A stretch of DNA of 64,000 nucleotides, from IMG/VR virus record IMGVR_UViG_3300032240_002575, positions 1-64,000 of that record; one strand, given 5' to 3'. Every line of letters begins with the position of its first letter. Position 1 is the stretch's first letter. This DNA is from a virus. Below are positions 1 through 64,000 of this stretch, piece after piece. Both the position numbers and the translations under genes were made by a program. The notes below the pieces were generated by a model, which did no database searches, had not been told where the DNA came from, and saw nothing but the letters and a program-made list of their open reading frames with translations.

Positions 1-2064
1 ACCAGATGAACCTGAAGTTCCTGAAGAGCCATCCGAACCGCTTGTTCCTGAGCTACCTGAAGTTCCGCTTGAACCAGATGAACCTGAAGTTCCGCTTGAA
101 CCAGATGAACCTGAAGTTCCCGATGAACCATCCGAACCGCTTGTTCCACTTGAACCAGATGAACCAGAAGTTCCGCTTGAACCAGATGAACCACTAGTTC
201 CAGAACTACCATCCGAACCGCTTGTTCCGCTTGAACCAGAAGTACCGCTAGTACCTGACGCCCCATCAACACCAGAAGTGCCAGAAGTACCATCTGAGCC
301 ACTTGTACCAGAAGAACCTGATGTTCCACTACTTCCACTCGTACCTGATGAACCACTTGAACCTGAGGTTCCACTACTTCCACTTGTACCTGATGAACCT
401 GAAGAGCCAGAAGTTCCTGAACTACCGTCCGAACCGCTTGTTCCTGATGAACCGTCTGAACCACTAGTTCCTGAACTACCATCCGAACCGCTTGTTCCTG
501 ATGAACCTGAAGAGCCAGATGTTCCTGAACTACCTGACGTACCACTACTACCATCACTACCACTTGTACCTGATGAACCACTTGAACCAGACGTTCCTGA
601 AGAACCGCTTGTCCCTGATGAACCTGAACTTCCCGATGTACCCGAACTACCACTTGTTCCGCTTGAACCTGAAGTGCCGTCACTTCCGCTAGTTCCTGAT
701 GAACCACTTGAACCTGATGTTCCCGAACTACCACTAGTTCCAGAAGAACCATTAACACCACTTATTCCACTTGTTCCTGAAGTACCTGACGAACCATCAG
801 AACCCGAAGTACCGTCTGTACCACTAGTTCCACTACTACCATCCGAACCACTTGTACCACTGCTACCATCTGACCCACTAGTTCCTGATGAACCTGAAGT
901 ACCATCCGTACCGCTAGTCCCGCTTGAGCCATCTGAACCTGAAGTTCCTGATGAACCGTCAGAACCACTTGTACCAGATGAACCTGAAGTTCCTGATGAA
1001 CCTGAAGTTCCTGATGAACCGTCCGAACCACTTGTTCCGGAGGTACCACTACTACCGCTTGTTCCTGATGAACCAGACGTTCCCGATGTTCCACTACTAC
1101 CGCTTGTTCCTGACGAGCCTGAAGTACCACTACTTCCACTAGTTCCATCTGAACCGCTTGTACCAGATGTACCATCACTTCCTGAAGTTCCACTAGTTCC
1201 ATCTGAACCGCTTGTTCCTGAAGTACCGTCACTACCTGAAGTACCGTCACTACCTGATGTTCCACTTGTTCCTGATGAACCTGAAGTTCCACTGCTACCG
1301 CTAGTTCCATCTGAACCACTTGTACCTGATGAACCAGAAGTACCACTACTACCGCTTGTTCCTGAAGAACCAGATGTTCCACTTGAACCACTTGTTCCTG
1401 AAGTTCCCGATGAACCAGAAGTACCACTGCTACCGCTAGTTCCATCTGAGCCACTTGTTCCTGAAGTTCCATCACTTCCAGATGTTCCACTAGTCCCATC
1501 AGACCCTGAAGTACCGTCTGAACCACTTGTTCCCGATGTTCCGCTCGAACCAGATGTTCCACTACTACCACTTGTTCCTGAACTTCCACTAGTTCCTGAT
1601 GAACCAGATGTTCCATCACTTCCCGATGTGCCACTTGTACCTGAACTACCCGATGTTCCTGATGAACCAGAAGTTCCACTACTTCCACTTGTACCTGAAG
1701 AACCTGAAGAACCTGAAGTACCATCACTTCCAGAAGTTCCACTTGTTCCAGATGCACCATCGACACCAGAAGTACCACTTGTACCATCAGTACCTGAAGT
1801 TCCAGATGTACCATCTGTACCACTTGTGCCTGAAGTGCCGTCAGAACCAGATGTTCCACTAGTTCCTGAACTACCATCAGACCCTGAAGTTCCACTGCTA
1901 CCGCTTGTTCCCGAAGAACCAGATGTTCCACTAGTACCTGATGTACCATCCGTACCACTTGAACCTGATGTTCCTGAAGAACCGCTAGTTCCGTCTGTAC
2001 CACTTGAACCTGATGTTCCTGAAGAACCGCTAGTTCCTGATGTTCCACTTGAACCTCGTGCTCC
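1..2064 (-). repeat. Gly-X-Y repeat block C (>680 aa, GTS/GSS/GSD-dominated); a short block B lies at ~2325-2535
   Basis: Same 9-nt periodicity; antisense ORF 278..2101 has Pro at every third residue. Confidence 0.95.
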
Positions 2065-5000
2065 TACAAGACAAAGTGTAACTCCTGCCTGTGTTTTATA
2101 ACCAGGATTTTGAGAATATGTAATAACCGCGACTAAAGCTCCTGTTGAAGCGGTATAACCGCTAATTAAAATATCTTCTATAATATTATCAGGTGCATAT
2201 ACACTTAATGTTTGTCCTGGCGCCCATGACATATTTGGATACGAAGGTCCATTGTAGGGCTGTCCTACCGATTGAAAATAATAATCACCAGCTAAGAATG
2301 GTGTACAAATTAAAGGTGATGTTCCTGATGTTCCATCACTACCTGAAGTACCACTTGTTCCATCCGAACCACTTGTACCTGAACTTCCATCTGTACCACT
2401 TGTACCAGAAGTTCCGTCCGAACCCGATGTTCCACTAGTTCCTGAACTTCCATCTGTACCACTTGTACCAGAAGTTCCGTCCGAACCACTTGTTCCACTT
2501 GAACCATCTGTACCTGAAGTACCACTTGTCCCCGAACAAATACACTGATTTATTATTGTTGTATTTGTAGGGTCACTTGCTATTACTGAACCTTGAATTG
2601 CACAAAATACTGTAGCTACGTTAGTTATAGTTGTTGATGTCACATTGTAACAACAATCAATATATTCTACTATATTATAAGATTCTGGGATATTATAAGT
2701 AACACTGTATTGTACACATGTTGCACCGTCGGTACCTGATGTTCCACTAGTTCCATCAGAACCGCTTGTCCCGCTACTACCATCTGAACCACTTGTTCCA
2801 CTTGAACCATCTGTACCGCTTGTACCAGAAGTTCCATCCGAACCACTTGTTCCACTTGAACCACTAGTTCCTGAAGAACCATCTGAACCTGAAGTACCAC
2901 TTGTTCCTGAAGTTCCACTTGAACCGTCTGTTCCACTTGTTCCACTTGTTCCAGATGCTCCATCAATACCAGATGTACCCGAAGTACCATCTGTTCCTGA
3001 TGTACCGCTTGTTCCATCAGTACCTGAAGTTCCTGATGAACCGTCTGTACCGCTTGTTCCACTACTACCATCAGACCCACTTGTTCCGTCTGTACCTGAA
3101 GTACCACTTGTACCAGATGAACCATCCGTACCTGAAGTTCCACTTGTACCCGATGAACCATTAACACCACTTATACCACTTGTCCCACTTGTACCTGACG
3201 TACCATCTATACCTGAAGTACCACTTGAACCATCAGTTCCTGAAGTACCGCTTGTACCATCAGTTCCGCTAGTACCACTTGTACCATCGGTACCTGAAGT
3301 ACCGCTAGTTCCATCCGTACCACTTGTACCTGACGTACCATCTGTTCCGCTTGTACCATCCGTACCACTTGTTCCTGATGAACCGTCAGTACCGCTAGTA
3401 CCTGATGAACCATCTGTGCCGCTAGTTCCGTCAGTACCTGATGTACCACTAGTTCCTGATGCACCATCTACACCTGAAGTTCCGCTTGTACCATCAGTAC
3501 CTGAAGTTCCTGAAGAACCGTCTGTTCCGCTTGTACCATCAGTACCTGAAGTTCCTGAAGAACCGTCTGTTCCGCTAGTTCCTGAAGAACCGTCTGTTCC
3601 GCTAGTTCCTGAAGAACCGTCTGTTCCGCTAGTCCCTGAAGAACCATCTGTTCCGCTTGTTCCATCAGTTCCTGAAGTACCACTTGAACCGTCTGTTCCG
3701 CTAGTTCCTGAACTTCCATCAGTACCTGAAGTTCCGCTGGAACCGTCCGTACCACTTGTCCCAGAACTTCCGTCGGTTCCACTTGTACCACTTGTTCCTG
3801 AAGCTCCATCTATACCTGAAGTTCCGTCTGTACCTGAAGTACCACTTGAACCATCAGTTCCACTTGTTCCGCTTGTTCCGTCTGTACCTGAAGTACCACT
3901 TGTACCATCTGTCCCTGAAGTACCACTTGTACCATCTGTACCTGAAGTTCCTGAAGAACCATCTGTTCCGCTTGTACCGCTACTACCATCAGTTCCACTT
4001 GTACCTGAAGTTCCTGAAGAACCATCTGTTCCGCTTGTACCGCTACTACCATCAGTTCCACTTGTACCTGAAGTCCCTGAAGCACCATCTGTTCCGCTTG
4101 TACCGCTACTACCATCAGTTCCACTTGTACCTGAAGTCCCTGAAGCACCATCTAAACCTGAAGTTCCTGAAGAACCATCAGTTCCACTAGTACCACTAGT
4201 TCCGTCCGTCCCTGAAGTACCGCTTGAACCATCAGTTCCACTTGTTCCGTCAGTACCTGAAGTTCCTGAAGAACCATCAGTTCCACTTGTTCCACTTGTA
4301 CCATCCGTACCTGAAGTTCCTGAAGAACCATGCGTACCGCTTGTACCATCTGTTCCGCTAGTACCTGAAGAACCGTCTGTACCGCTTGTCCCATCAGTAC
4401 CACTTGTACCACTTGAACCGTCTATACCACTTACACCAGATGTACCTGAAGTTCCATTACTTCCATCAGTACCTGATGTTCCACTTGTTCCACTACTACC
4501 GTCAGTACCTGAAGTACCACTACTTCCATCCGTACCACTTGTTCCTGAACTTCCGTCTGTTCCACTTGTTCCTGAACTTCCGTCCGTCCCACTTGTTCCT
4601 GAACTTCCGTCTGTTCCGCTAGTTCCTGAAGAACCATCACTACCCGAAGTTCCACTAGTCCCTGAAGCTCCGTCAATTCCTGAAGTACCAGAACTACCGT
4701 CTGTTCCACTTGTGCCTGAAGTACCATCCGTACCGCTAGTACCACTTGAACCATCTGTTCCGCTTGTACCACTTGAACCATCAGTTCCACTAGTACCACT
4801 TGAACCATCAGTTCCACTAGTACCACTTGAACCATCTGTTCCACTTGTACCTGAAGTACCATCCGAACCACTAGTTCCTGATGTTCCACTTGAGCCGTCT
4901 GTTCCGCTAGTACCTGAACTACCGTCAGTACCGCTAGTTCCATCTGTTCCTGATGTACCACTTGAACCATCTGTACCTGAAGTACCGCTTGTTCCTGAAG

Positions 5001-7260
5001 CACCATCTATTCCTGAAGTACCGCTTGACCCGTCAGTACCACTTGTTCCACTACTTCCATCAGTTCCTGAAGTACCATTTGAACCATCAGTTCCCGAAGT
5101 ACCGCTTGTACCATCTGTTCCTGAACTTCCACTTGTACCATCACTACCAGAAGTACCACTTGTTCCTGATGCTCCATCTATACCTGAAGTTCCTGAAGTT
5201 CCGTCTGTACCTGAAGTACCACTTGAACCATCAGTTCCACTTGTTCCGTCAGTACCTGAAGTTCCTGAAGAACCATCAGTTCCACTTGTTCCACTTGTAC
5301 CATCAGTTCCACTTGTTCCATCCGTACCTGAAGTTCCTGAAGAACCATCCGTACCGCTAGTACCACTTGAACCATCAGTACCTGAAGTTCCTGAAGAACC
5401 ATCCGTACCCGAAGTTCCGCTTGAACCATTAGTTCCGCTTGTCCCATCAGTACCCGAAGTACCGCTTGAGCCGTCTATACCACTTACACCAGATGTACCT
5501 GATGTTCCGCTTGTTCCACTACTACCGTCAGTACCTGAAGTACCACTAGTTCCATCGGTTCCACTTGTTCCTGAACTTCCGTCTGTTCCACTTGTTCCTG
5601 AACTTCCGTCTGTTCCACTTGTTCCTGAAGAACCATCACTTCCGGAAGTTCCACTTGTTCCCGAAGCTCCATCGATTCCTGAAGTACCCGAACTACCATC
5701 TGTACCACTTGAACCATCTGTACCTGATGTACCGCTAGTTCCGTCCGTACCTGAAGTACCACTTGAACCATCAGTTCCGCTAGTTCCACTTGTACCATCG
5801 GTACCATCAACACCACTTATACCACTTGTACCCGAAGTTCCATCACTTCCTGAAGTACCACTTGTTCCGTCTGTTCCACTTGTTCCTGAACTTCCATCTG
5901 TTCCACTTGTTCCTGAACTTCCATCTGTTCCACTTGTTCCTGAACTTCCATCTGTTCCACTAGTACCACTTGAACCATCAGTCCCGCTTGTACCACTTGA
6001 ACCGTCAGTTCCACTAGTACCACTTGAACCATCTGTTCCACTAGTTCCATCAGTACCTGATGTTCCACTAGTACCACTACTACCATCTATACCACTAACG
6101 CCTGATGTACCTGAAGTACCATCAGTTCCACTTGTTCCACTTGAACCGTCTGTACCCGAAGTTCCGCTAGAACCGTCTGTTCCACTAGTTCCCGAAGTTC
6201 CGTCTACACCTGAAGTACCATCAGTTCCACTTGTTCCACTTGAACCGTCTGTACCATTAGTTCCTGAAGTACCATCAGTACCGCTAGTTCCTGAAGAACC
6301 GTCTGTACCGCTAGTTCCTGAAGAACCATCAATTCCACTTACCCCCGAAGTACCTGAAGTACCATCAGTTCCTGAAGTACCTGATGAACCAGATGTTCCC
6401 GTTCCACCAGTAAAATTAACTATTACATTCCCACCTCCATTATTGATAACAGAAGCCCCTGAAAATGTCATACCTGTAACGTTTGTTGCCGTTACACCTG
6501 ACGTGGCATCATAAACGGTTAGAGGACTTCCACCTCCACTTGTAAATCCTGTAATATTAACTGAAGAACCATCACTATTTTTTAATGTCAACGTACCTGT
6601 TCCACTATTATATGTTCCTCCAGTTACCGTACCTGTGAATCCAGTGATTGTAACTGTACCACCTGTATTATTATATAAATCTAATGTTGTTATTGCAGAA
6701 TAATATGTTCCACCTGTGATTTGAACGTCACTACCCCAAAATATTTGCCAACGGGAATCTAAACCACCTGTATATCCCTCAATAGTTGAGCCAGTCCAAG
6801 CATTTATAAACGCAGCACCTTCAGGTGTATCATCATAAACTTCATACCCTGTACCCAAATCATTAATTGAACCAACAAGTTCGGCAGCATTCCACAATGC
6901 TGTAAATGCGGTCATTGTATATTGATATACAGTATCTGTTTCTTGAACATAAACTTGCATACCTAATCTTCTACGACCAGAAGAAATTCCATCATTATTT
7001 AATTGTAAAATATTTGGAATGGAATATGGTACGTTGTATTGAAAACTAATTGGAATAGAGTTTCCTGAATATAAAACAGGTCCTCCATTAATTAGTACAT
7101 CGTTTGGTATTGTCCAATCCAAATCCGATAAGTAAAATACTTCCATGTACCCACCAATACTATTAACGGAGAATATAGTACCTGTGTCTGATTCTCTAAG
7201 TACTGAATTAGGTGCACTTACTAATATTGATGATGTCGGATTTTTATAGTGAAAGCTCAT
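1..7260 (-). CDS. Giant collagen-like (Gly-X-Y, Ser/Thr/Asp-rich, proline-free) fibre protein, >2420 aa, 3' end beyond window
   Basis: Not in the ORF track. ATG at 7260 gives MSFHYKNPTSS...GGYMEVFY...GRRRLGMQVYVQETDTVYQ..., then two TGGTY..TLTL.N..G..V.ITGF repeats, then (GTS/GTD/GSS)n. Hand translation of 6361-7260, 2521-2740 and 2041-2340 found no stop. The frame at position 1 is still the Gly frame. Confidence 0.92.
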   Translation of the reverse strand, partial: MSFHYKNPTSSILVSAPNSVLRESDTGTIFSVNSIGGYMEVFYLSDLDWTIPNDVLINGGPVLYSGNSIPISFQYNVPYSIPNILQLNNDGISSGRRRLGMQVYVQETDTVYQYTMTAFTALWNAAELVGSINDLGTGYEVYDDTPEGAAFINAWTGSTIEGYTGGLDSRWQIFWGSDVQITGGTYYSAITTLDLYNNTGGTVTITGFTGTVTGGTYNSGTGTLTLKNSDGSSVNITGFTSGGGSPLTVYDATSGVTATNVTGMTFSGASVINNGGGNVIVNFTGGTGTSGSSGTSGTDGTSGTSGVSGIDGSSGTSGTDGSSGTSGTDGTSGTNGTDGSSGTSGTDGTSGVDGTSGTSGTDGSSGTSGTDGSSGTSGTDGTSGTSGVSGIDGSSGTSGTSGTDGTSGTDGSSGTSGTDGSSGTSGTDGSSGTSGTDGSSGTSGTDGSSGTSGTDGSSGTSGTDGTSGTSGSDGTSGTSGISGVDGTDGTSGTSGTDGSSGTSGTDGTSGTSGTDGSSGTDGSSGTSGIDGASGTSGTSGSDGSSGTSGTDGSSGTSGTDGSSGTSGTDGTSGTSGTDGSSGTSGTSGTSGVSGIDGSSGTSGTDGTSGTNGSSGTSGTDGSSGTSGTDGSSGTSGTDGSSGTSGTDGTSGTDGTSGTSGTDGSSGTSGTDGTSGTDGSSGTSGTDGTSGTSGIDGASGTSGTSGSDGTSGSSGTDGTSGTSGTDGSNGTSGTDGSSGTSGTDGSSGTSGIDGASGTSGTSGTDGSSGTSGTDGTSGTDGSSGTSGTDGSSGTSGTSGSDGTSGTSGTDGSSGTSGTDGSSGTSGTDGSSGTSGTDGSSGTSGTDGTSGTSGTDGSSGTSGIDGASGTSGTSGSDGSSGTSGTDGSSGTSGTDGSSGTSGTDGSSGTSGTDGSSGTSGTDGSSGTSGTSGTDGSNGTSGTSGVSGIDGSSGTSGTDGTSGTDGSSGTSGTDGTSGTHGSSGTSGTDGTSGTSGTDGSSGTSGTDGTSGTDGSSGTSGTDGTSGTSGTDGSSGTSGLDGASGTSGTSGTDGSSGTSGTDGASGTSGTSGTDGSSGTSGTDGSSGTSGTSGTDGSSGTSGTDGSSGTSGTDGTSGTSGTDGTSGTSGTDGTSGTSGTDGSSGTSGTDGTSGIDGASGTSGTSGTDGSSGTSGTDGSSGTSGTDGSSGTSGTDGSSGTSGTDGTSGTDGSSGTSGTDGSSGTSGTDGSSGTSGTDGSSGTSGTDGTSGTDGSSGTSGTDGTSGTSGVDGASGTSGTSGTDGTSGTDGSSGTSGTDGSSGTSGTDGTSGTDGTSGTSGTDGTSGTSGTDGTSGTSGTDGTSGTSGTDGSSGTSGIDGTSGTSGTSGISGVNGSSGTSGTSGTDGSSGTSGTSGTDGTSGSDGSSGTSGTDGSSGTSGTDGTSGTSGTDGTSGTSGIDGASGTSGTSGTDGSSGTSGTSGTSGSDGSSGTSGSSGTSGSDGTSGTSGTDGSSGTSGSDGSSGTSGSDGTSGTSGTDGATCVQYSVTYNIPESYNIVEYIDCCYNVTSTTITNVATVFCAIQGSVIASDPTNTTIINQCICSGTSGTSGTDGSSGTSGSDGTSGTSGTDGSSGTSGTSGSDGTSGTSGTDGSSGTSGSDGTSGTSGSDGTSGTSPLICTPFLAGDYYFQSVGQPYNGPSYPNMSWAPGQTLSVYAPDNIIEDILISGYTASTGALVAVITYSQNPGYKTQAGVTLCLVGARGSSGTSGTSGSSGTSGSSGTDGTSGSSGTSGSSGTDGTSGTSGTSGSSGTSGSSGTSGSDGSSGTSGTSGSDGTSGTSGTDGTSGTSGTDGTSGTSGVDGASGTSGTSGSDGTSGSSGSSGTSGSSGTSGSSGTSGSSGTSGTSGSDGTSGSSGTSGSSGTSGSSGTSGSSGTSGTSGSDGTSGSDGTSGTSGSDGTSGTSGSDGTSGSSGTSGSSGTSGTSGSSGTSGSSGTSGSSGTSGSSGTSGSDGTSGSSGTSGSSGTSGTSGSDGTSGSDGTSGTSGSDGTSGTSGSDGTSGTSGSDGTSGSSGTSGSSGTSGSSGTSGTSGSSGTSGSSGTSGTSGSDGSSGTSGSSGTSGSSGTSGSDGSSGTSGSDGSSGTSGTDGTSGSSGTSGSDGSSGTSGSDGSSGTSGTDGTSGSDGSSGTSGTSGISGVNGSSGTSGSSGTSGSSGSSGTSGSDGTSGSSGTSGSSGTSGSSGSSGTSGSSGTSGSSGSSGTSGSDGSSGTSGSSGTSGSSGSSGTSGSDGSSGTSGSDGSSGTSGSDGSSGTSGSSGSSGTSGSSGTSGSSGSSGTSGSSGTSGSSGTSGSDGTSGTSGVDGASGTSGTSGSSGTSGSDGSSGTSGSSGSSGTSGSSGSSGTSGSDGSSGTSGSSGSSGTSGSSGSSGTSGSSGTSGSDGSSGTSGSSG
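2725..6405 (-). repeat. Gly-X-Y repeat block A (~1,220 aa, GTS/GTD-dominated)
   Basis: Every third minus-strand codon is GGN, seen as Pro at every third residue of the antisense ORF 3416..6514. Contains internal 27-bp and 63-bp tandem units. Confidence 0.95.
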
Positions 7261-7283
7261 GTTGTTTTTATTATTAAATATTT

Positions 7284-8906
7284 TTAGATTAATGTTCCGC
7301 CTTGCCAATATAAGTTATTTCCACTATTTGTTATGTTTACTCCAGCACCAGGTTTAGTTGTATATACTCTATAAGTTCCTGCAGGTATGTTTGTTGAACC
7401 AGAATAGTTAAACAATAATGATGAATAAACTGTATTCATCGTAAAGTTTGTTCCTGGAGGGTTTGCAGTACCTTCTTTAATTGTTTGATATGTTTGTCCA
7501 TTAGTTGCTCCTGTTGAAACTATCCAAGTGTACCAAGCAACTTCTCCAGAAGGTACAGTTGTATTTGGAACTTGAATTGTTTGGAATGTATATGCAACAA
7601 TTGAATTACCATAAGCATCCAAACCACCTGTAGTTGTTGAAATAGGTGCTGTAAATATTGGTGGTTCAGAACTTCCCCAACCATTATAGGCAACATAAGC
7701 ATTCATTTGAGCATCAAACGTCGCTTGAACATTTGATGGTGAGTTGATATTCAACCCTCTAAACGTACTTCCTTGACCCAACATGTACGTATTCAATGCA
7801 TTTCTAATAGTCACATCATTTCTATCTATGAATAGATAAGCAAATAATCCTAAAGGAGTCGATGACGGTGTTGGTGTGTGTGTTGGTGTATTTGTTGGTG
7901 TGTTAGTTGGAGTTTGGGTATTTGTTGGTGTGTTAGTTGGAGTTTGGGTATTTGTTGGTGTGTTAGTTGGAGTTTGAGTTGGTGTGTTTGTAGGTGTTTG
8001 TGTTGTAGTTGATGTTGGTGTGTTAGTTGGAGTTTGGGTATTTGTTGGTGTGTTAGTTGGAGTTTGAGTTGGTGTGTTCGTAGGAGTTTGAGTTGGTGTT
8101 GATGTTACTGTTGATGTTGGAGTAGTTGTATTTGTTGGTGTATTAGTTGGAGTTTGAGTTGGCGTGTTTGTAGGAGTTTGAGTTGGTGTTGATGTTACTG
8201 TTGATGTTGGAGTATTAGTAGGAGTTTGAGTGTTAGTTGGTGTTAGTGTAGGTGTTGGCGTATTTGTAGGAGTCTCCGTTTGACTTGGGGTTACCGTAGT
8301 AGTTGGAGTTTGAGTATTAGTTGGTGTGTTTGTTACACTTGGAGTTGGCGTATTAGTAGGAGTCTCCGTCGGTGTTTGAGTTGGCGTGTTTGTAGGAGTT
8401 TCAGTTGGTGTTGACGTTACTGTTGATGTTGGAGTGTTAGTTGGAGTTTGTGTATTTGTTGGAGTATTAGTCGGAGTTTCTGTAACTGTCGGAGTAACTG
8501 TTGAAGTTGGTGTTATCGTATTAGTTGGGCTTGGAGTTAGACCAGGTGTTTGAGTGTTAGTCGGTGTAATTGTAATTGTTGGAGTTATTGTAGGAGTAGT
8601 TGTTGGTGTCGAAGTAACGGTTGGGGTTGGTGTCGATGTTTGATTTGTTGGCGTAATACTTGGTGTTGGTGTTGGAGTTGGTGAGCCGCATTGAAGCGTA
8701 ACAACAACACCGTTCAACATTTGTGTTCTTGTTTGAGCTGATAAATAAATTACACTATCAACATAAACATTGAAAGGACCCAAAGCGTTTGAGTTTTGTG
8801 CTAACCTAACAATGTATGAAGTACAACCTGTTACTGTAACTTGTTGTTCAATTTGATTATTACATCCCGGTGCATTATTGGTAACTGTTATTGAATAAGT
8901 TGACAT
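7284..8906 (-). CDS. Pro/Thr-rich (TPTN/TPTQ repeat, mucin-like stalk) virion protein with globular N- and C-terminal domains
   Basis: ORF track 7284..8939. Start more likely at ATG 8906 (MSTYSITV), 17 nt downstream of a TATTTAT motif. ~280 aa of TPT repeats. Confidence 0.8.
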
Positions 8907-9006
8907 CCGATGTTTTTTATTTAATAAATACCACGACAATTATATTTCAATAAAAAATAAAACCGAATATTATAAAAAATAAAATGTTGTCTAATTATGA
9001 TGTTAG

Positions 9007-9336
9007 TTAGGGTACAATAGAAAATGTACAACTTGATTTTTGTATTGTTATATCCACAACACAAGAAGCTAATTGAATTGTAATTTCGAACGCACATCCG
9101 AAAGTACAATCCAAAATTTTGAACACTTGACATCCATTATCATCAACCAAGGTAAGCATGATTTCGGGTGCGGTTTCAAATATAGATGGTATGGTTGAAT
9201 TATAAGTTTGGACAGGAGGTACAGGTCCTGGATTTATGGTTCCAAGCAAAAATTGATTGTTCCCATAAACGTCAGATATGTAGGCATTTATTGGATAAGT
9301 TCCACCCGAAATATTTGTTATTCTTACTTGAACCAT
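9007..9336 (-). CDS. Small beta-rich, Cys-containing structural protein (SprB-like GGTYP...VDDNGC signature)
   Basis: 109-aa ORF co-oriented with neighbours; motif resembles one SprB repeat. Confidence 0.6.
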   Translation of the reverse strand: MVQVRITNISGGTYPINAYISDVYGNNQFLLGTINPGPVPPVQTYNSTIPSIFETAPEIMLTLVDDNGCQVFKILDCTFGCAFEITIQLASCVVDITIQKSSCTFSIVP

Positions 9337-9346
9337 TTCTTATATT

Positions 9347-11488
9347 TTAATTACATGACAAACACATGATATCATAAACAATAGTCAATTTAACAACTAT
9401 TTCTTGACCATTCAATGTATTATCACCTGGTTTTGTATTAATAATTATTTGATTATTTAACGAATCTATCGTCACTCCACCAATTCCTGGAATTGTTAAA
9501 AGTAAACTTTTAACCGTGTCGTAATACAAATTATCACTTGGAGCCATGACTAACGTTGTACCTGTGAAAAAGTTTTCACTTGTACTCAAACCTAAAGGGT
9601 TAACTGAAACTTCAACACCAAAAACCGCCGAAATTAAATCACAGTTTGTTTTGTCATTAGTCAAATCATTGAATCCTTCATTTAACATTTGAGTCAATCC
9701 ATACTTTGTTTGTGATTGTACCGTAAATTGGTCTCCAGCCATTACATATGTTTGATAAGATACATAAAGTGACTGACAATCTATTGTTGTACTTCTTGTT
9801 AAAGTACATCCATTTGAATCTACAACAGTTAAACTATATGTTCCACCTGTTAATCCTGAAACTTGGATTTCTTGTGGATTGTTTGGAACATTATTTGACC
9901 AAGAATATGTGAATGGTGGTTCTCCCGTTGATATGAGTGCCGTTAAAGTCCCATCAGAACCATTTCCACATGAGGTACTATACAAACTAAAATCTAAAGG
10001 TTGACTTTCTCCAACGTAAACTTGTGTTGTTTGACTACATCCCGTGAAATCGGTTACGGTAATTGTATGTTGACCTGATGCAACATTTGTAAATGTAACC
10101 GCTGACAATGTTGTATTCAAAACATTTTGAACTCCATCCAAAGAATAACTATATGGCGATTGACCTCCTGTTGTCTTTTGAACAAGAACGGTACCGTTAT
10201 TTTGATTACAAGTTGTCCCTGTTGTTTGTGTTGATATTTCAAAAGTATTGCTTGCAATTAACGTTATTTCATCCATATAAGAACATCCCGAAGAATCTTG
10301 CACTGCAACTCCGTATGTTCCTGAATAAAGATTACTAAATAGTTGGGCGGTTTGTGAATTTATTATATTCAAAGTACTACTATCAGGATAGATTAATGTA
10401 TAGGTATAAGGTGAAGTTCCACCAACAACCGAAATTTTAATAGAACCATTTGTACTTGAACATGTACTTCCTTGGCTTGTTATAGTAACAGATGCAAGAC
10501 CCAATGGAGTCAACAAACTTGTAGAAACTAAAATATTACAGAATGCAGAATCAGTTACCAAAACACTATAATCACCTGCGGACAATCCTGAAATCGACCA
10601 AGTCTTTGCATATTGTATTTGAACATTTCCTGTTGATGCAGAATAATAATATGGCGCAGTTCCACCTGTAATTTGAATCGTTAAAACACCATTATTTGAA
10701 AAACAAGTTGGTTGTATTGCTGTGAATGCTCCAAAACCTAAAACATCCACGTCTGAAACAACAGCGGTTTGTGTTAATGAACATCCCAAACTGTCAGTAA
10801 CTTGTACTGAATATGTTCCTGACGTTAAACCTGTAATACTACTCGTTGTAAAACCATTACTCCATAGATAGGTATATGGTGCAACACCTGTCTGTCCTGT
10901 AACAATTATCTTTCCAATTGGTGTGCCACCGCAACTCGAGTTCGGAACAATATATAATCCGTATTCGAACGGTTGACTATCTTCAACTATAAAGTTTGCA
11001 GTTTGACCGGTAGAACCACCCAAATCTTCAACAAGCATGAAATAAGTACCAGCGCTCAAGTTGTTAAAAACTACATTCGATGTATTTGTAATTGCAGAAG
11101 TGATATAAGTGTTATAACCAGAATACAAGTAAAAATTTGTTGTTGAGTAGTTTGAAGTTGATGTACCCGTAACTGAACCATTATCTAAAGCACATGTTGT
11201 GCTTTGAACCGCAACTATACTTCCACAGACTCCAGACGATACAGGTATGTTAATGTAAAATTCTTGGTTTGTGGGCAACGTACTGTCGTTAACCCTTACA
11301 CCATAAGTGTCCGCACTTAAACCAGTTCTGATTGATGGATTAAAAGTAACAACGTCTGAACCCAAGTTTGGACTAACCCATTCTACTGTATATGGTGGAG
11401 TACCACCATTTAAGGTTATTGAAATCGACCCTACATTTGTGTTAGTTGAGTCCCCTGTTACCAATATATTATACTGAAATGCTGACAT
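9347..11488 (-). CDS. SprB-repeat adhesin-like virion protein
   Basis: About 7 repeats of G.I.....GG..PYTY.WS.......L..GTY.V.V.D..GC, typical of Bacteroidota SprB repeats. Start at 11488 (MSAFQY) or 11500. Confidence 0.8.
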   Translation of the reverse strand: MSAFQYNILVTGDSTNTNVGSISITLNGGTPPYTVEWVSPNLGSDVVTFNPSIRTGLSADTYGVRVNDSTLPTNQEFYINIPVSSGVCGSIVAVQSTTCALDNGSVTGTSTSNYSTTNFYLYSGYNTYITSAITNTSNVVFNNLSAGTYFMLVEDLGGSTGQTANFIVEDSQPFEYGLYIVPNSSCGGTPIGKIIVTGQTGVAPYTYLWSNGFTTSSITGLTSGTYSVQVTDSLGCSLTQTAVVSDVDVLGFGAFTAIQPTCFSNNGVLTIQITGGTAPYYYSASTGNVQIQYAKTWSISGLSAGDYSVLVTDSAFCNILVSTSLLTPLGLASVTITSQGSTCSSTNGSIKISVVGGTSPYTYTLIYPDSSTLNIINSQTAQLFSNLYSGTYGVAVQDSSGCSYMDEITLIASNTFEISTQTTGTTCNQNNGTVLVQKTTGGQSPYSYSLDGVQNVLNTTLSAVTFTNVASGQHTITVTDFTGCSQTTQVYVGESQPLDFSLYSTSCGNGSDGTLTALISTGEPPFTYSWSNNVPNNPQEIQVSGLTGGTYSLTVVDSNGCTLTRSTTIDCQSLYVSYQTYVMAGDQFTVQSQTKYGLTQMLNEGFNDLTNDKTNCDLISAVFGVEVSVNPLGLSTSENFFTGTTLVMAPSDNLYYDTVKSLLLTIPGIGGVTIDSLNNQIIINTKPGDNTLNGQEIVVKLTIVYDIMCLSCN

Positions 11489-11490
11489 TA

Positions 11491-14472
11491 TTATGAACAA
11501 TTAATATTAATGTTTATTCCCACATTTAACGATATTGTATCAATTACATTTGAAGTCAAACACGCTAAATTTGTTACGGTTAATGTATTACCATTTAGGT
11601 AATATGTGTAGCCATAATTATACAATTGGGGTAAATAATTAATCAATGCATTTCTCCATTGTGTATTTGTTGGAACGTCTGACATTCCATAACCTGTATA
11701 AAAATATTCTTTAATTATTTGTTGTCCGTCAATCGTTAAATCAACATACCAATCAGTAAGGACAGAATTTTGTTGACATTGATTTAATGTTAAACCACTT
11801 TGAGCCAACATATTATTTACTCTGTTAACCAAAATACTACTGAAATTTGATACAGTTAAATCACCATTAAACCATGGATATATACTAAAATCAACGTATT
11901 CTGTGTTACATGTGTAATTAAAAATGTTTGATATTATAAAACAAGGTTCAACAGGTACAGGTATAAATTGACATCCTCTTTGTCGTCTGTAAACAAATTT
12001 TTGTTTGTTTAAGATTGAATTCTCTAATCTAACTCCTCCATTCCAAATCGTTGTTGCAGGTACCATTTGTTCAACAAGTTTTGTCCAATATGGGCCAATA
12101 CCATTCACATAATCAATTAACTTTTGATATGTGTATTTGTTGTTTGGTAATCCAACAGTTTGTTCTGATTCAATATATTTCCAAAATATCGATTGTAATG
12201 TTGGATAACCACCTGTCTTACCATCAGTTATATATTGTCTGTTTCTTGTATTAATCATGTTTTCCCAAAACGTTTGAGAAAATTCGAAGAACGTTTTTTT
12301 CTTTGGTTCAGGATTAATATATGTCCAATCAACTCCACCAGGAACTGGATAACCAACCGTCAATCCTGATTCAGGTATTGGATAATCATATTGTCTTGAT
12401 TGTACCCATACATCGTATAAAAGTCCTTGTGCAGGATTCATAAAAATGTCGACATTCTTAACATTCAAAACTAATTTTTCATTGTCTACAAAATAGTAAG
12501 CATTGTAATCACCTTGAGTTGATACTCTTATCTTGTCATCATCTGCTAACCATGATTTATTATTATCAACAACTTTTTCTAACTTGAATCCTTCATTTAT
12601 GTATGGGAACTGTCTGTATCGATTCAAATATGTTTGACCATAAGTAAATGGAGTTAGTTGTGTTTGGATATTATAATTTTGACCTGTATAAACATTTCCC
12701 GTAAGTTGAACTTCATCAGGACTTCTATGTTGTGATGTAGTTTCATACCAACCTGCACCAATTTGGAAAAAGAATGTTTCTGTGTTTGCAGGTGCTTTAG
12801 GGTATCCTTCGGCATCGATTGGGTAATCCGACAATCTTACATTAACACTTTGGTAAGTTGCTGATGATGTAAACGCAGTATATAAATGACCTTTAATTTT
12901 ATAAGTGTCACCAGGTAAATAAGCTGGTACAGTATCAACATAAGTTCCACCTGATATTTGCGCAAACTGTGTGTAGAATTGGTCGAGATTAATTTTTTGG
13001 TCGGCAAGGTAAATGTGTTCATTATATTCAATTAATGAATCAGGCGCACCAATCAATCTTAATAAAAACTCTATTGACCTTCTCGTCCCTTTTGATTTGA
13101 AAAGGTAAGAAGCATTCAAAATTAAATTTCTATAGTATGCATAGTTTAACTCTGTTGGTGTTAGAGCTCTTGCATAACCAGGATATGTTGGTGTTGACGT
13201 ATTACCAAATACTGAACTTAAAAAGTTTTCATTTGTGATTGGTGAAAAGTTTGATGACCAACCCAACGTTCTTGCCAAGTTAACCAATAATTCTGATGGT
13301 ATATCGTTTGATGGATTATAGTTAACAGAATTCATGTAAGCCAAACCATCAATGAATTGTTTTATTTGGTCAAAACTCCTACCATATATCTGAAATATTT
13401 TTTCAACTTTTTGTCCCAAAGTGTCGAATTCTTTCAAAGAATCCGTAATTAAAAATCTTGAAATCAAATTGGTTTTGAATGAATCCAAATTAACCGCAAT
13501 TTCTTGAATTTGTGTCAAATACTCATCAAAAAGAAATGAGCTGATGTCCAAATTCCATGGCCCTTGTTTTGGCCAAGTCACTTGTCTGTATTCCGTATAA
13601 ATTTGTCCGTATTCATTTTGTTGTGGGACTTGGAATGCCGCAGTATATTCAGGTCTAACCAATCTGTTAACCAAGAATTTTTCAACTTCATCAAATGATT
13701 CTTGGAAAACTTTATCAACAATATAATCATTTGGTCTGATTTGATAATCGTCAGTTATTGTTGTTGCACTTGTTCCAAAAGGAGCGCCCGAAACATAAAA
13801 TTGTAGGTAACCCAAAGATAGAGTTTCTGATGGAACAAACGATAGTACTTGATAAATGTTATCATTTATACTAACACAATAATCCAAGTAAGTGTTATAT
13901 AAGTTTCTGTATTGTGAAACTGTTATTTCCCTAACGGATAAGTTAGTTGCTGCACTTACAGAATAATCAATGTCAAATGGATTATTAAATCTGTCAACAT
14001 TAACTTTGAAATATGTTTCGTCTGTTTGTATATCATATGATATGTCGTACGCGGTAAAACCTGTATTGAACGAGTCGTTATTAAACATAACGTCTACAGA
14101 CGCAGGGAAATAATTAATAATTCTTGTAATTGAAACACTAAATCTTTTTGACAAGGAACCATACATCGAAAAGTTAAGAACTTGGGAAACATCGTAATTT
14201 GGATAAACTCGGAACTGTGTTGCAAGAATTGCCCTACTTTGTTCCAAACTATCAATGTTCATCATATCCAATGACATTGGTTCGGAGAATGCTCCTACGT
14301 TGAATGTTCTATTTACCTTTTCCGTAACTCCAGTTGTAAACTCGAAGTTACCTTGCGTAAGTCCTCCACCCTCAACAGTTTGTAATCCTACAATATTGTC
14401 GGAGAAGGTTCCCGCACCGTTTCCTGGTCTTGGTGGGTAAAAGTATTTAGTATTTTTTGTTGTTACCGCCAT
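11491..14472 (-). CDS. Baseplate wedge protein, P2 gpI / T4 gp7-like, with extensions
   Basis: Motif IPSELLVNLARTLGW...YRNLILNASYLFKSKGTRRSIEFLLRLIG resembles the P2 gpI-type core; lies in the baseplate cluster. Confidence 0.7.
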   Translation of the reverse strand: MAVTTKNTKYFYPPRPGNGAGTFSDNIVGLQTVEGGGLTQGNFEFTTGVTEKVNRTFNVGAFSEPMSLDMMNIDSLEQSRAILATQFRVYPNYDVSQVLNFSMYGSLSKRFSVSITRIINYFPASVDVMFNNDSFNTGFTAYDISYDIQTDETYFKVNVDRFNNPFDIDYSVSAATNLSVREITVSQYRNLYNTYLDYCVSINDNIYQVLSFVPSETLSLGYLQFYVSGAPFGTSATTITDDYQIRPNDYIVDKVFQESFDEVEKFLVNRLVRPEYTAAFQVPQQNEYGQIYTEYRQVTWPKQGPWNLDISSFLFDEYLTQIQEIAVNLDSFKTNLISRFLITDSLKEFDTLGQKVEKIFQIYGRSFDQIKQFIDGLAYMNSVNYNPSNDIPSELLVNLARTLGWSSNFSPITNENFLSSVFGNTSTPTYPGYARALTPTELNYAYYRNLILNASYLFKSKGTRRSIEFLLRLIGAPDSLIEYNEHIYLADQKINLDQFYTQFAQISGGTYVDTVPAYLPGDTYKIKGHLYTAFTSSATYQSVNVRLSDYPIDAEGYPKAPANTETFFFQIGAGWYETTSQHRSPDEVQLTGNVYTGQNYNIQTQLTPFTYGQTYLNRYRQFPYINEGFKLEKVVDNNKSWLADDDKIRVSTQGDYNAYYFVDNEKLVLNVKNVDIFMNPAQGLLYDVWVQSRQYDYPIPESGLTVGYPVPGGVDWTYINPEPKKKTFFEFSQTFWENMINTRNRQYITDGKTGGYPTLQSIFWKYIESEQTVGLPNNKYTYQKLIDYVNGIGPYWTKLVEQMVPATTIWNGGVRLENSILNKQKFVYRRQRGCQFIPVPVEPCFIISNIFNYTCNTEYVDFSIYPWFNGDLTVSNFSSILVNRVNNMLAQSGLTLNQCQQNSVLTDWYVDLTIDGQQIIKEYFYTGYGMSDVPTNTQWRNALINYLPQLYNYGYTYYLNGNTLTVTNLACLTSNVIDTISLNVGINININCS

Positions 14473-15380
14473 TAACCTGTGATTGTTGTGAAGTTTTTAC
14501 TAAAATCAATATTATTACCTCTACTCTGTCTAACTTCATACAACAATGCGTTGAATTGGTCTCTAATTTCGTACAAGTTGTATTGTCTGTAGATATTGTT
14601 TTGAGTATCGTAGATAGTGTAAATACCGTCATCAATAGATTTAGTTTGATTACCGTAAAGAGCAATAGCAAGAGATGAGACATCGTACTCAACCATATCA
14701 ATCTCCAATGTTATTGGATTGAAATATGTATTACTGATAATAATACTCTGATTTGGTTGACCAATAAATGGAGTTGCATTTGGTTTGTTAGTCGGTGACG
14801 ATGATGGTGATAAAGTCAAAAATATTAAATTTGAATTTCCATCAACATATCTATATCTAATTGATTTTTGTGTTGTGTTAATTTCGTTTGTCACAACAGG
14901 CTCACAGAAAAATGATGAAGTTACAACCCTAAAAAAGTTAGGAATTTTTGAACCATCAGCATTCAAGTATTCAACTCTAAATCCAACCAATCCTTGAGGA
15001 ACGAATTTGTTTTGATATTGAACGGGAACATTTGTTACATCAATAACAATCCCTTTTACGTTTGGTAATGCACTTAACACACCACAATCTGTAATCAATG
15101 TTCTTATTTGAGCTGGTCTCAAATAAAGTGTGTAAATTCCAATCGCATTAAATTGTTCTGCAGGTAAAGTTAAGTTATATAACCCTCCCAAAATTTCAAC
15201 ATTTGCATTACCCCCTGTTTGTGTATTATTAAAGTAAGGTTTCAACAATGTTTGAGCATCAAGTTCAGTTAGGACATAGTTATCTGTAACATCTCTTGAT
15301 GGTGTGTAATTCATTATTATTTGCACGTCTTCAGGTGAAACATCACTTGGTCGAATTGTGCCGTATGAACCGATTGCCAT
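14472..15380 (-). CDS. Conserved phage structural protein (baseplate cluster), function unknown
   Basis: 302-aa ORF; TAATG overlap with the downstream gene; TATTTAT upstream. Confidence 0.65.
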   Translation of the reverse strand: MAIGSYGTIRPSDVSPEDVQIIMNYTPSRDVTDNYVLTELDAQTLLKPYFNNTQTGGNANVEILGGLYNLTLPAEQFNAIGIYTLYLRPAQIRTLITDCGVLSALPNVKGIVIDVTNVPVQYQNKFVPQGLVGFRVEYLNADGSKIPNFFRVVTSSFFCEPVVTNEINTTQKSIRYRYVDGNSNLIFLTLSPSSSPTNKPNATPFIGQPNQSIIISNTYFNPITLEIDMVEYDVSSLAIALYGNQTKSIDDGIYTIYDTQNNIYRQYNLYEIRDQFNALLYEVRQSRGNNIDFSKNFTTITG

Positions 15381-15405
15381 AATTTCTTTTTATCTTATAA
15401 ATAGT

Positions 15406-16515
15406 TTAGTTCTTTTTTTCAACATTAAAAAATCCATAACCGTAGTTAATCATATCTCCAAGATTATCGACTTCTCCTAACCTCTGAATTCTTTCATATG
15501 CGGAGTTCTTTCCTCTTTCAATGAATATGCTCGATTGGATTTGTGCTTGGTCAACAACTTTTAACAATACTTCCTCTTTGGTGATTGGTGTTTGTGTTAA
15601 ATTGTTTTCGGTAAATCCTGATGATGGTTCAAAAAATATTGTTGTACCATCAACATAATCATAATAATTTACGTTGTTTATCGTATACGCTGTGTATATG
15701 GAATTCATATCTGTTATTATTCCCCAAATCTGTCCATTTTTAATTACAGGTGTTCCAACTTGGTATTTTACTGAACCATATAATGCCAAATCTGTTATAC
15801 TTGATTTTGTCAGTCCTGAAACCGTATATGGTACCGTAACGTAGTTAAACGATGTTTGAGCCGACACTTCATTAACCGCATCACCTGAAAATATGTAGTT
15901 ATAACTTACAGGAGTGTTAATCCAATTACCACCCGCAGGAATAAAAAACGCTTCACCATTTGGATTATTTATCACGACGTTTGAATATGGCGTAGTGATT
16001 GTTTTACTTACTCTTGTAACTCCCCAAGGATTTGTTTGTTCCAAAGTAATAACATATTGTGCGTTCGCCGTTGGGTAAGTATGACTTAACGAATTTGGTG
16101 TGTAAACTGAAATAGTTTGTTTTGGTGACCCGTCACCCCAATCTACTTTATATGCCGATAAGTCCAAAAATTTTTGGAACTCACTTGATGTATTGTAGAT
16201 ATTATAAACATACGGATTTGATGTGGTTGATGAAAAAATAAAATTGGCAACAACATCTTTTTGTAGTACCGCTCCATCGAATGGACTATAATATCCTGCA
16301 TCAACCGCAGTTTGAGTAATTAAAATTGGAATTGTTAAACCTGTTAATATTGAACTTCCGTTTGGCCCTGCAGACAAAACTTGTGTCATAGCAGAATAAA
16401 CACCAGTCGTTTCTCCTGTATAACTGGGTCCAACATTTTGACCTTGCATGTTAACCGTAAAAATATCACCCAATATTGTTTCAGGGGATACAACGAATCT
16501 ATAAAAATTTTCCAT
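15406..16515 (-). CDS. Structural protein with PKD-like domain
   Basis: KVDWGDGS...SHTY...YVITL is the PKD signature (W.GDG, HTY). Confidence 0.65.
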   Translation of the reverse strand: MENFYRFVVSPETILGDIFTVNMQGQNVGPSYTGETTGVYSAMTQVLSAGPNGSSILTGLTIPILITQTAVDAGYYSPFDGAVLQKDVVANFIFSSTTSNPYVYNIYNTSSEFQKFLDLSAYKVDWGDGSPKQTISVYTPNSLSHTYPTANAQYVITLEQTNPWGVTRVSKTITTPYSNVVINNPNGEAFFIPAGGNWINTPVSYNYIFSGDAVNEVSAQTSFNYVTVPYTVSGLTKSSITDLALYGSVKYQVGTPVIKNGQIWGIITDMNSIYTAYTINNVNYYDYVDGTTIFFEPSSGFTENNLTQTPITKEEVLLKVVDQAQIQSSIFIERGKNSAYERIQRLGEVDNLGDMINYGYGFFNVEKKN

Positions 16516-17357
16516 TATTTCGGATTAACATATTCATACCATTTTATGGGTACCACCGCACCCGCTCGCTCTCCGTTGTTACTATAAATTGTTTGATGTG
16601 GATTCAAATTGAACACTTGATAGTTTCTTTTATCGTAATCCAATTTAACCCTATAATAGAAATACTGTGTACTATCAAAATTAAATTTATCGCCAACAAT
16701 AGATGATTGAGGCATGTTCATCATTTTTGTGAAATAACCATTTTTTGCATCATAAAACTTTGCTGTCATATAGAATGTATCTATATCCAAAAAGTTTCTT
16801 TTCTTCAACCAATAAATAAAAAACCCTTCTTTATCACCAACATAATCAAGAACGAAATATGGTCTTTTGATATTAACCAATGTTCGTTGCATTTGAGCTT
16901 CCATTGTTAATCCTTGTTGTGTTGGTATTATAAGTGTGATGTAATTTGTTTGTCGTTTTTCATCAGGAGTATCATATAAATCCAATTTGAAAAATGAGTT
17001 TGAAAAGTTGTTTAAGTAGTAATAAATTTCAGTTGGTGTGAAACCTTCTGACATATAGTTATTTCTCCAATTTGTATCTGTATTCAATGAACCACCAGAA
17101 TAAAAATTAAATTCATATTGTATATCAGTAACTTCGTACTTGTTGTCACTAAATGGGTCAGTTATTGTAGTTGGTGCATGTGCAAACCTATCCACTTCAA
17201 AGTCACCATATTGTCCTGTGACCTTTTTAATTACTTCACCTTCATACTCATCAATACTTTGGTCCAAACCCAAATAATCCCAAGTAAGTTCAATTGGGAT
17301 TACCAATTGTTTGTTGGTAAATGTATCCTTCCTTATTTCAATTTTATTCACAGCCAT
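16515..17357 (-). CDS. Hypothetical virion/baseplate-associated protein
   Basis: 280-aa ORF, translationally coupled on both sides. Confidence 0.6.
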   Translation of the reverse strand: MAVNKIEIRKDTFTNKQLVIPIELTWDYLGLDQSIDEYEGEVIKKVTGQYGDFEVDRFAHAPTTITDPFSDNKYEVTDIQYEFNFYSGGSLNTDTNWRNNYMSEGFTPTEIYYYLNNFSNSFFKLDLYDTPDEKRQTNYITLIIPTQQGLTMEAQMQRTLVNIKRPYFVLDYVGDKEGFFIYWLKKRNFLDIDTFYMTAKFYDAKNGYFTKMMNMPQSSIVGDKFNFDSTQYFYYRVKLDYDKRNYQVFNLNPHQTIYSNNGERAGAVVPIKWYEYVNPK

Positions 17358-19038
17358 CGATTAAAGGTTTTACAGGGTATGAAACTCCAAGAATTGCGGA
17401 GTTATAGTTTATTCCTTCAGGAATTAATCTAAATTGAAATTCACTAAATGGATATTGGGCAAAGTTTAAGAAGGGATAATTTACTCCTCTTCCCAAATTA
17501 TCTTTGAAACCATAAGTATATAAATCCCTCCATCTAAATTGTTGGTCAGAATTAGAGAAGTAAGCGTAGCTTGGAATGCCATCTATAAATTGTACATCAC
17601 CAGTTTCAACATAATCCGAAAAAACTCTGATAGTCATAGATGAATGTGGTTGATAGTAAAATCCTGGTATATTTGTTGAAGGTGTTTTTACGGTTTTGAA
17701 GATGTTTTGGTTGTATTTTATTTTATGGAAATACGGTGATATAACTCTTTCAGCTTGGTCATAATCATTCCACTCACAAAAATCACCATCCATTGTGTCT
17801 CCTGACATTAAGTTTTGGTTGTAATAAAATGTTTTTGTTACACCACTTGTTTTTGTATAACTTAATGTTTGAATGTTTGTATTTGAATCAAGGTTTGTTG
17901 AATCCCACCAAAAGTTTGAGCTTTTTGTTATGTTAAATTTCCATCCTTGTTTCACACCAACACCATTTGTTGGTTCATTAAAATAACCTGTATAACCTTT
18001 GTTGATAATAGTCAAAAATAATTCACTTATTGGTCTTTTCTGATTATCTAATAATCCTTTCAAATCCAAATCTCGATTAACCGTTACACTAAATGAATTA
18101 CTACTAGTTTTTTGTGAAACTCTTGAAACATTATTTGGTGTTATTGAACTGTATTCGAATTTTTTTTCTTCCAAAAACACATTTTTTTCAAAAGCATTTT
18201 TTGTCATAACACAATCTTCAAGATTGGTTATAATTTTATGTTGTCTAACATAATATTTTGATTTTGTTTCCAAAATATTTTCAGGATTTGTAACACGTTT
18301 GAAGGTTCCTGTTACAGAATTTGCAAAAGTCGCGCCGGTGTATCCAACATTATAAATGTTAAAAACATATTCATCACTACCAAATTGACCGTTGCCCAAT
18401 GAAAACACTTGGAATAAATTTATCCCATTATAGTTAAATGAAAGTTCAACGTATTCTCCGACTGTCAAACCGTGAGGTGCAATACATTGAAATGCAACCA
18501 CATTACTACCATTTTGAACCAAGTTAGTAATCGAAAAAGGTATTCCGTCTGAAGCCTTCCAATTCAAACTTGTATTGTTCAAGTTATAATATAATTGTTT
18601 ATCATAGTCATTTTGATAAGCATAACTAACGTAATAAGTCCAATTGTATGTATAAGCACTTTTAGCTTGATAAAATATATGTTGGTCACTTACATCAGGT
18701 CTATAAAAGTCGAACTCGTAATATTGCGGAAAACCATACCAAGTATTACTTTGTTTTGAGTTGACAGGGTCTAAATAATATAAAGTATTTATAAATGGAA
18801 TATATTGGGTTGTACCACTATACGTATTCGAATAAAGATAGTTTATCTTAAATGTTGGTCTGAAGACTGTACAAGCTTGTCTTTCATCATCATAAAGTTG
18901 AGCTAAACTAATACTTTGACTACGAGCATATTCAGTCATTTCCTGACTTTGTTGTTCCAAAGATAAACTAATTTCTTGGTCAACAAATGGAGCCGACTTA
19001 TATCTTAAGTTACTTGGTATTATCGTATAGTTATTCAC
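17344..19038 (-). CDS. Hypothetical virion/baseplate-associated protein
   Basis: 564-aa Tyr/Asn-rich beta-type ORF overlapping its neighbours. Confidence 0.6.
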   Translation of the reverse strand: MNNYTIIPSNLRYKSAPFVDQEISLSLEQQSQEMTEYARSQSISLAQLYDDERQACTVFRPTFKINYLYSNTYSGTTQYIPFINTLYYLDPVNSKQSNTWYGFPQYYEFDFYRPDVSDQHIFYQAKSAYTYNWTYYVSYAYQNDYDKQLYYNLNNTSLNWKASDGIPFSITNLVQNGSNVVAFQCIAPHGLTVGEYVELSFNYNGINLFQVFSLGNGQFGSDEYVFNIYNVGYTGATFANSVTGTFKRVTNPENILETKSKYYVRQHKIITNLEDCVMTKNAFEKNVFLEEKKFEYSSITPNNVSRVSQKTSSNSFSVTVNRDLDLKGLLDNQKRPISELFLTIINKGYTGYFNEPTNGVGVKQGWKFNITKSSNFWWDSTNLDSNTNIQTLSYTKTSGVTKTFYYNQNLMSGDTMDGDFCEWNDYDQAERVISPYFHKIKYNQNIFKTVKTPSTNIPGFYYQPHSSMTIRVFSDYVETGDVQFIDGIPSYAYFSNSDQQFRWRDLYTYGFKDNLGRGVNYPFLNFAQYPFSEFQFRLIPEGINYNSAILGVSYPVKPLIDGCE

Positions 19039-22000
19039 TTACTGAATATTTTCTTTTGAATTGGTCTAATGCTGTATCACCTTTGATAGTTCCGAAATAG
19101 AAATGGAATGGTGCTCCAACAATAAATTTATTACCTGTAGCATTGAATGTGTTACTCGATTGATAGTTACCATTTGCATCTTTTGCAAAAATGTAACCTG
19201 TCGCGTATAAATCAGAAACGCTTGAAGTTGTTGGTCTAAAATAATTTGGTGTCCCTAAAAATGTTCTATCCAATGATTGGTATCTTTGGTTTTGAACTAT
19301 ATCGCTTGGTCCAGTTGCCCAATTATTCAACTGACTTCCAAAAATTAAATTATTTTGGTTGTCCTTCAGTTCCCATTTGTAATGTGGTACAACTTGTGAT
19401 TTGTTACCATATAAATAAGGATAATTTGCACTGTTGTTCGAAGTTCTAAAGTTAATTCTACCAGGTGTTAAATAATCTTTAGTTTGAATGTTTTGTGTTG
19501 TTGATGAAAACCACACCGCCATTACTGGATTACCAGGAGTACCCAATACATTTGTCGGTGAATTTGTAGGTTTTGTTGCATAATATTCAGGTGAAAAATT
19601 AACGTTACCTATTTCAGAGTTGATTGAACAAAGTTGAACAAAATCACCATCAACCCTTGCTTTTGGCGTAAAAAACCCTAAAAACCCAGCGCCATTATCG
19701 GGTCTAGAAAAAAGTATTGCAAGTGAATCATTTAAGAAACCAAAAATTCTTGATAAAAACCCTGAATCCACCATTCTGGATATAACAAACAAGTTTACTA
19801 AATCTGAAGTATCACCATATGATGTGGATTCTAAAGTCGGTATTATATACGCATTTGTTGATGGGTCAAAAACAATTTCAGAATAAAAACTATCTTTGAA
19901 ACCTAAATTAATTAATGTTGTCGGAAACATTAAATTTAATGTGTTAACCGCTCCTCCGTCTTGGTCGGACAATCTACCAACAAAGTTTTTTGTATAAACA
20001 TTATAAGGACTACTTCTGAAATAAAAGTTTACGGTATTTTTATCGTAGTAAACTAATTCATCAGGAAATACGGGGTCTTCAGGTTTGTTTGACGTATCAT
20101 AAAAAGTATCCACTTGTATTGGGAATAAGTACAGAGAACCGTTAACCCAATTATTTGTAAATGTTTGAGAAAGAACTCCTCTACATAACCCATACATAAA
20201 TCTAAATCTATACCCCCACTCTGACCATATTTGAACATCATAAACAATATTAAAAGGGTTCAAAGGGTCGTGAAATAAAATATAACAACCGTTTTTTACA
20301 AAATCATAACCAGCATCAAACGCATTACAAGGTTTTTTTACTTTGAACGTACTTCCAAACCCGTCATAACATTCAAGTGGAACCATTCCCGGACAACTGA
20401 AACTTGTTAAAACTTCACCTTCGTAAGGTTGTCCTGCAATATCAGCACTTACTTGTTTAGCACCAGAACCATACCCTTGACTGACACTAGTTGGTCCACC
20501 AGTACCCGCCAATTTATAAATGTTAAAATTAATATTTTGTTGTAATATACTTGGATTTGTGTTCCAATCTTTACCATCCAAACCATCAGAAGTCGGTAGT
20601 CTATCAGTTCTCATAACGTTTTTTGACGAGTTGTTCATAAACATATAAAACGTAGGACCAAATGCCTTTGTATAATAATCACTAAACACCGGCCATCCAC
20701 CATTATAAACAGTATTATAAGGTAAGACCGCCATAAAACTACCTCCACTGTTGTCTTCAGAGTTGTCATATTTACTACTTGATGCTGTCGAATCCCAAAA
20801 CCCATTGTTTGCCGTAGAAATTAGTTTGTTTCCACTATTTTTTAGGTATAAAGTTGGGTTGTAGTAAGGTCGATTATTAACATCCAAAGAACCATAATAC
20901 CCAATTGCTGTTGAAGTATAAGCTGTGAATTGTTGACCATAAGTTGTACTACCAGCAATACCAGGTTGAAAAAAATATGATGAGTAAAAAACCTCATTTT
21001 GTCCATTATTTGTAAAAGGTTGAACACTGATGGCAGTTGAATTCAAAGCTTGTATTGGATAATTTAATCTTGTTTGAGCCGTAATTACAACATCGTCTTC
21101 ATTAGGGAATCCTAATATTTTTCCTATACCATATTTGTTGTCATATTGAGGCGAATAAGGGTCTACTCCTCTTTGTAATATTAATATAATTTGATTGGAA
21201 TAGTTTTGATATTGTTGTAAAGGGTTAACTTTCTCAGTCTTAATAATTTGGTCTGTACCAAACTCAACCCATGTATCGATGTTGGTAGGAGTGTTCAAAA
21301 TGTTCGGAAAACTTTGGGTAGTACCAGTGTTCCATAGATTTGCCGCTTGAGATACTGTAATTGCGGTAACCACTTGAAAATATTCTATATCTCCAGCAAA
21401 CAAGTTTGTTGTTATTGTAGAACCTGTTGGAAGACTGTATGAAACCGTTGAATTTGTTGTTTGAGTGTTTGCATAATTGATATTAACTACAGTACTACCC
21501 GATGCTTTGGTTGTACCACTAATCCCGTTAATAACACCGTTGTTTGTTGATGCAGAATAATAAAAGTTTTCATCAGTACTATTCATGGGTGAGACAAAAG
21601 TCAATAAATCACCAGAATTATAAGTATTTCCATCGGTTGCAAGGATTGTTATTGTATTATCAAAATGAAATTTACCAACATTCGAATTTTCTGCAAAAGT
21701 TACTTTAATTCTATTTTGTCCAGTAAAGTAGTTACCTCTTTGATTGAATAAATTTATTCTTTCACCTATTGGTAAATCACGGGATGATGCGCCAATTTTT
21801 TGTCCATTGTAATCAAATAAAGTGTGGGTTACTGGAGTTTTATAATACAGTTGTGTTTTATCATCTGAAAAACCTCCAGTTGCAATTGAATAAACAGTAG
21901 CCAATGAGTTAATATCATTTTGAGTCCCTCCAGAAAATTTTTTCAAATAAGAGTTGAGATAATATGGTGCAAACGACAAATAACTTAAAGCCCCAGTTGC

Positions 22001-23842
22001 ATTTGGTTTATTGTTATTTGTTAATGGATTGTTATCGTTTTGACTTATCGTTGAACTACAATCACAAGTGTCACAATCGGGATATGTTAACATTGTTAAA
22101 CTCATGTCGGTGTTGGTAGATTTACAATCAATTTTCAACGCAGGACACAACCATCCGAATGGACAAATACCTAAGATACAAATACCACAAAGTGCACATA
22201 AAAATTTTATAATAACAAAATAAATAAACAAAACAATTCTGATGATGTATATAAGAGGCAAACCTATCAATTGAATTATTTGAAACAAAAAAGAGAATAG
22301 AAAAAATAAAAGGTCAAAATTCCTGAATCCTTCGTTAACCGGAAATTTGTTAATTGTTGACTGACAATCATTATTATCAATTTCTTTAATTCCAATGAAT
22401 CTACCTCTTCCACCTTTTTTGTATTCGTCAATTAATTGTGACACTGTATATACTCTGTTGAATCCGAATTCATAAAATGTATCTTCACAGTCTATTGCTT
22501 CATTTAACCTATCATAATAATCATTTCCAAAAAACCCATCAGTGTAACCGCTCCAAGCCAAACCAAAATAGTAAGAACTATTTAATTGTCTTTTGTTTGA
22601 ATTGTTTGAACTGTATAAAGGGTCTGATGCAGAATTTGACCATCCGTATTCTTTGACATTCGGAATTAAGAAATATGGTCTTCTTGTTTGCTCTGACAAC
22701 GTTGGTGGTTGTTGCCATTTGACTTTGAATCTGTATTTACCTTTTGTAGGAATTCCCATTGCAGGGTCATGAGATAAAACTTTTTCACCAAACTCGTTTG
22801 TGATATAATAATCCAAATTCATTGGTAATTCTGTCAACCAAACACCACTAGCATCTATTATGTTTCCAGCTTGTTCTAATTGATATTGTTCAAGTACTGG
22901 ATTTCCATCAGAATCTTGATTAATAGTTTGTCGTATTGCTAAAATTTGTCCTGGACCCGCAACTAATTGACACATATCACCCAACCTATCTTTTGGTTTT
23001 GCGGTAATGTTGATACCAAAGAGACCAGTACTTCTAACTCTCATGTTGTCAGGACTACTAAAGATTGAACCCATAAATGTCGCTGTGGGTTGTATATCTA
23101 TATTAGCATCGTCCCTTAAGTCAAAATCAACTCGGTTGATTGCAATAGTACATAATTCAGGGTCTCCCCAAAGTGGTGAAACTTCAACACTTTTAACAAC
23201 ATTAACTATTTGAGGTAGGGAGTTCAAGTCCGTAGAAGTTTTGAATCTGTTTCCCGCAACTTGAGCTTCTGTTGCACGACCCATCCTAATCAAATCATTT
23301 GGAGTTAGAGAAAACTCACCAATATCTGACAAGTCAACGTCCATAACTAATGAATAACTTCCTTGCGGAGCACCCATAATCATGTAATCACCACTCTCAT
23401 TTGTTTTTGCGGTGAACTTGTAATACTTGTCATAAATCTCCACCGCGGTGCCACCTGTTAAAGCATCTAACCTTGAAGGTAATGTTCCAGTTGCTGCGTG
23501 GGTTGAATATGATTTTTCGTATGGTAATAAATTGTATCTGTATCCGTCTTCATTTTTATCGTTTGGTGATTTATATGGATAGATACTTGAAATAATGGGA
23601 TTTGATTGGTCAACATTTGAAATAGGTATGAATATAGAAACTCTTGCATTTGGTATTCCAAATCCGTTGTTTGCTGTTACTCTTCCGACAACAACACCAT
23701 AATCAGCACAACTTTTTGAATAAACATCTTCTTGTTGTAGTGTCAATGATAAAATCTCCAAAAACTCAAAATCTTGGTCTAATTGGACATTAATTGATTT
23801 GTTAATACCTAGTTCCGTTCTTATTCTATATGATTGACCCAT
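19031..23842 (-). CDS. Large (1603 aa) baseplate-associated protein with N-terminal beta-sandwich and internal hydrophobic/Cys-rich segment
   Basis: GVVVGRVTANNGFGIPNARVSIF resembles the start of a carboxypeptidase-regulatory-like domain. Hydrophobic stretch FDLLFFLFSFLFQIIQLIGLPLIYIIRIVLFIYFVIIKFLC. Directly downstream of the gp6-like gene. Confidence 0.65.
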   Translation of the reverse strand: MGQSYRIRTELGINKSINVQLDQDFEFLEILSLTLQQEDVYSKSCADYGVVVGRVTANNGFGIPNARVSIFIPISNVDQSNPIISSIYPYKSPNDKNEDGYRYNLLPYEKSYSTHAATGTLPSRLDALTGGTAVEIYDKYYKFTAKTNESGDYMIMGAPQGSYSLVMDVDLSDIGEFSLTPNDLIRMGRATEAQVAGNRFKTSTDLNSLPQIVNVVKSVEVSPLWGDPELCTIAINRVDFDLRDDANIDIQPTATFMGSIFSSPDNMRVRSTGLFGINITAKPKDRLGDMCQLVAGPGQILAIRQTINQDSDGNPVLEQYQLEQAGNIIDASGVWLTELPMNLDYYITNEFGEKVLSHDPAMGIPTKGKYRFKVKWQQPPTLSEQTRRPYFLIPNVKEYGWSNSASDPLYSSNNSNKRQLNSSYYFGLAWSGYTDGFFGNDYYDRLNEAIDCEDTFYEFGFNRVYTVSQLIDEYKKGGRGRFIGIKEIDNNDCQSTINKFPVNEGFRNFDLLFFLFSFLFQIIQLIGLPLIYIIRIVLFIYFVIIKFLCALCGICILGICPFGWLCPALKIDCKSTNTDMSLTMLTYPDCDTCDCSSTISQNDNNPLTNNNKPNATGALSYLSFAPYYLNSYLKKFSGGTQNDINSLATVYSIATGGFSDDKTQLYYKTPVTHTLFDYNGQKIGASSRDLPIGERINLFNQRGNYFTGQNRIKVTFAENSNVGKFHFDNTITILATDGNTYNSGDLLTFVSPMNSTDENFYYSASTNNGVINGISGTTKASGSTVVNINYANTQTTNSTVSYSLPTGSTITTNLFAGDIEYFQVVTAITVSQAANLWNTGTTQSFPNILNTPTNIDTWVEFGTDQIIKTEKVNPLQQYQNYSNQIILILQRGVDPYSPQYDNKYGIGKILGFPNEDDVVITAQTRLNYPIQALNSTAISVQPFTNNGQNEVFYSSYFFQPGIAGSTTYGQQFTAYTSTAIGYYGSLDVNNRPYYNPTLYLKNSGNKLISTANNGFWDSTASSSKYDNSEDNSGGSFMAVLPYNTVYNGGWPVFSDYYTKAFGPTFYMFMNNSSKNVMRTDRLPTSDGLDGKDWNTNPSILQQNINFNIYKLAGTGGPTSVSQGYGSGAKQVSADIAGQPYEGEVLTSFSCPGMVPLECYDGFGSTFKVKKPCNAFDAGYDFVKNGCYILFHDPLNPFNIVYDVQIWSEWGYRFRFMYGLCRGVLSQTFTNNWVNGSLYLFPIQVDTFYDTSNKPEDPVFPDELVYYDKNTVNFYFRSSPYNVYTKNFVGRLSDQDGGAVNTLNLMFPTTLINLGFKDSFYSEIVFDPSTNAYIIPTLESTSYGDTSDLVNLFVISRMVDSGFLSRIFGFLNDSLAILFSRPDNGAGFLGFFTPKARVDGDFVQLCSINSEIGNVNFSPEYYATKPTNSPTNVLGTPGNPVMAVWFSSTTQNIQTKDYLTPGRINFRTSNNSANYPYLYGNKSQVVPHYKWELKDNQNNLIFGSQLNNWATGPSDIVQNQRYQSLDRTFLGTPNYFRPTTSSVSDLYATGYIFAKDANGNYQSSNTFNATGNKFIVGAPFHFYFGTIKGDTALDQFKRKYSVSE

Positions 23843-23858
23843 TAGGTTACTTTAATTT

Positions 23859-23865
23859 ATAAATA
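23859..23865 (-). promoter_or_regulatory. TATTTAT motif, putative phage late promoter (representative copy)
   Basis: Copies on the coding strand 5-37 nt upstream of starts. Minus: 8924, 15397, 23859, 26254, 26474, 34282, 46967, 48864, 50369, 54580, 56801. Plus: 54624, 56823, 58615, 60180. Confidence 0.7.
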
Positions 23866-23933
23866 GTTTATGCGGAATTTTTAAGAGACCGACACATCAA
23901 AATAATAAACTAAAGAAAAATAAAATAAACTTG

Positions 23934-25772
23934 TTATGAGAAAGTTACTGATTGGAAATTTTTAACAGAAACTCTGATGTCTTTGTTAGGATATCTAACT
24001 TGGTAAACTTGTGAAGGTTGTGCAAATATTGTATCATCTACTGGTCCTATCAATCTTGTTTCAGCGTTTGTATAAGCCATAGATGTTTCCGCTGATGAAT
24101 ATTGCCCTCCAACTTCATTGAATACATCAATGTTCGCAACAGTCAAAACTCCATTTGTATTTTGAATAAGACTTCTAATTTCAGACAGATAAACGTTTTG
24201 ACCTAATTGTCTAATTTGAGGATTGAAATAAGTTGAAACTTTGTCAACAACACTTGAAATTACTTGTCCCGAGTTTTGAGCAGAATCCAACACGATTGAT
24301 ATATCTAAACTTAAGTCAATTACTTCTGCACTGAATATTGAAATGTAATCATTCATCATCCTGTAGTTTGATAAATAATTTGCAATGTTTTGTCTTAAAG
24401 TGTTTGAAACTATGTTTGTCAATTTACCTGATGTGTCGTAAGATAATATTTGTATTAAAATCTTATTGTCGTTTTCAGTAATTGAAACTTTTGCAGGTGC
24501 CCCAAACTGAGCCGGCATGTTTCTAATCAACGATTCATAATCTTGAACCGTAACAGCTCTTTTTTGAGCTGCGAAATTAAACGATACGTAATTTCTAATT
24601 TCTTCAAGTGAAGGTATACCCGCACCACCCACAGCGGCTGTTACGTTAACACATCTTAATGAGTTAACTACCGATGAATTGGTTGTCTCGGATGGGCCAT
24701 TAACAAAGAATGAAACTGTACCTATTTGGTTAATTACGTTTGTACCTAAATTTGTTGCCAATCCACCACCTACTCTGTACTGAACGAACAATGTTGAATT
24801 TGGTGTAAGTGTTGCGCCAAGTGAAAGGTTATTGGAATACTTTTGTAAATCTAAAGTGGCACCTAAAGTTGTGAATTGATTCAGTTGGTCTTGAGCAGTG
24901 TTTGTACCACCACCAAAAGTCATTTTTTTGAATCCTTCAGGTGTATATTCTGTGATGAATCTATTTTGTGTTTGAAGATATACTCCAACTTTAATACCTG
25001 GTTGGTCAGAAACTTTTGTTGGGTCTTCAACAAATACTCTGTCTTCTGCTAATGCATCCACTTCATACCATCTGTTATCAGCCCCCAAAAACTCTGCAGT
25101 TGTTGGTGTATTTGTATAGTTTGTCCCATTTTTCAAAAGAACACTTGTAATTCCCAAAACATTTTTTTCAGGTAAAAACAACTCGAAAAATGGTTTGACA
25201 TCGTTTGCATTGATAACTCTTTTGAAAACTTTAGTTATACCATTAACAACTACTTCTCTTTTTGTAATTGTGTAGTTAATCAAAACGTTATTAGCATTGA
25301 AATTTGGAATTTTCAATCTATTTGGATATCCTTGAGCGTTGTATGGTGACGCAAAATCAATGTCATAAACATTTTCAAACACAATACCACCACCAACAAC
25401 TTGTGAACCTCTAGCTAAAGTTCCAAGATATCTTTCATCTTCTTTGTCACCATAAGCAGGAACCGTAATTGAAAAATCAACTAAAGCAACTGATGGTCTT
25501 TGACCCGGCAATTTCAAGCCATAGGTTCTAGCTATATTGTAAATCGATGACCTTTGTTGTGCATACTGTAATACAGTTTCTTGAATGCTTCTATCTATAT
25601 TATAATTCAAGTTATCCGCAACCGCTGCGTTCAAATCCAAGAATACCGTAAAAACTGACGCATCATTAAAATCTTGAATTAAATCAGGATAATACGTTTT
25701 AGCGTAGTTTAAGAGTTCAGTTCTGATTGACTGATAGTCCCTACTTGCATATGATATTCTGTTATTTGCCAT
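23934..25772 (-). CDS. Baseplate wedge subunit, T4 gp6 / baseplate J-like
   Basis: N-terminal RDYQSIRTELLNY...ETVLQYAQQRSSIYNIARTYG, and GGA...EEIR...AQKRAVTVQDYE, are typical gp6/J motifs. Follows the gp25-like gene. Confidence 0.88.
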   Translation of the reverse strand: MANNRISYASRDYQSIRTELLNYAKTYYPDLIQDFNDASVFTVFLDLNAAVADNLNYNIDRSIQETVLQYAQQRSSIYNIARTYGLKLPGQRPSVALVDFSITVPAYGDKEDERYLGTLARGSQVVGGGIVFENVYDIDFASPYNAQGYPNRLKIPNFNANNVLINYTITKREVVVNGITKVFKRVINANDVKPFFELFLPEKNVLGITSVLLKNGTNYTNTPTTAEFLGADNRWYEVDALAEDRVFVEDPTKVSDQPGIKVGVYLQTQNRFITEYTPEGFKKMTFGGGTNTAQDQLNQFTTLGATLDLQKYSNNLSLGATLTPNSTLFVQYRVGGGLATNLGTNVINQIGTVSFFVNGPSETTNSSVVNSLRCVNVTAAVGGAGIPSLEEIRNYVSFNFAAQKRAVTVQDYESLIRNMPAQFGAPAKVSITENDNKILIQILSYDTSGKLTNIVSNTLRQNIANYLSNYRMMNDYISIFSAEVIDLSLDISIVLDSAQNSGQVISSVVDKVSTYFNPQIRQLGQNVYLSEIRSLIQNTNGVLTVANIDVFNEVGGQYSSAETSMAYTNAETRLIGPVDDTIFAQPSQVYQVRYPNKDIRVSVKNFQSVTFS

Positions 25773-25777
25773 CTTAA

Positions 25778-26248
25778 TTAAATATTGATAATCACAAAAT
25801 CACTTTGTCCAAATGTTGAATTATTGGTTGAGTAATCGATTCTTATTTTTGCTGTGTACTCTGCGGTTCCTTTACCAGGAAATCTATATACAGGTGACTC
25901 ACTACTTCCTGCAGTATTTTGTCCCGTTGCAATATCAACTTCTTCTTGTGGGTCAGCTGGTGTGATACTCAAACTATTAACCAACAAGTTTGGCATAAAG
26001 TTTTCTATTGCATCTCTAATATCTGACTCTATCGCATTAAAAGTTAGTCCATCAAAAGGTTCAAACAAGAATTCATACAATCGAGTACCAAATTGAGGTA
26101 AAAAATATCTTGACCCTTTTCTTGTCAACAATAAATGAATTAAATCCGCCTTAATCTCTTGGGATTGAAGTTCAGTTAATTCCAAATAGTCTCCTCTTGC
26201 AGAATCTCTAAATGGAAAATTTATACCATATGTAGTACCGTTAGCCAT
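25778..26248 (-). CDS. Baseplate wedge / sheath initiator, T4 gp25-like
   Basis: IKADLIHLLLTRKGSRYFLPQFGTRLYEFLFEP is the GPW_gp25 signature. Start more likely at ATG 26248 (MANGTTYGINFPF) than 26320. Confidence 0.88.
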   Translation of the reverse strand: MANGTTYGINFPFRDSARGDYLELTELQSQEIKADLIHLLLTRKGSRYFLPQFGTRLYEFLFEPFDGLTFNAIESDIRDAIENFMPNLLVNSLSITPADPQEEVDIATGQNTAGSSESPVYRFPGKGTAEYTAKIRIDYSTNNSTFGQSDFVIINI

Positions 26249-26465
26249 TGTTAATAAATATAGTAGTATTCCCTTTTTTGTGAACTGGTGTAAAAGGGCA
26301 ATGTTTGCATGAGTTACCACAACAAGAACCTCTTTTAATGTGGAACGACTCTTTCATTACCATTTTACCATTTTCATCAAAATAAAAATCATTCGGGTTG
26401 TGTTTAGACAACGCCGTCTTTTTAATATATTCTTGGAATATCCAATCTTCTGAACTTCTTACCAT
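26241..26465 (-). CDS. Small cysteine-cluster protein (DUF5522-like, RGxCCGxxCxHCP)
   Basis: DFYFDENGKMVMKESFHIKRGSCCGNSCKHCPF; has its own TATTTAT motif at 26474-26480. Confidence 0.75.
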   Translation of the reverse strand: MVRSSEDWIFQEYIKKTALSKHNPNDFYFDENGKMVMKESFHIKRGSCCGNSCKHCPFTPVHKKGNTTIFINNG

Positions 26466-26481
26466 AACATTATATAAATAA

Positions 26482-26514
26482 AAAAGGAATATGTAATTTA
26501 CACATATTCCTTTT
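26482..26514 (-). terminator. Intrinsic terminator after RNR
   Basis: Inverted repeat AAAAGGAATATGT / ACATATTCCTTTT with a 7-nt loop; T-run follows on the minus strand. Confidence 0.75.
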
Positions 26515-26535
26515 ATTTTGTTTAATTAAATTATT

Positions 26536-28395
26536 TTATTTGATTTCGCAAGCTCCACCAGCACATGCTAGTTCACCACTCAAATCAGTATTATCTTGTA
26601 ACTCAATAACTTTACTTAAGTCAATTGAATGAAGTTTTGAAAATAATCTTTCAAATTCTTCTTGAGTACAGTCTTCAAATGGAGCTTGGATATAACTGCC
26701 TCCGTCAAAGGGTAGTACAGAAAGACCATTATAAAAATCTCTGTTTTCCCACATCCAATCACCAGCTAACTCCCAATCTTCAGGTTTCAAACTAATTGTT
26801 GCAGATACGTTGTGACTGTTTGAACCAGTTCTATGACCAGGTTTAACCCATTCTTGTGTAATTTTTTTAACACGTTCTAATAATTGGAATGGACTTTCAG
26901 TTCTTAATATTGCTCCTTCTGGTGCTTTTTGTGGAACTGAAATAACCGCCGTATCGTGTGGACGGAAAAATTCATCTTCAACCAATTCAGGGTGATTTGT
27001 TGCCAAATAGTTATAGATTGCTTCATTCTTACCAACACGAATTCTACGGATGTAGTAATCATTGTGCCAAGCGTGAATACCTGATGAAGTTCCCAATGTC
27101 AATGAAGTTGTTCCTGCTGGTTTAACAGTTGTCATACGAGCCGATTTGTTAATACCAATAAGTTCAGCAACTCTTGCATTTTCTTCTTTAACAACTTTTG
27201 CTGCTTCTTTCATATTGTATCCCAATACCACACCTGAACCGATACCTGTCATGGATACACCAATCAATGCATCTTTTTCAGTTGTTCTTTTCCAAACATC
27301 TCTTAAGTAATGGAAATCTGTATAACCTGCTTGAAGTGTTCCGATAAACGCCGCAGCTTTAACACGAGCGTTAAGGTCTTCTTGTGACTCAATATCAGAT
27401 ACATTAACCTCACATAAGTTACAGAATTGGTTTGGTCTCAACGCGATTTCACAACATGGGTTTGTTCCCCAATCTTTATCGTTTGTAAAATATATACCTG
27501 GTTCACCAGCACCTGATGCTTCAACACGTTTCCATAAATCCAAAAAGAATTCTTTTGTAATTTTGTGTCTAACAAGTACTGCAGAGTTATTAGCTCTACC
27601 TCTTTGTGCATTTTGTTCCCACCATGCACCTGATTTACAAGCAATCATTTCACTATCATCAGCGCTGAACAAAGAAATAAGTGCCGCTCTACGGATACCA
27701 CCAGCCAATACAGCATCAGCGATATGACAAACCATATCATGAACTTCGATTGGAGTTAGTTTTTCACCATCTTCTTTTGCATCCATCATACCTTTCAATT
27801 TGTGCAAACAATCTTTCAAAGGTTGAGGACCTGGAGCTTTACCACCTGATGTTACAAGTTGAGCACCTTTTGGTCTGATATCAGAAAAATCGAATTCTGG
27901 TGTTGATAAGTTGTCACCAAAATATGATTTGAACAATACTTTAATTGCATCTGCCCATCCTTCAATTGAATCACCAATCAAAAATCTTCTAACTCTGTTT
28001 GGATTTGGTTTTCTGATTTCAGGTAATTTTTCAACATGATGTTTTTGAACTGAATACCCAACACCTGTTCCACCTAATAACAAAAACATTGCTTCAGCGA
28101 ATGCATCCAAATGGTCTATCGGTAAGTAAGCACAATTATAAATTCTGTTTGGAGAAATCTCGATTGGTTTACCACCAAATTGCATTGACCTCATTGAAGG
28201 CAATACCTTTTTATCATATACCATTTTGTATACTTCTTTAATCTCATCTTTCAATGATGGGTATTTTTTAATATGCATGTCCATATTACGGGTTACCAAT
28301 TCCTCCCATGTTTCACGTCTGTTCAATTCAGGTACGAATTTTGCGTACTTCATATAAACAGTCAAGTCTGACAATATCTTTTGTGATGCGTCCAT
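26536..28395 (-). CDS. nrdJ: Class II (adenosylcobalamin-dependent) ribonucleotide reductase
   Basis: NPCCEI catalytic motif, YNCAY, FCNLCEVN, TTVKPAGTTS, C-terminal CAGGAC redox pair; single subunit, no adjacent beta subunit. Confidence 0.9.
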   Translation of the reverse strand: MDASQKILSDLTVYMKYAKFVPELNRRETWEELVTRNMDMHIKKYPSLKDEIKEVYKMVYDKKVLPSMRSMQFGGKPIEISPNRIYNCAYLPIDHLDAFAEAMFLLLGGTGVGYSVQKHHVEKLPEIRKPNPNRVRRFLIGDSIEGWADAIKVLFKSYFGDNLSTPEFDFSDIRPKGAQLVTSGGKAPGPQPLKDCLHKLKGMMDAKEDGEKLTPIEVHDMVCHIADAVLAGGIRRAALISLFSADDSEMIACKSGAWWEQNAQRGRANNSAVLVRHKITKEFFLDLWKRVEASGAGEPGIYFTNDKDWGTNPCCEIALRPNQFCNLCEVNVSDIESQEDLNARVKAAAFIGTLQAGYTDFHYLRDVWKRTTEKDALIGVSMTGIGSGVVLGYNMKEAAKVVKEENARVAELIGINKSARMTTVKPAGTTSLTLGTSSGIHAWHNDYYIRRIRVGKNEAIYNYLATNHPELVEDEFFRPHDTAVISVPQKAPEGAILRTESPFQLLERVKKITQEWVKPGHRTGSNSHNVSATISLKPEDWELAGDWMWENRDFYNGLSVLPFDGGSYIQAPFEDCTQEEFERLFSKLHSIDLSKVIELQDNTDLSGELACAGGACEIK

Positions 28396-28415
28396 AATTG
28401 TGTTTTAAGTTTATT

Positions 28416-29801
28416 TTAATTTGTGTTATTGTTTTGTTGTTCTCTTTGTTTTCTTTTTTCCAATAGTTCTTTAACCCTATCTCTTTTTCTTTCTTCTTGT
28501 TGTTCTTCAAAACCCAAGAATGTTACTGAACTTTCGGTATCAATTTCCAAAAGTTCGTTGTTGAATTTGCAGTTTTCAAAAACCACACCATCTTTTCCGA
28601 TACGTGATTTTGTGATTGCAATAGTTGCCAAATTCATTTCTTTTTGTTGCAATGTTTTTGCAACTGATATAATAACGTGACCAACTTGAGCCTTCTTAAT
28701 AGAACCACCCATTTGGTCTGTAGTTACAACTTCTGATGAAATTGATGACCTGTTACCTTGTGTTGCAGTCCAACCTACCAACGATAACTCATGACACATC
28801 GCCTCAAATCCTCTCATCACAGAACCCTCTGCTTTCCATTCATCCTTACTTGAACTTTCAGGTACCACACAATCGATATAGTCCAACAATACCAAATCAA
28901 TTTTCGTTCCATCAGCAATCATCTTTCTGATTTGGTTTTTGATTTGATTCATAGACATTGAATCTGAAGGGAGTTTTTTCAATATCAACTCATTCTTCAT
29001 TGTTTCTTTAATCTCTGTAATTTTACCCATTACAGTTTCTTTGTGCTGAACCAAATTGTCTGGTTCAATACCTGTCCAAAGGGTAAAGTGTTTACGTTGA
29101 ACAATCTTTGGATTGTCCTCAAAAAAGATTTGAAGAACATTATATCCAAGATTAAATGCAGTGTTTGCAATCTTTGTGAGGATAGTTGTCTTACCAACAC
29201 CTGTTGGTGCCAATATAACACCTATTTCCCCTTTTGCAAGACCACCTTTAAGTAATCTGTCTATACCTGGTATTCCCATTGGAATTGGGTGTCTAAAATC
29301 CTCATCGAGTACAGTATCCAAGTTGGAAAAGATGTCTGTTAAACCAGTGTCTCTTTCCCCAACTTGTAATGCTTCACGTACCAACCCTTCAACTTTATCA
29401 TAAGATTCAAAGTCACCTTCAGTGATAATCTTTTGTGCCTTGTCCATCGCCTTTTGAAGTTCTTGTTGTTTACAAAACTTCAAAGCCTTTTCCTGAACAA
29501 ATTGGGTTCCTTCGAATGGTGCTCCCTTAACTTGGGTTATGGTGTCAAGAACTATTTTGGCAACCAGTTCTTGTGAAATTTCTGATTTTACGATTTGCTC
29601 AAGAGTTTCAAAGTTAGGGGTAGATTGGTATTTTACATAATATTCCTTAATCATCTGTAAAATGATTTTGAAATATTTGTTATCAAAATACGAACTCTCA
29701 ATAACGTCCATTATAGACATCGAAAATTCTTTATCTACAATAAGTTGGTTTAATAATTGTATTTGAAATGTGTTCCCTAAATAATCAAAATTCTTGTTCA
29801 T
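28416..29801 (-). CDS. dnaB: Replicative DNA helicase, DnaB / T4 gp41-like
   Basis: Walker A APTGVGKTT, LLDYID, WTATQGNR, KSRIG. Confidence 0.9.
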   Translation of the reverse strand: MNKNFDYLGNTFQIQLLNQLIVDKEFSMSIMDVIESSYFDNKYFKIILQMIKEYYVKYQSTPNFETLEQIVKSEISQELVAKIVLDTITQVKGAPFEGTQFVQEKALKFCKQQELQKAMDKAQKIITEGDFESYDKVEGLVREALQVGERDTGLTDIFSNLDTVLDEDFRHPIPMGIPGIDRLLKGGLAKGEIGVILAPTGVGKTTILTKIANTAFNLGYNVLQIFFEDNPKIVQRKHFTLWTGIEPDNLVQHKETVMGKITEIKETMKNELILKKLPSDSMSMNQIKNQIRKMIADGTKIDLVLLDYIDCVVPESSSKDEWKAEGSVMRGFEAMCHELSLVGWTATQGNRSSISSEVVTTDQMGGSIKKAQVGHVIISVAKTLQQKEMNLATIAITKSRIGKDGVVFENCKFNNELLEIDTESSVTFLGFEEQQEERKRDRVKELLEKRKQREQQNNNTN

Positions 29802-29836
29802 ATATCGTTTTTGTCTCCCCCTGTTTTATTAAATAT

Positions 29837-30289
29837 TCACTTACTCAAGTCAATTCCCAAATAATCAAAACTTAATTTTTGGGCTGAAAAAATGTCAGTC
29901 AACTCTCGAAGAATATCTTTCAAAATTGGTCGTACGTCAACGGTATAACGAACCTTCGGCGGAAATAATTTTCCATCAAAATATCTATGACAAATTGTCT
30001 GTTCGCCAATTTTGATGTAAAGATTGAATTGTTCACTTCCTTCAGTAAAAGAAGTATTCATGATTGCTGGGTCAGCAACGATTGATTCTTTGTTGTCAAT
30101 CATATAGATAACCGTTTTCATTTTGAGTTGATACTCAAGTTCATTCTTGAGATGTTTCATGTAATAATACAACTCTAATGAATTTTTTGCCTTTGGATTA
30201 AAACCTCTAACGTTGAAAAATCTTTGAACTACAATGTTGTCGTTCAACGTTAAAAGGAACTCCATTTTGGTGCTGTCTTGTTCTTTCAT
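29837..30289 (-). CDS. Conserved hypothetical protein in the replication cassette
   Basis: 150-aa ORF between the exonuclease and helicase genes, co-oriented. Confidence 0.65.
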   Translation of the reverse strand: MKEQDSTKMEFLLTLNDNIVVQRFFNVRGFNPKAKNSLELYYYMKHLKNELEYQLKMKTVIYMIDNKESIVADPAIMNTSFTEGSEQFNLYIKIGEQTICHRYFDGKLFPPKVRYTVDVRPILKDILRELTDIFSAQKLSFDYLGIDLSK

Positions 30290-30292
30290 AAT

Positions 30293-31294
30293 TTAATTTT
30301 TATTTGTGTTACGTTTTTCTTTTCTTGTCAATTTCATGAATGGTTTTAGGAAGTTAACCCAAGCTTCATCGTCTTTAGGTAGGTACTTAAATAGTCCATC
30401 TTCCATCATCATTCTCATTAAGTTTTTGTATCCCCTATCTGTTGGGTCAATTGTGTCAGTTAATATTTGTTCAACCAATTCTTTACCATCTTCAGTAATA
30501 AGTGGATTTGTCAAGTCAACAATCGTTTTATTAGTGCGGTAAAATAACTCTCCAATTATAGTTGATTTTGTTTTTCCAGACAAAATATTGTTGAGTGTTT
30601 TTATAGGTTTCTTTTGCGGGATGTTTCGGGCATAATCCAATATTTCTTCGATAGTGCATGGTTTTTCCTGCACTTGTGGAAATAATTTGACTAAAGTTTT
30701 TTCTCCAAGTCCTTCAATACCACTAATGTTATCAGATTTGTCGCCAGTAAAGATTTTGGTAAGCAAAACATTATAGTGGGGAATTTCAACTTTATTAATT
30801 AAAATCATATCCCCATTCTTATAATATTGTTTTGATGTGGGTGAATATATGGTTACCCTTTCTGAAATTAATTGGGTTAAATCTTTATCTGCGGAAAATA
30901 TAATGATATCCTCGTTGTTGGATATTTTACAATAATAAGCAATCAAGTCGTCAGCCTCGTTGTTACTCATTTCAACTTGACGAACAAATATTTCCTCCAA
31001 GTATTGTTTTACTCGAGATTTTTGTTCAAGATACGATTCATACTTAAACTCATTCATATCTTGTCTTCTGTTTGCCTTATATTGGGGATAAAGAGATTTT
31101 CTCATGGACGAATTGGAATCACCATCCCAAAATACAACAACCTTATCATGGTTGTGTTCTTCAAGGAATTTGCGGAGTATATTCACAAAGTGATATACCC
31201 CACCCACATGAGCTCCGTCGTTATATACGTCTTTCGCCCCGTGAAACCCTATCTTAAATAAGTTGTCCCCGTCTACTAATAATGTTTTAATCAC
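30293..31294 (-). CDS. 5'-3' exonuclease / flap endonuclease (T4 RNase H-like)
   Basis: LLVDGDNL, VFWDG, YPQYKANR, EADDLIAY, SADKDLTQL, GDKSDNISGIEGLGEKT (H3TH). GTG start. Confidence 0.92.
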   Translation of the reverse strand: MIKTLLVDGDNLFKIGFHGAKDVYNDGAHVGGVYHFVNILRKFLEEHNHDKVVVFWDGDSNSSMRKSLYPQYKANRRQDMNEFKYESYLEQKSRVKQYLEEIFVRQVEMSNNEADDLIAYYCKISNNEDIIIFSADKDLTQLISERVTIYSPTSKQYYKNGDMILINKVEIPHYNVLLTKIFTGDKSDNISGIEGLGEKTLVKLFPQVQEKPCTIEEILDYARNIPQKKPIKTLNNILSGKTKSTIIGELFYRTNKTIVDLTNPLITEDGKELVEQILTDTIDPTDRGYKNLMRMMMEDGLFKYLPKDDEAWVNFLKPFMKLTRKEKRNTNKN

Positions 31295-31323
31295 GTTTGT
31301 GATTTATAGTGTGATACAATATA

Positions 31324-32328
31324 CTAATCTTCTTTTTCTTCTTTCAAATCAAAATCTAACGATGTTACTCCAAGAATATCTTTCCAATAGTCGGCATATT
31401 CTTTTTTGTAAGCCTCAATAGATGCTTTTTCTTCTGATGCCTCTTTTCCTGCCAAGAAACCGTGTGGCGTTACAATTATCTTTCCATCTTCATAACCCAA
31501 TCCATTGATGTGGTTTTTCATAACAGAAACTTTTGTTCTAATTGCGAACTTAACACTTCTCTTGTCTTTTGTTGCGGTAATCTTGTTTGTTCCCGCACCT
31601 TTTTGGTTACCAAATAAGAAAACCAAAGATGAGTTTAACCAAATGGCTTCACCACCTTTTGCTTTGATTTTTGGTTGACCAAATGGATTGTCAGGTAACT
31701 CAACCCAAGGCTGATTAACAATAACCAATGTGTTTTCGTATTTTGAATCCGCTTTACGAGAACCTGAAATACGTTGGTTGATACCCATACCAATCTTGTC
31801 TGCCAATACCGACGCGTTGTGTTGTTTACCACCTTTGCCTTCATAAGTCATCTTACAAGGAACAGAACCAACAGAATCCCATAAGAAAAGCAAACTATAA
31901 TCTAACTCACCCTTTTCTTGTGCATCCAACAATTCGTTGATATAATCTGTAATTTGCTCTATGTAGTCAAAGTCATTATTGAAGATGTAGAAACCGTCCC
32001 AATCAACTTCACCTGATGTTTCATCAACAACTTCCTCACATTCAAAACCCATAAGTTTTGCATGTTCAAAAGACCATTTTTGTTCCGTGATAATGAACAC
32101 TGGAAGAATACCTTTCTTTTGTGCATCAACTGCGGTCTTAACCAAAGCAGTTGTTTTACCCGTATCCGAGTGACCCAAGAACATATTCAAGTGTCCGATA
32201 GCCGGACCTGGTAAACCTACCGCATCCAAGAAGTCAGGACCCAAATCAAAGAATCGTTGGGGTTTGTATTTTGCGGAAGTCGAGAATTTTTTCTTGACTG
32301 AACCGAAGTCATTTTTTTTAATTGCCAT
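31324..32328 (-). CDS. uvsX: RecA/UvsX-like recombinase
   Basis: Walker A GHSDTGKTT, Walker B FLWDSVG, VIVNQ, KGGEAI, KNHING. Confidence 0.85.
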   Translation of the reverse strand: MAIKKNDFGSVKKKFSTSAKYKPQRFFDLGPDFLDAVGLPGPAIGHLNMFLGHSDTGKTTALVKTAVDAQKKGILPVFIITEQKWSFEHAKLMGFECEEVVDETSGEVDWDGFYIFNNDFDYIEQITDYINELLDAQEKGELDYSLLFLWDSVGSVPCKMTYEGKGGKQHNASVLADKIGMGINQRISGSRKADSKYENTLVIVNQPWVELPDNPFGQPKIKAKGGEAIWLNSSLVFLFGNQKGAGTNKITATKDKRSVKFAIRTKVSVMKNHINGLGYEDGKIIVTPHGFLAGKEASEEKASIEAYKKEYADYWKDILGVTSLDFDLKEEKED

Positions 32329-32352
32329 AATGTTGTTTTGTTAAAATTAAAA

Positions 32353-32387
32353 AGCATGGACACAATGTCTTTGCAAGTGTCCATGCT
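32353..32387 (-). terminator. Hairpin/terminator between SSB and recombinase
   Basis: Perfect 11-bp inverted repeat AGCATGGACAC / GTGTCCATGCT with a 13-nt loop, followed by TTTTAATTTT on the minus strand. Confidence 0.7.
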
Positions 32388-32395
32388 GAAAATAA

Positions 32396-33253
32396 TTAGA
32401 ATGGTAAATCCGAATCTATATCATCATTTGCTTGTGGGTCAATGATTGGAGCTTTATCAGCTTTTTTACTTCCACCCATTGATGTTGTAGATTCCATGTC
32501 GTTACCGTAAGTGTAACCACCTTTTTCACTATCCCACTTTGGAGTTTCTCCGCGAGCAATAGCTTCAAGATATTCAACAGGTTTTTTTGAATATACATCT
32601 AACCATGTTAATTCATCGTTAATCCAAGCATTTGCTTGTTCTTTTTCTTCGTGTACAGGTGCTGGGTCATCATACATAATTGTTGATACACTTGTGTATT
32701 CTTTACCTGCAGGTGTTTTAGATTTCGTTAATTCAATAATAAGGTCACGTCCTTTTTCAGGGTCAGTGATATCACCTTTATTTCTCCAAATTGGAATGAT
32801 TTTATCTAAAATACCGTCGTTCTTATAGTTGTGTTTGAATCTCCAAAACTTTGGACCATCTTCTTCGTGGTCTCTGTCTATAACTTTTACAATATAGAAT
32901 TTACGAGATTTGTATTGTTTTGCTAATTCTTTGTCTGACTCTTTACCTGTAGACATCAATTCCTCATAAACTTCGTTTAATGGTGAACGTTCGTTGTCAT
33001 TTTTTCCTGGGTCATAGAATTTTTGCCATTGTCCACCTACTTGGATTTCGTGATACCAAGCTTCTTTGAATGGTGAACTACCATCTTGTGTTGGAAGGAT
33101 ACGTACTCTACGTTGTCCTGATTTCTCTTTATCACTTAAGATTAAAGCGAAATACTTTTTCATTCTTTCGTCTTGCGACATTTTACTTTGGGCCCCGCCC
33201 CCTTGTTGTGCTTTTTCGTACTGTGCCAATACGGCGTCTAATGAACTCATCAT
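32396..33253 (-). CDS. Single-stranded DNA-binding protein, T4 gp32-like
   Basis: RVRILP, WYHEI, FYIVKVIDR, DPEKGRDL, acidic tail ending DDIDSDLPF; next to UvsX. Confidence 0.85.
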   Translation of the reverse strand: MMSSLDAVLAQYEKAQQGGGAQSKMSQDERMKKYFALILSDKEKSGQRRVRILPTQDGSSPFKEAWYHEIQVGGQWQKFYDPGKNDNERSPLNEVYEELMSTGKESDKELAKQYKSRKFYIVKVIDRDHEEDGPKFWRFKHNYKNDGILDKIIPIWRNKGDITDPEKGRDLIIELTKSKTPAGKEYTSVSTIMYDDPAPVHEEKEQANAWINDELTWLDVYSKKPVEYLEAIARGETPKWDSEKGGYTYGNDMESTTSMGGSKKADKAPIIDPQANDDIDSDLPF

Positions 33254-33287
33254 GTTTTTTAATTTTTAATTGTTAAGTTATTGTGTA

Positions 33288-33316
33288 AATATAGTTTGAT
33301 TTTGTGGGTTTGTCAA
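33288..33316 (-). promoter_or_regulatory. Host-polymerase-type promoter for the SSB/replication cassette
   Basis: Minus strand reads TTGACA-N17-TATATT. It also reads as TTTG-N20-TATATTTA, one mismatch from the Bacteroidota TTTG/TAnnTTTG consensus. Confidence 0.7.
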
Positions 33317-33321
33317 ATAAA

Positions 33322-33344
33322 AAAGCCACCTCTTGGGTGGCTTT
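33322..33344 (-). terminator. Intrinsic terminator
   Basis: AAAGCCACC-loop-GGTGGCTTT with a T-run on the minus strand that runs into the TTGACA box. Confidence 0.8.
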
Positions 33345-33361
33345 CATCTTAAATTAAAATA

Positions 33362-34036
33362 TTATTTATTGTATTTGAAATCATCTTTGAACCCGTTTCC
33401 TTGAAATGAACTTTTGATATCATTGACGTTAATGTCAGTTACATCATCAGGAGTCAAAACATAATCATTTTTTCCTGTTTTTTCCATCTCTTCTTGTTTG
33501 TCATCAAAAAATTGTGAAAGTTTTTGGTTAAATGGATATGAATCATAACTTCTTAATTCCAATTTTTCTTGAGGTGTCTTTTCTCTGTATTTTTCAATTT
33601 TGTTTTCAAGAGCATTAAGTTTGTTCATAATTGCATCCATCTCACCTAATTTTGATTCTAATTTGTTGAGTTGCCCAAATAAGTTTTCAAAATAATCATC
33701 TTGTTTTGTTTGAATATCTTTTTGAGCCGTAACCAATTCAGTGATGTCTAATTCTTCTGAATCAGATGAATCGTCTTTTTTTTCGTCAGATTTTCCTTCA
33801 TCATCAATTTTTTCAACATCAGGGTCGTTTTCAACATCAATAGGTTGTGAGCCCGTTGGTTCTGCAGGTGGTGGTGGAGGTGTTACTCCGGCACCTGCAG
33901 GTGGTGGTGGAGGTGCCGCTCCTGCTTCAGGTGCTAATGCTCCCAAATCAGGTACTGCAGCATCTTGTTCCAAGATATAATTGTTGATACTTTTGTATCT
34001 ATTAATTTCGTTTAATATTTTTCTATCTAAACTCAT
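33362..34036 (-). CDS. Acidic, Pro-rich/coiled-coil protein; possible internal head or scaffold protein
   Basis: N-terminal ILNE...ILEQ, poly-Pro linker, acidic tract, heptad coiled coil. Function is inferred. Confidence 0.55.
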   Translation of the reverse strand: MSLDRKILNEINRYKSINNYILEQDAAVPDLGALAPEAGAAPPPPPAGAGVTPPPPPAEPTGSQPIDVENDPDVEKIDDEGKSDEKKDDSSDSEELDITELVTAQKDIQTKQDDYFENLFGQLNKLESKLGEMDAIMNKLNALENKIEKYREKTPQEKLELRSYDSYPFNQKLSQFFDDKQEEMEKTGKNDYVLTPDDVTDINVNDIKSSFQGNGFKDDFKYNK

Positions 34037-34042
34037 TTTGGT

Positions 34043-34267
34043 TTACCCGTTTAATAATTGTTTTATTCCTTTTGAAGTTTCTACCCTAACTTTTCTGTTA
34101 GCCGTAGTTTGGTGACCAGCTCTTTCAATAAGACCATCTCTTTCTCTTACAGTGTAACAATCACCAGTATCTAAATCACACACTTGTTTAGTTCCGTCAC
34201 CGTTGTCTTCTTCTGAAAATCTTATAGATTTTCCAAGATAGTTGTCTAAAGTTGCTTTTAAGTTCAT
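34043..34267 (-). CDS. Small hypothetical protein (CDLDTGDC)
   Basis: 74-aa ORF with TATTTAT motif at 34282-34288. Confidence 0.65.
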   Translation of the reverse strand: MNLKATLDNYLGKSIRFSEEDNGDGTKQVCDLDTGDCYTVRERDGLIERAGHQTTANRKVRVETSKGIKQLLNG

Positions 34268-34308
34268 AAAATTCTTTTTATATAAATATACGATTAGAGT
34301 GATAAGTT

Positions 34309-37300
34309 TTACTTTAATAATATCGGCATAGTAAATGGAAGATAAACATCGAGAATAATGTCTTTAGGGTTGCCAGTTGTATTGAATTTTGTTAATGAGT
34401 TTGGTGACACCGCAACAAAATTAAACGTATTATAAATTCTTGATGCTGTTTTTAATTCTTCATCCGTTATAACACCTACTTTTTTTATTTTTTCTATAAC
34501 TTCGTAATCCGAAACAAAGAATTTTTGTTTGTCGGCAGTAAAATTACCAACAAAATCATTTTTCATGTTTTTTTCCGAATCTATCACTCGTTCTTCAAAA
34601 GTATTGTTTGGTCCTTCAACTATCTTCACAACTTTCCAAGTCCACGTTAAATCGTAAGGAGACATTTCCCAAAGTCCTGCAGCAAGATTAACACCTACTG
34701 TAAGTTCTTCAACACTTCCAGTTAAATTAGTTTTGGTGTTCCCAGTCAAAACAATTGGACCAGTTTGTTGCGGTTGTGTGTTCACATTTGGTGGTGCGCC
34801 CGGTATTGGTGGAGGCGCTGTTGGAGTTTTTTGATTTGGATTGTATGTGAAATTACCTAAACTAATTCCATCTCCGTGTACACCATGGACAATTATCGGG
34901 TTATTTTGTGGAAGACCCGTACTACTAAAAGGAACTATAACAGTCATATTTGTAGAACTTATACTAGTAATACCTGTTGTGGTTAAAACATTGTTGATAG
35001 TTACACCAGTAACAGTATCCAAGTTTGCGCCTATAATTGATAAGATAGTTCCTGTAACACCAGTCAATGGACTAAAAGATTTAATTGTTGGTGGTGGACA
35101 CGAAACCACTGCTGTATTTGTTGTATTAACGTTGTTAGGCGTTGGTTTAACTCCTGCATTAGCATCAACAATCGCTTTGGTTTGTTTTGCGTTTTGTTTT
35201 TTAGCTAATGTTGTTGATTCAACGTTCAATCCAGCATGTCCTGCAGAATTAAATGCCTCTTGTAATTTTGCATCCAATGTTGTATATTGTGAAATATTTG
35301 CATCATAATACGATTCTGCAACATTATCTACGGGCCAATGACACACATAAAATTTGGTAATACCAATAGCATTATCACCAAAAACTCTATCAACTTGAGG
35401 TGATAATCTTGAAACCATAAAATCCATAAATTTGGTAATTGTATCAAAGTTTGCTATAGGTTGGGATGTTTGTTGTGTTGTTGAGTTAGAAATTTTAAGA
35501 CATGAATATTTGTTTTTTGAAAAATAAGAATCGGAATATCCATAATCCACGGTTAAAGTTATGTTTGCAAAATTGTTATTGTAACCATAAAATTGATTTT
35601 GTTGAAATGTTGTTACATAACTAATCATGTAAATTAAAGTTTGTAAATTTACATTGTTTGGTACTCTTTTCTTTATCTCTGCTACGAATTCTTGAGGAGA
35701 AAGTCCGACTGAAGTTGAAGTTTGAACATCTCCCCAATCTGTAAATGGTGATACTAAATTAGCTCTACATGAATTTTGTGCCGCAGCAGCATTCTTACCA
35801 GACTGGTCAACGTATTTAGATTTATCAATATTTGTTTCAGCTTTAGCTGTAACGTCATCTTTGCTTGTTTTAACAATTGCTTCAATTTTTGACAACAAGT
35901 TTTGATTGATACTTTGTAAATAATTTTCTATCGATGGCATATCGTAGATTCCTTGTCTAATTCCTGTAAAAGCCGTCTTGAAATCACCTTGAGTAATTGT
36001 ATGATTTACTTCGGTAATTAAATAAGGCCCATTAAACATGGGTACGTGTCTTAAATTGAAATACATAGTTGGTTGTAACAAAGCGTTACCTAAACATTGA
36101 ACTTGACATTGATAACTTCTTTGTTTGTATAAGTTATATAATCCAACGTTTTGAGTTGCAACATTTCTACCTTTGGCTTGGTCAATCATGTTCAATTGTG
36201 TTTGGATTGTTTCGGAAGTTGCTTTACCACTATCCATAGAAACGTTCAAACCATAAAATATATTTTGATTTCTAGTCCCAACATCAACATTAAATCCAAC
36301 ACATTTGTTTGAAATAGCCCAATCTTTTTTATTTGTTTGATTTTCTATTAAAGGGTTTTCTGAAGCTCTCCTCAACTCAAAAGCATCGTCTCTAAATCTT
36401 GAGTTACCTTTTGGTAAATCCAAAATTGTTGATGGTTTTCCGGCATAAAAACAAATCATTTTAGGACCAGAATTTCTATAATCAACATCCAAAAAGGTTC
36501 CCCACATATTATCTGCAAATTCTAATTGTCCTTCAGGTTGTGGTATAGTTGTACCATCAACATCTTGTATGTTATAAAAATTTACGTATGCCGGTAATGG
36601 CATTACATTAAATTTATTTTTAATTAACAATCCACTCATGAATGTGAAGACACTCATTTGCATGTTTAACGCATTTTCAGTGAACATGTTTTTCAAATCA
36701 AATATATCAACAATAATTGTGTCTCCGATATTTCTTGATGCTCTATCCAAAAACAATATGTCTTCGAACAAAGTTTTAGATTGATAGTCTGAACCAGCAA
36801 TCCATTTATCATTTAAGGCTTTGAAAACTTCATAATTTTCAACTTTACTTTGTTCTCCATCAATCACACTTGCAACTGCTTTTTCAGGTAACTCTTGTTG
36901 GTCAGGTAATTTGTTTCTCACTTGAGTTAAAACCAAATCCAAGATATTGTTTTGAAACTGTGTTGTATTGTTCAAATAAGTTTGAATATCATTTTTGAAC
37001 ATCGAAGGAGTTATTGATGGGTTATATAGTTTTTGTGTCGCATACATTTTAATTAATGGAGCTAGCAACACAACGTTGTTCGAACTAAACTCTATATTAT
37101 TATCGATGAAAAAATCTGTTATGTAAGAACCATTATCAGTGTATGTTAAATTTGTAATCGTTGAAAAACCAACTTCAGTTTCCAATGCCAACCACGCTTG
37201 TGAATATTTTGATTTAGATTGTACAATTGTTGTGGTACCTCCTTTAGAAGGTAAACTTCCTTTTACATATGGGTTAAATGTTATTGGGTCTTGGATTGGA

Positions 37301-40300
37301 TTTGTTCCACCTCCTTGAGCCAAATAAGACGCAAAGATTCTTCTTTTATATTGTGCAGGATTTCCATATTTCAAAATCACATCATATTCCAAAAATGACT
37401 TTATTGTGCTTGCGAATAAACTTAATTGTTTATCACCAATGTTTTTGAAATATTCACCGTTTGTTATTGAAGGATTCTTACTTTCAATTTCCATCATACT
37501 TGTAAAAAGATATTGGAAATTCTTAAATAACGCATTCGGGTCTACAGGTGACTGACCAATTCCTACTGTTGGTTGATTACCCAAATCGATGTTTCCAACA
37601 GGTTTACAGAAGTTCAAAAATTCTTGTTCGAATTTGTCTAATATACTTTTATCAAAGACAGAAAATATTTCTTCAATTTTTGAGTAGTCATCAGCAATCA
37701 ACATCTTAAATGGAGCTTGTTGTGTGTTACCACTTGTAAATTTGTTTAGATATGAGTCTGGTTGTGGTTTTTTAATTTGGTCGTTGTTAAAATATCCATA
37801 ATTTGGTGATGACCATAACAATCTAACTGAACCATTATATATTGATGGATTATCTGCAAATGGACAAACGGGTATACCTCCAACCAAACATTCAGTGTTT
37901 ACTTGGTTTAGTTGAGTTCCAAATGATGGAACAACATAGTATTTTAACCCTGCAGTGTTGTTTGATGGATTACAATTAGCCCCATTTGTGATTGGGTCTA
38001 ATGGAATATTTGGTACGATTACTGACCACGTTTGTATACTAGATGTTAAAATTGGAGTGTTTTGCGGGAAAGCAATTGTTTGAGCATTTACATTTGATTC
38101 TGTAAAATTATAAACTTTAACACCATAATCTATACTAGCTTGAATTTCGGCGTCATTATAATTCACATACAAATCGTATCCATTATAAAAAACATTAAAA
38201 TCGTTGATTACTTTTGGATAAAATCCTGTTTGTATTGAAGTAGAATTGCTCGATACTTTCTGAAGGGTAATGTTGTTTTTTCCCTCAAAATTGAAAGTAT
38301 AAGTTTTTGTATCTGAACTCGTTATTGGGTCAAAATTTGTTTTATAGTCAAAATTTTGCCAAGCAGAGTCTAGTATATCAACATTTGTATTTTTGTAAGT
38401 TTTATATCTATACCATATAGAACCAAGTTTCAAAACCCAAGCATAAGGCATTTTGTGAATTGCCCCAAACTTTTTGAAACAAGACGCAATGTAATCCAAA
38501 TCACTCGGAGCATTGTATGTCTTATATTTTTCTTTTAATGACGCAATTGGCAACGAGTTAATAAAAAGATAAGCGGCCTGTGTATATGGATATGGGTCTT
38601 TTTTTCTCCAATTATAAACACCGTTTTGAATTGAATTTACAAAATAAGGTGTGTTTAACATTGAGGTTGTTGTTTCAACATTAATGTTTTTATTTGGAGA
38701 TAAATAATTGACATAACTTTCTGTTGGTACAAAAACTGTTGGGTCTTTTCTTGTATCATAAAACACCGTCAATCCTACTGAATTTATTTGGTTAGTAGGA
38801 TTAGAAACTTTCAAATAAGAAAAATTGGTTACAGGTCTATTTGTTGAGTAGTCATAAACACTTTCAAAATTAGAAATAACATCTCTATCTTCAAATACTG
38901 TCAAAACTTTACTTGTGTTGTAGACAGAATTTTTAGTGTTTGTCACACTATTAGCCATGTTTTTGGAAACCCATGAAGGGTCTGTAAATGGATAAGTATC
39001 AATTATTATTGGGTCATTTGTGCTAGTTTTTGCCAACTGAATCAATCCATCATATTTTGTATTTGTTTGTGGTTCCTTACCCAAATCGTTCAAACTCAAA
39101 ATGTTAAATGAGTTTTCAGTTAAGTTTTTGATATAGGGTGTAACATAAAAATCTCTTATAAAATCTTGATAAGCTCTACCTGTTCCTTGATTTGAAATGT
39201 TTTCTAGAAATAAAGGATACTGTTTGGCGTTCAAACCATAATTTTTTAATTTGAAAGTTATGAATGGTGAACTGATTCCAAGTCCTGTAACGATGTTGTT
39301 TGTTTCAGCACTTAAGATAGTTTTTGTAAGTTGGTCTAACTGGTTGTTTGTTGCTCTGATGAAACCTGAATAATTTGCCGTCAAATATTGTCTTTCCCAT
39401 ATTTCGTAGAAAAATTTTACTTCTTGTTTGTTGGCGTATGCAATACCTTGTGATGGATATTCAATTGCGTTGATGTTAATTACATGTGTTGTACTCTGAC
39501 TATCAATTGGTGGTTGTGTTGTAGGTTGAATAAATTTTTGAGTTAAACCCCTCATATATTCTTCAACAAATTCAACTTCAGGCCACTTTTTATATAGGTA
39601 TCCTTGAGTTATGTCTACGTTTCTTGGGTCAGCAATGTATCGTAGTTGGAATCTACCCTTTTTATCTTCAGGTGTTTCAACAAAGAATTGTGGCCATGGG
39701 TAAACCGGTATTTGTCCGTTAACCAATCCTTGATTATCACTTTGGGCTTGTGGTGATATTTTTACATCGTCCCTTGTTTCGGTACTTGGTGCCGATGCTG
39801 GATTATTCAAAATTGCCAACTGTCTTACAGGGTCATATCTAACATTCCATGCATTTGTATGAACCTCGTCCAGTAATCTAATAAATCCTTCGGCAGATGC
39901 CATGATAACTGCACATACGTTTCTAACTGTGGGTTTGAATCCAAGTCCAGTTGCACTGTCTTCTATTTTCTTCGCCAAATCTGACGTTATCGCAGTTTCA
40001 TATTCCGACAACTTCTGATTAGCAATCGTTTCCATTTTTGATAACAAATCTCTAAATTCACTGAAAACAAACAATGGAGGTACAACCACGTTCCCAAAAA
40101 TGTTTTCAAATCTTGTGTCTGCGGTGTCCTTTTCTAAAACAGGTTTAATTTGTTTTTCTATTAAAGTTTGAGTTAGTTTTAGGTCGGCTTCCGTTGGGGT
40201 TAAAATACCTGTCTGAGCTGTTGTAGTTTTTACTAAATCAATATCCGTTAAAGCAACTTGTTTTATGAACGTGTTTTTAGTAATACTATTCTTGATTGGT

Positions 40301-41640
40301 GTTTTACCATAAATCCCAAGTGTTTGGTTGTCAGCCAAAAGTTTGTTGAAATCTGTGGTCATTCCACTCAACTTACTAGCGGCATCTTGTTTTTTTACTG
40401 GGTCGTCTATATACTCTTGTCTGAAAATATAAACTTCTTGTCCTGTACCTTTTAATATTACAGGTTTGGTATTCATGTATTTGTTGAACCAAGAATCTTT
40501 GTTACCATAAATTTCGTTATAATAATTCCCTAAAGTTTCTTTATAATTTCTAATATTAGTCAACGGTTCTACGTCAGCCTTTGTATATGAATTTTGAATT
40601 GTTTGTTCGAAAGTATTCAACAAGTTCATCAACTCTGCCATCGTTAATTCTGGAAAATCAGGGCTTATTAAACCTTTAGCTTTATATTCACTATAAACTT
40701 CTAAAATTTTTTGATAACCTTTTTCTGTAACTAATTCGGTTGTAACATTACTTGTTGAATTCGTCGCAGTTTTTGCAACAGCTTTATCAACCAAATTTAA
40801 TTGTGCCTGAATTGTTGCTCCACCAGCTCCTTCTGATGCTGTTGGCGATTGTGAAACATTGAACGTTTTATTATACATGTGTGGTGTAGCAAATAAACTA
40901 CCCATCGATATTTCATTCAAAATGTTGAATTTATAACCAACAAATTCTAAATCAATTTGATAGTTACCACTAAACGTGTTGAATCGTGCATTGAATTTAA
41001 GAAGGTTTAATTGAAACCTCACAGCTTGACCATAGTATCCTTTGAGTGTTAAATAAAATGGGCAGTATGGTAAATTGAAAAATGCGGAATATGGTGAATA
41101 ATCTCCAAGTTGGAATAATGCTCTGCCTTGGATATCCTCTAACGTCATGGTGACACTTGGTACGAATGAAGTGTTTGTTTTTACGTTTATACTCGTAATT
41201 CCTAACAATCCGTTGTCGGTTGCCTTCCCACCTGGGTCAGTAACAACCATTTTGTGATATGGTTTGGTTCCATCTTTTGGGTCAATTATTTTGTCCTCCA
41301 TTTGATTAACCCCTAAACCGTTTACAGTGTTTTCACCAGTCAGTTCGTCATAATATCCTGTTGTTAAATTTTTACCTTCTGTTGGTCTCAAAAAATTCAT
41401 TTTTGCAACAGAAATTGTTCTAACTCTATCTTCAGGACTTCCACCTACAGATAGTTTTGTTCTTGGCACAACTTCAGCCTCAAGATTGGCAAACATGACC
41501 AAATTTTCATGGTCAACCAATCTTTCTCTAATGTTTCCAAATGCATCAATAGTTTTGTTTGGGTCAACCACAATAATATTATTATAGTCAAACTCAACTA
41601 AAATATTTCCGCTGTTGTCTCCTTGAACGTTACCTGCCAT
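34309..41640 (-). CDS. Giant baseplate hub protein (gp27/gp44/VgrG-like ends) with C-terminal IPT/TIG domain, 2443 aa
   Basis: N-terminal GITSINVK...SVTMTLEDIQG. Hub-type barrel YQCQVQCLGNALLQPTMYFNL...NGPYLITEVNHTITQGDFKTAF. IPT-like PTIKSFSPLTGVTGTILSIIGANL. Follows the LysM/gp53-like gene. Confidence 0.72.
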   Translation of the reverse strand: MAGNVQGDNSGNILVEFDYNNIIVVDPNKTIDAFGNIRERLVDHENLVMFANLEAEVVPRTKLSVGGSPEDRVRTISVAKMNFLRPTEGKNLTTGYYDELTGENTVNGLGVNQMEDKIIDPKDGTKPYHKMVVTDPGGKATDNGLLGITSINVKTNTSFVPSVTMTLEDIQGRALFQLGDYSPYSAFFNLPYCPFYLTLKGYYGQAVRFQLNLLKFNARFNTFSGNYQIDLEFVGYKFNILNEISMGSLFATPHMYNKTFNVSQSPTASEGAGGATIQAQLNLVDKAVAKTATNSTSNVTTELVTEKGYQKILEVYSEYKAKGLISPDFPELTMAELMNLLNTFEQTIQNSYTKADVEPLTNIRNYKETLGNYYNEIYGNKDSWFNKYMNTKPVILKGTGQEVYIFRQEYIDDPVKKQDAASKLSGMTTDFNKLLADNQTLGIYGKTPIKNSITKNTFIKQVALTDIDLVKTTTAQTGILTPTEADLKLTQTLIEKQIKPVLEKDTADTRFENIFGNVVVPPLFVFSEFRDLLSKMETIANQKLSEYETAITSDLAKKIEDSATGLGFKPTVRNVCAVIMASAEGFIRLLDEVHTNAWNVRYDPVRQLAILNNPASAPSTETRDDVKISPQAQSDNQGLVNGQIPVYPWPQFFVETPEDKKGRFQLRYIADPRNVDITQGYLYKKWPEVEFVEEYMRGLTQKFIQPTTQPPIDSQSTTHVININAIEYPSQGIAYANKQEVKFFYEIWERQYLTANYSGFIRATNNQLDQLTKTILSAETNNIVTGLGISSPFITFKLKNYGLNAKQYPLFLENISNQGTGRAYQDFIRDFYVTPYIKNLTENSFNILSLNDLGKEPQTNTKYDGLIQLAKTSTNDPIIIDTYPFTDPSWVSKNMANSVTNTKNSVYNTSKVLTVFEDRDVISNFESVYDYSTNRPVTNFSYLKVSNPTNQINSVGLTVFYDTRKDPTVFVPTESYVNYLSPNKNINVETTTSMLNTPYFVNSIQNGVYNWRKKDPYPYTQAAYLFINSLPIASLKEKYKTYNAPSDLDYIASCFKKFGAIHKMPYAWVLKLGSIWYRYKTYKNTNVDILDSAWQNFDYKTNFDPITSSDTKTYTFNFEGKNNITLQKVSSNSTSIQTGFYPKVINDFNVFYNGYDLYVNYNDAEIQASIDYGVKVYNFTESNVNAQTIAFPQNTPILTSSIQTWSVIVPNIPLDPITNGANCNPSNNTAGLKYYVVPSFGTQLNQVNTECLVGGIPVCPFADNPSIYNGSVRLLWSSPNYGYFNNDQIKKPQPDSYLNKFTSGNTQQAPFKMLIADDYSKIEEIFSVFDKSILDKFEQEFLNFCKPVGNIDLGNQPTVGIGQSPVDPNALFKNFQYLFTSMMEIESKNPSITNGEYFKNIGDKQLSLFASTIKSFLEYDVILKYGNPAQYKRRIFASYLAQGGGTNPIQDPITFNPYVKGSLPSKGGTTTIVQSKSKYSQAWLALETEVGFSTITNLTYTDNGSYITDFFIDNNIEFSSNNVVLLAPLIKMYATQKLYNPSITPSMFKNDIQTYLNNTTQFQNNILDLVLTQVRNKLPDQQELPEKAVASVIDGEQSKVENYEVFKALNDKWIAGSDYQSKTLFEDILFLDRASRNIGDTIIVDIFDLKNMFTENALNMQMSVFTFMSGLLIKNKFNVMPLPAYVNFYNIQDVDGTTIPQPEGQLEFADNMWGTFLDVDYRNSGPKMICFYAGKPSTILDLPKGNSRFRDDAFELRRASENPLIENQTNKKDWAISNKCVGFNVDVGTRNQNIFYGLNVSMDSGKATSETIQTQLNMIDQAKGRNVATQNVGLYNLYKQRSYQCQVQCLGNALLQPTMYFNLRHVPMFNGPYLITEVNHTITQGDFKTAFTGIRQGIYDMPSIENYLQSINQNLLSKIEAIVKTSKDDVTAKAETNIDKSKYVDQSGKNAAAAQNSCRANLVSPFTDWGDVQTSTSVGLSPQEFVAEIKKRVPNNVNLQTLIYMISYVTTFQQNQFYGYNNNFANITLTVDYGYSDSYFSKNKYSCLKISNSTTQQTSQPIANFDTITKFMDFMVSRLSPQVDRVFGDNAIGITKFYVCHWPVDNVAESYYDANISQYTTLDAKLQEAFNSAGHAGLNVESTTLAKKQNAKQTKAIVDANAGVKPTPNNVNTTNTAVVSCPPPTIKSFSPLTGVTGTILSIIGANLDTVTGVTINNVLTTTGITSISSTNMTVIVPFSSTGLPQNNPIIVHGVHGDGISLGNFTYNPNQKTPTAPPPIPGAPPNVNTQPQQTGPIVLTGNTKTNLTGSVEELTVGVNLAAGLWEMSPYDLTWTWKVVKIVEGPNNTFEERVIDSEKNMKNDFVGNFTADKQKFFVSDYEVIEKIKKVGVITDEELKTASRIYNTFNFVAVSPNSLTKFNTTGNPKDIILDVYLPFTMPILLK

Positions 41641-41953
41641 AATAATAAAAATAATTTGCTAATGCTGCTTTGTAATCTTGTAATGAAGGTAATAGAGGAA
41701 ATGGAATAATCAATACAGCACCATCATATATGTAATTTTCAAGACCTCCAAACTCTGGATTTGCTTGCAAAATTAACCAACCAAAATATGGTGAGTTATA
41801 AAATTCTTGCGATATAACGTCCAACCTACTTCTCCCAACTTTATAAATGTAAGTTTTATCAGTTGTTTTTTGGGGTATATTAACAAACGGAACAACAGTT
41901 TGTTCACCATTTATTAAAAAATCACTATATCGGTTCCAATATTGATATGCCAT
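41630..41953 (-). CDS. LysM-like baseplate protein (T4 gp53 / P2 gpX-like)
   Basis: YKVGRSRLDVISQEFYNSPYFGWLILQANP...GAVLIIP. Confidence 0.8.
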   Translation of the reverse strand: MAYQYWNRYSDFLINGEQTVVPFVNIPQKTTDKTYIYKVGRSRLDVISQEFYNSPYFGWLILQANPEFGGLENYIYDGAVLIIPFPLLPSLQDYKAALANYFYYYGR

Positions 41954-44900
41954 TAGTTAAGTTTTGCTTTTGATATAAATACGTTTGCAGGATTTTCGTC
42001 AGTCCAAGTTTTATTGTTTGTGTTTTGATTTTCAATCCAACCCAATCCTTTTATTAATTTTTGTTGTGCATCTGTGTTTGCCCCTTCTGTTGTATATTCA
42101 AACGTTCTTTTCTTTTTCAAAGTAAACGGAGTGTATTTCAAGAATTTTTGTAATTTTTCTTTTTCCATGTAATCCAAAAATTCTTTAGTTATATTGTTTT
42201 CTTCAACAAAGGCCGGTTTTGCAATTGTGTCCCAATATACGTTGAACTCCTCTGCAATATTTTGTGCCCCTTTTCCTATAATACCGTTATTATTAATAAT
42301 ATTACCAATCAAAGCATTTTTGAAGGTTTCGTATTTTTTTGAATCAACATCATCAGAAACACACATATATACTCTTCTGAAAATTTTATCTTGATATAAA
42401 GAACTTGTACTGAATGGCTTAAACACGTCTGATGTTGAAAACTTATATGATTGTTCAAAGACCATTATTCCCGTATATTTTTGTTTATCCCCTGTATATG
42501 TAAATTCCGTTGGTGTATAAACAACATCGTTAAATTCTTTGATGTTAGTGTTGATTTGGATAACATCATTTTGAAATTCAACTAAAGTATTGTTAGCCCC
42601 CGTAGATGTTGGGTCAATATCTTTTGTTGGATACAACACGTACGAAGTTACTTTTCCATCTTTTAATTGGTATCCATCTGTGAAAGTGTCTGCAATTGCA
42701 GGATAATTAATGGTATTGATTCTTCCCAAATATCCAATATAACTTTGTTGAACATCTACCATATTATTAATAATTGTTGTGATGCCGTTTTGGAATGTAC
42801 TTCTTTTATTTTTTACAAAATTTGAGTAATTTTCTTGTACTTGTTTTATTAAACGTTTTGAAAAATTCAACTTGTCTTGCGAAATGAATTGAATGAACCC
42901 TTCGTCTCCGTTTTTAATGTTTTTAACAAGTTCATCAAAAATTTCATTTGTTCTTTTTTCAATGTTATATGATTTACCGAATAAAGTGGTTGGTAAGTCT
43001 TTTGTAATTAAAAAATGGCCGTCCGTATAAGTTCTTTCCATCATCCATTGTTGACGAACTGCGTTATTATATTGATTTACCGTTTCTTTAGATTTATTCA
43101 AAACGTTAGTAAAATAGTTTTGAGTTTCTCCAACTACTTTATCCATAAACACACTATAGTTTATAGTACCAGTTTGTCCTGTTTGTGATACAACATTACT
43201 TGTTACGTCACCTATCGGTTTATCATTACTTTGGCCGTTGTTTGGTGTTGACTGATTAATAGTTGGAGGTGCTTGGTTACTTGCGCCCAATTTCAAAAAT
43301 TCAGCATCGATAACTTGATAACTCAAATCTGTTGCATCTGCTCTATCATCATATATTTCCGTGTTTGCATAATAGTTAAATGTCAAAGCATTTTGGAGTT
43401 TGTCAACTGACTCTTTAAGTCCACTTCCTCCAACAAAGTTGAACGCCAAAGTTACATTTGCAATCATTGGTTGGACACCGATACCTTCCGGATTTATATC
43501 CAAATTTTCGTAACTAAGAGAAAGTGAAGTTGGTATAATTTTAGTATTATAAAAATCCCCAACTCTCAAAATTAACACAGGTGGAGCACCAAAAGCAGTG
43601 TTTGTAGCATTACTGTAATCAGGTGAAGGCGTACCATTAATTGCTTTAATTGTTGGTATTGTATCACCTGGTCTCATACATTGTTGTAAAAATGTCAATC
43701 TAGAATTAAGCCCTTCTGGGGTAATTGAATGAAATGCTGGTTGAAAAAACCTGAGTTTATCTCTCAAATTATCGTATACCATCGGGGTATCTTGTTTTAT
43801 TGTTTCAAAATAATCACACTCTGAAAGCAAAGCTCTCAAAACTCTTTTACTTATGTTATCTCTATCTACAATTTTAGTTTCTGTAGTTGGTTTCGTCTCT
43901 GTTTTTGTAACAACATTTCCAGTTACCACAGTTGTTTTTTTCGGTGGTAGTACCGTGTTTGGTGCCTTTAACGTAGATTTAATACTAGAAATGTAGGCCC
44001 TTCTACAAGCCATCGCGTTTGTGGTGTATATTTCTTTGTTTGGACTTACTTGGTCGTCATTATCAGTACAAGTTACATTTCCTTTAGGGAAAAAAGATTT
44101 CGTTTTTTCATCATACGAAAGTGGTTGTGCACTTTCACCAAGATTTTTACCAGGTACAACTATAAGTCTTTTTTCTTTAACATATTGGGAAACTTTAGTA
44201 TTACCTGTAATATAAATTGCTGCTGAATCTATTCTTCTTGAAGCTAACTTTTTGTTATAGTCTTTTTTTGCCGCAGCTGAAGTTGTTGCGTCTATAGTTA
44301 TTGTGATGGTTCCCTCTTTGTCTTGACTATTTGTAAATTGTTTCACAATTTCATTAATTAAACCATCAATTTTATCTTTGTTTGCGGTAACAACACTACC
44401 AAAAAATGAACTAGTTTGAGTCGCAGTACTAGGTGATTGTTTCGCATAATAGTCTTTTTGTGAAACATAAGGTCCATAAACATCTCCAAAGTTCACTTGG
44501 TACTTTGTTGGGATGTCATTGTCAAAATAAAATCCTAGTTGTTCGTAACTTTTTAAGGTTGTTTCGGGCGCACCTCCAATACTGTTGTCGCTTGATAATT
44601 GGTCATCAGTTTTGAGTGTACTTACAGTGTATTCTAATTGTTCTTTAGTTAATTGTTTAGATGAAATTGCTTGTTGAATATCATATAAGTCGTTAGGTGA
44701 AATCATATAATATTTTTTTGCCAATTCATACAAATCATATTTTCTACATCCTGCAAAAAACGACTCTAAAATACTGTCTATTCTGACTTTGTTTGTTTCA
44801 TTTCCGAGTACTTTATTTACAATAACATTCAGAACTGAAGGGTGGTCTACAACTATTTTCCAACTTAAACTGCCAGTTCTATTAGTATTTTTGTATGTAT

Positions 44901-46953
44901 AGATTGGTTCAGGTCTTCCAATAAAATCATTTCCTTGCCAATTTGCGGAAACACTTTCTGAAAATTTCAAATCATACGGTGGAAACCACATAACTCTACC
45001 TCCGTTTGGTCCTCTTTCACAAACAGGTAAATCACCTACAGAATAACCAGGTGTGTTTGAAGTTCTCCAAGCCAAATTTTCTAAAGAAAACATGTACTTT
45101 TTTGCTTTGGCATTATTATAACTTCCAATTAAGTTGGTGGAATCTTGTCCACCTTCTTGTTTGTTAGGCGCAATGTTAAGATTATATGTTTTATCTAAAA
45201 CCGAGTATGAGAATCTCCTTCCCTCTGTTACTATACCATCTTGTTTTTGTAAGTCATTGTATTGAAGATATGGTATATCTTTAGCAAAAACCCTACAATA
45301 CTCTGTCCCCACTTCTTGTCCGATACTTCCAGTGTATCGTAGAACCCTAGAACCTTTTGTTAATTCTTTGTACCCATCATTGAAAACTTTACTTACTTGG
45401 TCAATCGCATTACCTACGTGTTGTAGTCTTTTACCACCTTGTGGTTGGCTATCAATTATTCTTTGTGTTTTATCAAGTATTGAACCTTGTTTGAATGTTC
45501 TTTCGGTTGATTCTGTTGAATTGTAAGATGATGGTTTGAAATCAGCATCCTGATTAGTTATTTCACCACCAATACCAACTTTTTTTCCGGCATTACCTTT
45601 GTATTTTGGAGATACCCATGTGAATCCACCTTCGATACCACCACCATCACTGTAAGTTGGTCCGTTAGCACCTAAACGTATATCTTTACTTGGTCCTTCA
45701 TATAGTTGAGCTAATTCAGAAGGCCCATAAACAGGTGTTTGTTGTTCGTTACCAAACGGGTCAACTGGAAGTGCTCTACTTGGTGAAAATACTCTTGATG
45801 GGTCAGATGTATCCGAACCCACATAAAAATTAGAATTGTTAGTTTGGGTTCCAACAACCACACCACCAAGTCTGTCTAATAAAGTTCTATCGTAGTTTGG
45901 TTTATATCTATTGTAATTTATGTTTTTCCACAATATAGATTTTTGACCCGCACCCGTGTTGTTATAAAAAATTTGAGTACCAGTTTTTCCCGCACCCAAC
46001 AGATTACTTACAAAATTACCAACAGCAGCAATCGGGTTTGCAATTAAAGATTGTGCAATTGTTGATGGTGTTGGTGGGTTGATGTTTGGGTCAAAGTACG
46101 AACCGGGTATTAATGAAAATGGAACTATACTACCTTCTAATCTCAACAAGAAATCCGCAGATGCTGTTAAAGGATTTGACGGTACCGTAATTTGATAATT
46201 TGGTTCAATTAACGGTACCCTTCCCGTTAATATATTTGTTAAGTTTGTACTACTATTAATGTTTAATATGTTCGCACGACCTATAGTTTCCCTAATAATA
46301 GCTCTACCGATACGGTCTTCAAACTCTTTCTTAAGAGTTTTGGCACCCAAACGTGCAATGAATGAATCTGAACTTAATAAACCATCACTTCCTTGTGGGT
46401 CTGGATTTAATAAAATCGACGAAGGTGTGTAAGTTGATGGTACAAATATTGACGGATATGGTTGATTGTTGTATAACTGTCTAGCGCCGCCAGGTATAGC
46501 ATTTGATATACTTTGTGGGGTTGTGATAAAAACTCCGGCATCATATTGTTGTAGTCCTCCACTACCAAATGCATTCAGTGGTTGCCACGGTGGTGAGATT
46601 GTCCCAAAACCTTGTTTTGCGGCAATTTGAGCCTCGTCTATCAAGTGTGCGTTTTGTTGTCCTGGTCCGTATTCACCTTGGTTTGAAACGTTATTATTCA
46701 GACCGGTTGGGTCAATTACTTGTTGGTATCCCCCGTTTGCGCCCCATTCATTTAATGGATATAAATTATTTGCAAATATTGGGCTGTCAATCAAACTATC
46801 AGGACTGTCAACTACAGAATAGTCAGATTGTGTTACTTCGTAGGTAATTGGTGGCGTAGCAGGGTTTGGAGATTTAGCATAAGGTACTAAATTCCTTGTT
46901 ATAAGTTTTTTTCTAAAAACTTCACTACTGATATAATCTAAAGGACTACCCAT
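41953..46953 (-). CDS. Tail tube initiator / baseplate protein (gp48/gp54-like) with inserted OmpA-like domain, 1666 aa
   Basis: FPPYDLKFSESVSANWQGNDFIGRPEPIYTYKNTNRTGSLSW and APPVLILRVGDFYNTKIIPTSLSLSY...PMIANVTLAF form a tube-initiator fold. YNKKLASRRIDS...ACRRAYI is OmpA_C-like. Sits between the tape measure and LysM genes. Confidence 0.7.
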   Translation of the reverse strand: MGSPLDYISSEVFRKKLITRNLVPYAKSPNPATPPITYEVTQSDYSVVDSPDSLIDSPIFANNLYPLNEWGANGGYQQVIDPTGLNNNVSNQGEYGPGQQNAHLIDEAQIAAKQGFGTISPPWQPLNAFGSGGLQQYDAGVFITTPQSISNAIPGGARQLYNNQPYPSIFVPSTYTPSSILLNPDPQGSDGLLSSDSFIARLGAKTLKKEFEDRIGRAIIRETIGRANILNINSSTNLTNILTGRVPLIEPNYQITVPSNPLTASADFLLRLEGSIVPFSLIPGSYFDPNINPPTPSTIAQSLIANPIAAVGNFVSNLLGAGKTGTQIFYNNTGAGQKSILWKNINYNRYKPNYDRTLLDRLGGVVVGTQTNNSNFYVGSDTSDPSRVFSPSRALPVDPFGNEQQTPVYGPSELAQLYEGPSKDIRLGANGPTYSDGGGIEGGFTWVSPKYKGNAGKKVGIGGEITNQDADFKPSSYNSTESTERTFKQGSILDKTQRIIDSQPQGGKRLQHVGNAIDQVSKVFNDGYKELTKGSRVLRYTGSIGQEVGTEYCRVFAKDIPYLQYNDLQKQDGIVTEGRRFSYSVLDKTYNLNIAPNKQEGGQDSTNLIGSYNNAKAKKYMFSLENLAWRTSNTPGYSVGDLPVCERGPNGGRVMWFPPYDLKFSESVSANWQGNDFIGRPEPIYTYKNTNRTGSLSWKIVVDHPSVLNVIVNKVLGNETNKVRIDSILESFFAGCRKYDLYELAKKYYMISPNDLYDIQQAISSKQLTKEQLEYTVSTLKTDDQLSSDNSIGGAPETTLKSYEQLGFYFDNDIPTKYQVNFGDVYGPYVSQKDYYAKQSPSTATQTSSFFGSVVTANKDKIDGLINEIVKQFTNSQDKEGTITITIDATTSAAAKKDYNKKLASRRIDSAAIYITGNTKVSQYVKEKRLIVVPGKNLGESAQPLSYDEKTKSFFPKGNVTCTDNDDQVSPNKEIYTTNAMACRRAYISSIKSTLKAPNTVLPPKKTTVVTGNVVTKTETKPTTETKIVDRDNISKRVLRALLSECDYFETIKQDTPMVYDNLRDKLRFFQPAFHSITPEGLNSRLTFLQQCMRPGDTIPTIKAINGTPSPDYSNATNTAFGAPPVLILRVGDFYNTKIIPTSLSLSYENLDINPEGIGVQPMIANVTLAFNFVGGSGLKESVDKLQNALTFNYYANTEIYDDRADATDLSYQVIDAEFLKLGASNQAPPTINQSTPNNGQSNDKPIGDVTSNVVSQTGQTGTINYSVFMDKVVGETQNYFTNVLNKSKETVNQYNNAVRQQWMMERTYTDGHFLITKDLPTTLFGKSYNIEKRTNEIFDELVKNIKNGDEGFIQFISQDKLNFSKRLIKQVQENYSNFVKNKRSTFQNGITTIINNMVDVQQSYIGYLGRINTINYPAIADTFTDGYQLKDGKVTSYVLYPTKDIDPTSTGANNTLVEFQNDVIQINTNIKEFNDVVYTPTEFTYTGDKQKYTGIMVFEQSYKFSTSDVFKPFSTSSLYQDKIFRRVYMCVSDDVDSKKYETFKNALIGNIINNNGIIGKGAQNIAEEFNVYWDTIAKPAFVEENNITKEFLDYMEKEKLQKFLKYTPFTLKKKRTFEYTTEGANTDAQQKLIKGLGWIENQNTNNKTWTDENPANVFISKAKLN

Positions 46954-46999
46954 CTATGTTTTCTTAATAAATAGGTTGATGGTTATTTTTTAAGACCAT

Positions 47000-48847
47000 T
47001 TATTTATGTTTTTCCAACTCTTTCGATTTTTGGGTGAAGTATTCATAAATTTTCTTTTTGAACTCTTCTGACTCAAAATATGTTTTGAATTGTTGTTCAC
47101 TTACTCCTGCAGGTGCATCAACTTTAATTGTTATTGTACCTCCAAAGTCAACTTGTGAATTCACTTGAGTTGTTTTGGTTTTGGTGTCCGCTCCTGTTGA
47201 TGAAGCACCTTTTCCAAATACGGCGCTTCTTGTTAAAGGTTCCGCTGTTGTGGTTCCTTTAATAGGTGTGGTTTGTTTAGGAACTTTTGTTGCACTTTTG
47301 GTTCCTGTTAAAATTTCTGAAGTATATCTTTTGAATTCTTTTTCTATTTCACTATTACCCGTTATTTTTTTGTTAGTTTCTTGTAAAATATCTTTGAGAG
47401 CGTTAATTCCCTTTTCACCATATAAGTTAGCTTTACCTCTTATTTGGTCTTCCAAATCAGATATTTTTTTTGTAAAGTCCGCGTCACTTATTTTTCCCAT
47501 ATCTTTTTTGCTGAACAATTCAACCATCTGTGAAACAGAATTGTTCACACTTTTGGTTATTTCAGAACTTTCAGGAATATTTTTATCAACAGCACCGGTT
47601 ACCGCTCTTGTAATTCTTTCTGCACCCACCAGATTTCCTCTTATAATTGAAGAGCCTGCAATACCGAAAGTACCTTTGGCAATGTTTGCATCCAAAGAAG
47701 CTTGTATGTTTTTTAATACATCTAATTGGCTTTCTTGAATTTCTTCCAAAGTTTGTGGTCCTTCTTCTTGCGCTTTCCTTAATTTTTGAAACTCTTCTTG
47801 TGTAATGTCAGTCAATTTCTTTTGTTCAAATTCACCCTTTTCGTTTTTAAGTCTGACTGTATATTCACCTTCACTGTTCATTGTAGCCATATTGGCTAAA
47901 AATTCTTTGTCTTCAGGTTTTTCAAATTTTAATGATGGGCTAATTTTAGAAATTCTATTATCTAAATCAGCAGCGGCAAGTGCAGTTTTGGACAGTTCTT
48001 TAGCACTTATGCCCGTTACATCGGCCATTTCTTTTAACATTAAAATACCCTGTGGGTTAATTTTGAATGTTTTTGTTTTTTCATCGAATTCTGTAAACTG
48101 TTTTGTTGCTTTAATAATACTATCTTGTAATGCTCCAGGGTCATTGATAGCATCATTCATCAAAGAGAATGGGTCAACTAAATTTCCTATGTTGACACCC
48201 AATCTTTGGAAACCCGCAGCTGCCTCTATAGCTTTTTCAGGAGACATAACTTTGTCAGCAAATTCTGCAGTTCTATTCATATCAAATCTCAACATTGATG
48301 CTTGAGCTGCCATTTTAGTTAATCCTTGAACTCCATCGGCAAAATTGAATCTGTTCATCATATCCATATTTTGCACTACGTCTTTTGTCACTACTTTTGC
48401 ATTCAACCCAATACTTTGGACATACTGAATTGACCCTTCTAAATTTTTACCTATCAATGCTGCGTCAATACCTGCACTCTCAAAATTTTCTACTAAAGTG
48501 GCGGAACTAGTTCCTAAAATTTTGGATGCTGCATAAAGTTTGCTAACTTGTTCTTCGGTTGCAATGACGTTTCGTCTTGCTCCTTCAGAAATTTCTTGCA
48601 TGGTTTCACTAACGTTGGTTATATCACCACCTAATCGAATTACACCCGCCGCGGCTTTTGAAACCGCATCGTTCATTTCTTCTAACCTTGTTCTTCCTTG
48701 AAGGAACGCATTGTTAAGTTTATCGGCCTCACTATACATGTCGCCAATAGCATTCAATATTTCCGTTACAGGTTGACCAAGTTTTTTTATACTTTCTTCA
48801 AGGTCCTTTGCACTACCTCTGTCGTTGGGGTTGTCGTTAACTGCCAT
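47000..48847 (-). CDS. Probable tape measure protein
   Basis: 615-aa helical Ala/Lys/Glu-rich protein in the canonical position (tube - chaperone - TMP - initiator - LysM - hub). Confidence 0.65.
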   Translation of the reverse strand: MAVNDNPNDRGSAKDLEESIKKLGQPVTEILNAIGDMYSEADKLNNAFLQGRTRLEEMNDAVSKAAAGVIRLGGDITNVSETMQEISEGARRNVIATEEQVSKLYAASKILGTSSATLVENFESAGIDAALIGKNLEGSIQYVQSIGLNAKVVTKDVVQNMDMMNRFNFADGVQGLTKMAAQASMLRFDMNRTAEFADKVMSPEKAIEAAAGFQRLGVNIGNLVDPFSLMNDAINDPGALQDSIIKATKQFTEFDEKTKTFKINPQGILMLKEMADVTGISAKELSKTALAAADLDNRISKISPSLKFEKPEDKEFLANMATMNSEGEYTVRLKNEKGEFEQKKLTDITQEEFQKLRKAQEEGPQTLEEIQESQLDVLKNIQASLDANIAKGTFGIAGSSIIRGNLVGAERITRAVTGAVDKNIPESSEITKSVNNSVSQMVELFSKKDMGKISDADFTKKISDLEDQIRGKANLYGEKGINALKDILQETNKKITGNSEIEKEFKRYTSEILTGTKSATKVPKQTTPIKGTTTAEPLTRSAVFGKGASSTGADTKTKTTQVNSQVDFGGTITIKVDAPAGVSEQQFKTYFESEEFKKKIYEYFTQKSKELEKHK

Positions 48848-48873
48848 AGTTTACTTTTTCTATATAAATAGAA

Positions 48874-48897
48874 GAAGGACTAAAAATTTAGTCCTTC
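48874..48897 (-). terminator. Hairpin/terminator at the end of the chaperone extension
   Basis: 10-bp stem GAAGGACTAA / TTAGTCCTTC covering the TAA at 48888-48890. Confidence 0.6.
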
Positions 48898-49043
48898 CTG
48901 TTATCTTCAATCCATTTATCCAATAAATATTTTCTTACAAAAATCGGCATTTGGACAAAATCTTGATACGTAATTTTCATTAAATTATTCAAATAATAAA
49001 ACTCATCTATTTGACTTTTCCTATAATCAGAAGAAAGGGCGAA
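48888..49043 (-). CDS. Tail assembly chaperone C-terminal extension ('T' part), +1 frame of the upstream gene
   Basis: Not in the ORF track. Open frame FALSSDYRKSQIDEFYYLNNLMKITYQDFVQMPIFVRKYLLDKWIEDNRKD* fills the gap to the TMP. Alternative ATG at 49067 (59 aa). Confidence 0.75.
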   Translation of the reverse strand, partial: FALSSDYRKSQIDEFYYLNNLMKITYQDFVQMPIFVRKYLLDKWIEDNRKD

Positions 49044-49770
49044 AAAATTCGACCCCAAACCCAACATTCACTGTTAGTTTTTCTCCAGACGGGGCCATAA
49101 TAGTTTTATTCATATCCAATCTTGGTTCGTTTTCATTCATAAAGTTTCGGATGAATTTTGAATCGGAAATTGGCATTGATTCAATAAATTTTGCAATCGT
49201 TGCTTTATCTGTTGAACCATCAACTTCGACCATTTCCTTTTGCATTCTCCATGTAACCTTGGGAACAACCCTTCCTTGAGGGTAAGTTTCCGCCATTTTA
49301 CTAATTTCCATAATTTCACCGTATGTCAATGGTTTCAACTTTATAGTTGATTGACTTTTTGGTAAAGTAACCGTAAACGTACCATCTTCATTTGGTTGTT
49401 GTCCATTAATAATTGTAAGTTGGTCCAACATTACCGTTGTTTGAAATGTTTTTTTAGTTGCCGGGTCAGTCAAATTTAATGTAATATCAGGACCAAATCC
49501 TGTGTTTCTTAAAAATATCAAAATCGCTTCAACATCGCCCTCAATCAAATCTTCAACTCTGATATCTGGTTCATATATTTTAGCTCTCAACAAATTTAAT
49601 GTTAAATCGTTTGAACCGCCCATGATGATGTTTTCATCTGCGGCTGTTAAATAACCAACTTTTATTGATTTTTTTTTGTTTCTGTAAAAAATACCTTGTG
49701 ATGGTAAAGGAACCACATCGTGTGGTAGTGTGAAATTTTGTTGACCGTAGTCATTTGTTTGATTATCCAT
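49027..49770 (-). CDS. Tail assembly chaperone / T4 gp26-like baseplate hub assembly protein
   Basis: VPLPSQGIFY...YLTAADENI...DLIEGDVEAILIFLRNTGFG, second LPKS repeat, ends EFFRPFF. Lies between tube and TMP. Confidence 0.8.
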   Translation of the reverse strand: MDNQTNDYGQQNFTLPHDVVPLPSQGIFYRNKKKSIKVGYLTAADENIIMGGSNDLTLNLLRAKIYEPDIRVEDLIEGDVEAILIFLRNTGFGPDITLNLTDPATKKTFQTTVMLDQLTIINGQQPNEDGTFTVTLPKSQSTIKLKPLTYGEIMEISKMAETYPQGRVVPKVTWRMQKEMVEVDGSTDKATIAKFIESMPISDSKFIRNFMNENEPRLDMNKTIMAPSGEKLTVNVGFGVEFFRPFF

Positions 49771-49772
49771 AT

Positions 49773-49810
49773 AAAAAAATTAACCGTAAAGTTTATCGCT
49801 TTACGGTTAA
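49773..49810 (-). terminator. Intrinsic terminator after tail tube gene
   Basis: Perfect 12-bp inverted repeat TTAACCGTAAAG / CTTTACGGTTAA (49780-49810), followed by T7 on the minus strand. Confidence 0.8.
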
Positions 49811-49842
49811 ATATAATTAGAATTGGTTTTTTGTAAATACTA

Positions 49843-50331
49843 TTAGTATACTAAAACACATCTGTCCATTCTCAATGTTGCAGATATTGTAGCTAACCCG
49901 TCAGTATTATATGCTAACGAATCAAAGTTAACGTCAGTTAAAAATGTACCATATAAAATCCATTTTTCAACAACAACACCTGTTGGGTCCAACATTTCGA
50001 GGTCAATATCTTTTTTGTAACCCGCAGCATAACCCATACGACCTGTTACTGATTCAGCATGTAAACGAACCCACTCCATAAGAGCTTGAGCTGCAGAAGG
50101 ACCAATTGGGTCACGAAATTTAACTGGAATTGTTTGCCAAGTAAATCTACCCGCAACGTACGTAGACGTATTCAAAAACGGAATTTCTGTAGCAACAATT
50201 TGAATGTGTGGTCTAGCCGTTGATTCTACGAACCATTCGTTAATACCCAAACTTGATGGAAACCTTAAGATGAAACGATTCTGTCGTTTCGGTTCGTAAG
50301 GTATCGGCATTTTCATTAATAAATCAGCCAT
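49843..50331 (-). CDS. Tail tube protein (T4 gp19-like)
   Basis: EPKRQNRF, YVAGRFTWQTIPVKFRD, MEWVRL, YKKDIDLEMLDPTGVVVEKWILYGTF. Confidence 0.9.
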   Translation of the reverse strand: MADLLMKMPIPYEPKRQNRFILRFPSSLGINEWFVESTARPHIQIVATEIPFLNTSTYVAGRFTWQTIPVKFRDPIGPSAAQALMEWVRLHAESVTGRMGYAAGYKKDIDLEMLDPTGVVVEKWILYGTFLTDVNFDSLAYNTDGLATISATLRMDRCVLVY

Positions 50332-50427
50332 GTTATTTTAATTTTTTGTTTCTTTTTTGTTTATAACTATAAATATAGCACTATCAAAAAATTTTTCCCT
50401 TTACTTTTTTTTTTGAAAAATTATTCT

Positions 50428-51258
50428 TTATTTATACTCCTTCTTAATGCCTCCAGCAGTAGAATAAGTCTTAACTATATTATCTGGTTTGTTTTTGAAA
50501 TGTTTACTCATTACTTCTACATTCTTTATATCATCATCTGAAAATCCTATAACTGGTCGCTCTGGTATAAATTCATTGGATATTTTATTTTTTATATAAG
50601 CTTTTTTGTGTAGTATTCCGGCTAAACCCTTGATATAAGCAACAAAATCTTCCATTGCTCGAACTTTTGCTTCTTCAGGATTTGTTGCACCTTGTTCGTC
50701 ACCAAAAGACACGGGGTGGAATTTACAAAGTTCTAAATAAGACTTTATCAAATCATCATCACTCATATCCTCCTCATCGACAAACGTCCTATACTTTTTT
50801 AAGTTTTTCACTAGTTGTTCTTTGTCTATACCATTGAAACCACTAATGATGTAATTGTACACCGCTTGTTTTATAGTTTCAGGATTGTGTCCTCTAGCTG
50901 TGATTATTGAAAAAATGGAACCATTGTTGATAGCTTCTCTAAAATCACCAAAAGCAGGACCTTCTTTAGCTCTCATTGAGTCAATTAAAAAATCTTTATC
51001 TCCTTCAGTTCTAAAATTTCTGAAAGGGTTTTCAGCAAATTCTACAATAGTTTCCCCTTTGTATTCAAAAGGTTTTTTTCCAATCTCACTTCTATATTCG
51101 GCAAAGTCATCAGTACTCATACCAATCTCATCACCATTGTCATTTTTTAATATTATTTTTGTCGGCATATGAACAATATTATCATCCCAATCAAAGGCAT
51201 AATATTTCATATCTGGTGTTCCTTCACCCTTAAATCCTTCTTTAAGTTGTCTTTTCAT
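50428..51258 (-). CDS. HAD-superfamily phosphatase
   Basis: Motif I YAFDWDDNI, motif II IITARGH, motif IV GFSDDD. Start likely at ATG 51258 (MKRQLKEG). Confidence 0.75.
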   Translation of the reverse strand: MKRQLKEGFKGEGTPDMKYYAFDWDDNIVHMPTKIILKNDNGDEIGMSTDDFAEYRSEIGKKPFEYKGETIVEFAENPFRNFRTEGDKDFLIDSMRAKEGPAFGDFREAINNGSIFSIITARGHNPETIKQAVYNYIISGFNGIDKEQLVKNLKKYRTFVDEEDMSDDDLIKSYLELCKFHPVSFGDEQGATNPEEAKVRAMEDFVAYIKGLAGILHKKAYIKNKISNEFIPERPVIGFSDDDIKNVEVMSKHFKNKPDNIVKTYSTAGGIKKEYK

Positions 51259-51272
51259 ATTTGGCAATTAAA

Positions 51273-51292
51273 GGGGATACCAAAGTACCCCC
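51273..51292 (-). terminator. Hairpin/terminator after the sheath gene
   Basis: Minus-strand GGGGGUAC-UUUG-GUAUCCCC pairs fully with one G-U only on the minus-strand RNA; followed by UUUAAUU. Confidence 0.65.
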
Positions 51293-51302
51293 ATTAAATT
51301 TA

Positions 51303-54300
51303 TTAGATGTTTTCAAACGAAGCACCTGTTGGTGTGATAAAGAATTCAATATCGATGAACTCTAAAGCTTTTGTAGGTTTTAAGTATATTTTACCAACCA
51401 ATCTGTTAGCATCCAAATCTTCAGGTGTAGAAGATACTGTTACACGGAAATCGTAAAGACCTCTATCTCTTCTGATTGAATCCAAAATTGGATTAACACT
51501 ATCCAAGAATTGTTGTCTAACAATTTGGTCGTTTTGTTCGAACAATAATCTTACCGCAACTGCTGAAATCAATTTACGAGCTTGAAGTAATAATCTTCTT
51601 ACGTTCAATCTGTTAAGTGCTGTGTCAGCAACTTGTAAAGTTTTGTTACCCCAAATTACAGTTCCAACATCAGAGAACGTTGCGATAGGGTTAATTCTAC
51701 CTTGATATAATGTATCTCTGTCAGTTTGTGTTAGTTTTTGTCTAGCTTTGATAGAATTTACAAGACCTCTTGTGTAACCCGCTGACGCGAACCAAGGGAA
51801 TGAAATGTTATCAGTTAGAGCCAAGTTTCTACAAACTTCACCTGTTGGAGGTAAATAAATTTGTGTATTGTTAACTGTATCACGAACTAATATCCAAGGA
51901 TAATATGTAGCGGTATAGTTAGAGTCAATTCCTGTGTTATCCAAGTTATCAACAGCTTCTTGTGAGTAAATGATATCTTGAGGATTTGTTGAATCTGGTG
52001 TGTACATGTTGTAGTCAGGAGTTGTAGCGATATAAACCGAGTCAGCTCTTGAGTATTGTACCATGTCAATTGCCTCTTCAACAAGGTTTGAGTTATTTAC
52101 ATAATCAATTGCCGTTGTTGCAAAAACGTTGATGTTAGTTGATTCAGGATTTGCAAATGTTAAGATACCAAGTAAGTAAGCGTAGTAGTCGGTGTTTGCA
52201 AAATCTTGTGTATTATTTTGAACCACAATTCTTTTGAATAAACCATCACCTGTTGCCGTTGGGTATCTTGAGGATGCCGCAGCACCTGCTAAATAACCTG
52301 AAGCTCCTAATTGGAATCTATCTTCATTTGTTCTCCATTCTCTGTAGATATCCCATCCATCAAATCCACCCGCGAAACATACTGTATATTTTCTTGAGTA
52401 AATGAAGTAGTATGGATTTTCTTGAGTTGCAGGGTCTTCTCTGAATTCTGCAACACCACATTCGAATGCTGTTTGTCCACTTGACATAGCAGTATTTGCA
52501 ATTGTTACCACAGTTGCACCAGAGTCCATGTGGAAACCTTTACTTAATACGTTCCAAGGTTGACCCTCAACCAATGGATTTGAAATCCAACCTGGAGGGG
52601 TTTGTTTACCTTTGTAAGTTAAGAAAGATTCATCAATTCCAAATTGACTTGAAAAACCTAAATAACTTCTTCTTATGATGTCACCTGCAGATTCTACAGG
52701 AGCACCTCCAGCATTAGCACCAAATGGAGGATTATAAATTACCTCACCTGGGTAATAATATTTAGTTTTGAATTTTGGATATGGTGAAGGGTAAACATCA
52801 AAACTTTCATATTCTCTTTGAGTGTATCCGTAGAAACCACAAGGTAATGAATCGATAGGATAGTTTGGAGCCATCTCAATCATTATATATTTTGAAATTA
52901 ACGCAAACTCACCATTCGAAGAACCAATTTTTTTAGCGACAAAGTTATTTGAAGCCGGGTCCATTGTACAGTTTGTGAATTTTTCAATTACGACAGGATT
53001 TGCATCTGTATCATAAAAGTTTCTAACCAAAACATCAAATGACATACTGTTGAATGATAAGTTAGCTATTGAAACTTTAATTTCAGTGTTTGCTGAATCT
53101 CCGTCAGAAATTGATATAAATTTGAATAAGTTATATACTTTATTACCTCTCAATTCAGAAACCAAATAAGGAGTTTCAGGTGATTGGTATCTTTCCAAGT
53201 TATACGCTATTGAAGATGTGTTTTGACTTCTTGCGTCTGGTAAAGCAATTAAATCACATGCTAAACCACGAATATAACCTTGATTGTATGCGTAATCTAA
53301 AGAACCTTGATAAGCTTCTTCAACAAAGATAGGAGTTTGGAATCTTGACTTACCAAAATTGTCAACACCTAATACTTTTGTAATGTATTTTGCGGAAGAC
53401 GCTAACAAAGATGTTTCAAGAGAAAATACGTTGTTATCTTTAGTAACACCTGACAACAAGAAAGTTGCGTAAGGTGAATTAGTAATTCCTGAATATTGAC
53501 CTGTACAAATTAATTGAAGATTGTTAGGAACCCATGCATTACTATTATTGTAATCAATACCTACTTCATAAACAGGTCCATGATTTATACTTGAACTACT
53601 ATTAGAGTATTCTGAAATACCTCTCGAACGTAAAGTTCCAACAACCATGTTGTTAAATTCAGAATAAGCAGTTCCTGTAAATGTATAAGAATTACCAGTA
53701 ACTGTACCTGTAAATGAATTTGAAGCTCCTGAAGTCAAACTTGATACCGCATAGTAAAAAGAATAACCTGTATAATTACCTGTTAAAGAATCATAATTTT
53801 GGAACTCAAAGTTAGCATAAAACCAAGAGTCATTACTACCAGCAGTCAAATCGTTTTCAAAAAAGTTGTTTTCACAACCAAATGGATTTTTAATTGTTGA
53901 ATATTCACCAGTTACTGTAAAGTAATCCGTACTTGGTATTGCTCCGTAAATTACTGCAGTAGTTGCTGAAGTAGAAGGAGAGTCCAATATTCCACCTAAA
54001 TAATTGTTAAAGTCAGTTTGTAAAGTTGAAGTACTTCCGTCAAGTAATCTATACTGAACATTCAAATTTGCACTTACTTCAATTGGTAAAGCCCCACTAA
54101 CAAAAGTCACTGTGTTTCCAGTTGAGTTTCCTGTGAATGTTGCAGAGAATGGTGTTGCCGATGATGGGTCACCAATAGTTGTTGGGTCTACATTGGCAGT
54201 AACAGTAAGTGACCATGATGGACCTGCATCATAACCTGACAATCCCAAAACTCTTGTTACAAACAATTGATTTGATTGTTGTAAATATGATTTAGCAATA

Positions 54301-54545
54301 TATGCAGCTTCATATTTTGGTATTTGAGTGTTATAAAATTTTACGGGTTCGGTCCCACCAAAGTAAGCTTGGAACTCATCATAATTCGTTATGAATACTG
54401 GTTCGAATGCTGGACCCTTAATTGTTTCTCCAACAAGACCTAATGTCGTTACACCCACACTTTGGGCTACGAACGATAAGTCGGTTTCAGATGTGTAAAC
54501 GCCTGGTGATACGAATACTTTTTGATTTGCTTGTGCTGTTGCCAT
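51303..54545 (-). CDS. Tail sheath protein (T4 gp18-like), 1080 aa
   Basis: FVSPGVYTSETDLS, KGPAFEP, YYPWI, PWFASAGYTRG, RDTLYQGRINPI, WGNKTLQ...LNRLNVRRLL, YLKPTKALEFIDIEF. Confidence 0.95.
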   Translation of the reverse strand: MATAQANQKVFVSPGVYTSETDLSFVAQSVGVTTLGLVGETIKGPAFEPVFITNYDEFQAYFGGTEPVKFYNTQIPKYEAAYIAKSYLQQSNQLFVTRVLGLSGYDAGPSWSLTVTANVDPTTIGDPSSATPFSATFTGNSTGNTVTFVSGALPIEVSANLNVQYRLLDGSTSTLQTDFNNYLGGILDSPSTSATTAVIYGAIPSTDYFTVTGEYSTIKNPFGCENNFFENDLTAGSNDSWFYANFEFQNYDSLTGNYTGYSFYYAVSSLTSGASNSFTGTVTGNSYTFTGTAYSEFNNMVVGTLRSRGISEYSNSSSSINHGPVYEVGIDYNNSNAWVPNNLQLICTGQYSGITNSPYATFLLSGVTKDNNVFSLETSLLASSAKYITKVLGVDNFGKSRFQTPIFVEEAYQGSLDYAYNQGYIRGLACDLIALPDARSQNTSSIAYNLERYQSPETPYLVSELRGNKVYNLFKFISISDGDSANTEIKVSIANLSFNSMSFDVLVRNFYDTDANPVVIEKFTNCTMDPASNNFVAKKIGSSNGEFALISKYIMIEMAPNYPIDSLPCGFYGYTQREYESFDVYPSPYPKFKTKYYYPGEVIYNPPFGANAGGAPVESAGDIIRRSYLGFSSQFGIDESFLTYKGKQTPPGWISNPLVEGQPWNVLSKGFHMDSGATVVTIANTAMSSGQTAFECGVAEFREDPATQENPYYFIYSRKYTVCFAGGFDGWDIYREWRTNEDRFQLGASGYLAGAAASSRYPTATGDGLFKRIVVQNNTQDFANTDYYAYLLGILTFANPESTNINVFATTAIDYVNNSNLVEEAIDMVQYSRADSVYIATTPDYNMYTPDSTNPQDIIYSQEAVDNLDNTGIDSNYTATYYPWILVRDTVNNTQIYLPPTGEVCRNLALTDNISFPWFASAGYTRGLVNSIKARQKLTQTDRDTLYQGRINPIATFSDVGTVIWGNKTLQVADTALNRLNVRRLLLQARKLISAVAVRLLFEQNDQIVRQQFLDSVNPILDSIRRDRGLYDFRVTVSSTPEDLDANRLVGKIYLKPTKALEFIDIEFFITPTGASFENI

Positions 54546-54665
54546 TATTAAATTATTCTGTTACAGATTTATTTTATTGATAAATATTAGATATTATATG
54601 AAAAAACTTTACTTTTACATAAGTATTTATAAACGGTAGGAATATTTTCTGCCTTTTTTCATACC

Positions 54666-54827
54666 ATGAAAACCAAGAAAGAAATCAAAAACATAAAAAT
54701 ATCCCCCGAGTCCCACGAAATACTAAAAAAGTACTGTGATAAGAGGGGGATAAAAATTTATAAGTTTTTAGAAAACTTAATTATCGAAAAGTGTAAAGAA
54801 AAAAAAGATATATACGGAGAAGATTAA
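54666..54827 (+). CDS. Small ribbon-helix-helix DNA-binding protein (53 aa)
   Basis: Not in the ORF track. MKTKKEIKNIKISPESHEILKKYCDKRGIKIYKFLENLIIEKCKEKKDIYGED shows an alternating beta strand, helix-G-helix pattern. Stop overlaps the convergent gene's stop (TTAA). TATTTAT at 54624. Confidence 0.7.
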   Translation: MKTKKEIKNIKISPESHEILKKYCDKRGIKIYKFLENLIIEKCKEKKDIYGED

Positions 54828-55867
54828 ACTAACTTGTTATCGAAAGTTATTTTAGATTCTTTTGAGTTGTCTATTTTGGTCACTTCTATTCTTAATATAT
54901 CATTTGTGGTAATTTGAATTACATTAACATCACTACCATAATAATCATCATTAATATATACATCATAAGTTGATACGTTATCGGAACCAACAATTGACAT
55001 GTTAGCTGTAAAATCAATCATATCAACTAATGTGGTATTACCCGATACAAATAAAAAATTGGTTTCAAACTCATTTGGGTTTTCAGGGTATTTGTTTCTT
55101 CTTTGTTTTCTTGTTGATGTATCTAACTCAAATAATTGTGTAATCCTTTGAATTGCGGGTTTAACTTCAAATTCATCCTCATCTATCAAATAACCCAACA
55201 TTGTAAAGTCATAATTTTGAATATAATATTTTCTTGAATCAATAGTCAGTTGAGATTCATCAGATACATTATCTAATATAATTGGTACGTATTGACCTTT
55301 AATAAATGTATAAGCTTGTCTTGATGCAAAGGTTTGCATTACCGTCTTATTAAGTTGGTTCAATTCTCTCATTCTATTACAAATGATTTTCATACTATAT
55401 TTTAAATCGATTGGAACTGGTTGCGGAATTGTATAAATGTCCATACCTTGTTCATTACCATTCCAAGTTGGAACCGACGCATAGTAAAATTGTTTTCTGT
55501 TTGGGATATTATAAACTAAAGCAGGATTTGAACCGTACTTTACTTCAGGAATTCTAACCAAAGTAATAAATGGAGGTGATGGGTTAAAATCCAAATCTGT
55601 AAATAAAGCAGTTTCAGTATATTGTGCCCAATTTTGAGTTGTGATTATAATATCTAAAAAAGGAACCGTTTGTCCCGCGGTTACTACTTTCAACTCTTCT
55701 TTGCAAAAATTCAACATACCCTTATCCAAGTCAGCATGCAATACCGACTTTGGAAGGTAAGTTCCGTCATCTTTAATATATTCCAAAAGTTGTTCTCTTC
55801 TTGCAGATAACTCTTTCTTTGGAACTAAAGGTAATGTTGGTTTAACTATGTTTCTTGGTAACGGCAT
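54824..55867 (-). CDS. Tail terminator / sheath stabiliser (T4 gp15-like)
   Basis: PFITLVR, YTIPQPVPIDLKYSMKI...LNQL; position between the gp14-like gene and the sheath. Confidence 0.65.
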   Translation of the reverse strand: MPLPRNIVKPTLPLVPKKELSARREQLLEYIKDDGTYLPKSVLHADLDKGMLNFCKEELKVVTAGQTVPFLDIIITTQNWAQYTETALFTDLDFNPSPPFITLVRIPEVKYGSNPALVYNIPNRKQFYYASVPTWNGNEQGMDIYTIPQPVPIDLKYSMKIICNRMRELNQLNKTVMQTFASRQAYTFIKGQYVPIILDNVSDESQLTIDSRKYYIQNYDFTMLGYLIDEDEFEVKPAIQRITQLFELDTSTRKQRRNKYPENPNEFETNFLFVSGNTTLVDMIDFTANMSIVGSDNVSTYDVYINDDYYGSDVNVIQITTNDILRIEVTKIDNSKESKITFDNKLV

Positions 55868-55871
55868 TTTA

Positions 55872-56282
55872 TTATTTTACAACAAACAGTTTATCTTTTG
55901 AATTTATCATATCAATTTCCTGAGCTCGATATACAGGTTCTTCTGTATTTTTAAATACAAAAGTATCATATTTGTATGGGTTATAAGTTACAATCTTATC
56001 GGATGACGGGTTTGGTATTTCATCACATGGATATTCACAATAATCTAACAATTTACCTATCACAAAGGCATGAACATTTTTCCTTTGTTCATCCCTAACT
56101 TTTTCTTTCCCTACTTGTCTAACTCTAAACTCAACGTCACCAAGTTTAACATAATCAGCATACATAATAACCTTACTATCGTATGTAACTGAAAAAGTAT
56201 GTTTATGTAAATTGTAATATACCATTACTTTTTTACCTAAAAACAAATTATCAAATTGTGATTCTGTAATAACAACTTTCAT
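55872..56282 (-). CDS. Conserved phage hypothetical protein (YNLHK...RKNVHAF...TYNPYK) with MKVVITESQ leader
   Basis: 136-aa ORF coupled to gp14-like (TAATG). The motif set is recognisable as a phage family, function unknown. Confidence 0.7.
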   Translation of the reverse strand: MKVVITESQFDNLFLGKKVMVYYNLHKHTFSVTYDSKVIMYADYVKLGDVEFRVRQVGKEKVRDEQRKNVHAFVIGKLLDYCEYPCDEIPNPSSDKIVTYNPYKYDTFVFKNTEEPVYRAQEIDMINSKDKLFVVK

Positions 56283-56794
56283 TATAATCCTCTAAATTCA
56301 TTTTCACTTACGTATGTTGCTGTTATAGTTCTATAAAAAGGTTTATAACCACCATAAGTATGTTTATTATCCGACTTAACAAGCCCGTCATCAATTACTG
56401 TGTAATATCTAACTCGGTCTTCACTTTCATAATATCCAAAATAGTCACCCATATAAATGTTAACACCTAAATCATCAAGTGTTTTTTGATAAATAGAAAA
56501 TTTCATATTACCAGGTTCACCTTGTAATACTTTTGAACTACCAAGTAATTTGTTTGTTGGAGCCATAACTTGGACATAACCTTTAAGTTCAATCGGTGCC
56601 ATAAACTGAATGCCGTCCTCTAAAACTTCACCATAGACATCATCAGTTTTTGTCCTATATCTATCAACACGATATAATATTACGGTAAAGTTCATATCAC
56701 CTAACAACCACTCCTCACCCATACTAATATCCAAGGCATAATCTTCGGCTCCGAAGAATTTACCTAATCTTGTAATTGGAACTAATTTTTGCAT
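56282..56794 (-). CDS. Head completion / neck protein (T4 gp14-like)
   Basis: VILYRVD...TDDVYGE, GDYF, RYYTV; synteny with gp13- and gp15-like genes. Confidence 0.65.
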   Translation of the reverse strand: MQKLVPITRLGKFFGAEDYALDISMGEEWLLGDMNFTVILYRVDRYRTKTDDVYGEVLEDGIQFMAPIELKGYVQVMAPTNKLLGSSKVLQGEPGNMKFSIYQKTLDDLGVNIYMGDYFGYYESEDRVRYYTVIDDGLVKSDNKHTYGGYKPFYRTITATYVSENEFRGL

Positions 56795-56797
56795 ATA

Positions 56798-56829
56798 TTG
56801 ATAAATACTTTATTTTCACTTATATTTAT
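56798..56829. promoter_or_regulatory. Divergent promoter region
   Basis: Minus-strand TATTTAT (56801-56807) serves gp14-like. Plus-strand TTGATA-N17-TATATT (56798-56826) and TATTTAT (56823-56829) serve the SNF2 gene. Confidence 0.55.
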
Positions 56830-56850
56830 TCAAACGTTTATTAAAAAAGA

Positions 56851-58602
56851 ATGGAAGTAAGTTTGGAGTCGAAAGCGATGGCGATTCTTGAAACATATGA
56901 AGGTGGTAACAACTACCTTTTAGAATTAAAACGTAAATCACAGATTAACAAAAAATTCTACCCGACAAGAAGCCAATCCGAATACATTATATCATTCCAC
57001 GATAAGCAACCAAAGGTTGCCAAGAAGTGGGTGATTCTTGATGCTTACTTTGCCCAAAAGATGGCTGACGACAAGTTATACACAGAAATTCCGCAGAAAG
57101 TTTGGGTTGAAAAATTATTAGCAGATAAAGAAAAGGCTTACCATATTTGGGGAAAAGTTTTTGATAATGAAGAACTTCACGATTTTTGGTTACCAAAGGC
57201 TGCGATTATTAAAGACAATTCTGTAAAGGATGTTGTTATCGATTATTCAAAATATTCCAAACGTCCTCCTCTCAACCACCAAAAAGAATCAATTCAAAAG
57301 TTAGTTGAAAACAAAAAATTTATTCTGGCTGACGACATGGGTCTTGGTAAAACAACTTCGACGATAATTGCGGCGTTAGAAACAGGAGCAAAAAAAGTTT
57401 TGATTATTTGTCCAGCAACATTAAAAATTAACTGGAAAAGAGAAATTGAAAACTATTCAGACAGAAGTATTTTCATTGCTGAAGGTAAAAATTTCAGTAC
57501 TGAAGCTGACTTCGTAATTACCAATTACGACATTATTAAAAATTTTCACGACCCGAAGAAAAAAGATGATTCACAAATTTTGGCATCAAATTTTGATTTG
57601 GTAATTGTTGACGAAGCTCATTACATCAAGAACGCAACTGCTCAAAGAACAAAACTTATCAATGACATTGTTAAAAAAACTGAAAGGTTATGGATGTTGA
57701 CAGGAACCCCAATGACATCAAGACCGATGGATTATTTCAATTTGTTGAGTTTGGTTGAATCACCTGTCGCCAAGAACTGGATGGCCTACGCTATTAGATA
57801 CTGCGCGGGTTATCAATTCAAAGTTGGGAACCGTAAAGTTTGGAACGTCACAGGTGCTTCAAATTTGGAAGAATTAAGAGACCGAACTTCAGGATTAACA
57901 TTAAGACGATTAAAAGAAAACGTTTTGGATTTACCTGACAAAATTATCACACCAGTTTACTTGAGACTAAAATCAAAACAATATGAAGAGGTCATGGGTG
58001 AATACTATGATTGGTACGACAAAAACCCCGAAGAATCAAAATCACTAACGGTTCAGTTTTCCAAATTAACAAAAGTTAGACAAATCATTGCTGACGAAAA
58101 AATTGCACAAACAATTGAAATTGCGGAAAACATTTTGGAACAAGATAAAAAAGTAATCATCTTCTGTAACTTTACCGATTCGTTAAATAAAATTACCGAA
58201 CATTTTGGAAAAGCTGCGGTTAAATTAGATGGTTCTATGACAAAACCTGAAAGACAACACTCGGTAGACCAATTCCAAGAAAACCCAAAGGTAAAAGTTT
58301 TTGTGGGTAATATTAAAGCTGCAGGTGTGGGAATTACATTGACCGCTGCGGAAGCTGTTATTATGAACGACCTGTCTTTTTTACCTTCAGACCATGCCCA
58401 AGCGGAAGACCGAGCGTACAGATACGGACAAAAAAATAATGTATTGGTTTATTACCCAATATTTGAAAACACAATCGAAGGTATTATCTACGATATTCTT
58501 AACAACAAAAAACAAGTGATTGCTACCGTGATGGGTGATAACTTAAACCCAGCCGACGCAGCAGAAGAAATTCTTAAAAGAATTAACGACTTGCGAAAAT
58601 AA
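56851..58602 (+). CDS. SNF2-family helicase (SMARCAL1/HARP-like)
   Basis: LADDMGLGKT, DEAH, LTGTP, AGVGITLT, QAEDRAYRYGQ. Confidence 0.9.
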   Translation: MEVSLESKAMAILETYEGGNNYLLELKRKSQINKKFYPTRSQSEYIISFHDKQPKVAKKWVILDAYFAQKMADDKLYTEIPQKVWVEKLLADKEKAYHIWGKVFDNEELHDFWLPKAAIIKDNSVKDVVIDYSKYSKRPPLNHQKESIQKLVENKKFILADDMGLGKTTSTIIAALETGAKKVLIICPATLKINWKREIENYSDRSIFIAEGKNFSTEADFVITNYDIIKNFHDPKKKDDSQILASNFDLVIVDEAHYIKNATAQRTKLINDIVKKTERLWMLTGTPMTSRPMDYFNLLSLVESPVAKNWMAYAIRYCAGYQFKVGNRKVWNVTGASNLEELRDRTSGLTLRRLKENVLDLPDKIITPVYLRLKSKQYEEVMGEYYDWYDKNPEESKSLTVQFSKLTKVRQIIADEKIAQTIEIAENILEQDKKVIIFCNFTDSLNKITEHFGKAAVKLDGSMTKPERQHSVDQFQENPKVKVFVGNIKAAGVGITLTAAEAVIMNDLSFLPSDHAQAEDRAYRYGQKNNVLVYYPIFENTIEGIIYDILNNKKQVIATVMGDNLNPADAAEEILKRINDLRK

Positions 58603-58643
58603 GAAACAACGGATTATTTATATAAAACGGATAATCCAATTTT

Positions 58644-60170
58644 ATGAAAAAAACAGAAGAAAAAATCCAACAACTCGAAACACAAATACTTGAAAACCAC
58701 GTTAACAAAGAGAAGGAGTTGTTGATTACAGAAATGAAAAAAATAGGGATAGAAAAATTACCTTACTCCTATTCAGCCTTGAAACAGTTTATTGACCCAG
58801 AAACAATGAACTTCCATTACAACAAACATTACAAGGGATACGTGGATAAACTTAACGATGCGTTATCAAAAAAGAAATACGGGGATTTAGATTTAGAAAA
58901 AATCATCAAGACCATAAGTCGTTTTGATAAGGATATAAGAAATAATGCTGGTGGAGCATTTAACCACGCACTGTTTTGGAACATGTTAACCCCTGAACCA
59001 AAAAAATTAGATGGTGAACTTTATAAAAAGATAACCAAACAATGGGGAACCTTTACAAATTTCAAAAAGGAATTTGAAAAACAAGCCAAAGATAGATTCG
59101 GGTCAGGATGGGTATGGTTAGTATTAACTTCAAAAAATACTTTGAAAATTATGTCTACTCCCAACCAAGACAATCCTTTAATGAATGTGATTGAAAATGG
59201 TGGATTCCCATTACTTGGGTTAGACTTGTGGGAACACGCTTATTATTTGAAATATAAAAACAAAAGAGACGAGTACATCGCAAACTTTTGGAAAGTAGTC
59301 AATTGGGATTTTGTAAGTAAAATGTACGAAATGAAAATTGAAACAAAGTTAGCCGAATCTACAAAAATGAAACAAGTTTTGAGTGAAGGAAAATCTGAAA
59401 TGTGCTCCCAATCGGAAAATGAATTTTACAGAGTTTTGTTTAATGTAAATTCAGATGTTAAATGGACATTCATGAATGGTATAAACAAAATCATAAAAGA
59501 AGTTTTCCCTGAAAACTACATATCAAATCCTGAAAACGATGAACTTCCAGGTGTTTATAATCTTGAAGGACCCGGTAGGTCTGTAATAAATAAATTGAAC
59601 ACGAATTATACTGCATTTTGTATTTTAGTCAAAGACATCAACAAAGTCATTGCAACAATTCCAATCAAATTTACCGATAAAACACCAGCACAACAAAGAA
59701 AAGAAGTTGAAAGATTTGTAAAAACCATTGACCATTTCAAATATAGAATATTTGATAAAGACAGCTCAACTTTACATAACTTATTAAGAACCCTAACGGA
59801 AAAAAATAAAGCCGGTTCAAAAAGAGAGGAAATCACCGCAGCAATCATGAGACGATATTTTGGTGACAAAGTTCAAGTTGATGTTGTTGGAGAGTTGGGA
59901 AGTAAAAAAGATGCGATTCAAGGAGTAGATTTGGAACTGACAAAAGAAGATGGTCAAAAATACACAGCTCAAATCAAACCTTTTAGGAATATGATTGTTG
60001 GTGAAGACGGGATAACTTTGGAAGGGACTGCAAGTGTTAAAATTTACAACACCGATTTGATGATTTTCCAAAAAGGAAAAAATGTTTTGATATTCAATAA
60101 AAAACCAAAAATAGTAAAAGGTAATTTTGTTTTTCCTGTTGATTCGTTGATGTATAATATACAATCATAA
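58644..60170 (+). CDS. Mn/Fe superoxide dismutase fused to a C-terminal PD-(D/E)XK-like domain
   Basis: SOD motifs: LPYSYSAL, HYNKHY, NNAGGAFNHALFW, FGSGWVWL, PNQDNP, DLWEHAYY. The extra ~270-aa C-terminus contains GSKREE...DAIQGVDL...TAQIKP. Confidence 0.88.
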   Translation: MKKTEEKIQQLETQILENHVNKEKELLITEMKKIGIEKLPYSYSALKQFIDPETMNFHYNKHYKGYVDKLNDALSKKKYGDLDLEKIIKTISRFDKDIRNNAGGAFNHALFWNMLTPEPKKLDGELYKKITKQWGTFTNFKKEFEKQAKDRFGSGWVWLVLTSKNTLKIMSTPNQDNPLMNVIENGGFPLLGLDLWEHAYYLKYKNKRDEYIANFWKVVNWDFVSKMYEMKIETKLAESTKMKQVLSEGKSEMCSQSENEFYRVLFNVNSDVKWTFMNGINKIIKEVFPENYISNPENDELPGVYNLEGPGRSVINKLNTNYTAFCILVKDINKVIATIPIKFTDKTPAQQRKEVERFVKTIDHFKYRIFDKDSSTLHNLLRTLTEKNKAGSKREEITAAIMRRYFGDKVQVDVVGELGSKKDAIQGVDLELTKEDGQKYTAQIKPFRNMIVGEDGITLEGTASVKIYNTDLMIFQKGKNVLIFNKKPKIVKGNFVFPVDSLMYNIQS

Positions 60171-60191
60171 ACTAAAAGATATTTATTAGAT

Positions 60192-61313
60192 ATGTCAGTT
60201 ATACCAGAACCAGAAAGGTCAAAAATTTATACCAGAATTAAACACTTGTTGGGCGCACCAATTAGAAGTGTAGAAATCGAAGATGAGATGATGGATTCTT
60301 TGATGGAATTATCTATTCAAGATTATGAAGAATATGTTTTGAATTGGTTAATTGATAGTCAATGGGTTAACTTAGTTAATCTTAATATGACTGAGAAATC
60401 TGTTGCAAAAGCATTGATTACAAGAACAATGGATTTTGAACAACAGTTTTCATACGCATATTCAAAGATTGTTGGATTACAAGCTCAAGGGCCTTGGGTA
60501 TTAAAGAAAGATTATATCATTCTTGAAGAGAATAAACAAAACTACGAAATTCCAGCTGGTCGTGAAATTAATGAAGTTTTATGGTTCAGTAATCAACCGT
60601 GGACCGCATTTGGTTTAGGTGGTATTGGTGGATTTGGTGGTGTTGGTTTAGGTGCCAACGAAGCAGGTTTCGCCCAAATGGGTTATCAAGGTTCTTACTT
60701 TATGATGTCAGGTTTTGACTACTTAATAAGAATGCAAGAAGCAAATATTTTGAACAGAATTCTTGGTGGTCAATTAACTTATAGAATTACCGCATTACCT
60801 GACGGTAAAAAAGATTTACAACTATACAACGCTCCTGGTAATAATTTTAATTGGAATAATTATAGTGGTTATGTTGGTAAAGCAGTTTGGTATTGGTATT
60901 ATGATGTAACTCCTGATAGTAGAGCAGATTGTTTGAAAAACAACCCTGACGTAATCAAAATGCCAAATGATGTTCCTTTGCAAGAACTTACTTGGACGGA
61001 CTTGAATGTTCCGGCACAACAATGGGTAAGAAGATGGTTTACCGCTTATGTGAAAGAAACTTTAGCTAGAGTTAGAGGAAAATATAGTGGTAATTTGAAA
61101 ACACCTGATTCTGAAATTACAATGGACTACACAAGTTTATTGACAGAAGCAAAAGATGAGAAATCAAAATTATTAGAAGAACTAACAGGTCCTGAAGGTT
61201 GGTTAACAAGATTAAGACCTGAAAAAGTTATGGAAAGAGAAGCATTGATTGCAGAGAACTTAAACAAACAAATGAAGTTCAGAGCAATGCCTCGTCAAAT
61301 ATATGTAATTTAA
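60192..61313 (+). CDS. Neck / head-tail adaptor protein (T4 gp13-like)
   Basis: IKHLLGAPIRSVEIEDE, WVRRWFTAYVKETLARVRGKYSG, LLTEAKDEKSKLLEEL. Confidence 0.8.
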   Translation: MSVIPEPERSKIYTRIKHLLGAPIRSVEIEDEMMDSLMELSIQDYEEYVLNWLIDSQWVNLVNLNMTEKSVAKALITRTMDFEQQFSYAYSKIVGLQAQGPWVLKKDYIILEENKQNYEIPAGREINEVLWFSNQPWTAFGLGGIGGFGGVGLGANEAGFAQMGYQGSYFMMSGFDYLIRMQEANILNRILGGQLTYRITALPDGKKDLQLYNAPGNNFNWNNYSGYVGKAVWYWYYDVTPDSRADCLKNNPDVIKMPNDVPLQELTWTDLNVPAQQWVRRWFTAYVKETLARVRGKYSGNLKTPDSEITMDYTSLLTEAKDEKSKLLEELTGPEGWLTRLRPEKVMEREALIAENLNKQMKFRAMPRQIYVI

Positions 61314-61317
61314 TATT

Positions 61318-61653
61318 ATGGCAATTATAAGAACAATACCCTCAAGGAGAATTATAAACGGAGAAGTTATAAATACATCAGAAATTTCTATAGTTTCTGA
61401 AAAAGAATACGTTACAAACGGTGAAGAATGTATCATTGTAAGAAATGTTGCAGAATCTACAATCATTTTGGATTCTAAAACAACTGACCACACTGTGGTA
61501 AAAGCAATGACAAGAATAACAATCAAACCGGACACTGGTAAAATAGATGAGGACTACGATGAAATCGTTGCCGACAAATACGCTTGTATTGAGTTTAGAT
61601 TCTGCTCGGGTAACTGGTACATCTTATCTTCAGACGGTCTGAAGAACTCCTAA
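61318..61653 (+). CDS. Small beta-rich hypothetical protein
   Basis: 111-aa ORF directly following gp13-like; convergent overlap with the polymerase end. Confidence 0.6.
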   Translation: MAIIRTIPSRRIINGEVINTSEISIVSEKEYVTNGEECIIVRNVAESTIILDSKTTDHTVVKAMTRITIKPDTGKIDEDYDEIVADKYACIEFRFCSGNWYILSSDGLKNS

Positions 61654-63999
61654 TTTAGTTTCCCAACCTTCTTCCGCTAAATCATACATGTAATTAGGTT
61701 TCAAACCTCGTTTTTCCCAGTATGACATTTCAGCATCTGTAATGGTTAATACATCTTCCAATTTATCTTGGTCTGCTTCTTCAAAAGGTTGACCATTAAT
61801 AAGCTCACATTGTGATGTGGTAAATATTCCTCTTTTTTCGGGTTCATTTACAATCAAACCATTTCTAACATCTTCCTTGAAACAAACCAACAAAGGCTCA
61901 ATTCTTTTATTGAACGTTGTTATTGCTCTTGGAACATTGTAGTCACCTGTTAAGTTAGGGTCATTATCCAAAATGTCTTTATCCAACATATAACAATTAA
62001 TCTGAACACCGTCACCTTTCTTCTGAACATCACCATGTGAGGCTTTAACTCCGTTGTTAACATACATGATTACATCACCCAAACTAACATTAAGATTAGC
62101 AGCCATTGCAAGTTCCATATGAGCCATACGACTCATACTGTTACCTGCTTTAGTTTTTTCTGTTAGACGTTTTTTGTAATCTTCCATAGTCAATTTGACT
62201 TTGGCTCTTTGTGCAATTTTACTCAAAGGAATTTGTTTGTCATAAATCTTTTGTAAGTATTCATAATAATATTCAACAAAAGACTTACCATCACCTTCCA
62301 ATAACATCTTCACTCCTTTATCCAAAAATTCCTCTATGTATAGTGGTAGTTTCTTGGATTTGATACTATTACCTGTTAATTTGATTTTTCCTTTGGCATC
62401 CATAACCGCATAATTTTTACGAGCCAAGTTAATACATGAAGGCCAAACCCCATCCGTATCAAGAGCCATTTCACCTCTCATGAATATATCGTTGTACTCG
62501 GCAACATCAGCCTCAGGACCATAATACTCTTTACCTAACTTAACTTTCCAATTTAGACCACGACCAACATAAACTCGGTCTTTTGCTTCAGGAGGAGTTG
62601 AGAAGTTAACACCGTCCGTATCCATTACCAATGGAACATATCCTTTGGACATAAAGAACTTAATCATCTGACGAAGGTATTGTCTACCCGTACAAGTGAT
62701 TTGTTCTCCCATGTACATGTCACCCCAAGCATAAACCTGTGGAGCTGACAACGCACCGAACATTGAGTTGATGAAGATTTTGATAGGTAATTGTTTGTTC
62801 CCGTAAGATTCAGATTTTTTACGGTCTGTTTCGTAGTATTGTTCGGCCAATTGTTTGTATTTGATACGGGTATCACGGAACCATTTCAACATTCCTTTCA
62901 TTGCACCTGTTACGTCACAATCAGGGAATACATCATGTACCAACTGAATAGATGGGTATAGAGACGAGAAGTCAAGTTTCAATACATCTTTAGAGTAACC
63001 AACCTTAAGTAGTCGAGAAAGACCTCCTACGAAGTCAGTTTTACCTTGTTTTGCTGGTATTGCAAGTCCATGTTTGTATGACCAAGCCAACATCAACATT
63101 TTCCATAATGTGGCGGTACCCATGGTAGAAACCCTTTCATACGTTGTTGGAATCATCGCAGCTAGCAAGAACGAACCTTGATTGAACTCTTGGTCAACCT
63201 TTAGGGTTTCATCCAAGTCATCGTCAAGATACATTTCAACTAATTTGTCACCTGTAATCTTTTTGTATATGTCACTACGTTTTTCACAAACCTCATCAAT
63301 CTTTGGGTCTGCTCCAACTTTTTTATAGTTACCATTTTTTTCATTCAACCAATATTCTTCTTTTTTTACATAGAATGGGCCGATGTCCAAATGGTCAATG
63401 TAAACACGGTCAGGTGCCTCGGCGTTAATGTATTTGGTTATGTATTTCAAACCTGCGGCCTTGATACTTGAGTTAATCGCTTGAGCCCTACGAACAGCAT
63501 GGATAATATCAATTACGTTATAACCCCAAATTGAAGTTTGAGTAAATGTCTCAACCTCATTTGCAAGTTTCAACATACTATCTTTTCTTGTAAATGAATG
63601 GTCTGGGTGCAGTGACTTACATATTTTTCTTGGGTCAATTCCCAAAATTTTACATCTTTCAAAAATCCAATGCCAGTCGAAGTTTGCCGAGTTATACCCA
63701 CCAATGATACTTGGTTTTAATTCATTGATAACCTTAAAGAATTCAATGATGGCATTCTTTTCTTCCGCCTCATCCATACATTCGATAACTCGGTGATATC
63801 CCTTGTTTGTCTTAATTCCAATCATGAAGATACGACCATCCTTTGGTTCAAGTGCGGTTGTTTCCAAGTCATATACAAGTCGAGTCACTTCGTCATAATT
63901 TTCGAAGCCCTTAAATAAACGTTTTTCTTTTGAGATTAGATATTGTTCTACAGGAGGTAGAATCATTACTTTGTCTTTTGTTTTCTCACCCCACGGGTC
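61630..63999 (-). CDS. Family B DNA polymerase (5' part beyond window)
   Basis: ExoI DLETT, ExoII YNSANFDW, ExoIII YLDDD, DFSSLYPS, KIFINSMFG, MDTDG, KNYA. The frame stays open upstream of ATG 63966 to the window edge (DPWGEKTKDKVM). Confidence 0.95.
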   Translation of the reverse strand, partial: DPWGEKTKDKVMILPPVEQYLISKEKRLFKGFENYDEVTRLVYDLETTALEPKDGRIFMIGIKTNKGYHRVIECMDEAEEKNAIIEFFKVINELKPSIIGGYNSANFDWHWIFERCKILGIDPRKICKSLHPDHSFTRKDSMLKLANEVETFTQTSIWGYNVIDIIHAVRRAQAINSSIKAAGLKYITKYINAEAPDRVYIDHLDIGPFYVKKEEYWLNEKNGNYKKVGADPKIDEVCEKRSDIYKKITGDKLVEMYLDDDLDETLKVDQEFNQGSFLLAAMIPTTYERVSTMGTATLWKMLMLAWSYKHGLAIPAKQGKTDFVGGLSRLLKVGYSKDVLKLDFSSLYPSIQLVHDVFPDCDVTGAMKGMLKWFRDTRIKYKQLAEQYYETDRKKSESYGNKQLPIKIFINSMFGALSAPQVYAWGDMYMGEQITCTGRQYLRQMIKFFMSKGYVPLVMDTDGVNFSTPPEAKDRVYVGRGLNWKVKLGKEYYGPEADVAEYNDIFMRGEMALDTDGVWPSCINLARKNYAVMDAKGKIKLTGNSIKSKKLPLYIEEFLDKGVKMLLEGDGKSFVEYYYEYLQKIYDKQIPLSKIAQRAKVKLTMEDYKKRLTEKTKAGNSMSRMAHMELAMAANLNVSLGDVIMYVNNGVKASHGDVQKKGDGVQINCYMLDKDILDNDPNLTGDYNVPRAITTFNKRIEPLLVCFKEDVRNGLIVNEPEKRGIFTTSQCELINGQPFEEADQDKLEDVLTITDAEMSYWEKRGLKPNYMYDLAEEGWETKLGVLQTV

Positions 64000-64000
64000 A

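Follow-up and report, generated by a model that had tools for sequence, protein, structure and literature searches.

A proline-free, Ser/Thr-rich collagen-like gene that probably encodes a very long tail fibre in uncultured myoviruses

The collagen-like gene and its surroundings

The left end of the window holds a putative tail-fibre gene of unusual length and composition. The window is the whole stretch of DNA that was analysed, 64,000 nucleotides of IMG/VR record IMGVR_UViG_3300032240_002575, and its base 1 is the terminus of a 77,605-bp contig. A minus-strand frame is open over positions 1..7308, with no stops in 2,436 codons counted from a TTG at 7308. From the ATG at 7260, the gene (1..7260) runs for 2,420 codons without a stop and leaves the window at base 1. 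It is complete at the 5' end and truncated at the 3' end by the contig terminus, and its length of 2,420 amino acids is a lower bound, with the C-terminus lying beyond the contig. A preliminary description of this DNA had proposed a hidden minus-strand gene running from ATG 7260 off the left edge, and translation confirmed it. Judged from the sequence, ATG 7260 is the true start because the gene upstream ends at 7284 and the N-terminus, MSF.YKNP, aligns with that of relatives (39 relatives, with M1 almost invariant). The gene is missing from the list of closed open reading frames because it is open-ended; that list shows antisense or out-of-frame artefacts in its place, including a plus-strand frame at 3416..6514 (1,032 amino acids). 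We scanned metagenome contigs for an extension past the terminus using exact 50-mers and 32-mers and found no match, and the stop codon was not recovered.

On this myovirus contig, the gene is the last of the baseplate module and lies downstream of the Baseplate_J and wedge genes. Its upstream neighbour on the minus strand (7284..8939; 551 amino acids, phrog_15511) has a homologue directly upstream of the fibre gene in 73 relatives. Next on the minus strand (9347..17357) is a baseplate-distal set of genes encoding a 717-amino-acid SprB-repeat/Hoc-like protein (Pfam SprB, PHROG Hoc-like), followed by proteins of 993, 302, 369 and 280 amino acids, in an order that is the same in about all 80 relatives. 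A Baseplate J/wedge subunit gene (23934..25772, minus; PF04865, phrog_219) marks the module as baseplate, and the tail sheath lies at 51303-54545. The baseplate proteins in the window are 91-95% identical to those of one related locus (L071).

The protein has a conserved N-terminal domain followed by three Gly-X-Y blocks that are separated by two islands, all on the minus strand. Comparison and alignment with relatives show that the N-terminal non-repeat domain (6400..7260, 287 amino acids) is conserved, and it presumably serves to anchor or adapt the fibre to the baseplate. Block 1 (2719..6399) contains 409 unbroken triplets and would be ~351 nm long if triple-helical. A Cys-rich island (2533..2718; 62 amino acids, 7 Cys) separates it from block 2 (2317..2532; 24 triplets), and similar Cys-rich islands are found in two other loci (L067 and L071). 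An 84-amino-acid module containing the motif FLAGDYYFQ (2065..2316) lies between block 2 and block 3. Block 3 (1..2064) is richer in GSS, has 229 triplets (4-2064), and runs off the contig. Neither island matched Pfam or PHROG.

The 84-amino-acid module appears to be a mobile beta-barrel "bead", based on its distribution and its predicted structure. It is present in 26 further loci whose N- and C-termini are unrelated, and AF2 predicted an all-beta fold (pLDDT 91). The nearest contig with a bead (L082) encodes a bead that is 100% identical in protein to that of the window, although the DNA is only ~85% identical. The structural matches in the PDB were only generic small beta-barrels (best Z 6.8; the phage JBD30 baseplate, Z 5.9).

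The repeats lack the usual stabilizers of collagen. The 662 perfect Gly-X-Y triplets (1,986 residues) have no Pro, no Lys and a single Arg, in the GAR that opens block 3. Position X is Thr (63%) or Ser (31%), with a few Ile, Ala and Val; position Y is Ser (72.5%) or Asp (26%), with a few Asn and 0.2% Thr. The most common triplets are GTS (304), GSS (158), GTD (113) and GSD (43). These counts agree with the preliminary description, which had reported about 2,000 residues in three Thr/Ser/Asp blocks with neither Pro nor Lys/Arg. Pro/Hyp or Lys-Asp/Glu pairs, which are typical of collagen-like proteins and not defining for them, are absent from the window repeats and likewise from the relatives. 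Pfam Collagen (PF01391) matched with 857.5 bits (cut-off 27.2; E 1.9e-265), and the PHROG matches of the repeat were "tail fiber" and "collagen like minor tail". A sequence search of the PDB with the repeat returned only collagens, with the "spindle/axial fibril" 8zxl at the top; these matches come through the Gly periodicity and are uninformative on homology.

The repeat is, on the evidence of its codons, a long-diverged coding sequence under selection, and we dismiss chance and simple stutter. None of the 662 glycines has been lost. At the DNA level the repeats have become degenerate (27, 54 and further periods, mostly 60-90% matching), the third base of the Gly codons is unconstrained (T 362, A 259, G 24, C 17; heterozygosity 0.546), and TCN and AGY codons contribute roughly equal shares of the Ser at Y. 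Together, the degenerate repeats, the variable third base and the mixed Ser codon families indicate divergence with selection for the encoded protein.

Relatives of the gene: a mosaic family of long fibres

The N-terminal domain defines a large family of viral proteins. It is present in at least 93 IMG/VR relatives, with 46-82% identity and the same synteny, and the alignment has 44 invariant columns. Another 52 long proteins begin with this domain and have non-collagen shafts (four of these proteins have a recorded Peptidase_S74), and the shafts joined to it are of collagen-like, TP-linker and beta-repeat types. Its AF2 monomer was poor (pLDDT 59, from a 40-sequence alignment), a Foldseek search of the PDB gave no match at E <= 0.001, and a search of the ESM Atlas found viral hypothetical clusters only.

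The composition of the repeat is a property of the family. The same pattern extends to 94 distinct relatives with 19,126 triplets in total, in which the longest run is 569 triplets and the residue preferences at X and Y are position-specific and conserved. In several relatives, Asp/Glu make up less than 1% of residues (down to 0.2%) across runs of 350-560 triplets. The preliminary description had suggested stabilization by cations; since Asp is dispensable in these relatives, the idea is weakened, and we reject stabilization by cations alone as a general mechanism.

The great length of the genes is genuine, because independent metagenomes yield identical complete genes. Complete relatives encode 1,788-2,797 amino acids and were assembled with 0-1 mismatch over 5.4-8.2 kb. 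Assembly inflation, which the preliminary description had named as a possible refutation, is not what these genes indicate.

Sequence comparisons indicate that the relatives are mosaic, beads-on-a-string tail fibres. They end in C-terminal globular domains or in tail-fibre domains, including Peptidase_S74 (PF13884, present in G001, P0002 and P0006), and one has an insert that matches PHROG tail-fibre families 16641/5668 (L021). In another homologue (L074), a TP-rich linker replaces the Gly-X-Y tract. No tip or chaperone domain of this kind is present in the window gene, whose 3' part lies beyond the contig. In the related genome G001 (295 kb, 98% complete), a whole-genome scan found Gly-X-Y confined to both contig ends. 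Its right-end reading frame passes from a Ser/Thr tract to a classical collagen tract of Pro, Gln and Ala, then to a neck and a Peptidase_S74 intramolecular chaperone, an order that suggests a trimer.

The phages that carry this N-terminal domain appear to be uncultured. When the N-terminal domain and the bead were compared by tblastn with 50,697 phage records in search of cultured relatives, nothing matched, and blastn of the repeat had a sole match, the 735-kb uncultured LR756501/3. No cultured relative with virion proteomics came to light. The relatives suggest abundant, uncultured, jumbo-type myoviruses.

Linkage to a TibC/Aah-type glycosyltransferase

The gene right after the fibre cluster in relatives encodes a GT4 domain fused to a TibC/Aah-type protein O-heptosyltransferase domain. 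TibC/Aah enzymes are cytoplasmic and O-glycosylate repeat proteins; their known substrates are beta-helical autotransporters, not collagen. The fusion lies directly after the fibre gene in L032/L037 (278 bits), L071 (202 bits) and L089/L092 (287 bits), as scored with TIGR04414, an NCBIfam equivalog with a cut-off of 200 bits. G001 has two GT4-TibC-like genes ~8-11 kb from the 3' end of the fibre gene, and in some loci the transferase is also fused to an FkbM methyltransferase.

The association was also found in reverse. Of 80 viral loci fetched via the TibC-like domain alone, 47 carry a Ser/Thr-type Gly-X-Y gene within 10 kb, counted as such if it had a run of 15 or more triplets free of Pro and Lys/Arg. 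By enzyme cluster, the proportion was 28/48 at 90% identity and 20/29 at 75%; ~40% of the TibC-like loci have no Ser/Thr Gly-X-Y gene within 10 kb. Among 80 control stretches (upstream stretches, 792 kb in all), none had such a gene; the whole-genome scan of G001 served as a second control. The same pairing of transferase and Gly-X-Y gene occurs in a cultured phage, Microcystis phage Mel-JY01. In its GenBank record, the collagen-like gene is called on the wrong strand. The linkage in relatives is new here. Literature searches turned up no paper that connects TibC-type enzymes to phage or to collagen-like proteins, nor any study of Mel-JY01.

We regard the fibre as probably O-glycosylated, an idea for which the relatives provide real but indirect support. 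The preliminary description had proposed O-glycosylation and a search for glycosyltransferases elsewhere in the genome. The search succeeded in the relatives, where a transferase adjoins the fibre cluster; no TibC-like or other glycosyltransferase was found in the 77.6-kb contig of the window, which is 25% of the genome and ends before the 3' flank of the gene. Because the 3' flank is missing, glycosylation of the window protein is extrapolated from the relatives.

A model for the fibre and its alternatives

Among the closest known counterparts of the gene are the collagen-like tail fibres of phages. In these modular proteins, too, Gly-X-Y tracts link a conserved N-terminal anchor to distal domains that vary, and the repeat matches their PHROGs. 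They include the "bacteriophage collagen" of Smith et al. 1998 (as cited in PMC1079782), the E. coli O157 prophage fibre EPclA (PMC3368898), and cyanophage P-SSM2 orf028, for which X and Y are reported to be frequently Pro, Ser or Thr. The window differs in having zero Pro, zero Lys/Arg (bar one) and almost only Thr, Ser and Asp, and the tracts here are 10-50 times longer, with 409-569 unbroken triplets. The stability of EPclA is ascribed to Pro at X and ~22% charged residues (PMC11923368). Salt bridges of the KGE/KGD type have been proposed as a convergent general "folding code" for the same problem, the register of very long prokaryotic and viral Gly-X-Y chains, and KGD makes up 13% of viral triplets (PMC11923368). 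In contrast, the family of the window has none in about 19,000 triplets.

Other hydroxyl-rich collagens are known, and they keep proline. The exosporium glycoproteins BclA of Bacillus and BclA1 of Clostridioides form collagen-like filaments that are rich in hydroxyls without hydroxyproline, and are O-glycosylated with a globular C-terminal domain (PMC8968730). In Riftia cuticle collagen and the peptide Ac-(Gly-Pro-Thr(Gal))10, glycosylated hydroxyl residues stand in for hydroxyproline as the helix stabilizer (cited in PMC11923368), as we propose here. The Riftia-type proteins are animal proteins, keep Pro and have glycosylated Thr at Y; the BclA repeat is Gly-Pro-Thr (Pro at X, Thr at Y), in contrast to Thr at X, Ser at Y and no Pro in the window. 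The placement of Thr at X in the window and at Y in BclA and vent-worm collagen was not part of the preliminary description. BclA makes up a spore surface nap and not a virion structure. Its glycosylation uses a rhamnose pathway, whereas the candidate enzyme here is a TibC-type heptosyltransferase. That enzyme family, known from TibC/Aah (BAHT) with AIDA-I/TibA/Ag43, adjoins the fibre genes of relatives with scores above the TIGR04414 cut-off; the known substrates are the beta-helical 19-residue repeats of bacterial adhesins, and the enzymes here are phage-encoded, GT4-fused and paired with Gly-X-Y genes.

We propose, with a probability of about 0.62, that the gene encodes a long, trimeric, collagen-like tail (baseplate) fibre from an uncultured jumbo-type myovirus, probably O-glycosylated and, as a triple helix, 570 nm or more in length. 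Direct observation of the gene, its composition, the family, the synteny, the mosaicism and the enzyme linkage in relatives leads us to infer a trimeric triple helix, glycosylation in the phage of the window, presence in the virion and a role in adsorption. Three parallel chains would be anchored to the baseplate via the conserved N-terminal domain, and the Gly-X-Y tracts would wind as a collagen-type triple helix whose core is formed by Gly, while Thr/Ser (X) and Ser/Asp (Y) face outward. The Cys-rich knot and the beta-barrel may be registration or hinge beads, and the lost C-terminal part may have a tip like that of complete relatives, which trimerizes the chains and binds the receptor. Lacking Pro and Lys/Arg, such a helix would be without both known stabilizing devices, and such imino-acid-free, salt-bridge-free tracts are expected to form weak triple helices. 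The likeliest substitute would be dense O-glycosylation of exposed Ser/Thr, chiefly Ser at Y, by the phage-encoded GT4-TibC/Aah-type enzyme; networks of hydroxyls and water, together with trimer nodes at the ends and internally, could provide extra support. Such a fibre could act as a thin, flexible line that lets the phage catch host cells in water over a wider capture radius, with swappable distal modules that set host specificity. We put forward only tentatively, as somewhat doubtful, the broader view that phage "glyco-collagen" fibres are widespread, their Pro-free, salt-bridge-free Gly-(Thr/Ser)-(Ser/Asp) chains of up to ~1,700 unbroken residues forming a true triple helix held mainly by dense Ser/Thr O-heptosylation via the phage-encoded GT4-TibC fusions.

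The tract might instead be a mucin-like or entropic tether, that is, a single extended chain, perhaps a heavily glycosylated "bottle-brush" or a flexible linker joining globular beads, in which the Gly periodicity is a by-product of expanding 9- or 27-nt units. The (G-S/T-S/T)n sequence recalls designed flexible linkers, the repeat DNA is built of 27-nt units, Pro and charge pairs are missing, TP-rich linkers stand in for the tract in some homologues, and the linkage to an O-glycosyltransferase would be equally apt for a mucin-type brush. However, a linker or brush needs no Gly at every third residue, and Gly is kept throughout in runs of up to 569 triplets while synonymous sites are scrambled. 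X and Y also keep distinct residue sets, and the G001 tract leads into a Pro-rich classical collagen tract and the trimer-specific Peptidase_S74. We consider a tether unlikely. A different Gly-based fold would make the fibre much shorter and thicker than 570 nm: a polyproline-II/polyglycine-II bundle, as in snow-flea antifreeze protein (raised in the preliminary description) or the tip protein gp38 of phage S16, or a beta-solenoid. PPII/PGII sandwiches do occur in phage receptor-binding tips, and the repeat has a 9-residue period (autocorrelation 0.70 at lag 9). But the snow-flea type consists of short PPII segments with regular turns and packing of Gly faces, and the tracts of the window and its relatives show no periodic turn or loop signal over 409-569 unbroken triplets, no Gly at X or Y in the 409-triplet block and no Gly-Gly pairs. 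Units of nine residues leave no room for both a strand and a turn, the Pfam Collagen profile fits along the whole repeat, and the PDB sequence matches are all collagens. At the level of sequence, such a fold is very improbable.

The remaining alternatives concern the location of the protein and the integrity of its gene. Another virion appendage (a head fibre, a whisker or a sheath "hair") or a secreted or matrix protein outside the virion would fit the match of the neighbouring 717-amino-acid protein to a Hoc-like head-decoration PHROG. Against this, the fibre gene always follows baseplate genes, relatives have tail-fibre PHROG domains and Peptidase_S74, and no signal peptide is evident by eye at the conserved N-terminus, which makes this alternative improbable. 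A virion appendage, as the preliminary description had it, appears to be the best reading given the position at the end of the baseplate module, the sharing of the N-terminal domain with other fibre-type proteins, and the distal domains of the relatives. It is more improbable still that short-read assembly of the repeats has inflated the length or produced a chimera: nearly all contigs of relatives break within the repeat and there are a few near-perfect local repeats (e.g., 3937-4153), but most of the repeat DNA is self-similar at just 60-90%, complete genes are identical across samples, and the frame is intact over 7.26 kb.

The stability of collagen has been explained by imino acids, hydroxyproline and Lys-Asp/Glu clamps, and a 2025 survey extends the clamps to viruses (PMC11923368). 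A family that uses neither device and keeps Gly perfectly points to another stabilizing principle or to a non-collagen use of Gly-X-Y, and the neighbouring TibC-type protein O-glycosyltransferase is a concrete candidate mechanism. If this is correct, an O-heptosylated triple helix would add a third way, chemically independent of the other two, of stabilizing collagen, and the phage enzymes would be the first of the TibC family with a collagen-like or viral substrate. The family also exposes a blind spot in annotation: such genes break assemblies, drop out as open-ended reading frames, or are called on the wrong strand. A hydroxyl-only collagen scaffold may be of use in materials. For the phages themselves, the results suggest that abundant jumbo phages, as yet uncultured, have tail fibres half a micrometre long that may be glycosylated.

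The fibre gene and its contig

The minus-strand frame of the fibre gene is open from TTG 7308 or ATG 7260 to base 1, without a single stop, confirming the long open reading frame of the preliminary description. We assigned the start codon to ATG 7260 because the preceding gene stops at 7284 and the MSF.YKNP N-terminus can be aligned with those of all relatives. A non-repeat head of 287 aa opens the product, and after it come 662 perfect Gly-X-Y triplets, divided into three blocks (409, 24 and 229 triplets), with a 62-aa Cys-rich island (2533-2718, minus strand) and an 84-aa domain (2065-2316, minus strand) as spacers. Thr (63%) and Ser (31%) occupy X, and Ser (72.5%) and Asp (26%) occupy Y. 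The repeats are as poor in Pro, Lys and Arg as first described, with neither Pro nor Lys and a single Arg, and the fibre matches Pfam Collagen with 857 bits.

The gene had been called hidden, and the list of closed ORFs indeed omits it because the frame runs off the contig, giving antisense artefacts instead. Spurious long ORFs of up to 1,032 aa cover the repeat at 3416-6514 (plus), 278-2101 (plus) and 762-2048 (minus), and a gene caller may choose such frames over the true fibre gene. Based on the sequence, we conclude that the repeat is an old coding repeat under selection and neither chance nor simple assembly stutter, because the DNA, with periods of 27, 54 and so on, is mostly only 60-90% self-similar, synonymous sites are scrambled (heterozygosity of 0.546 at the third base of Gly codons; Ser codons at Y about half TCN and half AGY), and none of the 662 Gly is lost.

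The Cys-rich island has 7 Cys and gave no family match. It recurs in two related loci (L067 and L071), a similar motif is found in a protein neighbouring the fibre of a third (L080), and it is possible that the island knots three chains by disulfides.

The window covers the first 64 kb of an IMG/VR contig of 77.6 kb (CheckV completeness of 25%) that we assigned to a myovirus by its genes. It encodes a tail sheath (51303-54545), a Baseplate_J/wedge protein (23934-25772), ribonucleotide reductase (RNR), a DnaB-like helicase, a UvsX-like recombinase and SSB. The baseplate module ends with the fibre gene and includes a 717-aa protein (9347-11500, minus strand) that has six SprB repeats and matches a Hoc-like PHROG. 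This protein hints at a Bacteroidota-type host, but the pairing of a Ser/Thr fibre with a TibC-like enzyme (one matching the TibC/Aah-type protein O-heptosyltransferase domain) is also found in a cyanophage.

Relatives and mosaic architecture

The N-terminal domain of the fibre matched at least 93 IMG/VR contigs (46-82% identity), almost all of which break off inside the repeat; the upstream gene order was the same in almost all of the 80 loci fetched. Contigs spanning the gene (L080/81, L082, L071, L078, L064, L089/92, L032/37 and L084) encode complete products of 1,788-2,797 aa. Lengths of this size are therefore reproducible, since contig pairs from different metagenomes were the same apart from 0-1 mismatch in 5.4-8.2 kb. 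Across 94 distinct ORFs (19,126 triplets; longest uninterrupted run, 569), X was Thr or Ser and Y was Ser, Asp or Asn. Pro, Lys and Arg were essentially absent from those fibres in this set that have the window-type N-terminal anchor; the few ORFs that do contain them encode more distant proteins, with only the 84-aa domain in common.

In four loci, the fibre gene is followed immediately by a second Ser/Thr collagen-like gene (L064:17230-20832, L078:16263-18884, L084:17141-19639 and L082:12929-17881). This second gene has a different N-terminal domain (~105 aa, start MANEF..ARKG) and runs off the contig, and its L082 copy is interrupted periodically by Gly-to-Ala changes (ATS/ATA). In INPHARED, similar Ser/Thr Gly-X-Y DNA was confined to a 735-kb uncultured phage (LR756501.1/LR756503.1), with 66% identity over 1.2 kb in many places, at about 404-405 kb and at 580 kb. 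This phage also has genes for a TibC-like protein (48% identity) and for a relative of the 145-aa C-terminal domain described below.

The fibre proteins of this family are mosaics. The 84-aa domain is also found in 26 other fibres, whose heads and tails are unrelated. Its window and L082 copies are 100% identical in protein but about 85% in DNA, which indicates strong purifying selection. Its predicted fold is a small closed beta-barrel (pLDDT of 91) with only generic structural neighbours. The C-terminal ends vary, one type being a domain of roughly 145 aa and that of L032 being of the phrog_17490 type, and L021 has an insert matching a PHROG tail fibre. The N-terminal domain also stands at the start of 52 long proteins in the databases that lack any Gly-X-Y (Peptidase_S74 recorded in 4), and Thr-Pro linkers replace Gly-X-Y in homologues such as L074. 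Long TPTPT linkers were seen in 815-aa homologues (L074, L076 and L077) and at L080:15369-17186 and L084:15858-16970; one L080 neighbour with Thr-Pro linkers has a Laminin_G_3/ConA-like lectin domain.

Tail fibres typically have a conserved anchor, a shaft that can be exchanged and distal modules that can be swapped. This layout, together with PHROG matches of the repeat itself to 'tail fiber' and 'collagen like minor tail', supports well the proposal that the protein is a very long virion appendage.

Probable triple helix and comparison with known collagens

By indirect evidence, the Gly-X-Y tracts likely form a collagen triple helix, because the Gly periodicity is absolute despite diverged synonymous sites, the residue sets at X and Y differ, and in a related genome (G001; 295 kb, 98% complete) a Ser/Thr tract leads, in a single frame, into a classical Pro/Gln/Ala collagen tract (25% Pro), followed by a neck and then Peptidase_S74. 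Peptidase_S74 is an intramolecular chaperone that assembles trimeric fibres. Gly-X-Y is confined to the two contig ends of G001, this ORF being at the right end, and we infer that the two ends are parts of one gene. If triple-helical, with 0.286 nm per residue, the window tracts would together measure at least 568 nm. The polyproline-II bundle offered as an alternative is weakened, as is stabilisation by cations: several lineages have almost no Asp or Glu, so acidic residues, and with them cation bridging, cannot be the common stabiliser.

Collagen-like tail fibres have been described in phages before (PMC1079782, PMC3368898). In bacterial collagens, X is typically Pro and Y typically Thr (PMC8968730), and a 2025 survey proposed that salt bridges in KGE/KGD form a convergent folding code, KGD making up 13% of viral triplets (PMC11923368). 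In contrast, the register of the window family is inverted (Thr at X, Ser at Y), without Pro or basic residues. BclA and vent-worm collagen carry glycosylated Thr at Y and contain Pro, whereas the window family has Thr at X and no Pro.

Glycosyltransferases beside the fibre genes

The gene directly after the fibre gene, and convergent with it, encodes a GT4 glycosyltransferase (PF00534) fused to a TibC/Aah-type domain in L032/L037, L071 and L089/L092. The domain is the 'autotransporter strand-loop-strand O-heptosyltransferase' (NCBIfam equivalog TIGR04414), with scores of 278, 202 and 287 bits, respectively (cut-off 200). The L089 enzyme is additionally fused to an FkbM methyltransferase, and L071 is closely related to the window phage (baseplate proteins 91-95% identical). 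In other complete loci, the next gene is the second Ser/Thr collagen-like gene, and the expected enzyme position falls outside the contig because that gene runs off the end.

In G001, the 3' end of the fibre gene adjoins a modification island (L110, G001:278000-294914) with GT2s, a flavin amine-oxidoreductase-like protein and two TibC-like genes about 8-11 kb from that end. The island also encodes two PF13640 2OG-Fe(II) oxygenases (one fused to GT2), DUF6445, FkbM-like proteins and a sugar nucleotidyltransferase-like ORF. Prolyl hydroxylation by these oxygenases is conceivable because they adjoin the Pro-rich collagen tract.

We fetched 80 IMG/VR loci through the TibC-like domain alone and scored as positive those with a Ser/Thr-type run of 15 or more triplets, free of Pro and Lys/Arg, no more than 10 kb away. 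Positives were 47 of the 80 loci (28 of 48 enzyme clusters at 90% identity; 20 of 29 at 75%), versus none in 80 control upstream stretches totalling 792 kb. The cultured Microcystis phage Mel-JY01 (PP395634.1) has the same pairing: a Gly-X-Y ORF with Ser/Thr-type repeats (2..3052, plus strand, open at the record start) and a 1,226-aa FkbM/TibC-like fusion (4750-8430). In region 1-3052, GenBank has antisense 'hypothetical proteins' on the minus strand (1-651 and 739-2298; VPEVP-type translation) and, of the Gly-X-Y ORF, only a C-terminal piece (2519-3052).

We found no paper linking TibC-type enzymes with phages or collagen-like proteins. The earlier suggestion of O-glycosylation gains from the TibC-like enzymes adjoining the relatives' fibre genes, but the window's own 77.6-kb contig, which lacks the fibre 3' flank, has no glycosyltransferase. 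Judged from these relatives, O-glycosylation of the fibre is a well-motivated hypothesis.

What the first reader, a model, noticed from the sequence alone, without database searches (positions are those of the whole stretch)
48888..49067. Candidate +1 programmed frameshift (UUU_UUU_CGC) making a G/GT-type tail chaperone pair
Seen: the chaperone ends GAA TTT TTT CGC CCT TTC TTC TGA (49050-49027). The +1 frame from TTC (49043) is open for 51 codons (FALSSDYRKSQIDEFYYL...MPIFVRKYLL...) up to a hairpin just before the TMP gene. Known: lambda-type G/GT chaperones lie between tube and TMP and usually use -1 slippage; UUU_CGN is the +1 motif of influenza PA-X and amalgaviruses. Inference: tRNA-Phe slips from UUU to UUC at a slowly decoded CGC, giving a ~293-aa product alongside the 247-aa one. 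This would imply that the gp26-like protein is a tail chaperone using a +1 (or -2) shift. Caveat: ATG 49067 in the same frame could start a separate 59-aa protein.
Basis: partly seen in the sequence, partly recalled or inferred. Interest (0 to 1): 0.75.

Follow-up and report, generated by a model that had tools for sequence, protein, structure and literature searches.

The report
+1 frameshift in phage hub chaperone
One tail-assembly gene of this uncultured giant phage very probably makes a 247-residue and a 293-residue protein, because some ribosomes slip forward one base at UUU-UUU-CGC; this is the tail-chaperone frameshift of long-tailed phages in an unreported +1 form, in the gene family of T4 gp26 and gp51.

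Summary
The gp26-like ORF (49770..49027, minus strand) ends GAA TTT TTT CGC CCT TTC TTC TGA, and the +1 frame is open for 50 more codons, to 48888.

The +1 programmed frameshift reading is well supported.
- About 175 related loci from at least 10 divergent lineages all have a +1-frame extension running up to the next large gene.
- Sequence variation changes from frame-0 phase to +1 phase exactly at the T-run.
- The two slip-site Phe codons are never TTC, although other conserved Phe codons vary freely.
- CGC is 0.2 per 1000 codons here.
- In 25 of 63 distinct relatives of one sister clade the +1 frame has no start codon at all.
- Natural single-frame proteins (PF12322 plus the extension) align colinearly with the conceptual fusion (E 3e-22).
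- T4 gp51 is the same domain plus a tail of about 48 residues. So T4 seems to make the short and long pair from two genes.

The main caveat is that in this clade ATG 49067 is strictly conserved, so an extra free-standing 59-residue product cannot be excluded.

I found no published report. The 2016 recoding review states that the G-T frameshift is conserved "except T4". This scan has flagged the same feature many times on other DNA.

The parts
49027..49770 (-). Frame-0 ORF, 247 aa: gp26/gp51-like hub or tail assembly chaperone (the 'G' form)
49041..49047 (-). Proposed slip site UUU_UUU_C: P-site tRNA-Phe re-pairs from UUU (49044-49042) to UUC (49043-49041)
   Evidence: Invariant in 38/38 distinct haplotypes of the clade, while 9 of 10 other conserved Phe columns vary TTT/TTC. 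It is the only site in the overlap that allows +1 re-pairing. The same UUU_CGY motif occurs in four other lineages.
49039..49041 (-). Zero-frame A-site codon CGC, a very rare Arg codon
   Evidence: CGC is 4 of 16,550 codons in 26 window ORFs (0.2 per 1000; 1% of Arg). CGT is 2.8 per 1000. Relatives carry CGC or CGT.
48888..49040 (-). +1-frame extension, 50 codons plus TAA (the 'T' part); the fused product is 293 aa
   Evidence: Variation has +1 coding phase. Synonymous:nonsynonymous is 377:247 in +1, against 47:600 and 96:543 in the other frames. Homologous to the extensions of the Mel-JY01 clade (hhalign E 4e-8). Folds alone as a three-helix mini-domain, pLDDT 91.
49065..49067 (-). ATG in the +1 frame, 8 codons 5' of the +1-frame TTC: a possible independent start (rival or additional product)
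   Evidence: Present in 24/24 distinct contexts. Asn235 is AAT in 38/38 haplotypes, while six other Asn columns vary AAT/AAC. The +1 peptide between this ATG and the T-run is not constrained.
49054..49086 (-). Stretch of suppressed synonymous variation 5' of the slip site (codons 229-239, includes GGAGAA)
   Evidence: 12 of the 29 synonymously invariant codon columns lie in the last 19 codons. Function unknown: a 5' stimulator or a start context. No significant RNA structure (z -0.57).
48872..48899 (-). 12-bp hairpin that contains the stop codon of the extension, terminator-like
   Evidence: -16.3 kcal/mol, z -4.44, 0 of 200 shuffles fold as well.
49843..50331 (-). Tail tube gene (gp19-like), immediately upstream
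   Evidence: phrog_4542 'tail tube': E 1.6e-23.
47000..48847 (-). 615-aa ORF at the tape-measure (T4 gp29) position
   Evidence: Positional only. No Pfam, PHROG or NCBIfam hit and no phage tblastn hit. Weak Atlas lead to PF10145 (score 0.91, rank 22). In immuto, LIS04 and HSE3 the gene at this position is annotated as tape measure.

Best explanation
The gp26-like gene is decoded in two ways. Most ribosomes read frame 0 to TGA (49029-49027) and make a 247-aa protein. A minority pause with peptidyl-tRNA-Phe on the second UUU (49044-49042) while the A site waits for the very rare CGC codon. The tRNA-Phe then re-pairs one base forward on UUC, decoding resumes at GCC (49040), and a 293-aa protein results: residues 1-243 plus a 50-residue three-helix tail.

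Shown here:
- the overlap, the frame relation and the coding status of the extension;
- selection on the slip-site bases;
- the absence of starts in relatives;
- colinearity with natural single-frame homologues.

Inferred:
- that ribosomes, not RNA polymerase, do the slipping;
- the shift efficiency;
- the function.

By analogy with lambda gpG/gpGT and T4 gp26/gp51, the short and long forms would act together as non-virion chaperones. They would do so in assembly of the hub, tape-measure and tube complex, with the tail providing an extra contact.
For: (1) Anatomy.

(2) All 80 close relatives (81-89% aa identity) keep TTT TTT CG[CT] CCT TTC TTC T[GA]A and a 59-61-codon +1 ORF.

(3) Phase switch. 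Mean entropy by frame-0 codon position is 0.30/0.20/0.77 in the gene body and 0.00/0.10/0.54 between ATG and the T-run. After the frame-0 stop it is 0.70/0.28/0.15, which is +1 phase.

(4) Slip-site Phe codons are TTT in 38/38 haplotypes (window clade) and 69-72/72 (Mel-JY01 clade). By contrast, 9/10 and 6/6 other conserved Phe columns vary TTT/TTC.

(5) CGC is 0.2 per 1000 codons.

(6) In every lineage retrieved through the N-domain alone, the +1 frame is open up to the next large gene and the -1 frame is closed. The lineages are Microcystis Mel-JY01, Flavobacterium immuto, Streptococcus GXN1, Listeria LIS04, Bacillus SP-15 and HSE3, Rhodothermus RM378, LR756508, 78 IMG/VR loci and L185-L190.

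(7) In the Mel-JY01 clade, 25 of 63 distinct contexts have no ATG/GTG/TTG in the +1 frame 5' of the site, and 14 have a +1 stop only 3 codons before it. The same holds for RM378, HSE3 and L185; L185 has the identical TTT TTT CGT C site.

(8) The window's extension is homologous to those extensions (hhalign 95-97%, E 4e-8 to 1e-11).

(9) Natural ~310-aa single-frame proteins P0192, P0194 and P0239 carry PF12322 plus the extension. They align colinearly through the junction with the conceptual fusions, at E 1.9e-88 (Mel clade) and E 3.1e-22 (window clade, residues 17-290 against 6-277).

(10) T4 gp51 is PF12322 over residues 1-201 plus a tail of about 48 aa, while gp26 is the domain alone. The natural fusions align with the gp51 family to residue 243 of 249 (E 4.9e-4).

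(11) Only one PF12322 copy occurs in this record and in five relatives of up to 182 kb.
Against: - In this clade an ATG (49067) and a TTG lie in the +1 frame 8 codons 5' of the site, in every haplotype. Its T is never lost by the synonymous AAT to AAC change that six other Asn codons show. An A-rich leader precedes it.
- Dual coding by an independently started ORF could by itself explain the invariance of the T-run in this clade.
- No stimulatory RNA structure was found (z -0.57).
- The zero-frame A-site codon is not rare in all lineages: UGG, UAC, CAC and AGU also occur.
- LIS04 (UUU_A) allows only poor re-pairing, and L190 (UUC_A) allows none at the Phe codon. L186-L190 have an alternative CCC_A site.
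- The records are incomplete (25-61%), so a second paralogue cannot be excluded.
Confidence: 0.8

Rival explanations
1. The 59-codon ORF is a separate gene started at ATG 49067 (or reached by termination-reinitiation after TGA 49027). It would give a free 59-aa 'T-only' protein and no fusion, or exist alongside the fusion.
For: ATG and TTG are present in 24/24 distinct contexts. Asn235 is AAT in 38/38 haplotypes, while six other Asn columns vary. Synonymous variation is suppressed over codons 229-239 just 5' of and across the ATG, and the leader is A-rich. Gene callers routinely call such small ORFs.
Against: The +1 peptide between the ATG and the T-run is hypervariable and varies in frame-0 phase. 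Homologous extensions in relatives have no start at all, and many database ORFs had to be called from an internal Met that cuts off 9-16 conserved residues. Natural single-frame fusions and T4 gp51 show that the tail works as a C-terminal appendage of the domain. The GGAG lies 15 nt from the ATG, which is too far for a Shine-Dalgarno sequence.
Confidence: 0.1
2. The frame change is made at RNA level. RNA polymerase slips on the T6 run (T7 in the sister clade) and drops one U, so a subset of mRNAs encodes the fusion in one frame.
For: The site is a homopolymer: T6 here, and an almost invariant T7 in 69-72 of 72 haplotypes of the Mel-JY01 clade.
Against: Several lineages keep the +1 arrangement without any run longer than three T: TTC TTT CGT (GXN1, HSE3, L188), TTT CTT TGG (immuto) and TTT CTA (LR756508). 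By my knowledge, T6 is shorter than the runs that give efficient bacterial transcriptional slippage. The very rare CGC in the A site is explained by a ribosomal mechanism and not by this one.
Confidence: 0.04
3. The shift is -2 rather than +1. The same frame is entered, but tRNA-Phe slips back two bases on the U-run and one extra Phe is inserted (…VEFFFALSS…), as in the -2 tail-chaperone frameshift of phage Mu.
For: The +1 and -2 frames are the same. Six U allow A-site or P-site tRNA-Phe to re-pair two bases back. A precedent exists in Mu (Xu et al. 2004, recalled from memory).
Against: Lineages with TTC TTT C or TTT CTT T do not allow clean -2 re-pairing. The rare zero-frame A-site codon fits an empty-A-site +1 slip.
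Confidence: 0.05
4. The feature is an artefact or chance: a homopolymer sequencing error splits a single ORF, or the open +1 frame is non-coding.
For: Homopolymer indels are common assembly errors. A few database proteins (P0122, P0125) look like such errors.
Against: The same frame structure appears in about 175 independently assembled loci, with the run length constant. The extension shows strong purifying selection in the +1 frame. The frame-0 C-terminus (FF[RW]P..) is conserved and ends 3-6 codons after the run.
Confidence: 0.01

Closest known systems
Lambda gpG/gpGT and the conserved tail-assembly-chaperone frameshift of long-tailed phages (Xu, Hendrix & Duda 2004; reviewed in Atkins et al. 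2016, PMC5009743)
   Different: The direction is +1, not -1, and there is no X_XXY_YYZ heptamer. The protein family is PF12322 (T4 gp26/gp51), about twice the size of gpG. Binding partners were not tested. The review states that the frameshift is conserved 'except T4'.
Bacteriophage T4 gp26 (208 aa) and gp51 (249 aa), hub assembly chaperones (Leiman et al. 2010, PMC3004832)
   Same: Same Pfam family. gp26 is the domain alone. gp51 is the domain (residues 1-201) plus a C-terminal tail of about 48 aa, similar in length to the 50-aa extension here. Natural single-frame homologues of the fusion align with the gp51 family to residue 243 of 249 (E 4.9e-4). The C-terminal 'EFF' of gp26 aligns with the slip-site FF.
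   Different: T4 uses two separate, divergently transcribed genes and no frameshift. Neither gene lies between the tube and tape-measure genes. Direct profile comparison of the extension with the gp51 tail alone was inconclusive (E 0.02-0.3).
Predicted +1 frameshift in the tail chaperone genes of the archaeal myovirus HSTV-2 (cited in Atkins et al. 2016, PMC5009743)
   Same: A +1 rather than -1 shift at the G/T position of a contractile-tailed virus.
   Different: Archaeal virus. I did not examine its sequence, so relatedness of the proteins and of the site is unknown.
+1 slippage sites with a slow A-site codon: influenza A PA-X (UCC_UUU_CGU) and bacterial prfB (CUU_UGA_C)
   Same: UUU_CGY with tRNA-Phe re-pairing on UUC is the PA-X motif (from memory; Jagger et al. 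2012 is cited in PMC5009743). The immuto site CUU_UGG allows the CUU to UUU re-pairing of prfB. CGC is very rare here.
   Different: There is no Shine-Dalgarno-like stimulator at the prfB spacing of 3 nt. It is a bacterial virus, not a eukaryotic one. The A-site codon is not rare in all lineages.

Membership tests
PF12322 T4_baseplate (T4 gp26/gp51 family) | Score above Pfam's gathering threshold over most of the profile | tested here: met
   31.6 bits against a cut-off of 24.5, E 1.6e-7, profile positions 12-202 of 219. Confirmed on DNA at 30.4 bits. T4 gp26 and gp51 score 216 and 178 bits.
G/GT-type tail assembly chaperone frameshift (Xu et al. 2004) | Overlapping ORF pair between the major tail (tube) gene and the tape measure gene | tested here: met
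   Tube gene 50331..49843 (phrog_4542, E 1.6e-23). ORF pair 49770..48888. The next gene is a 615-aa ORF at the gp29 position. Its identity as tape measure is positional only.
G/GT-type tail assembly chaperone frameshift (Xu et al. 2004) | [quoted passage not shown] | tested here: inconclusive
   Met in relatives: 25 of 63 Mel-clade contexts, RM378, HSE3 and L185. In the window's own clade a conserved ATG and TTG lie 8 codons 5' of the site.
G/GT-type tail assembly chaperone frameshift (Xu et al. 2004) | -1 shift on an X_XXY_YYZ heptanucleotide | tested here: not met
   The extension is in the +1 frame, and the -1 frame closes within a few codons in all lineages. T6C lies in phase TTT_TTT_C.
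G/GT-type tail assembly chaperone frameshift (Xu et al. 2004) | Slip site conserved at nucleotide level beyond what the protein requires | tested here: met
   No TTC at either slip-site Phe codon in 38 and 69-72 haplotypes, while 15 of 16 other conserved Phe columns vary.
G/GT-type tail assembly chaperone frameshift (Xu et al. 2004) | Tail assembly chaperone fold of the G part | tested here: inconclusive
G/GT-type tail assembly chaperone frameshift (Xu et al. 2004) | The G part binds the tape measure and the T part binds the tube protein; both are absent from virions; the ratio is fixed and low | not testable with these tools
No proteomic or expression data were available.
P-site-slippage +1 programmed frameshift (prfB, PA-X type) | The P-site tRNA can re-pair in the +1 frame | tested here: met
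   UUU to UUC here. UUU to UUU, or CUU to UUU, in most relatives. Exceptions are LIS04 and L186-L190.
P-site-slippage +1 programmed frameshift (prfB, PA-X type) | A slowly decoded zero-frame A-site codon | tested here: met
   CGC is 4 of 16,550 codons, 1% of Arg codons. This rests on codon usage only. No tRNA gene is in the window, and host tRNA levels are unknown.
P-site-slippage +1 programmed frameshift (prfB, PA-X type) | A cis stimulator (Shine-Dalgarno-like element 3 nt 5' of the site, or a 3' structure) | tested here: inconclusive
   GGGG lies 8 nt 5' of the P-site codon, not 3 nt. The local fold has z -0.57, and its stem is broken in relatives. However, synonymous variation is suppressed over about 45 nt 5' of the site.
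Transcriptional slippage | A long homopolymer run conserved in all members | tested here: not met
   T6 or T7 in two clades, but runs of no more than 3 T in GXN1, HSE3, L188, immuto and LR756508, which keep the same +1 arrangement.

The most novel reading that the evidence does not exclude
The PF12322 family (T4 gp26/gp51) is the long-missing G/GT tail-chaperone system of T4-like and many other large myoviruses. The same short and long protein pair is obtained in three interchangeable ways. Many lineages, from Bacteroidota, cyanobacterial, Firmicutes and Rhodothermus phages, use a +1 ribosomal frameshift on UUU_(C/U); this window uses the PA-X-like UUU_CGC with a hungry Arg codon. Some lineages use a single fused ORF. 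T4 uses two paralogous genes. That would remove the one stated exception ('except T4') to the universality of the tail-chaperone short/long pair. It would also add a large natural family of bacterial +1 sites, possibly with a 5' element in this clade.
Probability: 0.55. Interest if true: 0.75.

Novelty: new variant of a known kind. Interest (0 to 1): 0.66.

Why it matters
Programmed frameshifting in tail chaperone genes is a textbook case of recoding. It is described as -1 (rarely -2), and the 2016 recoding review says it is conserved 'except T4'.

Here the T4 hub-chaperone family turns out to carry a deeply conserved +1 version of that recoding. The extension profile finds 1369 sequence clusters. 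T4's two genes, 26 and 51, look like the unfused equivalent.

Three consequences follow.
- It gives a testable function, a length-determining or hub-initiating chaperone pair, to two T4 proteins that are poorly understood.
- It corrects the annotation of thousands of phage genomes, in which the extension is either missed or called as a truncated small ORF.
- It provides many natural bacterial +1 sites for mechanistic work, including several that carry the UUU_CGY motif known from influenza PA-X.

Tried and rejected
(1) Extension against the T4 gp51 tail: hhalign of the extension, or of the whole conceptual fusion, against T4 gp51 alone or a narrow gp51 family gave no usable signal (E 0.02-0.5, with inconsistent alignments). 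Only the route through natural single-frame fusions gave a colinear match (E 4.9e-4).

(2) Internal repeat: MAFFT placed the extension on an internal segment of the N-domain ('SMPISDSKFIR'). hhalign gave E 0.08-0.4, so this was rejected as spurious.

(3) Stimulatory RNA structure around the site: z -0.57, and the stem is not conserved. Rejected.

(4) Structure of the fused product: alignments that mix fragments were misaligned (A3, A4, A7). I therefore modelled the 247-aa protein and the extension separately and sent the fused sequences to no other remote tool.

(5) Foldseek of the 247-aa model against the PDB found nothing at E <= 0.001. Foldseek of the 50-aa extension against BFVD gave only E > 1; three 'tail assembly chaperone' rows there are leads only.

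So there is no binding test, no junction DNA for P0121 and no RNA evidence.

(7) The 615-aa neighbour has no Pfam, PHROG or NCBIfam hit and no tblastn hit in phages, and only a weak Atlas lead.

(8) Relatives of the LR756508 gene in IMG/VR: none found.

(9) A ribosome-binding-site argument was not used, because the genes in this window show no Shine-Dalgarno usage.

(10) Four further database proteins join an extension-like stretch to unrelated sequence: P0123 and P0124 to unrelated enzyme domains, P0126 and P0127 to stretches without a recorded Pfam domain. They look like chimeric calls and were not used as evidence.
Full report
**1. The observation.**
On the minus strand the 247-codon ORF 49770..49027 ends ...GTC GAA TTT TTT CGC CCT TTC TTC TGA. 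A second ORF, 49067..48888, overlaps it in the +1 frame (49770-49067 = 703 = 3n+1). From TTC (49043) the +1 frame is open for 51 codons. It ends at TAA 48890-48888, inside a 12-bp hairpin (48899..48872; -16.3 kcal/mol, z -4.4). The ATG of a 615-aa ORF follows 24 nt later.

**2. Context.**
The window is part of a 77.6-kb fragment of an uncultured virus, estimated 25% complete.
- The gene order on the minus strand is: sheath (1080 aa; phrog_23, E 1.7e-56), a 279-aa ORF, tube (phrog_4542, E 1.6e-23), the 247-aa ORF, the +1 ORF, a 615-aa ORF and a 1666-aa ORF.
- The 247-aa protein belongs to PF12322 T4_baseplate (31.6 bits, cut-off 24.5) and phrog_150 'baseplate hub'.
- The 615-aa ORF has no family match and only a weak language-model lead to a tape-measure family. 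Its assignment as tape measure is positional.
- In Flavobacterium phage immuto, Listeria phage LIS04 and Bacillus phage HSE3 the gene at that position is annotated as tape measure.

**3. Close relatives.**
Eighty IMG/VR loci with 81-89% amino-acid identity all carry TTT TTT CG[C/T] CCT TTC TTC T[G/A]A and a 59-61-codon +1 ORF.
- Variation among 36 haplotypes shows a phase switch at the T-run.
  - Mean column entropy by frame-0 codon position is 0.30/0.20/0.77 in the gene body.
  - It is 0.00/0.10/0.54 between ATG 49067 and the run, which is still frame-0 phase.
  - It is 0.70/0.28/0.15 after the frame-0 stop, which is +1 phase.
- Codon differences in the extension are 377 synonymous to 247 nonsynonymous in the +1 frame. 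They are 47:600 and 96:543 in the other two frames.
- So the extension is a protein-coding sequence, and the +1 frame carries no detectable constraint 5' of the T-run.
- The two slip-site Phe codons are TTT in 38 of 38 haplotypes, while 9 of the 10 other conserved Phe columns vary TTT/TTC.
- CGC occurs 4 times in 16,550 codons of 26 window ORFs (0.2 per 1000; 1% of Arg). One of the four is the slip-site codon.

**4. Distant relatives.**
All relatives were retrieved through the N-terminal domain only, so the sample is unbiased with respect to what follows it.
- Nine annotated or deposited records all have the +1 frame open from just before the frame-0 stop up to the next large gene (63-94 codons past the stop), and a closed -1 frame. 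They are Microcystis Mel-JY01, Flavobacterium immuto, Streptococcus GXN1, Listeria LIS04, Bacillus SP-15 and HSE3, Rhodothermus RM378 and the 484-kb LR756508.
- Seventy-eight IMG/VR relatives of the Mel-JY01 gene (43-59% identity to it) show the same pattern. Their sequence TTT TTT TGG CCT is almost invariant, and their extension is highly conserved.
  - The two Phe codons are TTT in 69/69 and 72/72 haplotypes, while all six other conserved Phe columns vary.
  - In 25 of 63 distinct contexts the +1 frame has no ATG, GTG or TTG between its upstream stop and the run.
  - In 14 of them that stop lies only three codons before the first post-slip codon.
- RM378, HSE3 and L185 likewise have no start. 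L185 carries the very motif of the window, TTT TTT CGT C.
- Six further loci (L185-L190) keep the +1 arrangement.
  - L186-L190 have UUA UUU/UUC AAU CCC AGU.
  - There the re-pairing site is more likely CCC_A.
- The sites seen are:
  - UUU_UUU_CGY (window clade, L185);
  - UUC_UUU_CGU (GXN1, HSE3, L188);
  - UUU_UUU_UGG (Mel clade, RM378);
  - UUU_CUU_UGG (immuto);
  - UUU_UUU_CAC (SP-15);
  - UUU_UUU_AGU (LIS04);
  - UUU_CUA (LR756508).
- In nearly all of them the P-site tRNA can re-pair one base forward.
- The window's extension is homologous to the Mel-clade extensions (hhalign 95%, E 4e-8 for the extension alone). The N-domains are homologous at E 2.4e-23.

**5. The fusion is a natural protein form.**
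A profile of 35 extensions (A2) finds 1369 clusters at E <= 1e-3 among 1.84 billion representatives.
- Nearly all are ORFs of 53-130 aa. In many of them the called protein starts at profile position 9-17, that is, at an internal Met, because no start lies upstream.
- Three proteins of about 310 aa (P0192, P0194, P0239) carry the extension at their C-terminus (residues about 230-304) after a PF12322 domain (E 1.7e-8, 4.6e-17, 1.1e-9), all in one frame. P0121 is a further case.
- These natural fusions align colinearly, straight through the junction, with the conceptual +1 fusions: E 1.9e-88 for the Mel clade and E 3.1e-22 for the window clade (residues 17-290 against 6-277).
- This is the classical comparative argument for a programmed frameshift.

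**6. T4.**
- T4 gp26 (208 aa) is the PF12322 domain alone (residues 1-206). T4 gp51 (249 aa) is the domain (residues 1-201, E 3.9e-52) plus a tail of about 48 residues.
- gp26 ends ...KEFFELL, and its FF aligns with the slip-site FF.
- The natural fusions align with a gp51 family alignment from residue 10 to 243 of 249 (E 4.9e-4, probability 32%). That alignment puts the conserved Y..MP..R motif of the extension on Y..M(I/L)P.ER of gp51.
- Direct comparisons of the extension with the gp51 tail were inconclusive.
- I therefore regard 'gp51 is the long form and gp26 the short form' as likely but not proven.
- Only one PF12322 gene is found in this record and in five related records of up to 182 kb. 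This is as expected if one gene supplies both forms, but the records are incomplete.

**7. Structure.**
- The 247-aa protein models well: pLDDT 82.9, pTM 0.79.
- Foldseek finds nothing significant. The only row with a reasonable rmsd is the HK97 tail assembly chaperone.
- From memory, yqbN/xkdN is the chaperone gene before the tape measure gene of the skin and PBSX prophages.
- The extension alone folds confidently (pLDDT 91) as three helices: 4-21, 25-30 and 33-47.

**8. Mechanism.**
- The best-supported mechanism is a +1 ribosomal shift. Peptidyl-tRNA-Phe moves from UUU to UUC while the A site waits for rare CGC, and decoding resumes at GCC.
- It is the only re-pairing site in the 18-nt window between the conserved ATG-proximal region and the frame-0 stop.
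- A -2 shift would enter the same frame and add one Phe.
- Transcriptional slippage is unlikely as a family-wide mechanism, because several lineages have no T-run longer than three.
- I found no stimulatory RNA structure.
- However, 12 of the 29 synonymously invariant codons of the gene lie in its last 19 codons, and they extend about 45 nt 5' of the site. This is unexplained.
  - It could be a 5' stimulator.
  - It could instead be the context of ATG 49067, which is strictly conserved in this clade: Asn235 is AAT in 38/38, while six other Asn columns vary.
- So a free 59-aa product, instead of or more likely besides the fusion, cannot be excluded here.

**9. Literature and novelty.**
- Full-text searches found no report of a frameshift in gp26/gp51-type genes.
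- The records examined annotate the extension either not at all or as a small 'hypothetical protein'.
[quoted passage not shown] It also states that the archaeal myovirus HSTV-2 very likely uses +1.
- T4 gp26 and gp51 are listed as hub assembly chaperones.
- I class the finding as a new variant of a known kind.
- This scan has flagged the same feature before on other DNA, in many windows. I tested the leads I took from those notes myself: the gp26/gp51 pair, the 'except T4' wording and the chaperone fold.

**10. Tools that could not be used.**
- Hence there is no model of the fused product, no binding test and no expression evidence.

Noticed in passing
window 49780-49810 (minus strand): A terminator-like hairpin (12 pairs, followed by TTTTTTTATA) sits between the tube gene and the start of the gp26-like gene. 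Bacillus phage SP-15 has an annotated rho-independent terminator at the same place. It may act as an attenuator that lowers chaperone and tape-measure expression relative to sheath and tube.
   Followed up: partly
window 49054-49086 (minus strand): Synonymous variation is suppressed over codons 229-239 of the gp26-like gene, including GGAGAA and the +1-frame ATG TTG. 12 of the 29 synonymously invariant codons of the whole gene lie in its last 19 codons. It is unexplained: either a 5' frameshift stimulator or an internal start context.
   Followed up: partly
L186-L190 (IMG/VR loci), about 1500-1535: A sub-lineage keeps the +1 extension although its Phe codon is UUU_A or even UUC_A (L190). The conserved AAT CCC AGT just downstream offers a CCC_A +1 site instead, so the slip site seems to have moved within the overlap.
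   Followed up: partly
P0123, P0124, P0126, P0127: These database proteins join an extension-like stretch to unrelated sequence. P0123 carries an HpcH/HpaI aldolase-type domain and P0124 a UDP-glucose dehydrogenase-type domain; P0126 and P0127 have long stretches without a recorded Pfam domain.
   Followed up: no
L183 (Rhodothermus phage RM378), 2498-3377: In RM378 the gp26-like gene and its +1 extension are followed by the tube gene on the opposite strand and not by a tape-measure gene. The pair is therefore not always next to the tape measure. The annotated Rm378p030 is the extension called from an internal Met.
   Followed up: partly
window 50428-51267 (minus strand): A 279-aa ORF between the sheath and tube genes has no match in Pfam, PHROGs or NCBIfam.
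   Followed up: no
window 49027-49770 compared with A1: Most family members (T4 gp26, GXN1, LIS04, SP-15, P0192-P0239) have two CxxC pairs, a probable zinc ribbon. The window clade has lost all four Cys (DPATKKT ... APSGEKL).
   Followed up: no
L004 (T4), 10349-10404: T4 gene 28 overlaps the end of gene 27 by 56 nt, directly before the tape-measure gene 29. This is another overlapping pair at a chaperone-like position. It is annotated as a separate gene with a determined N-terminus.
   Followed up: no
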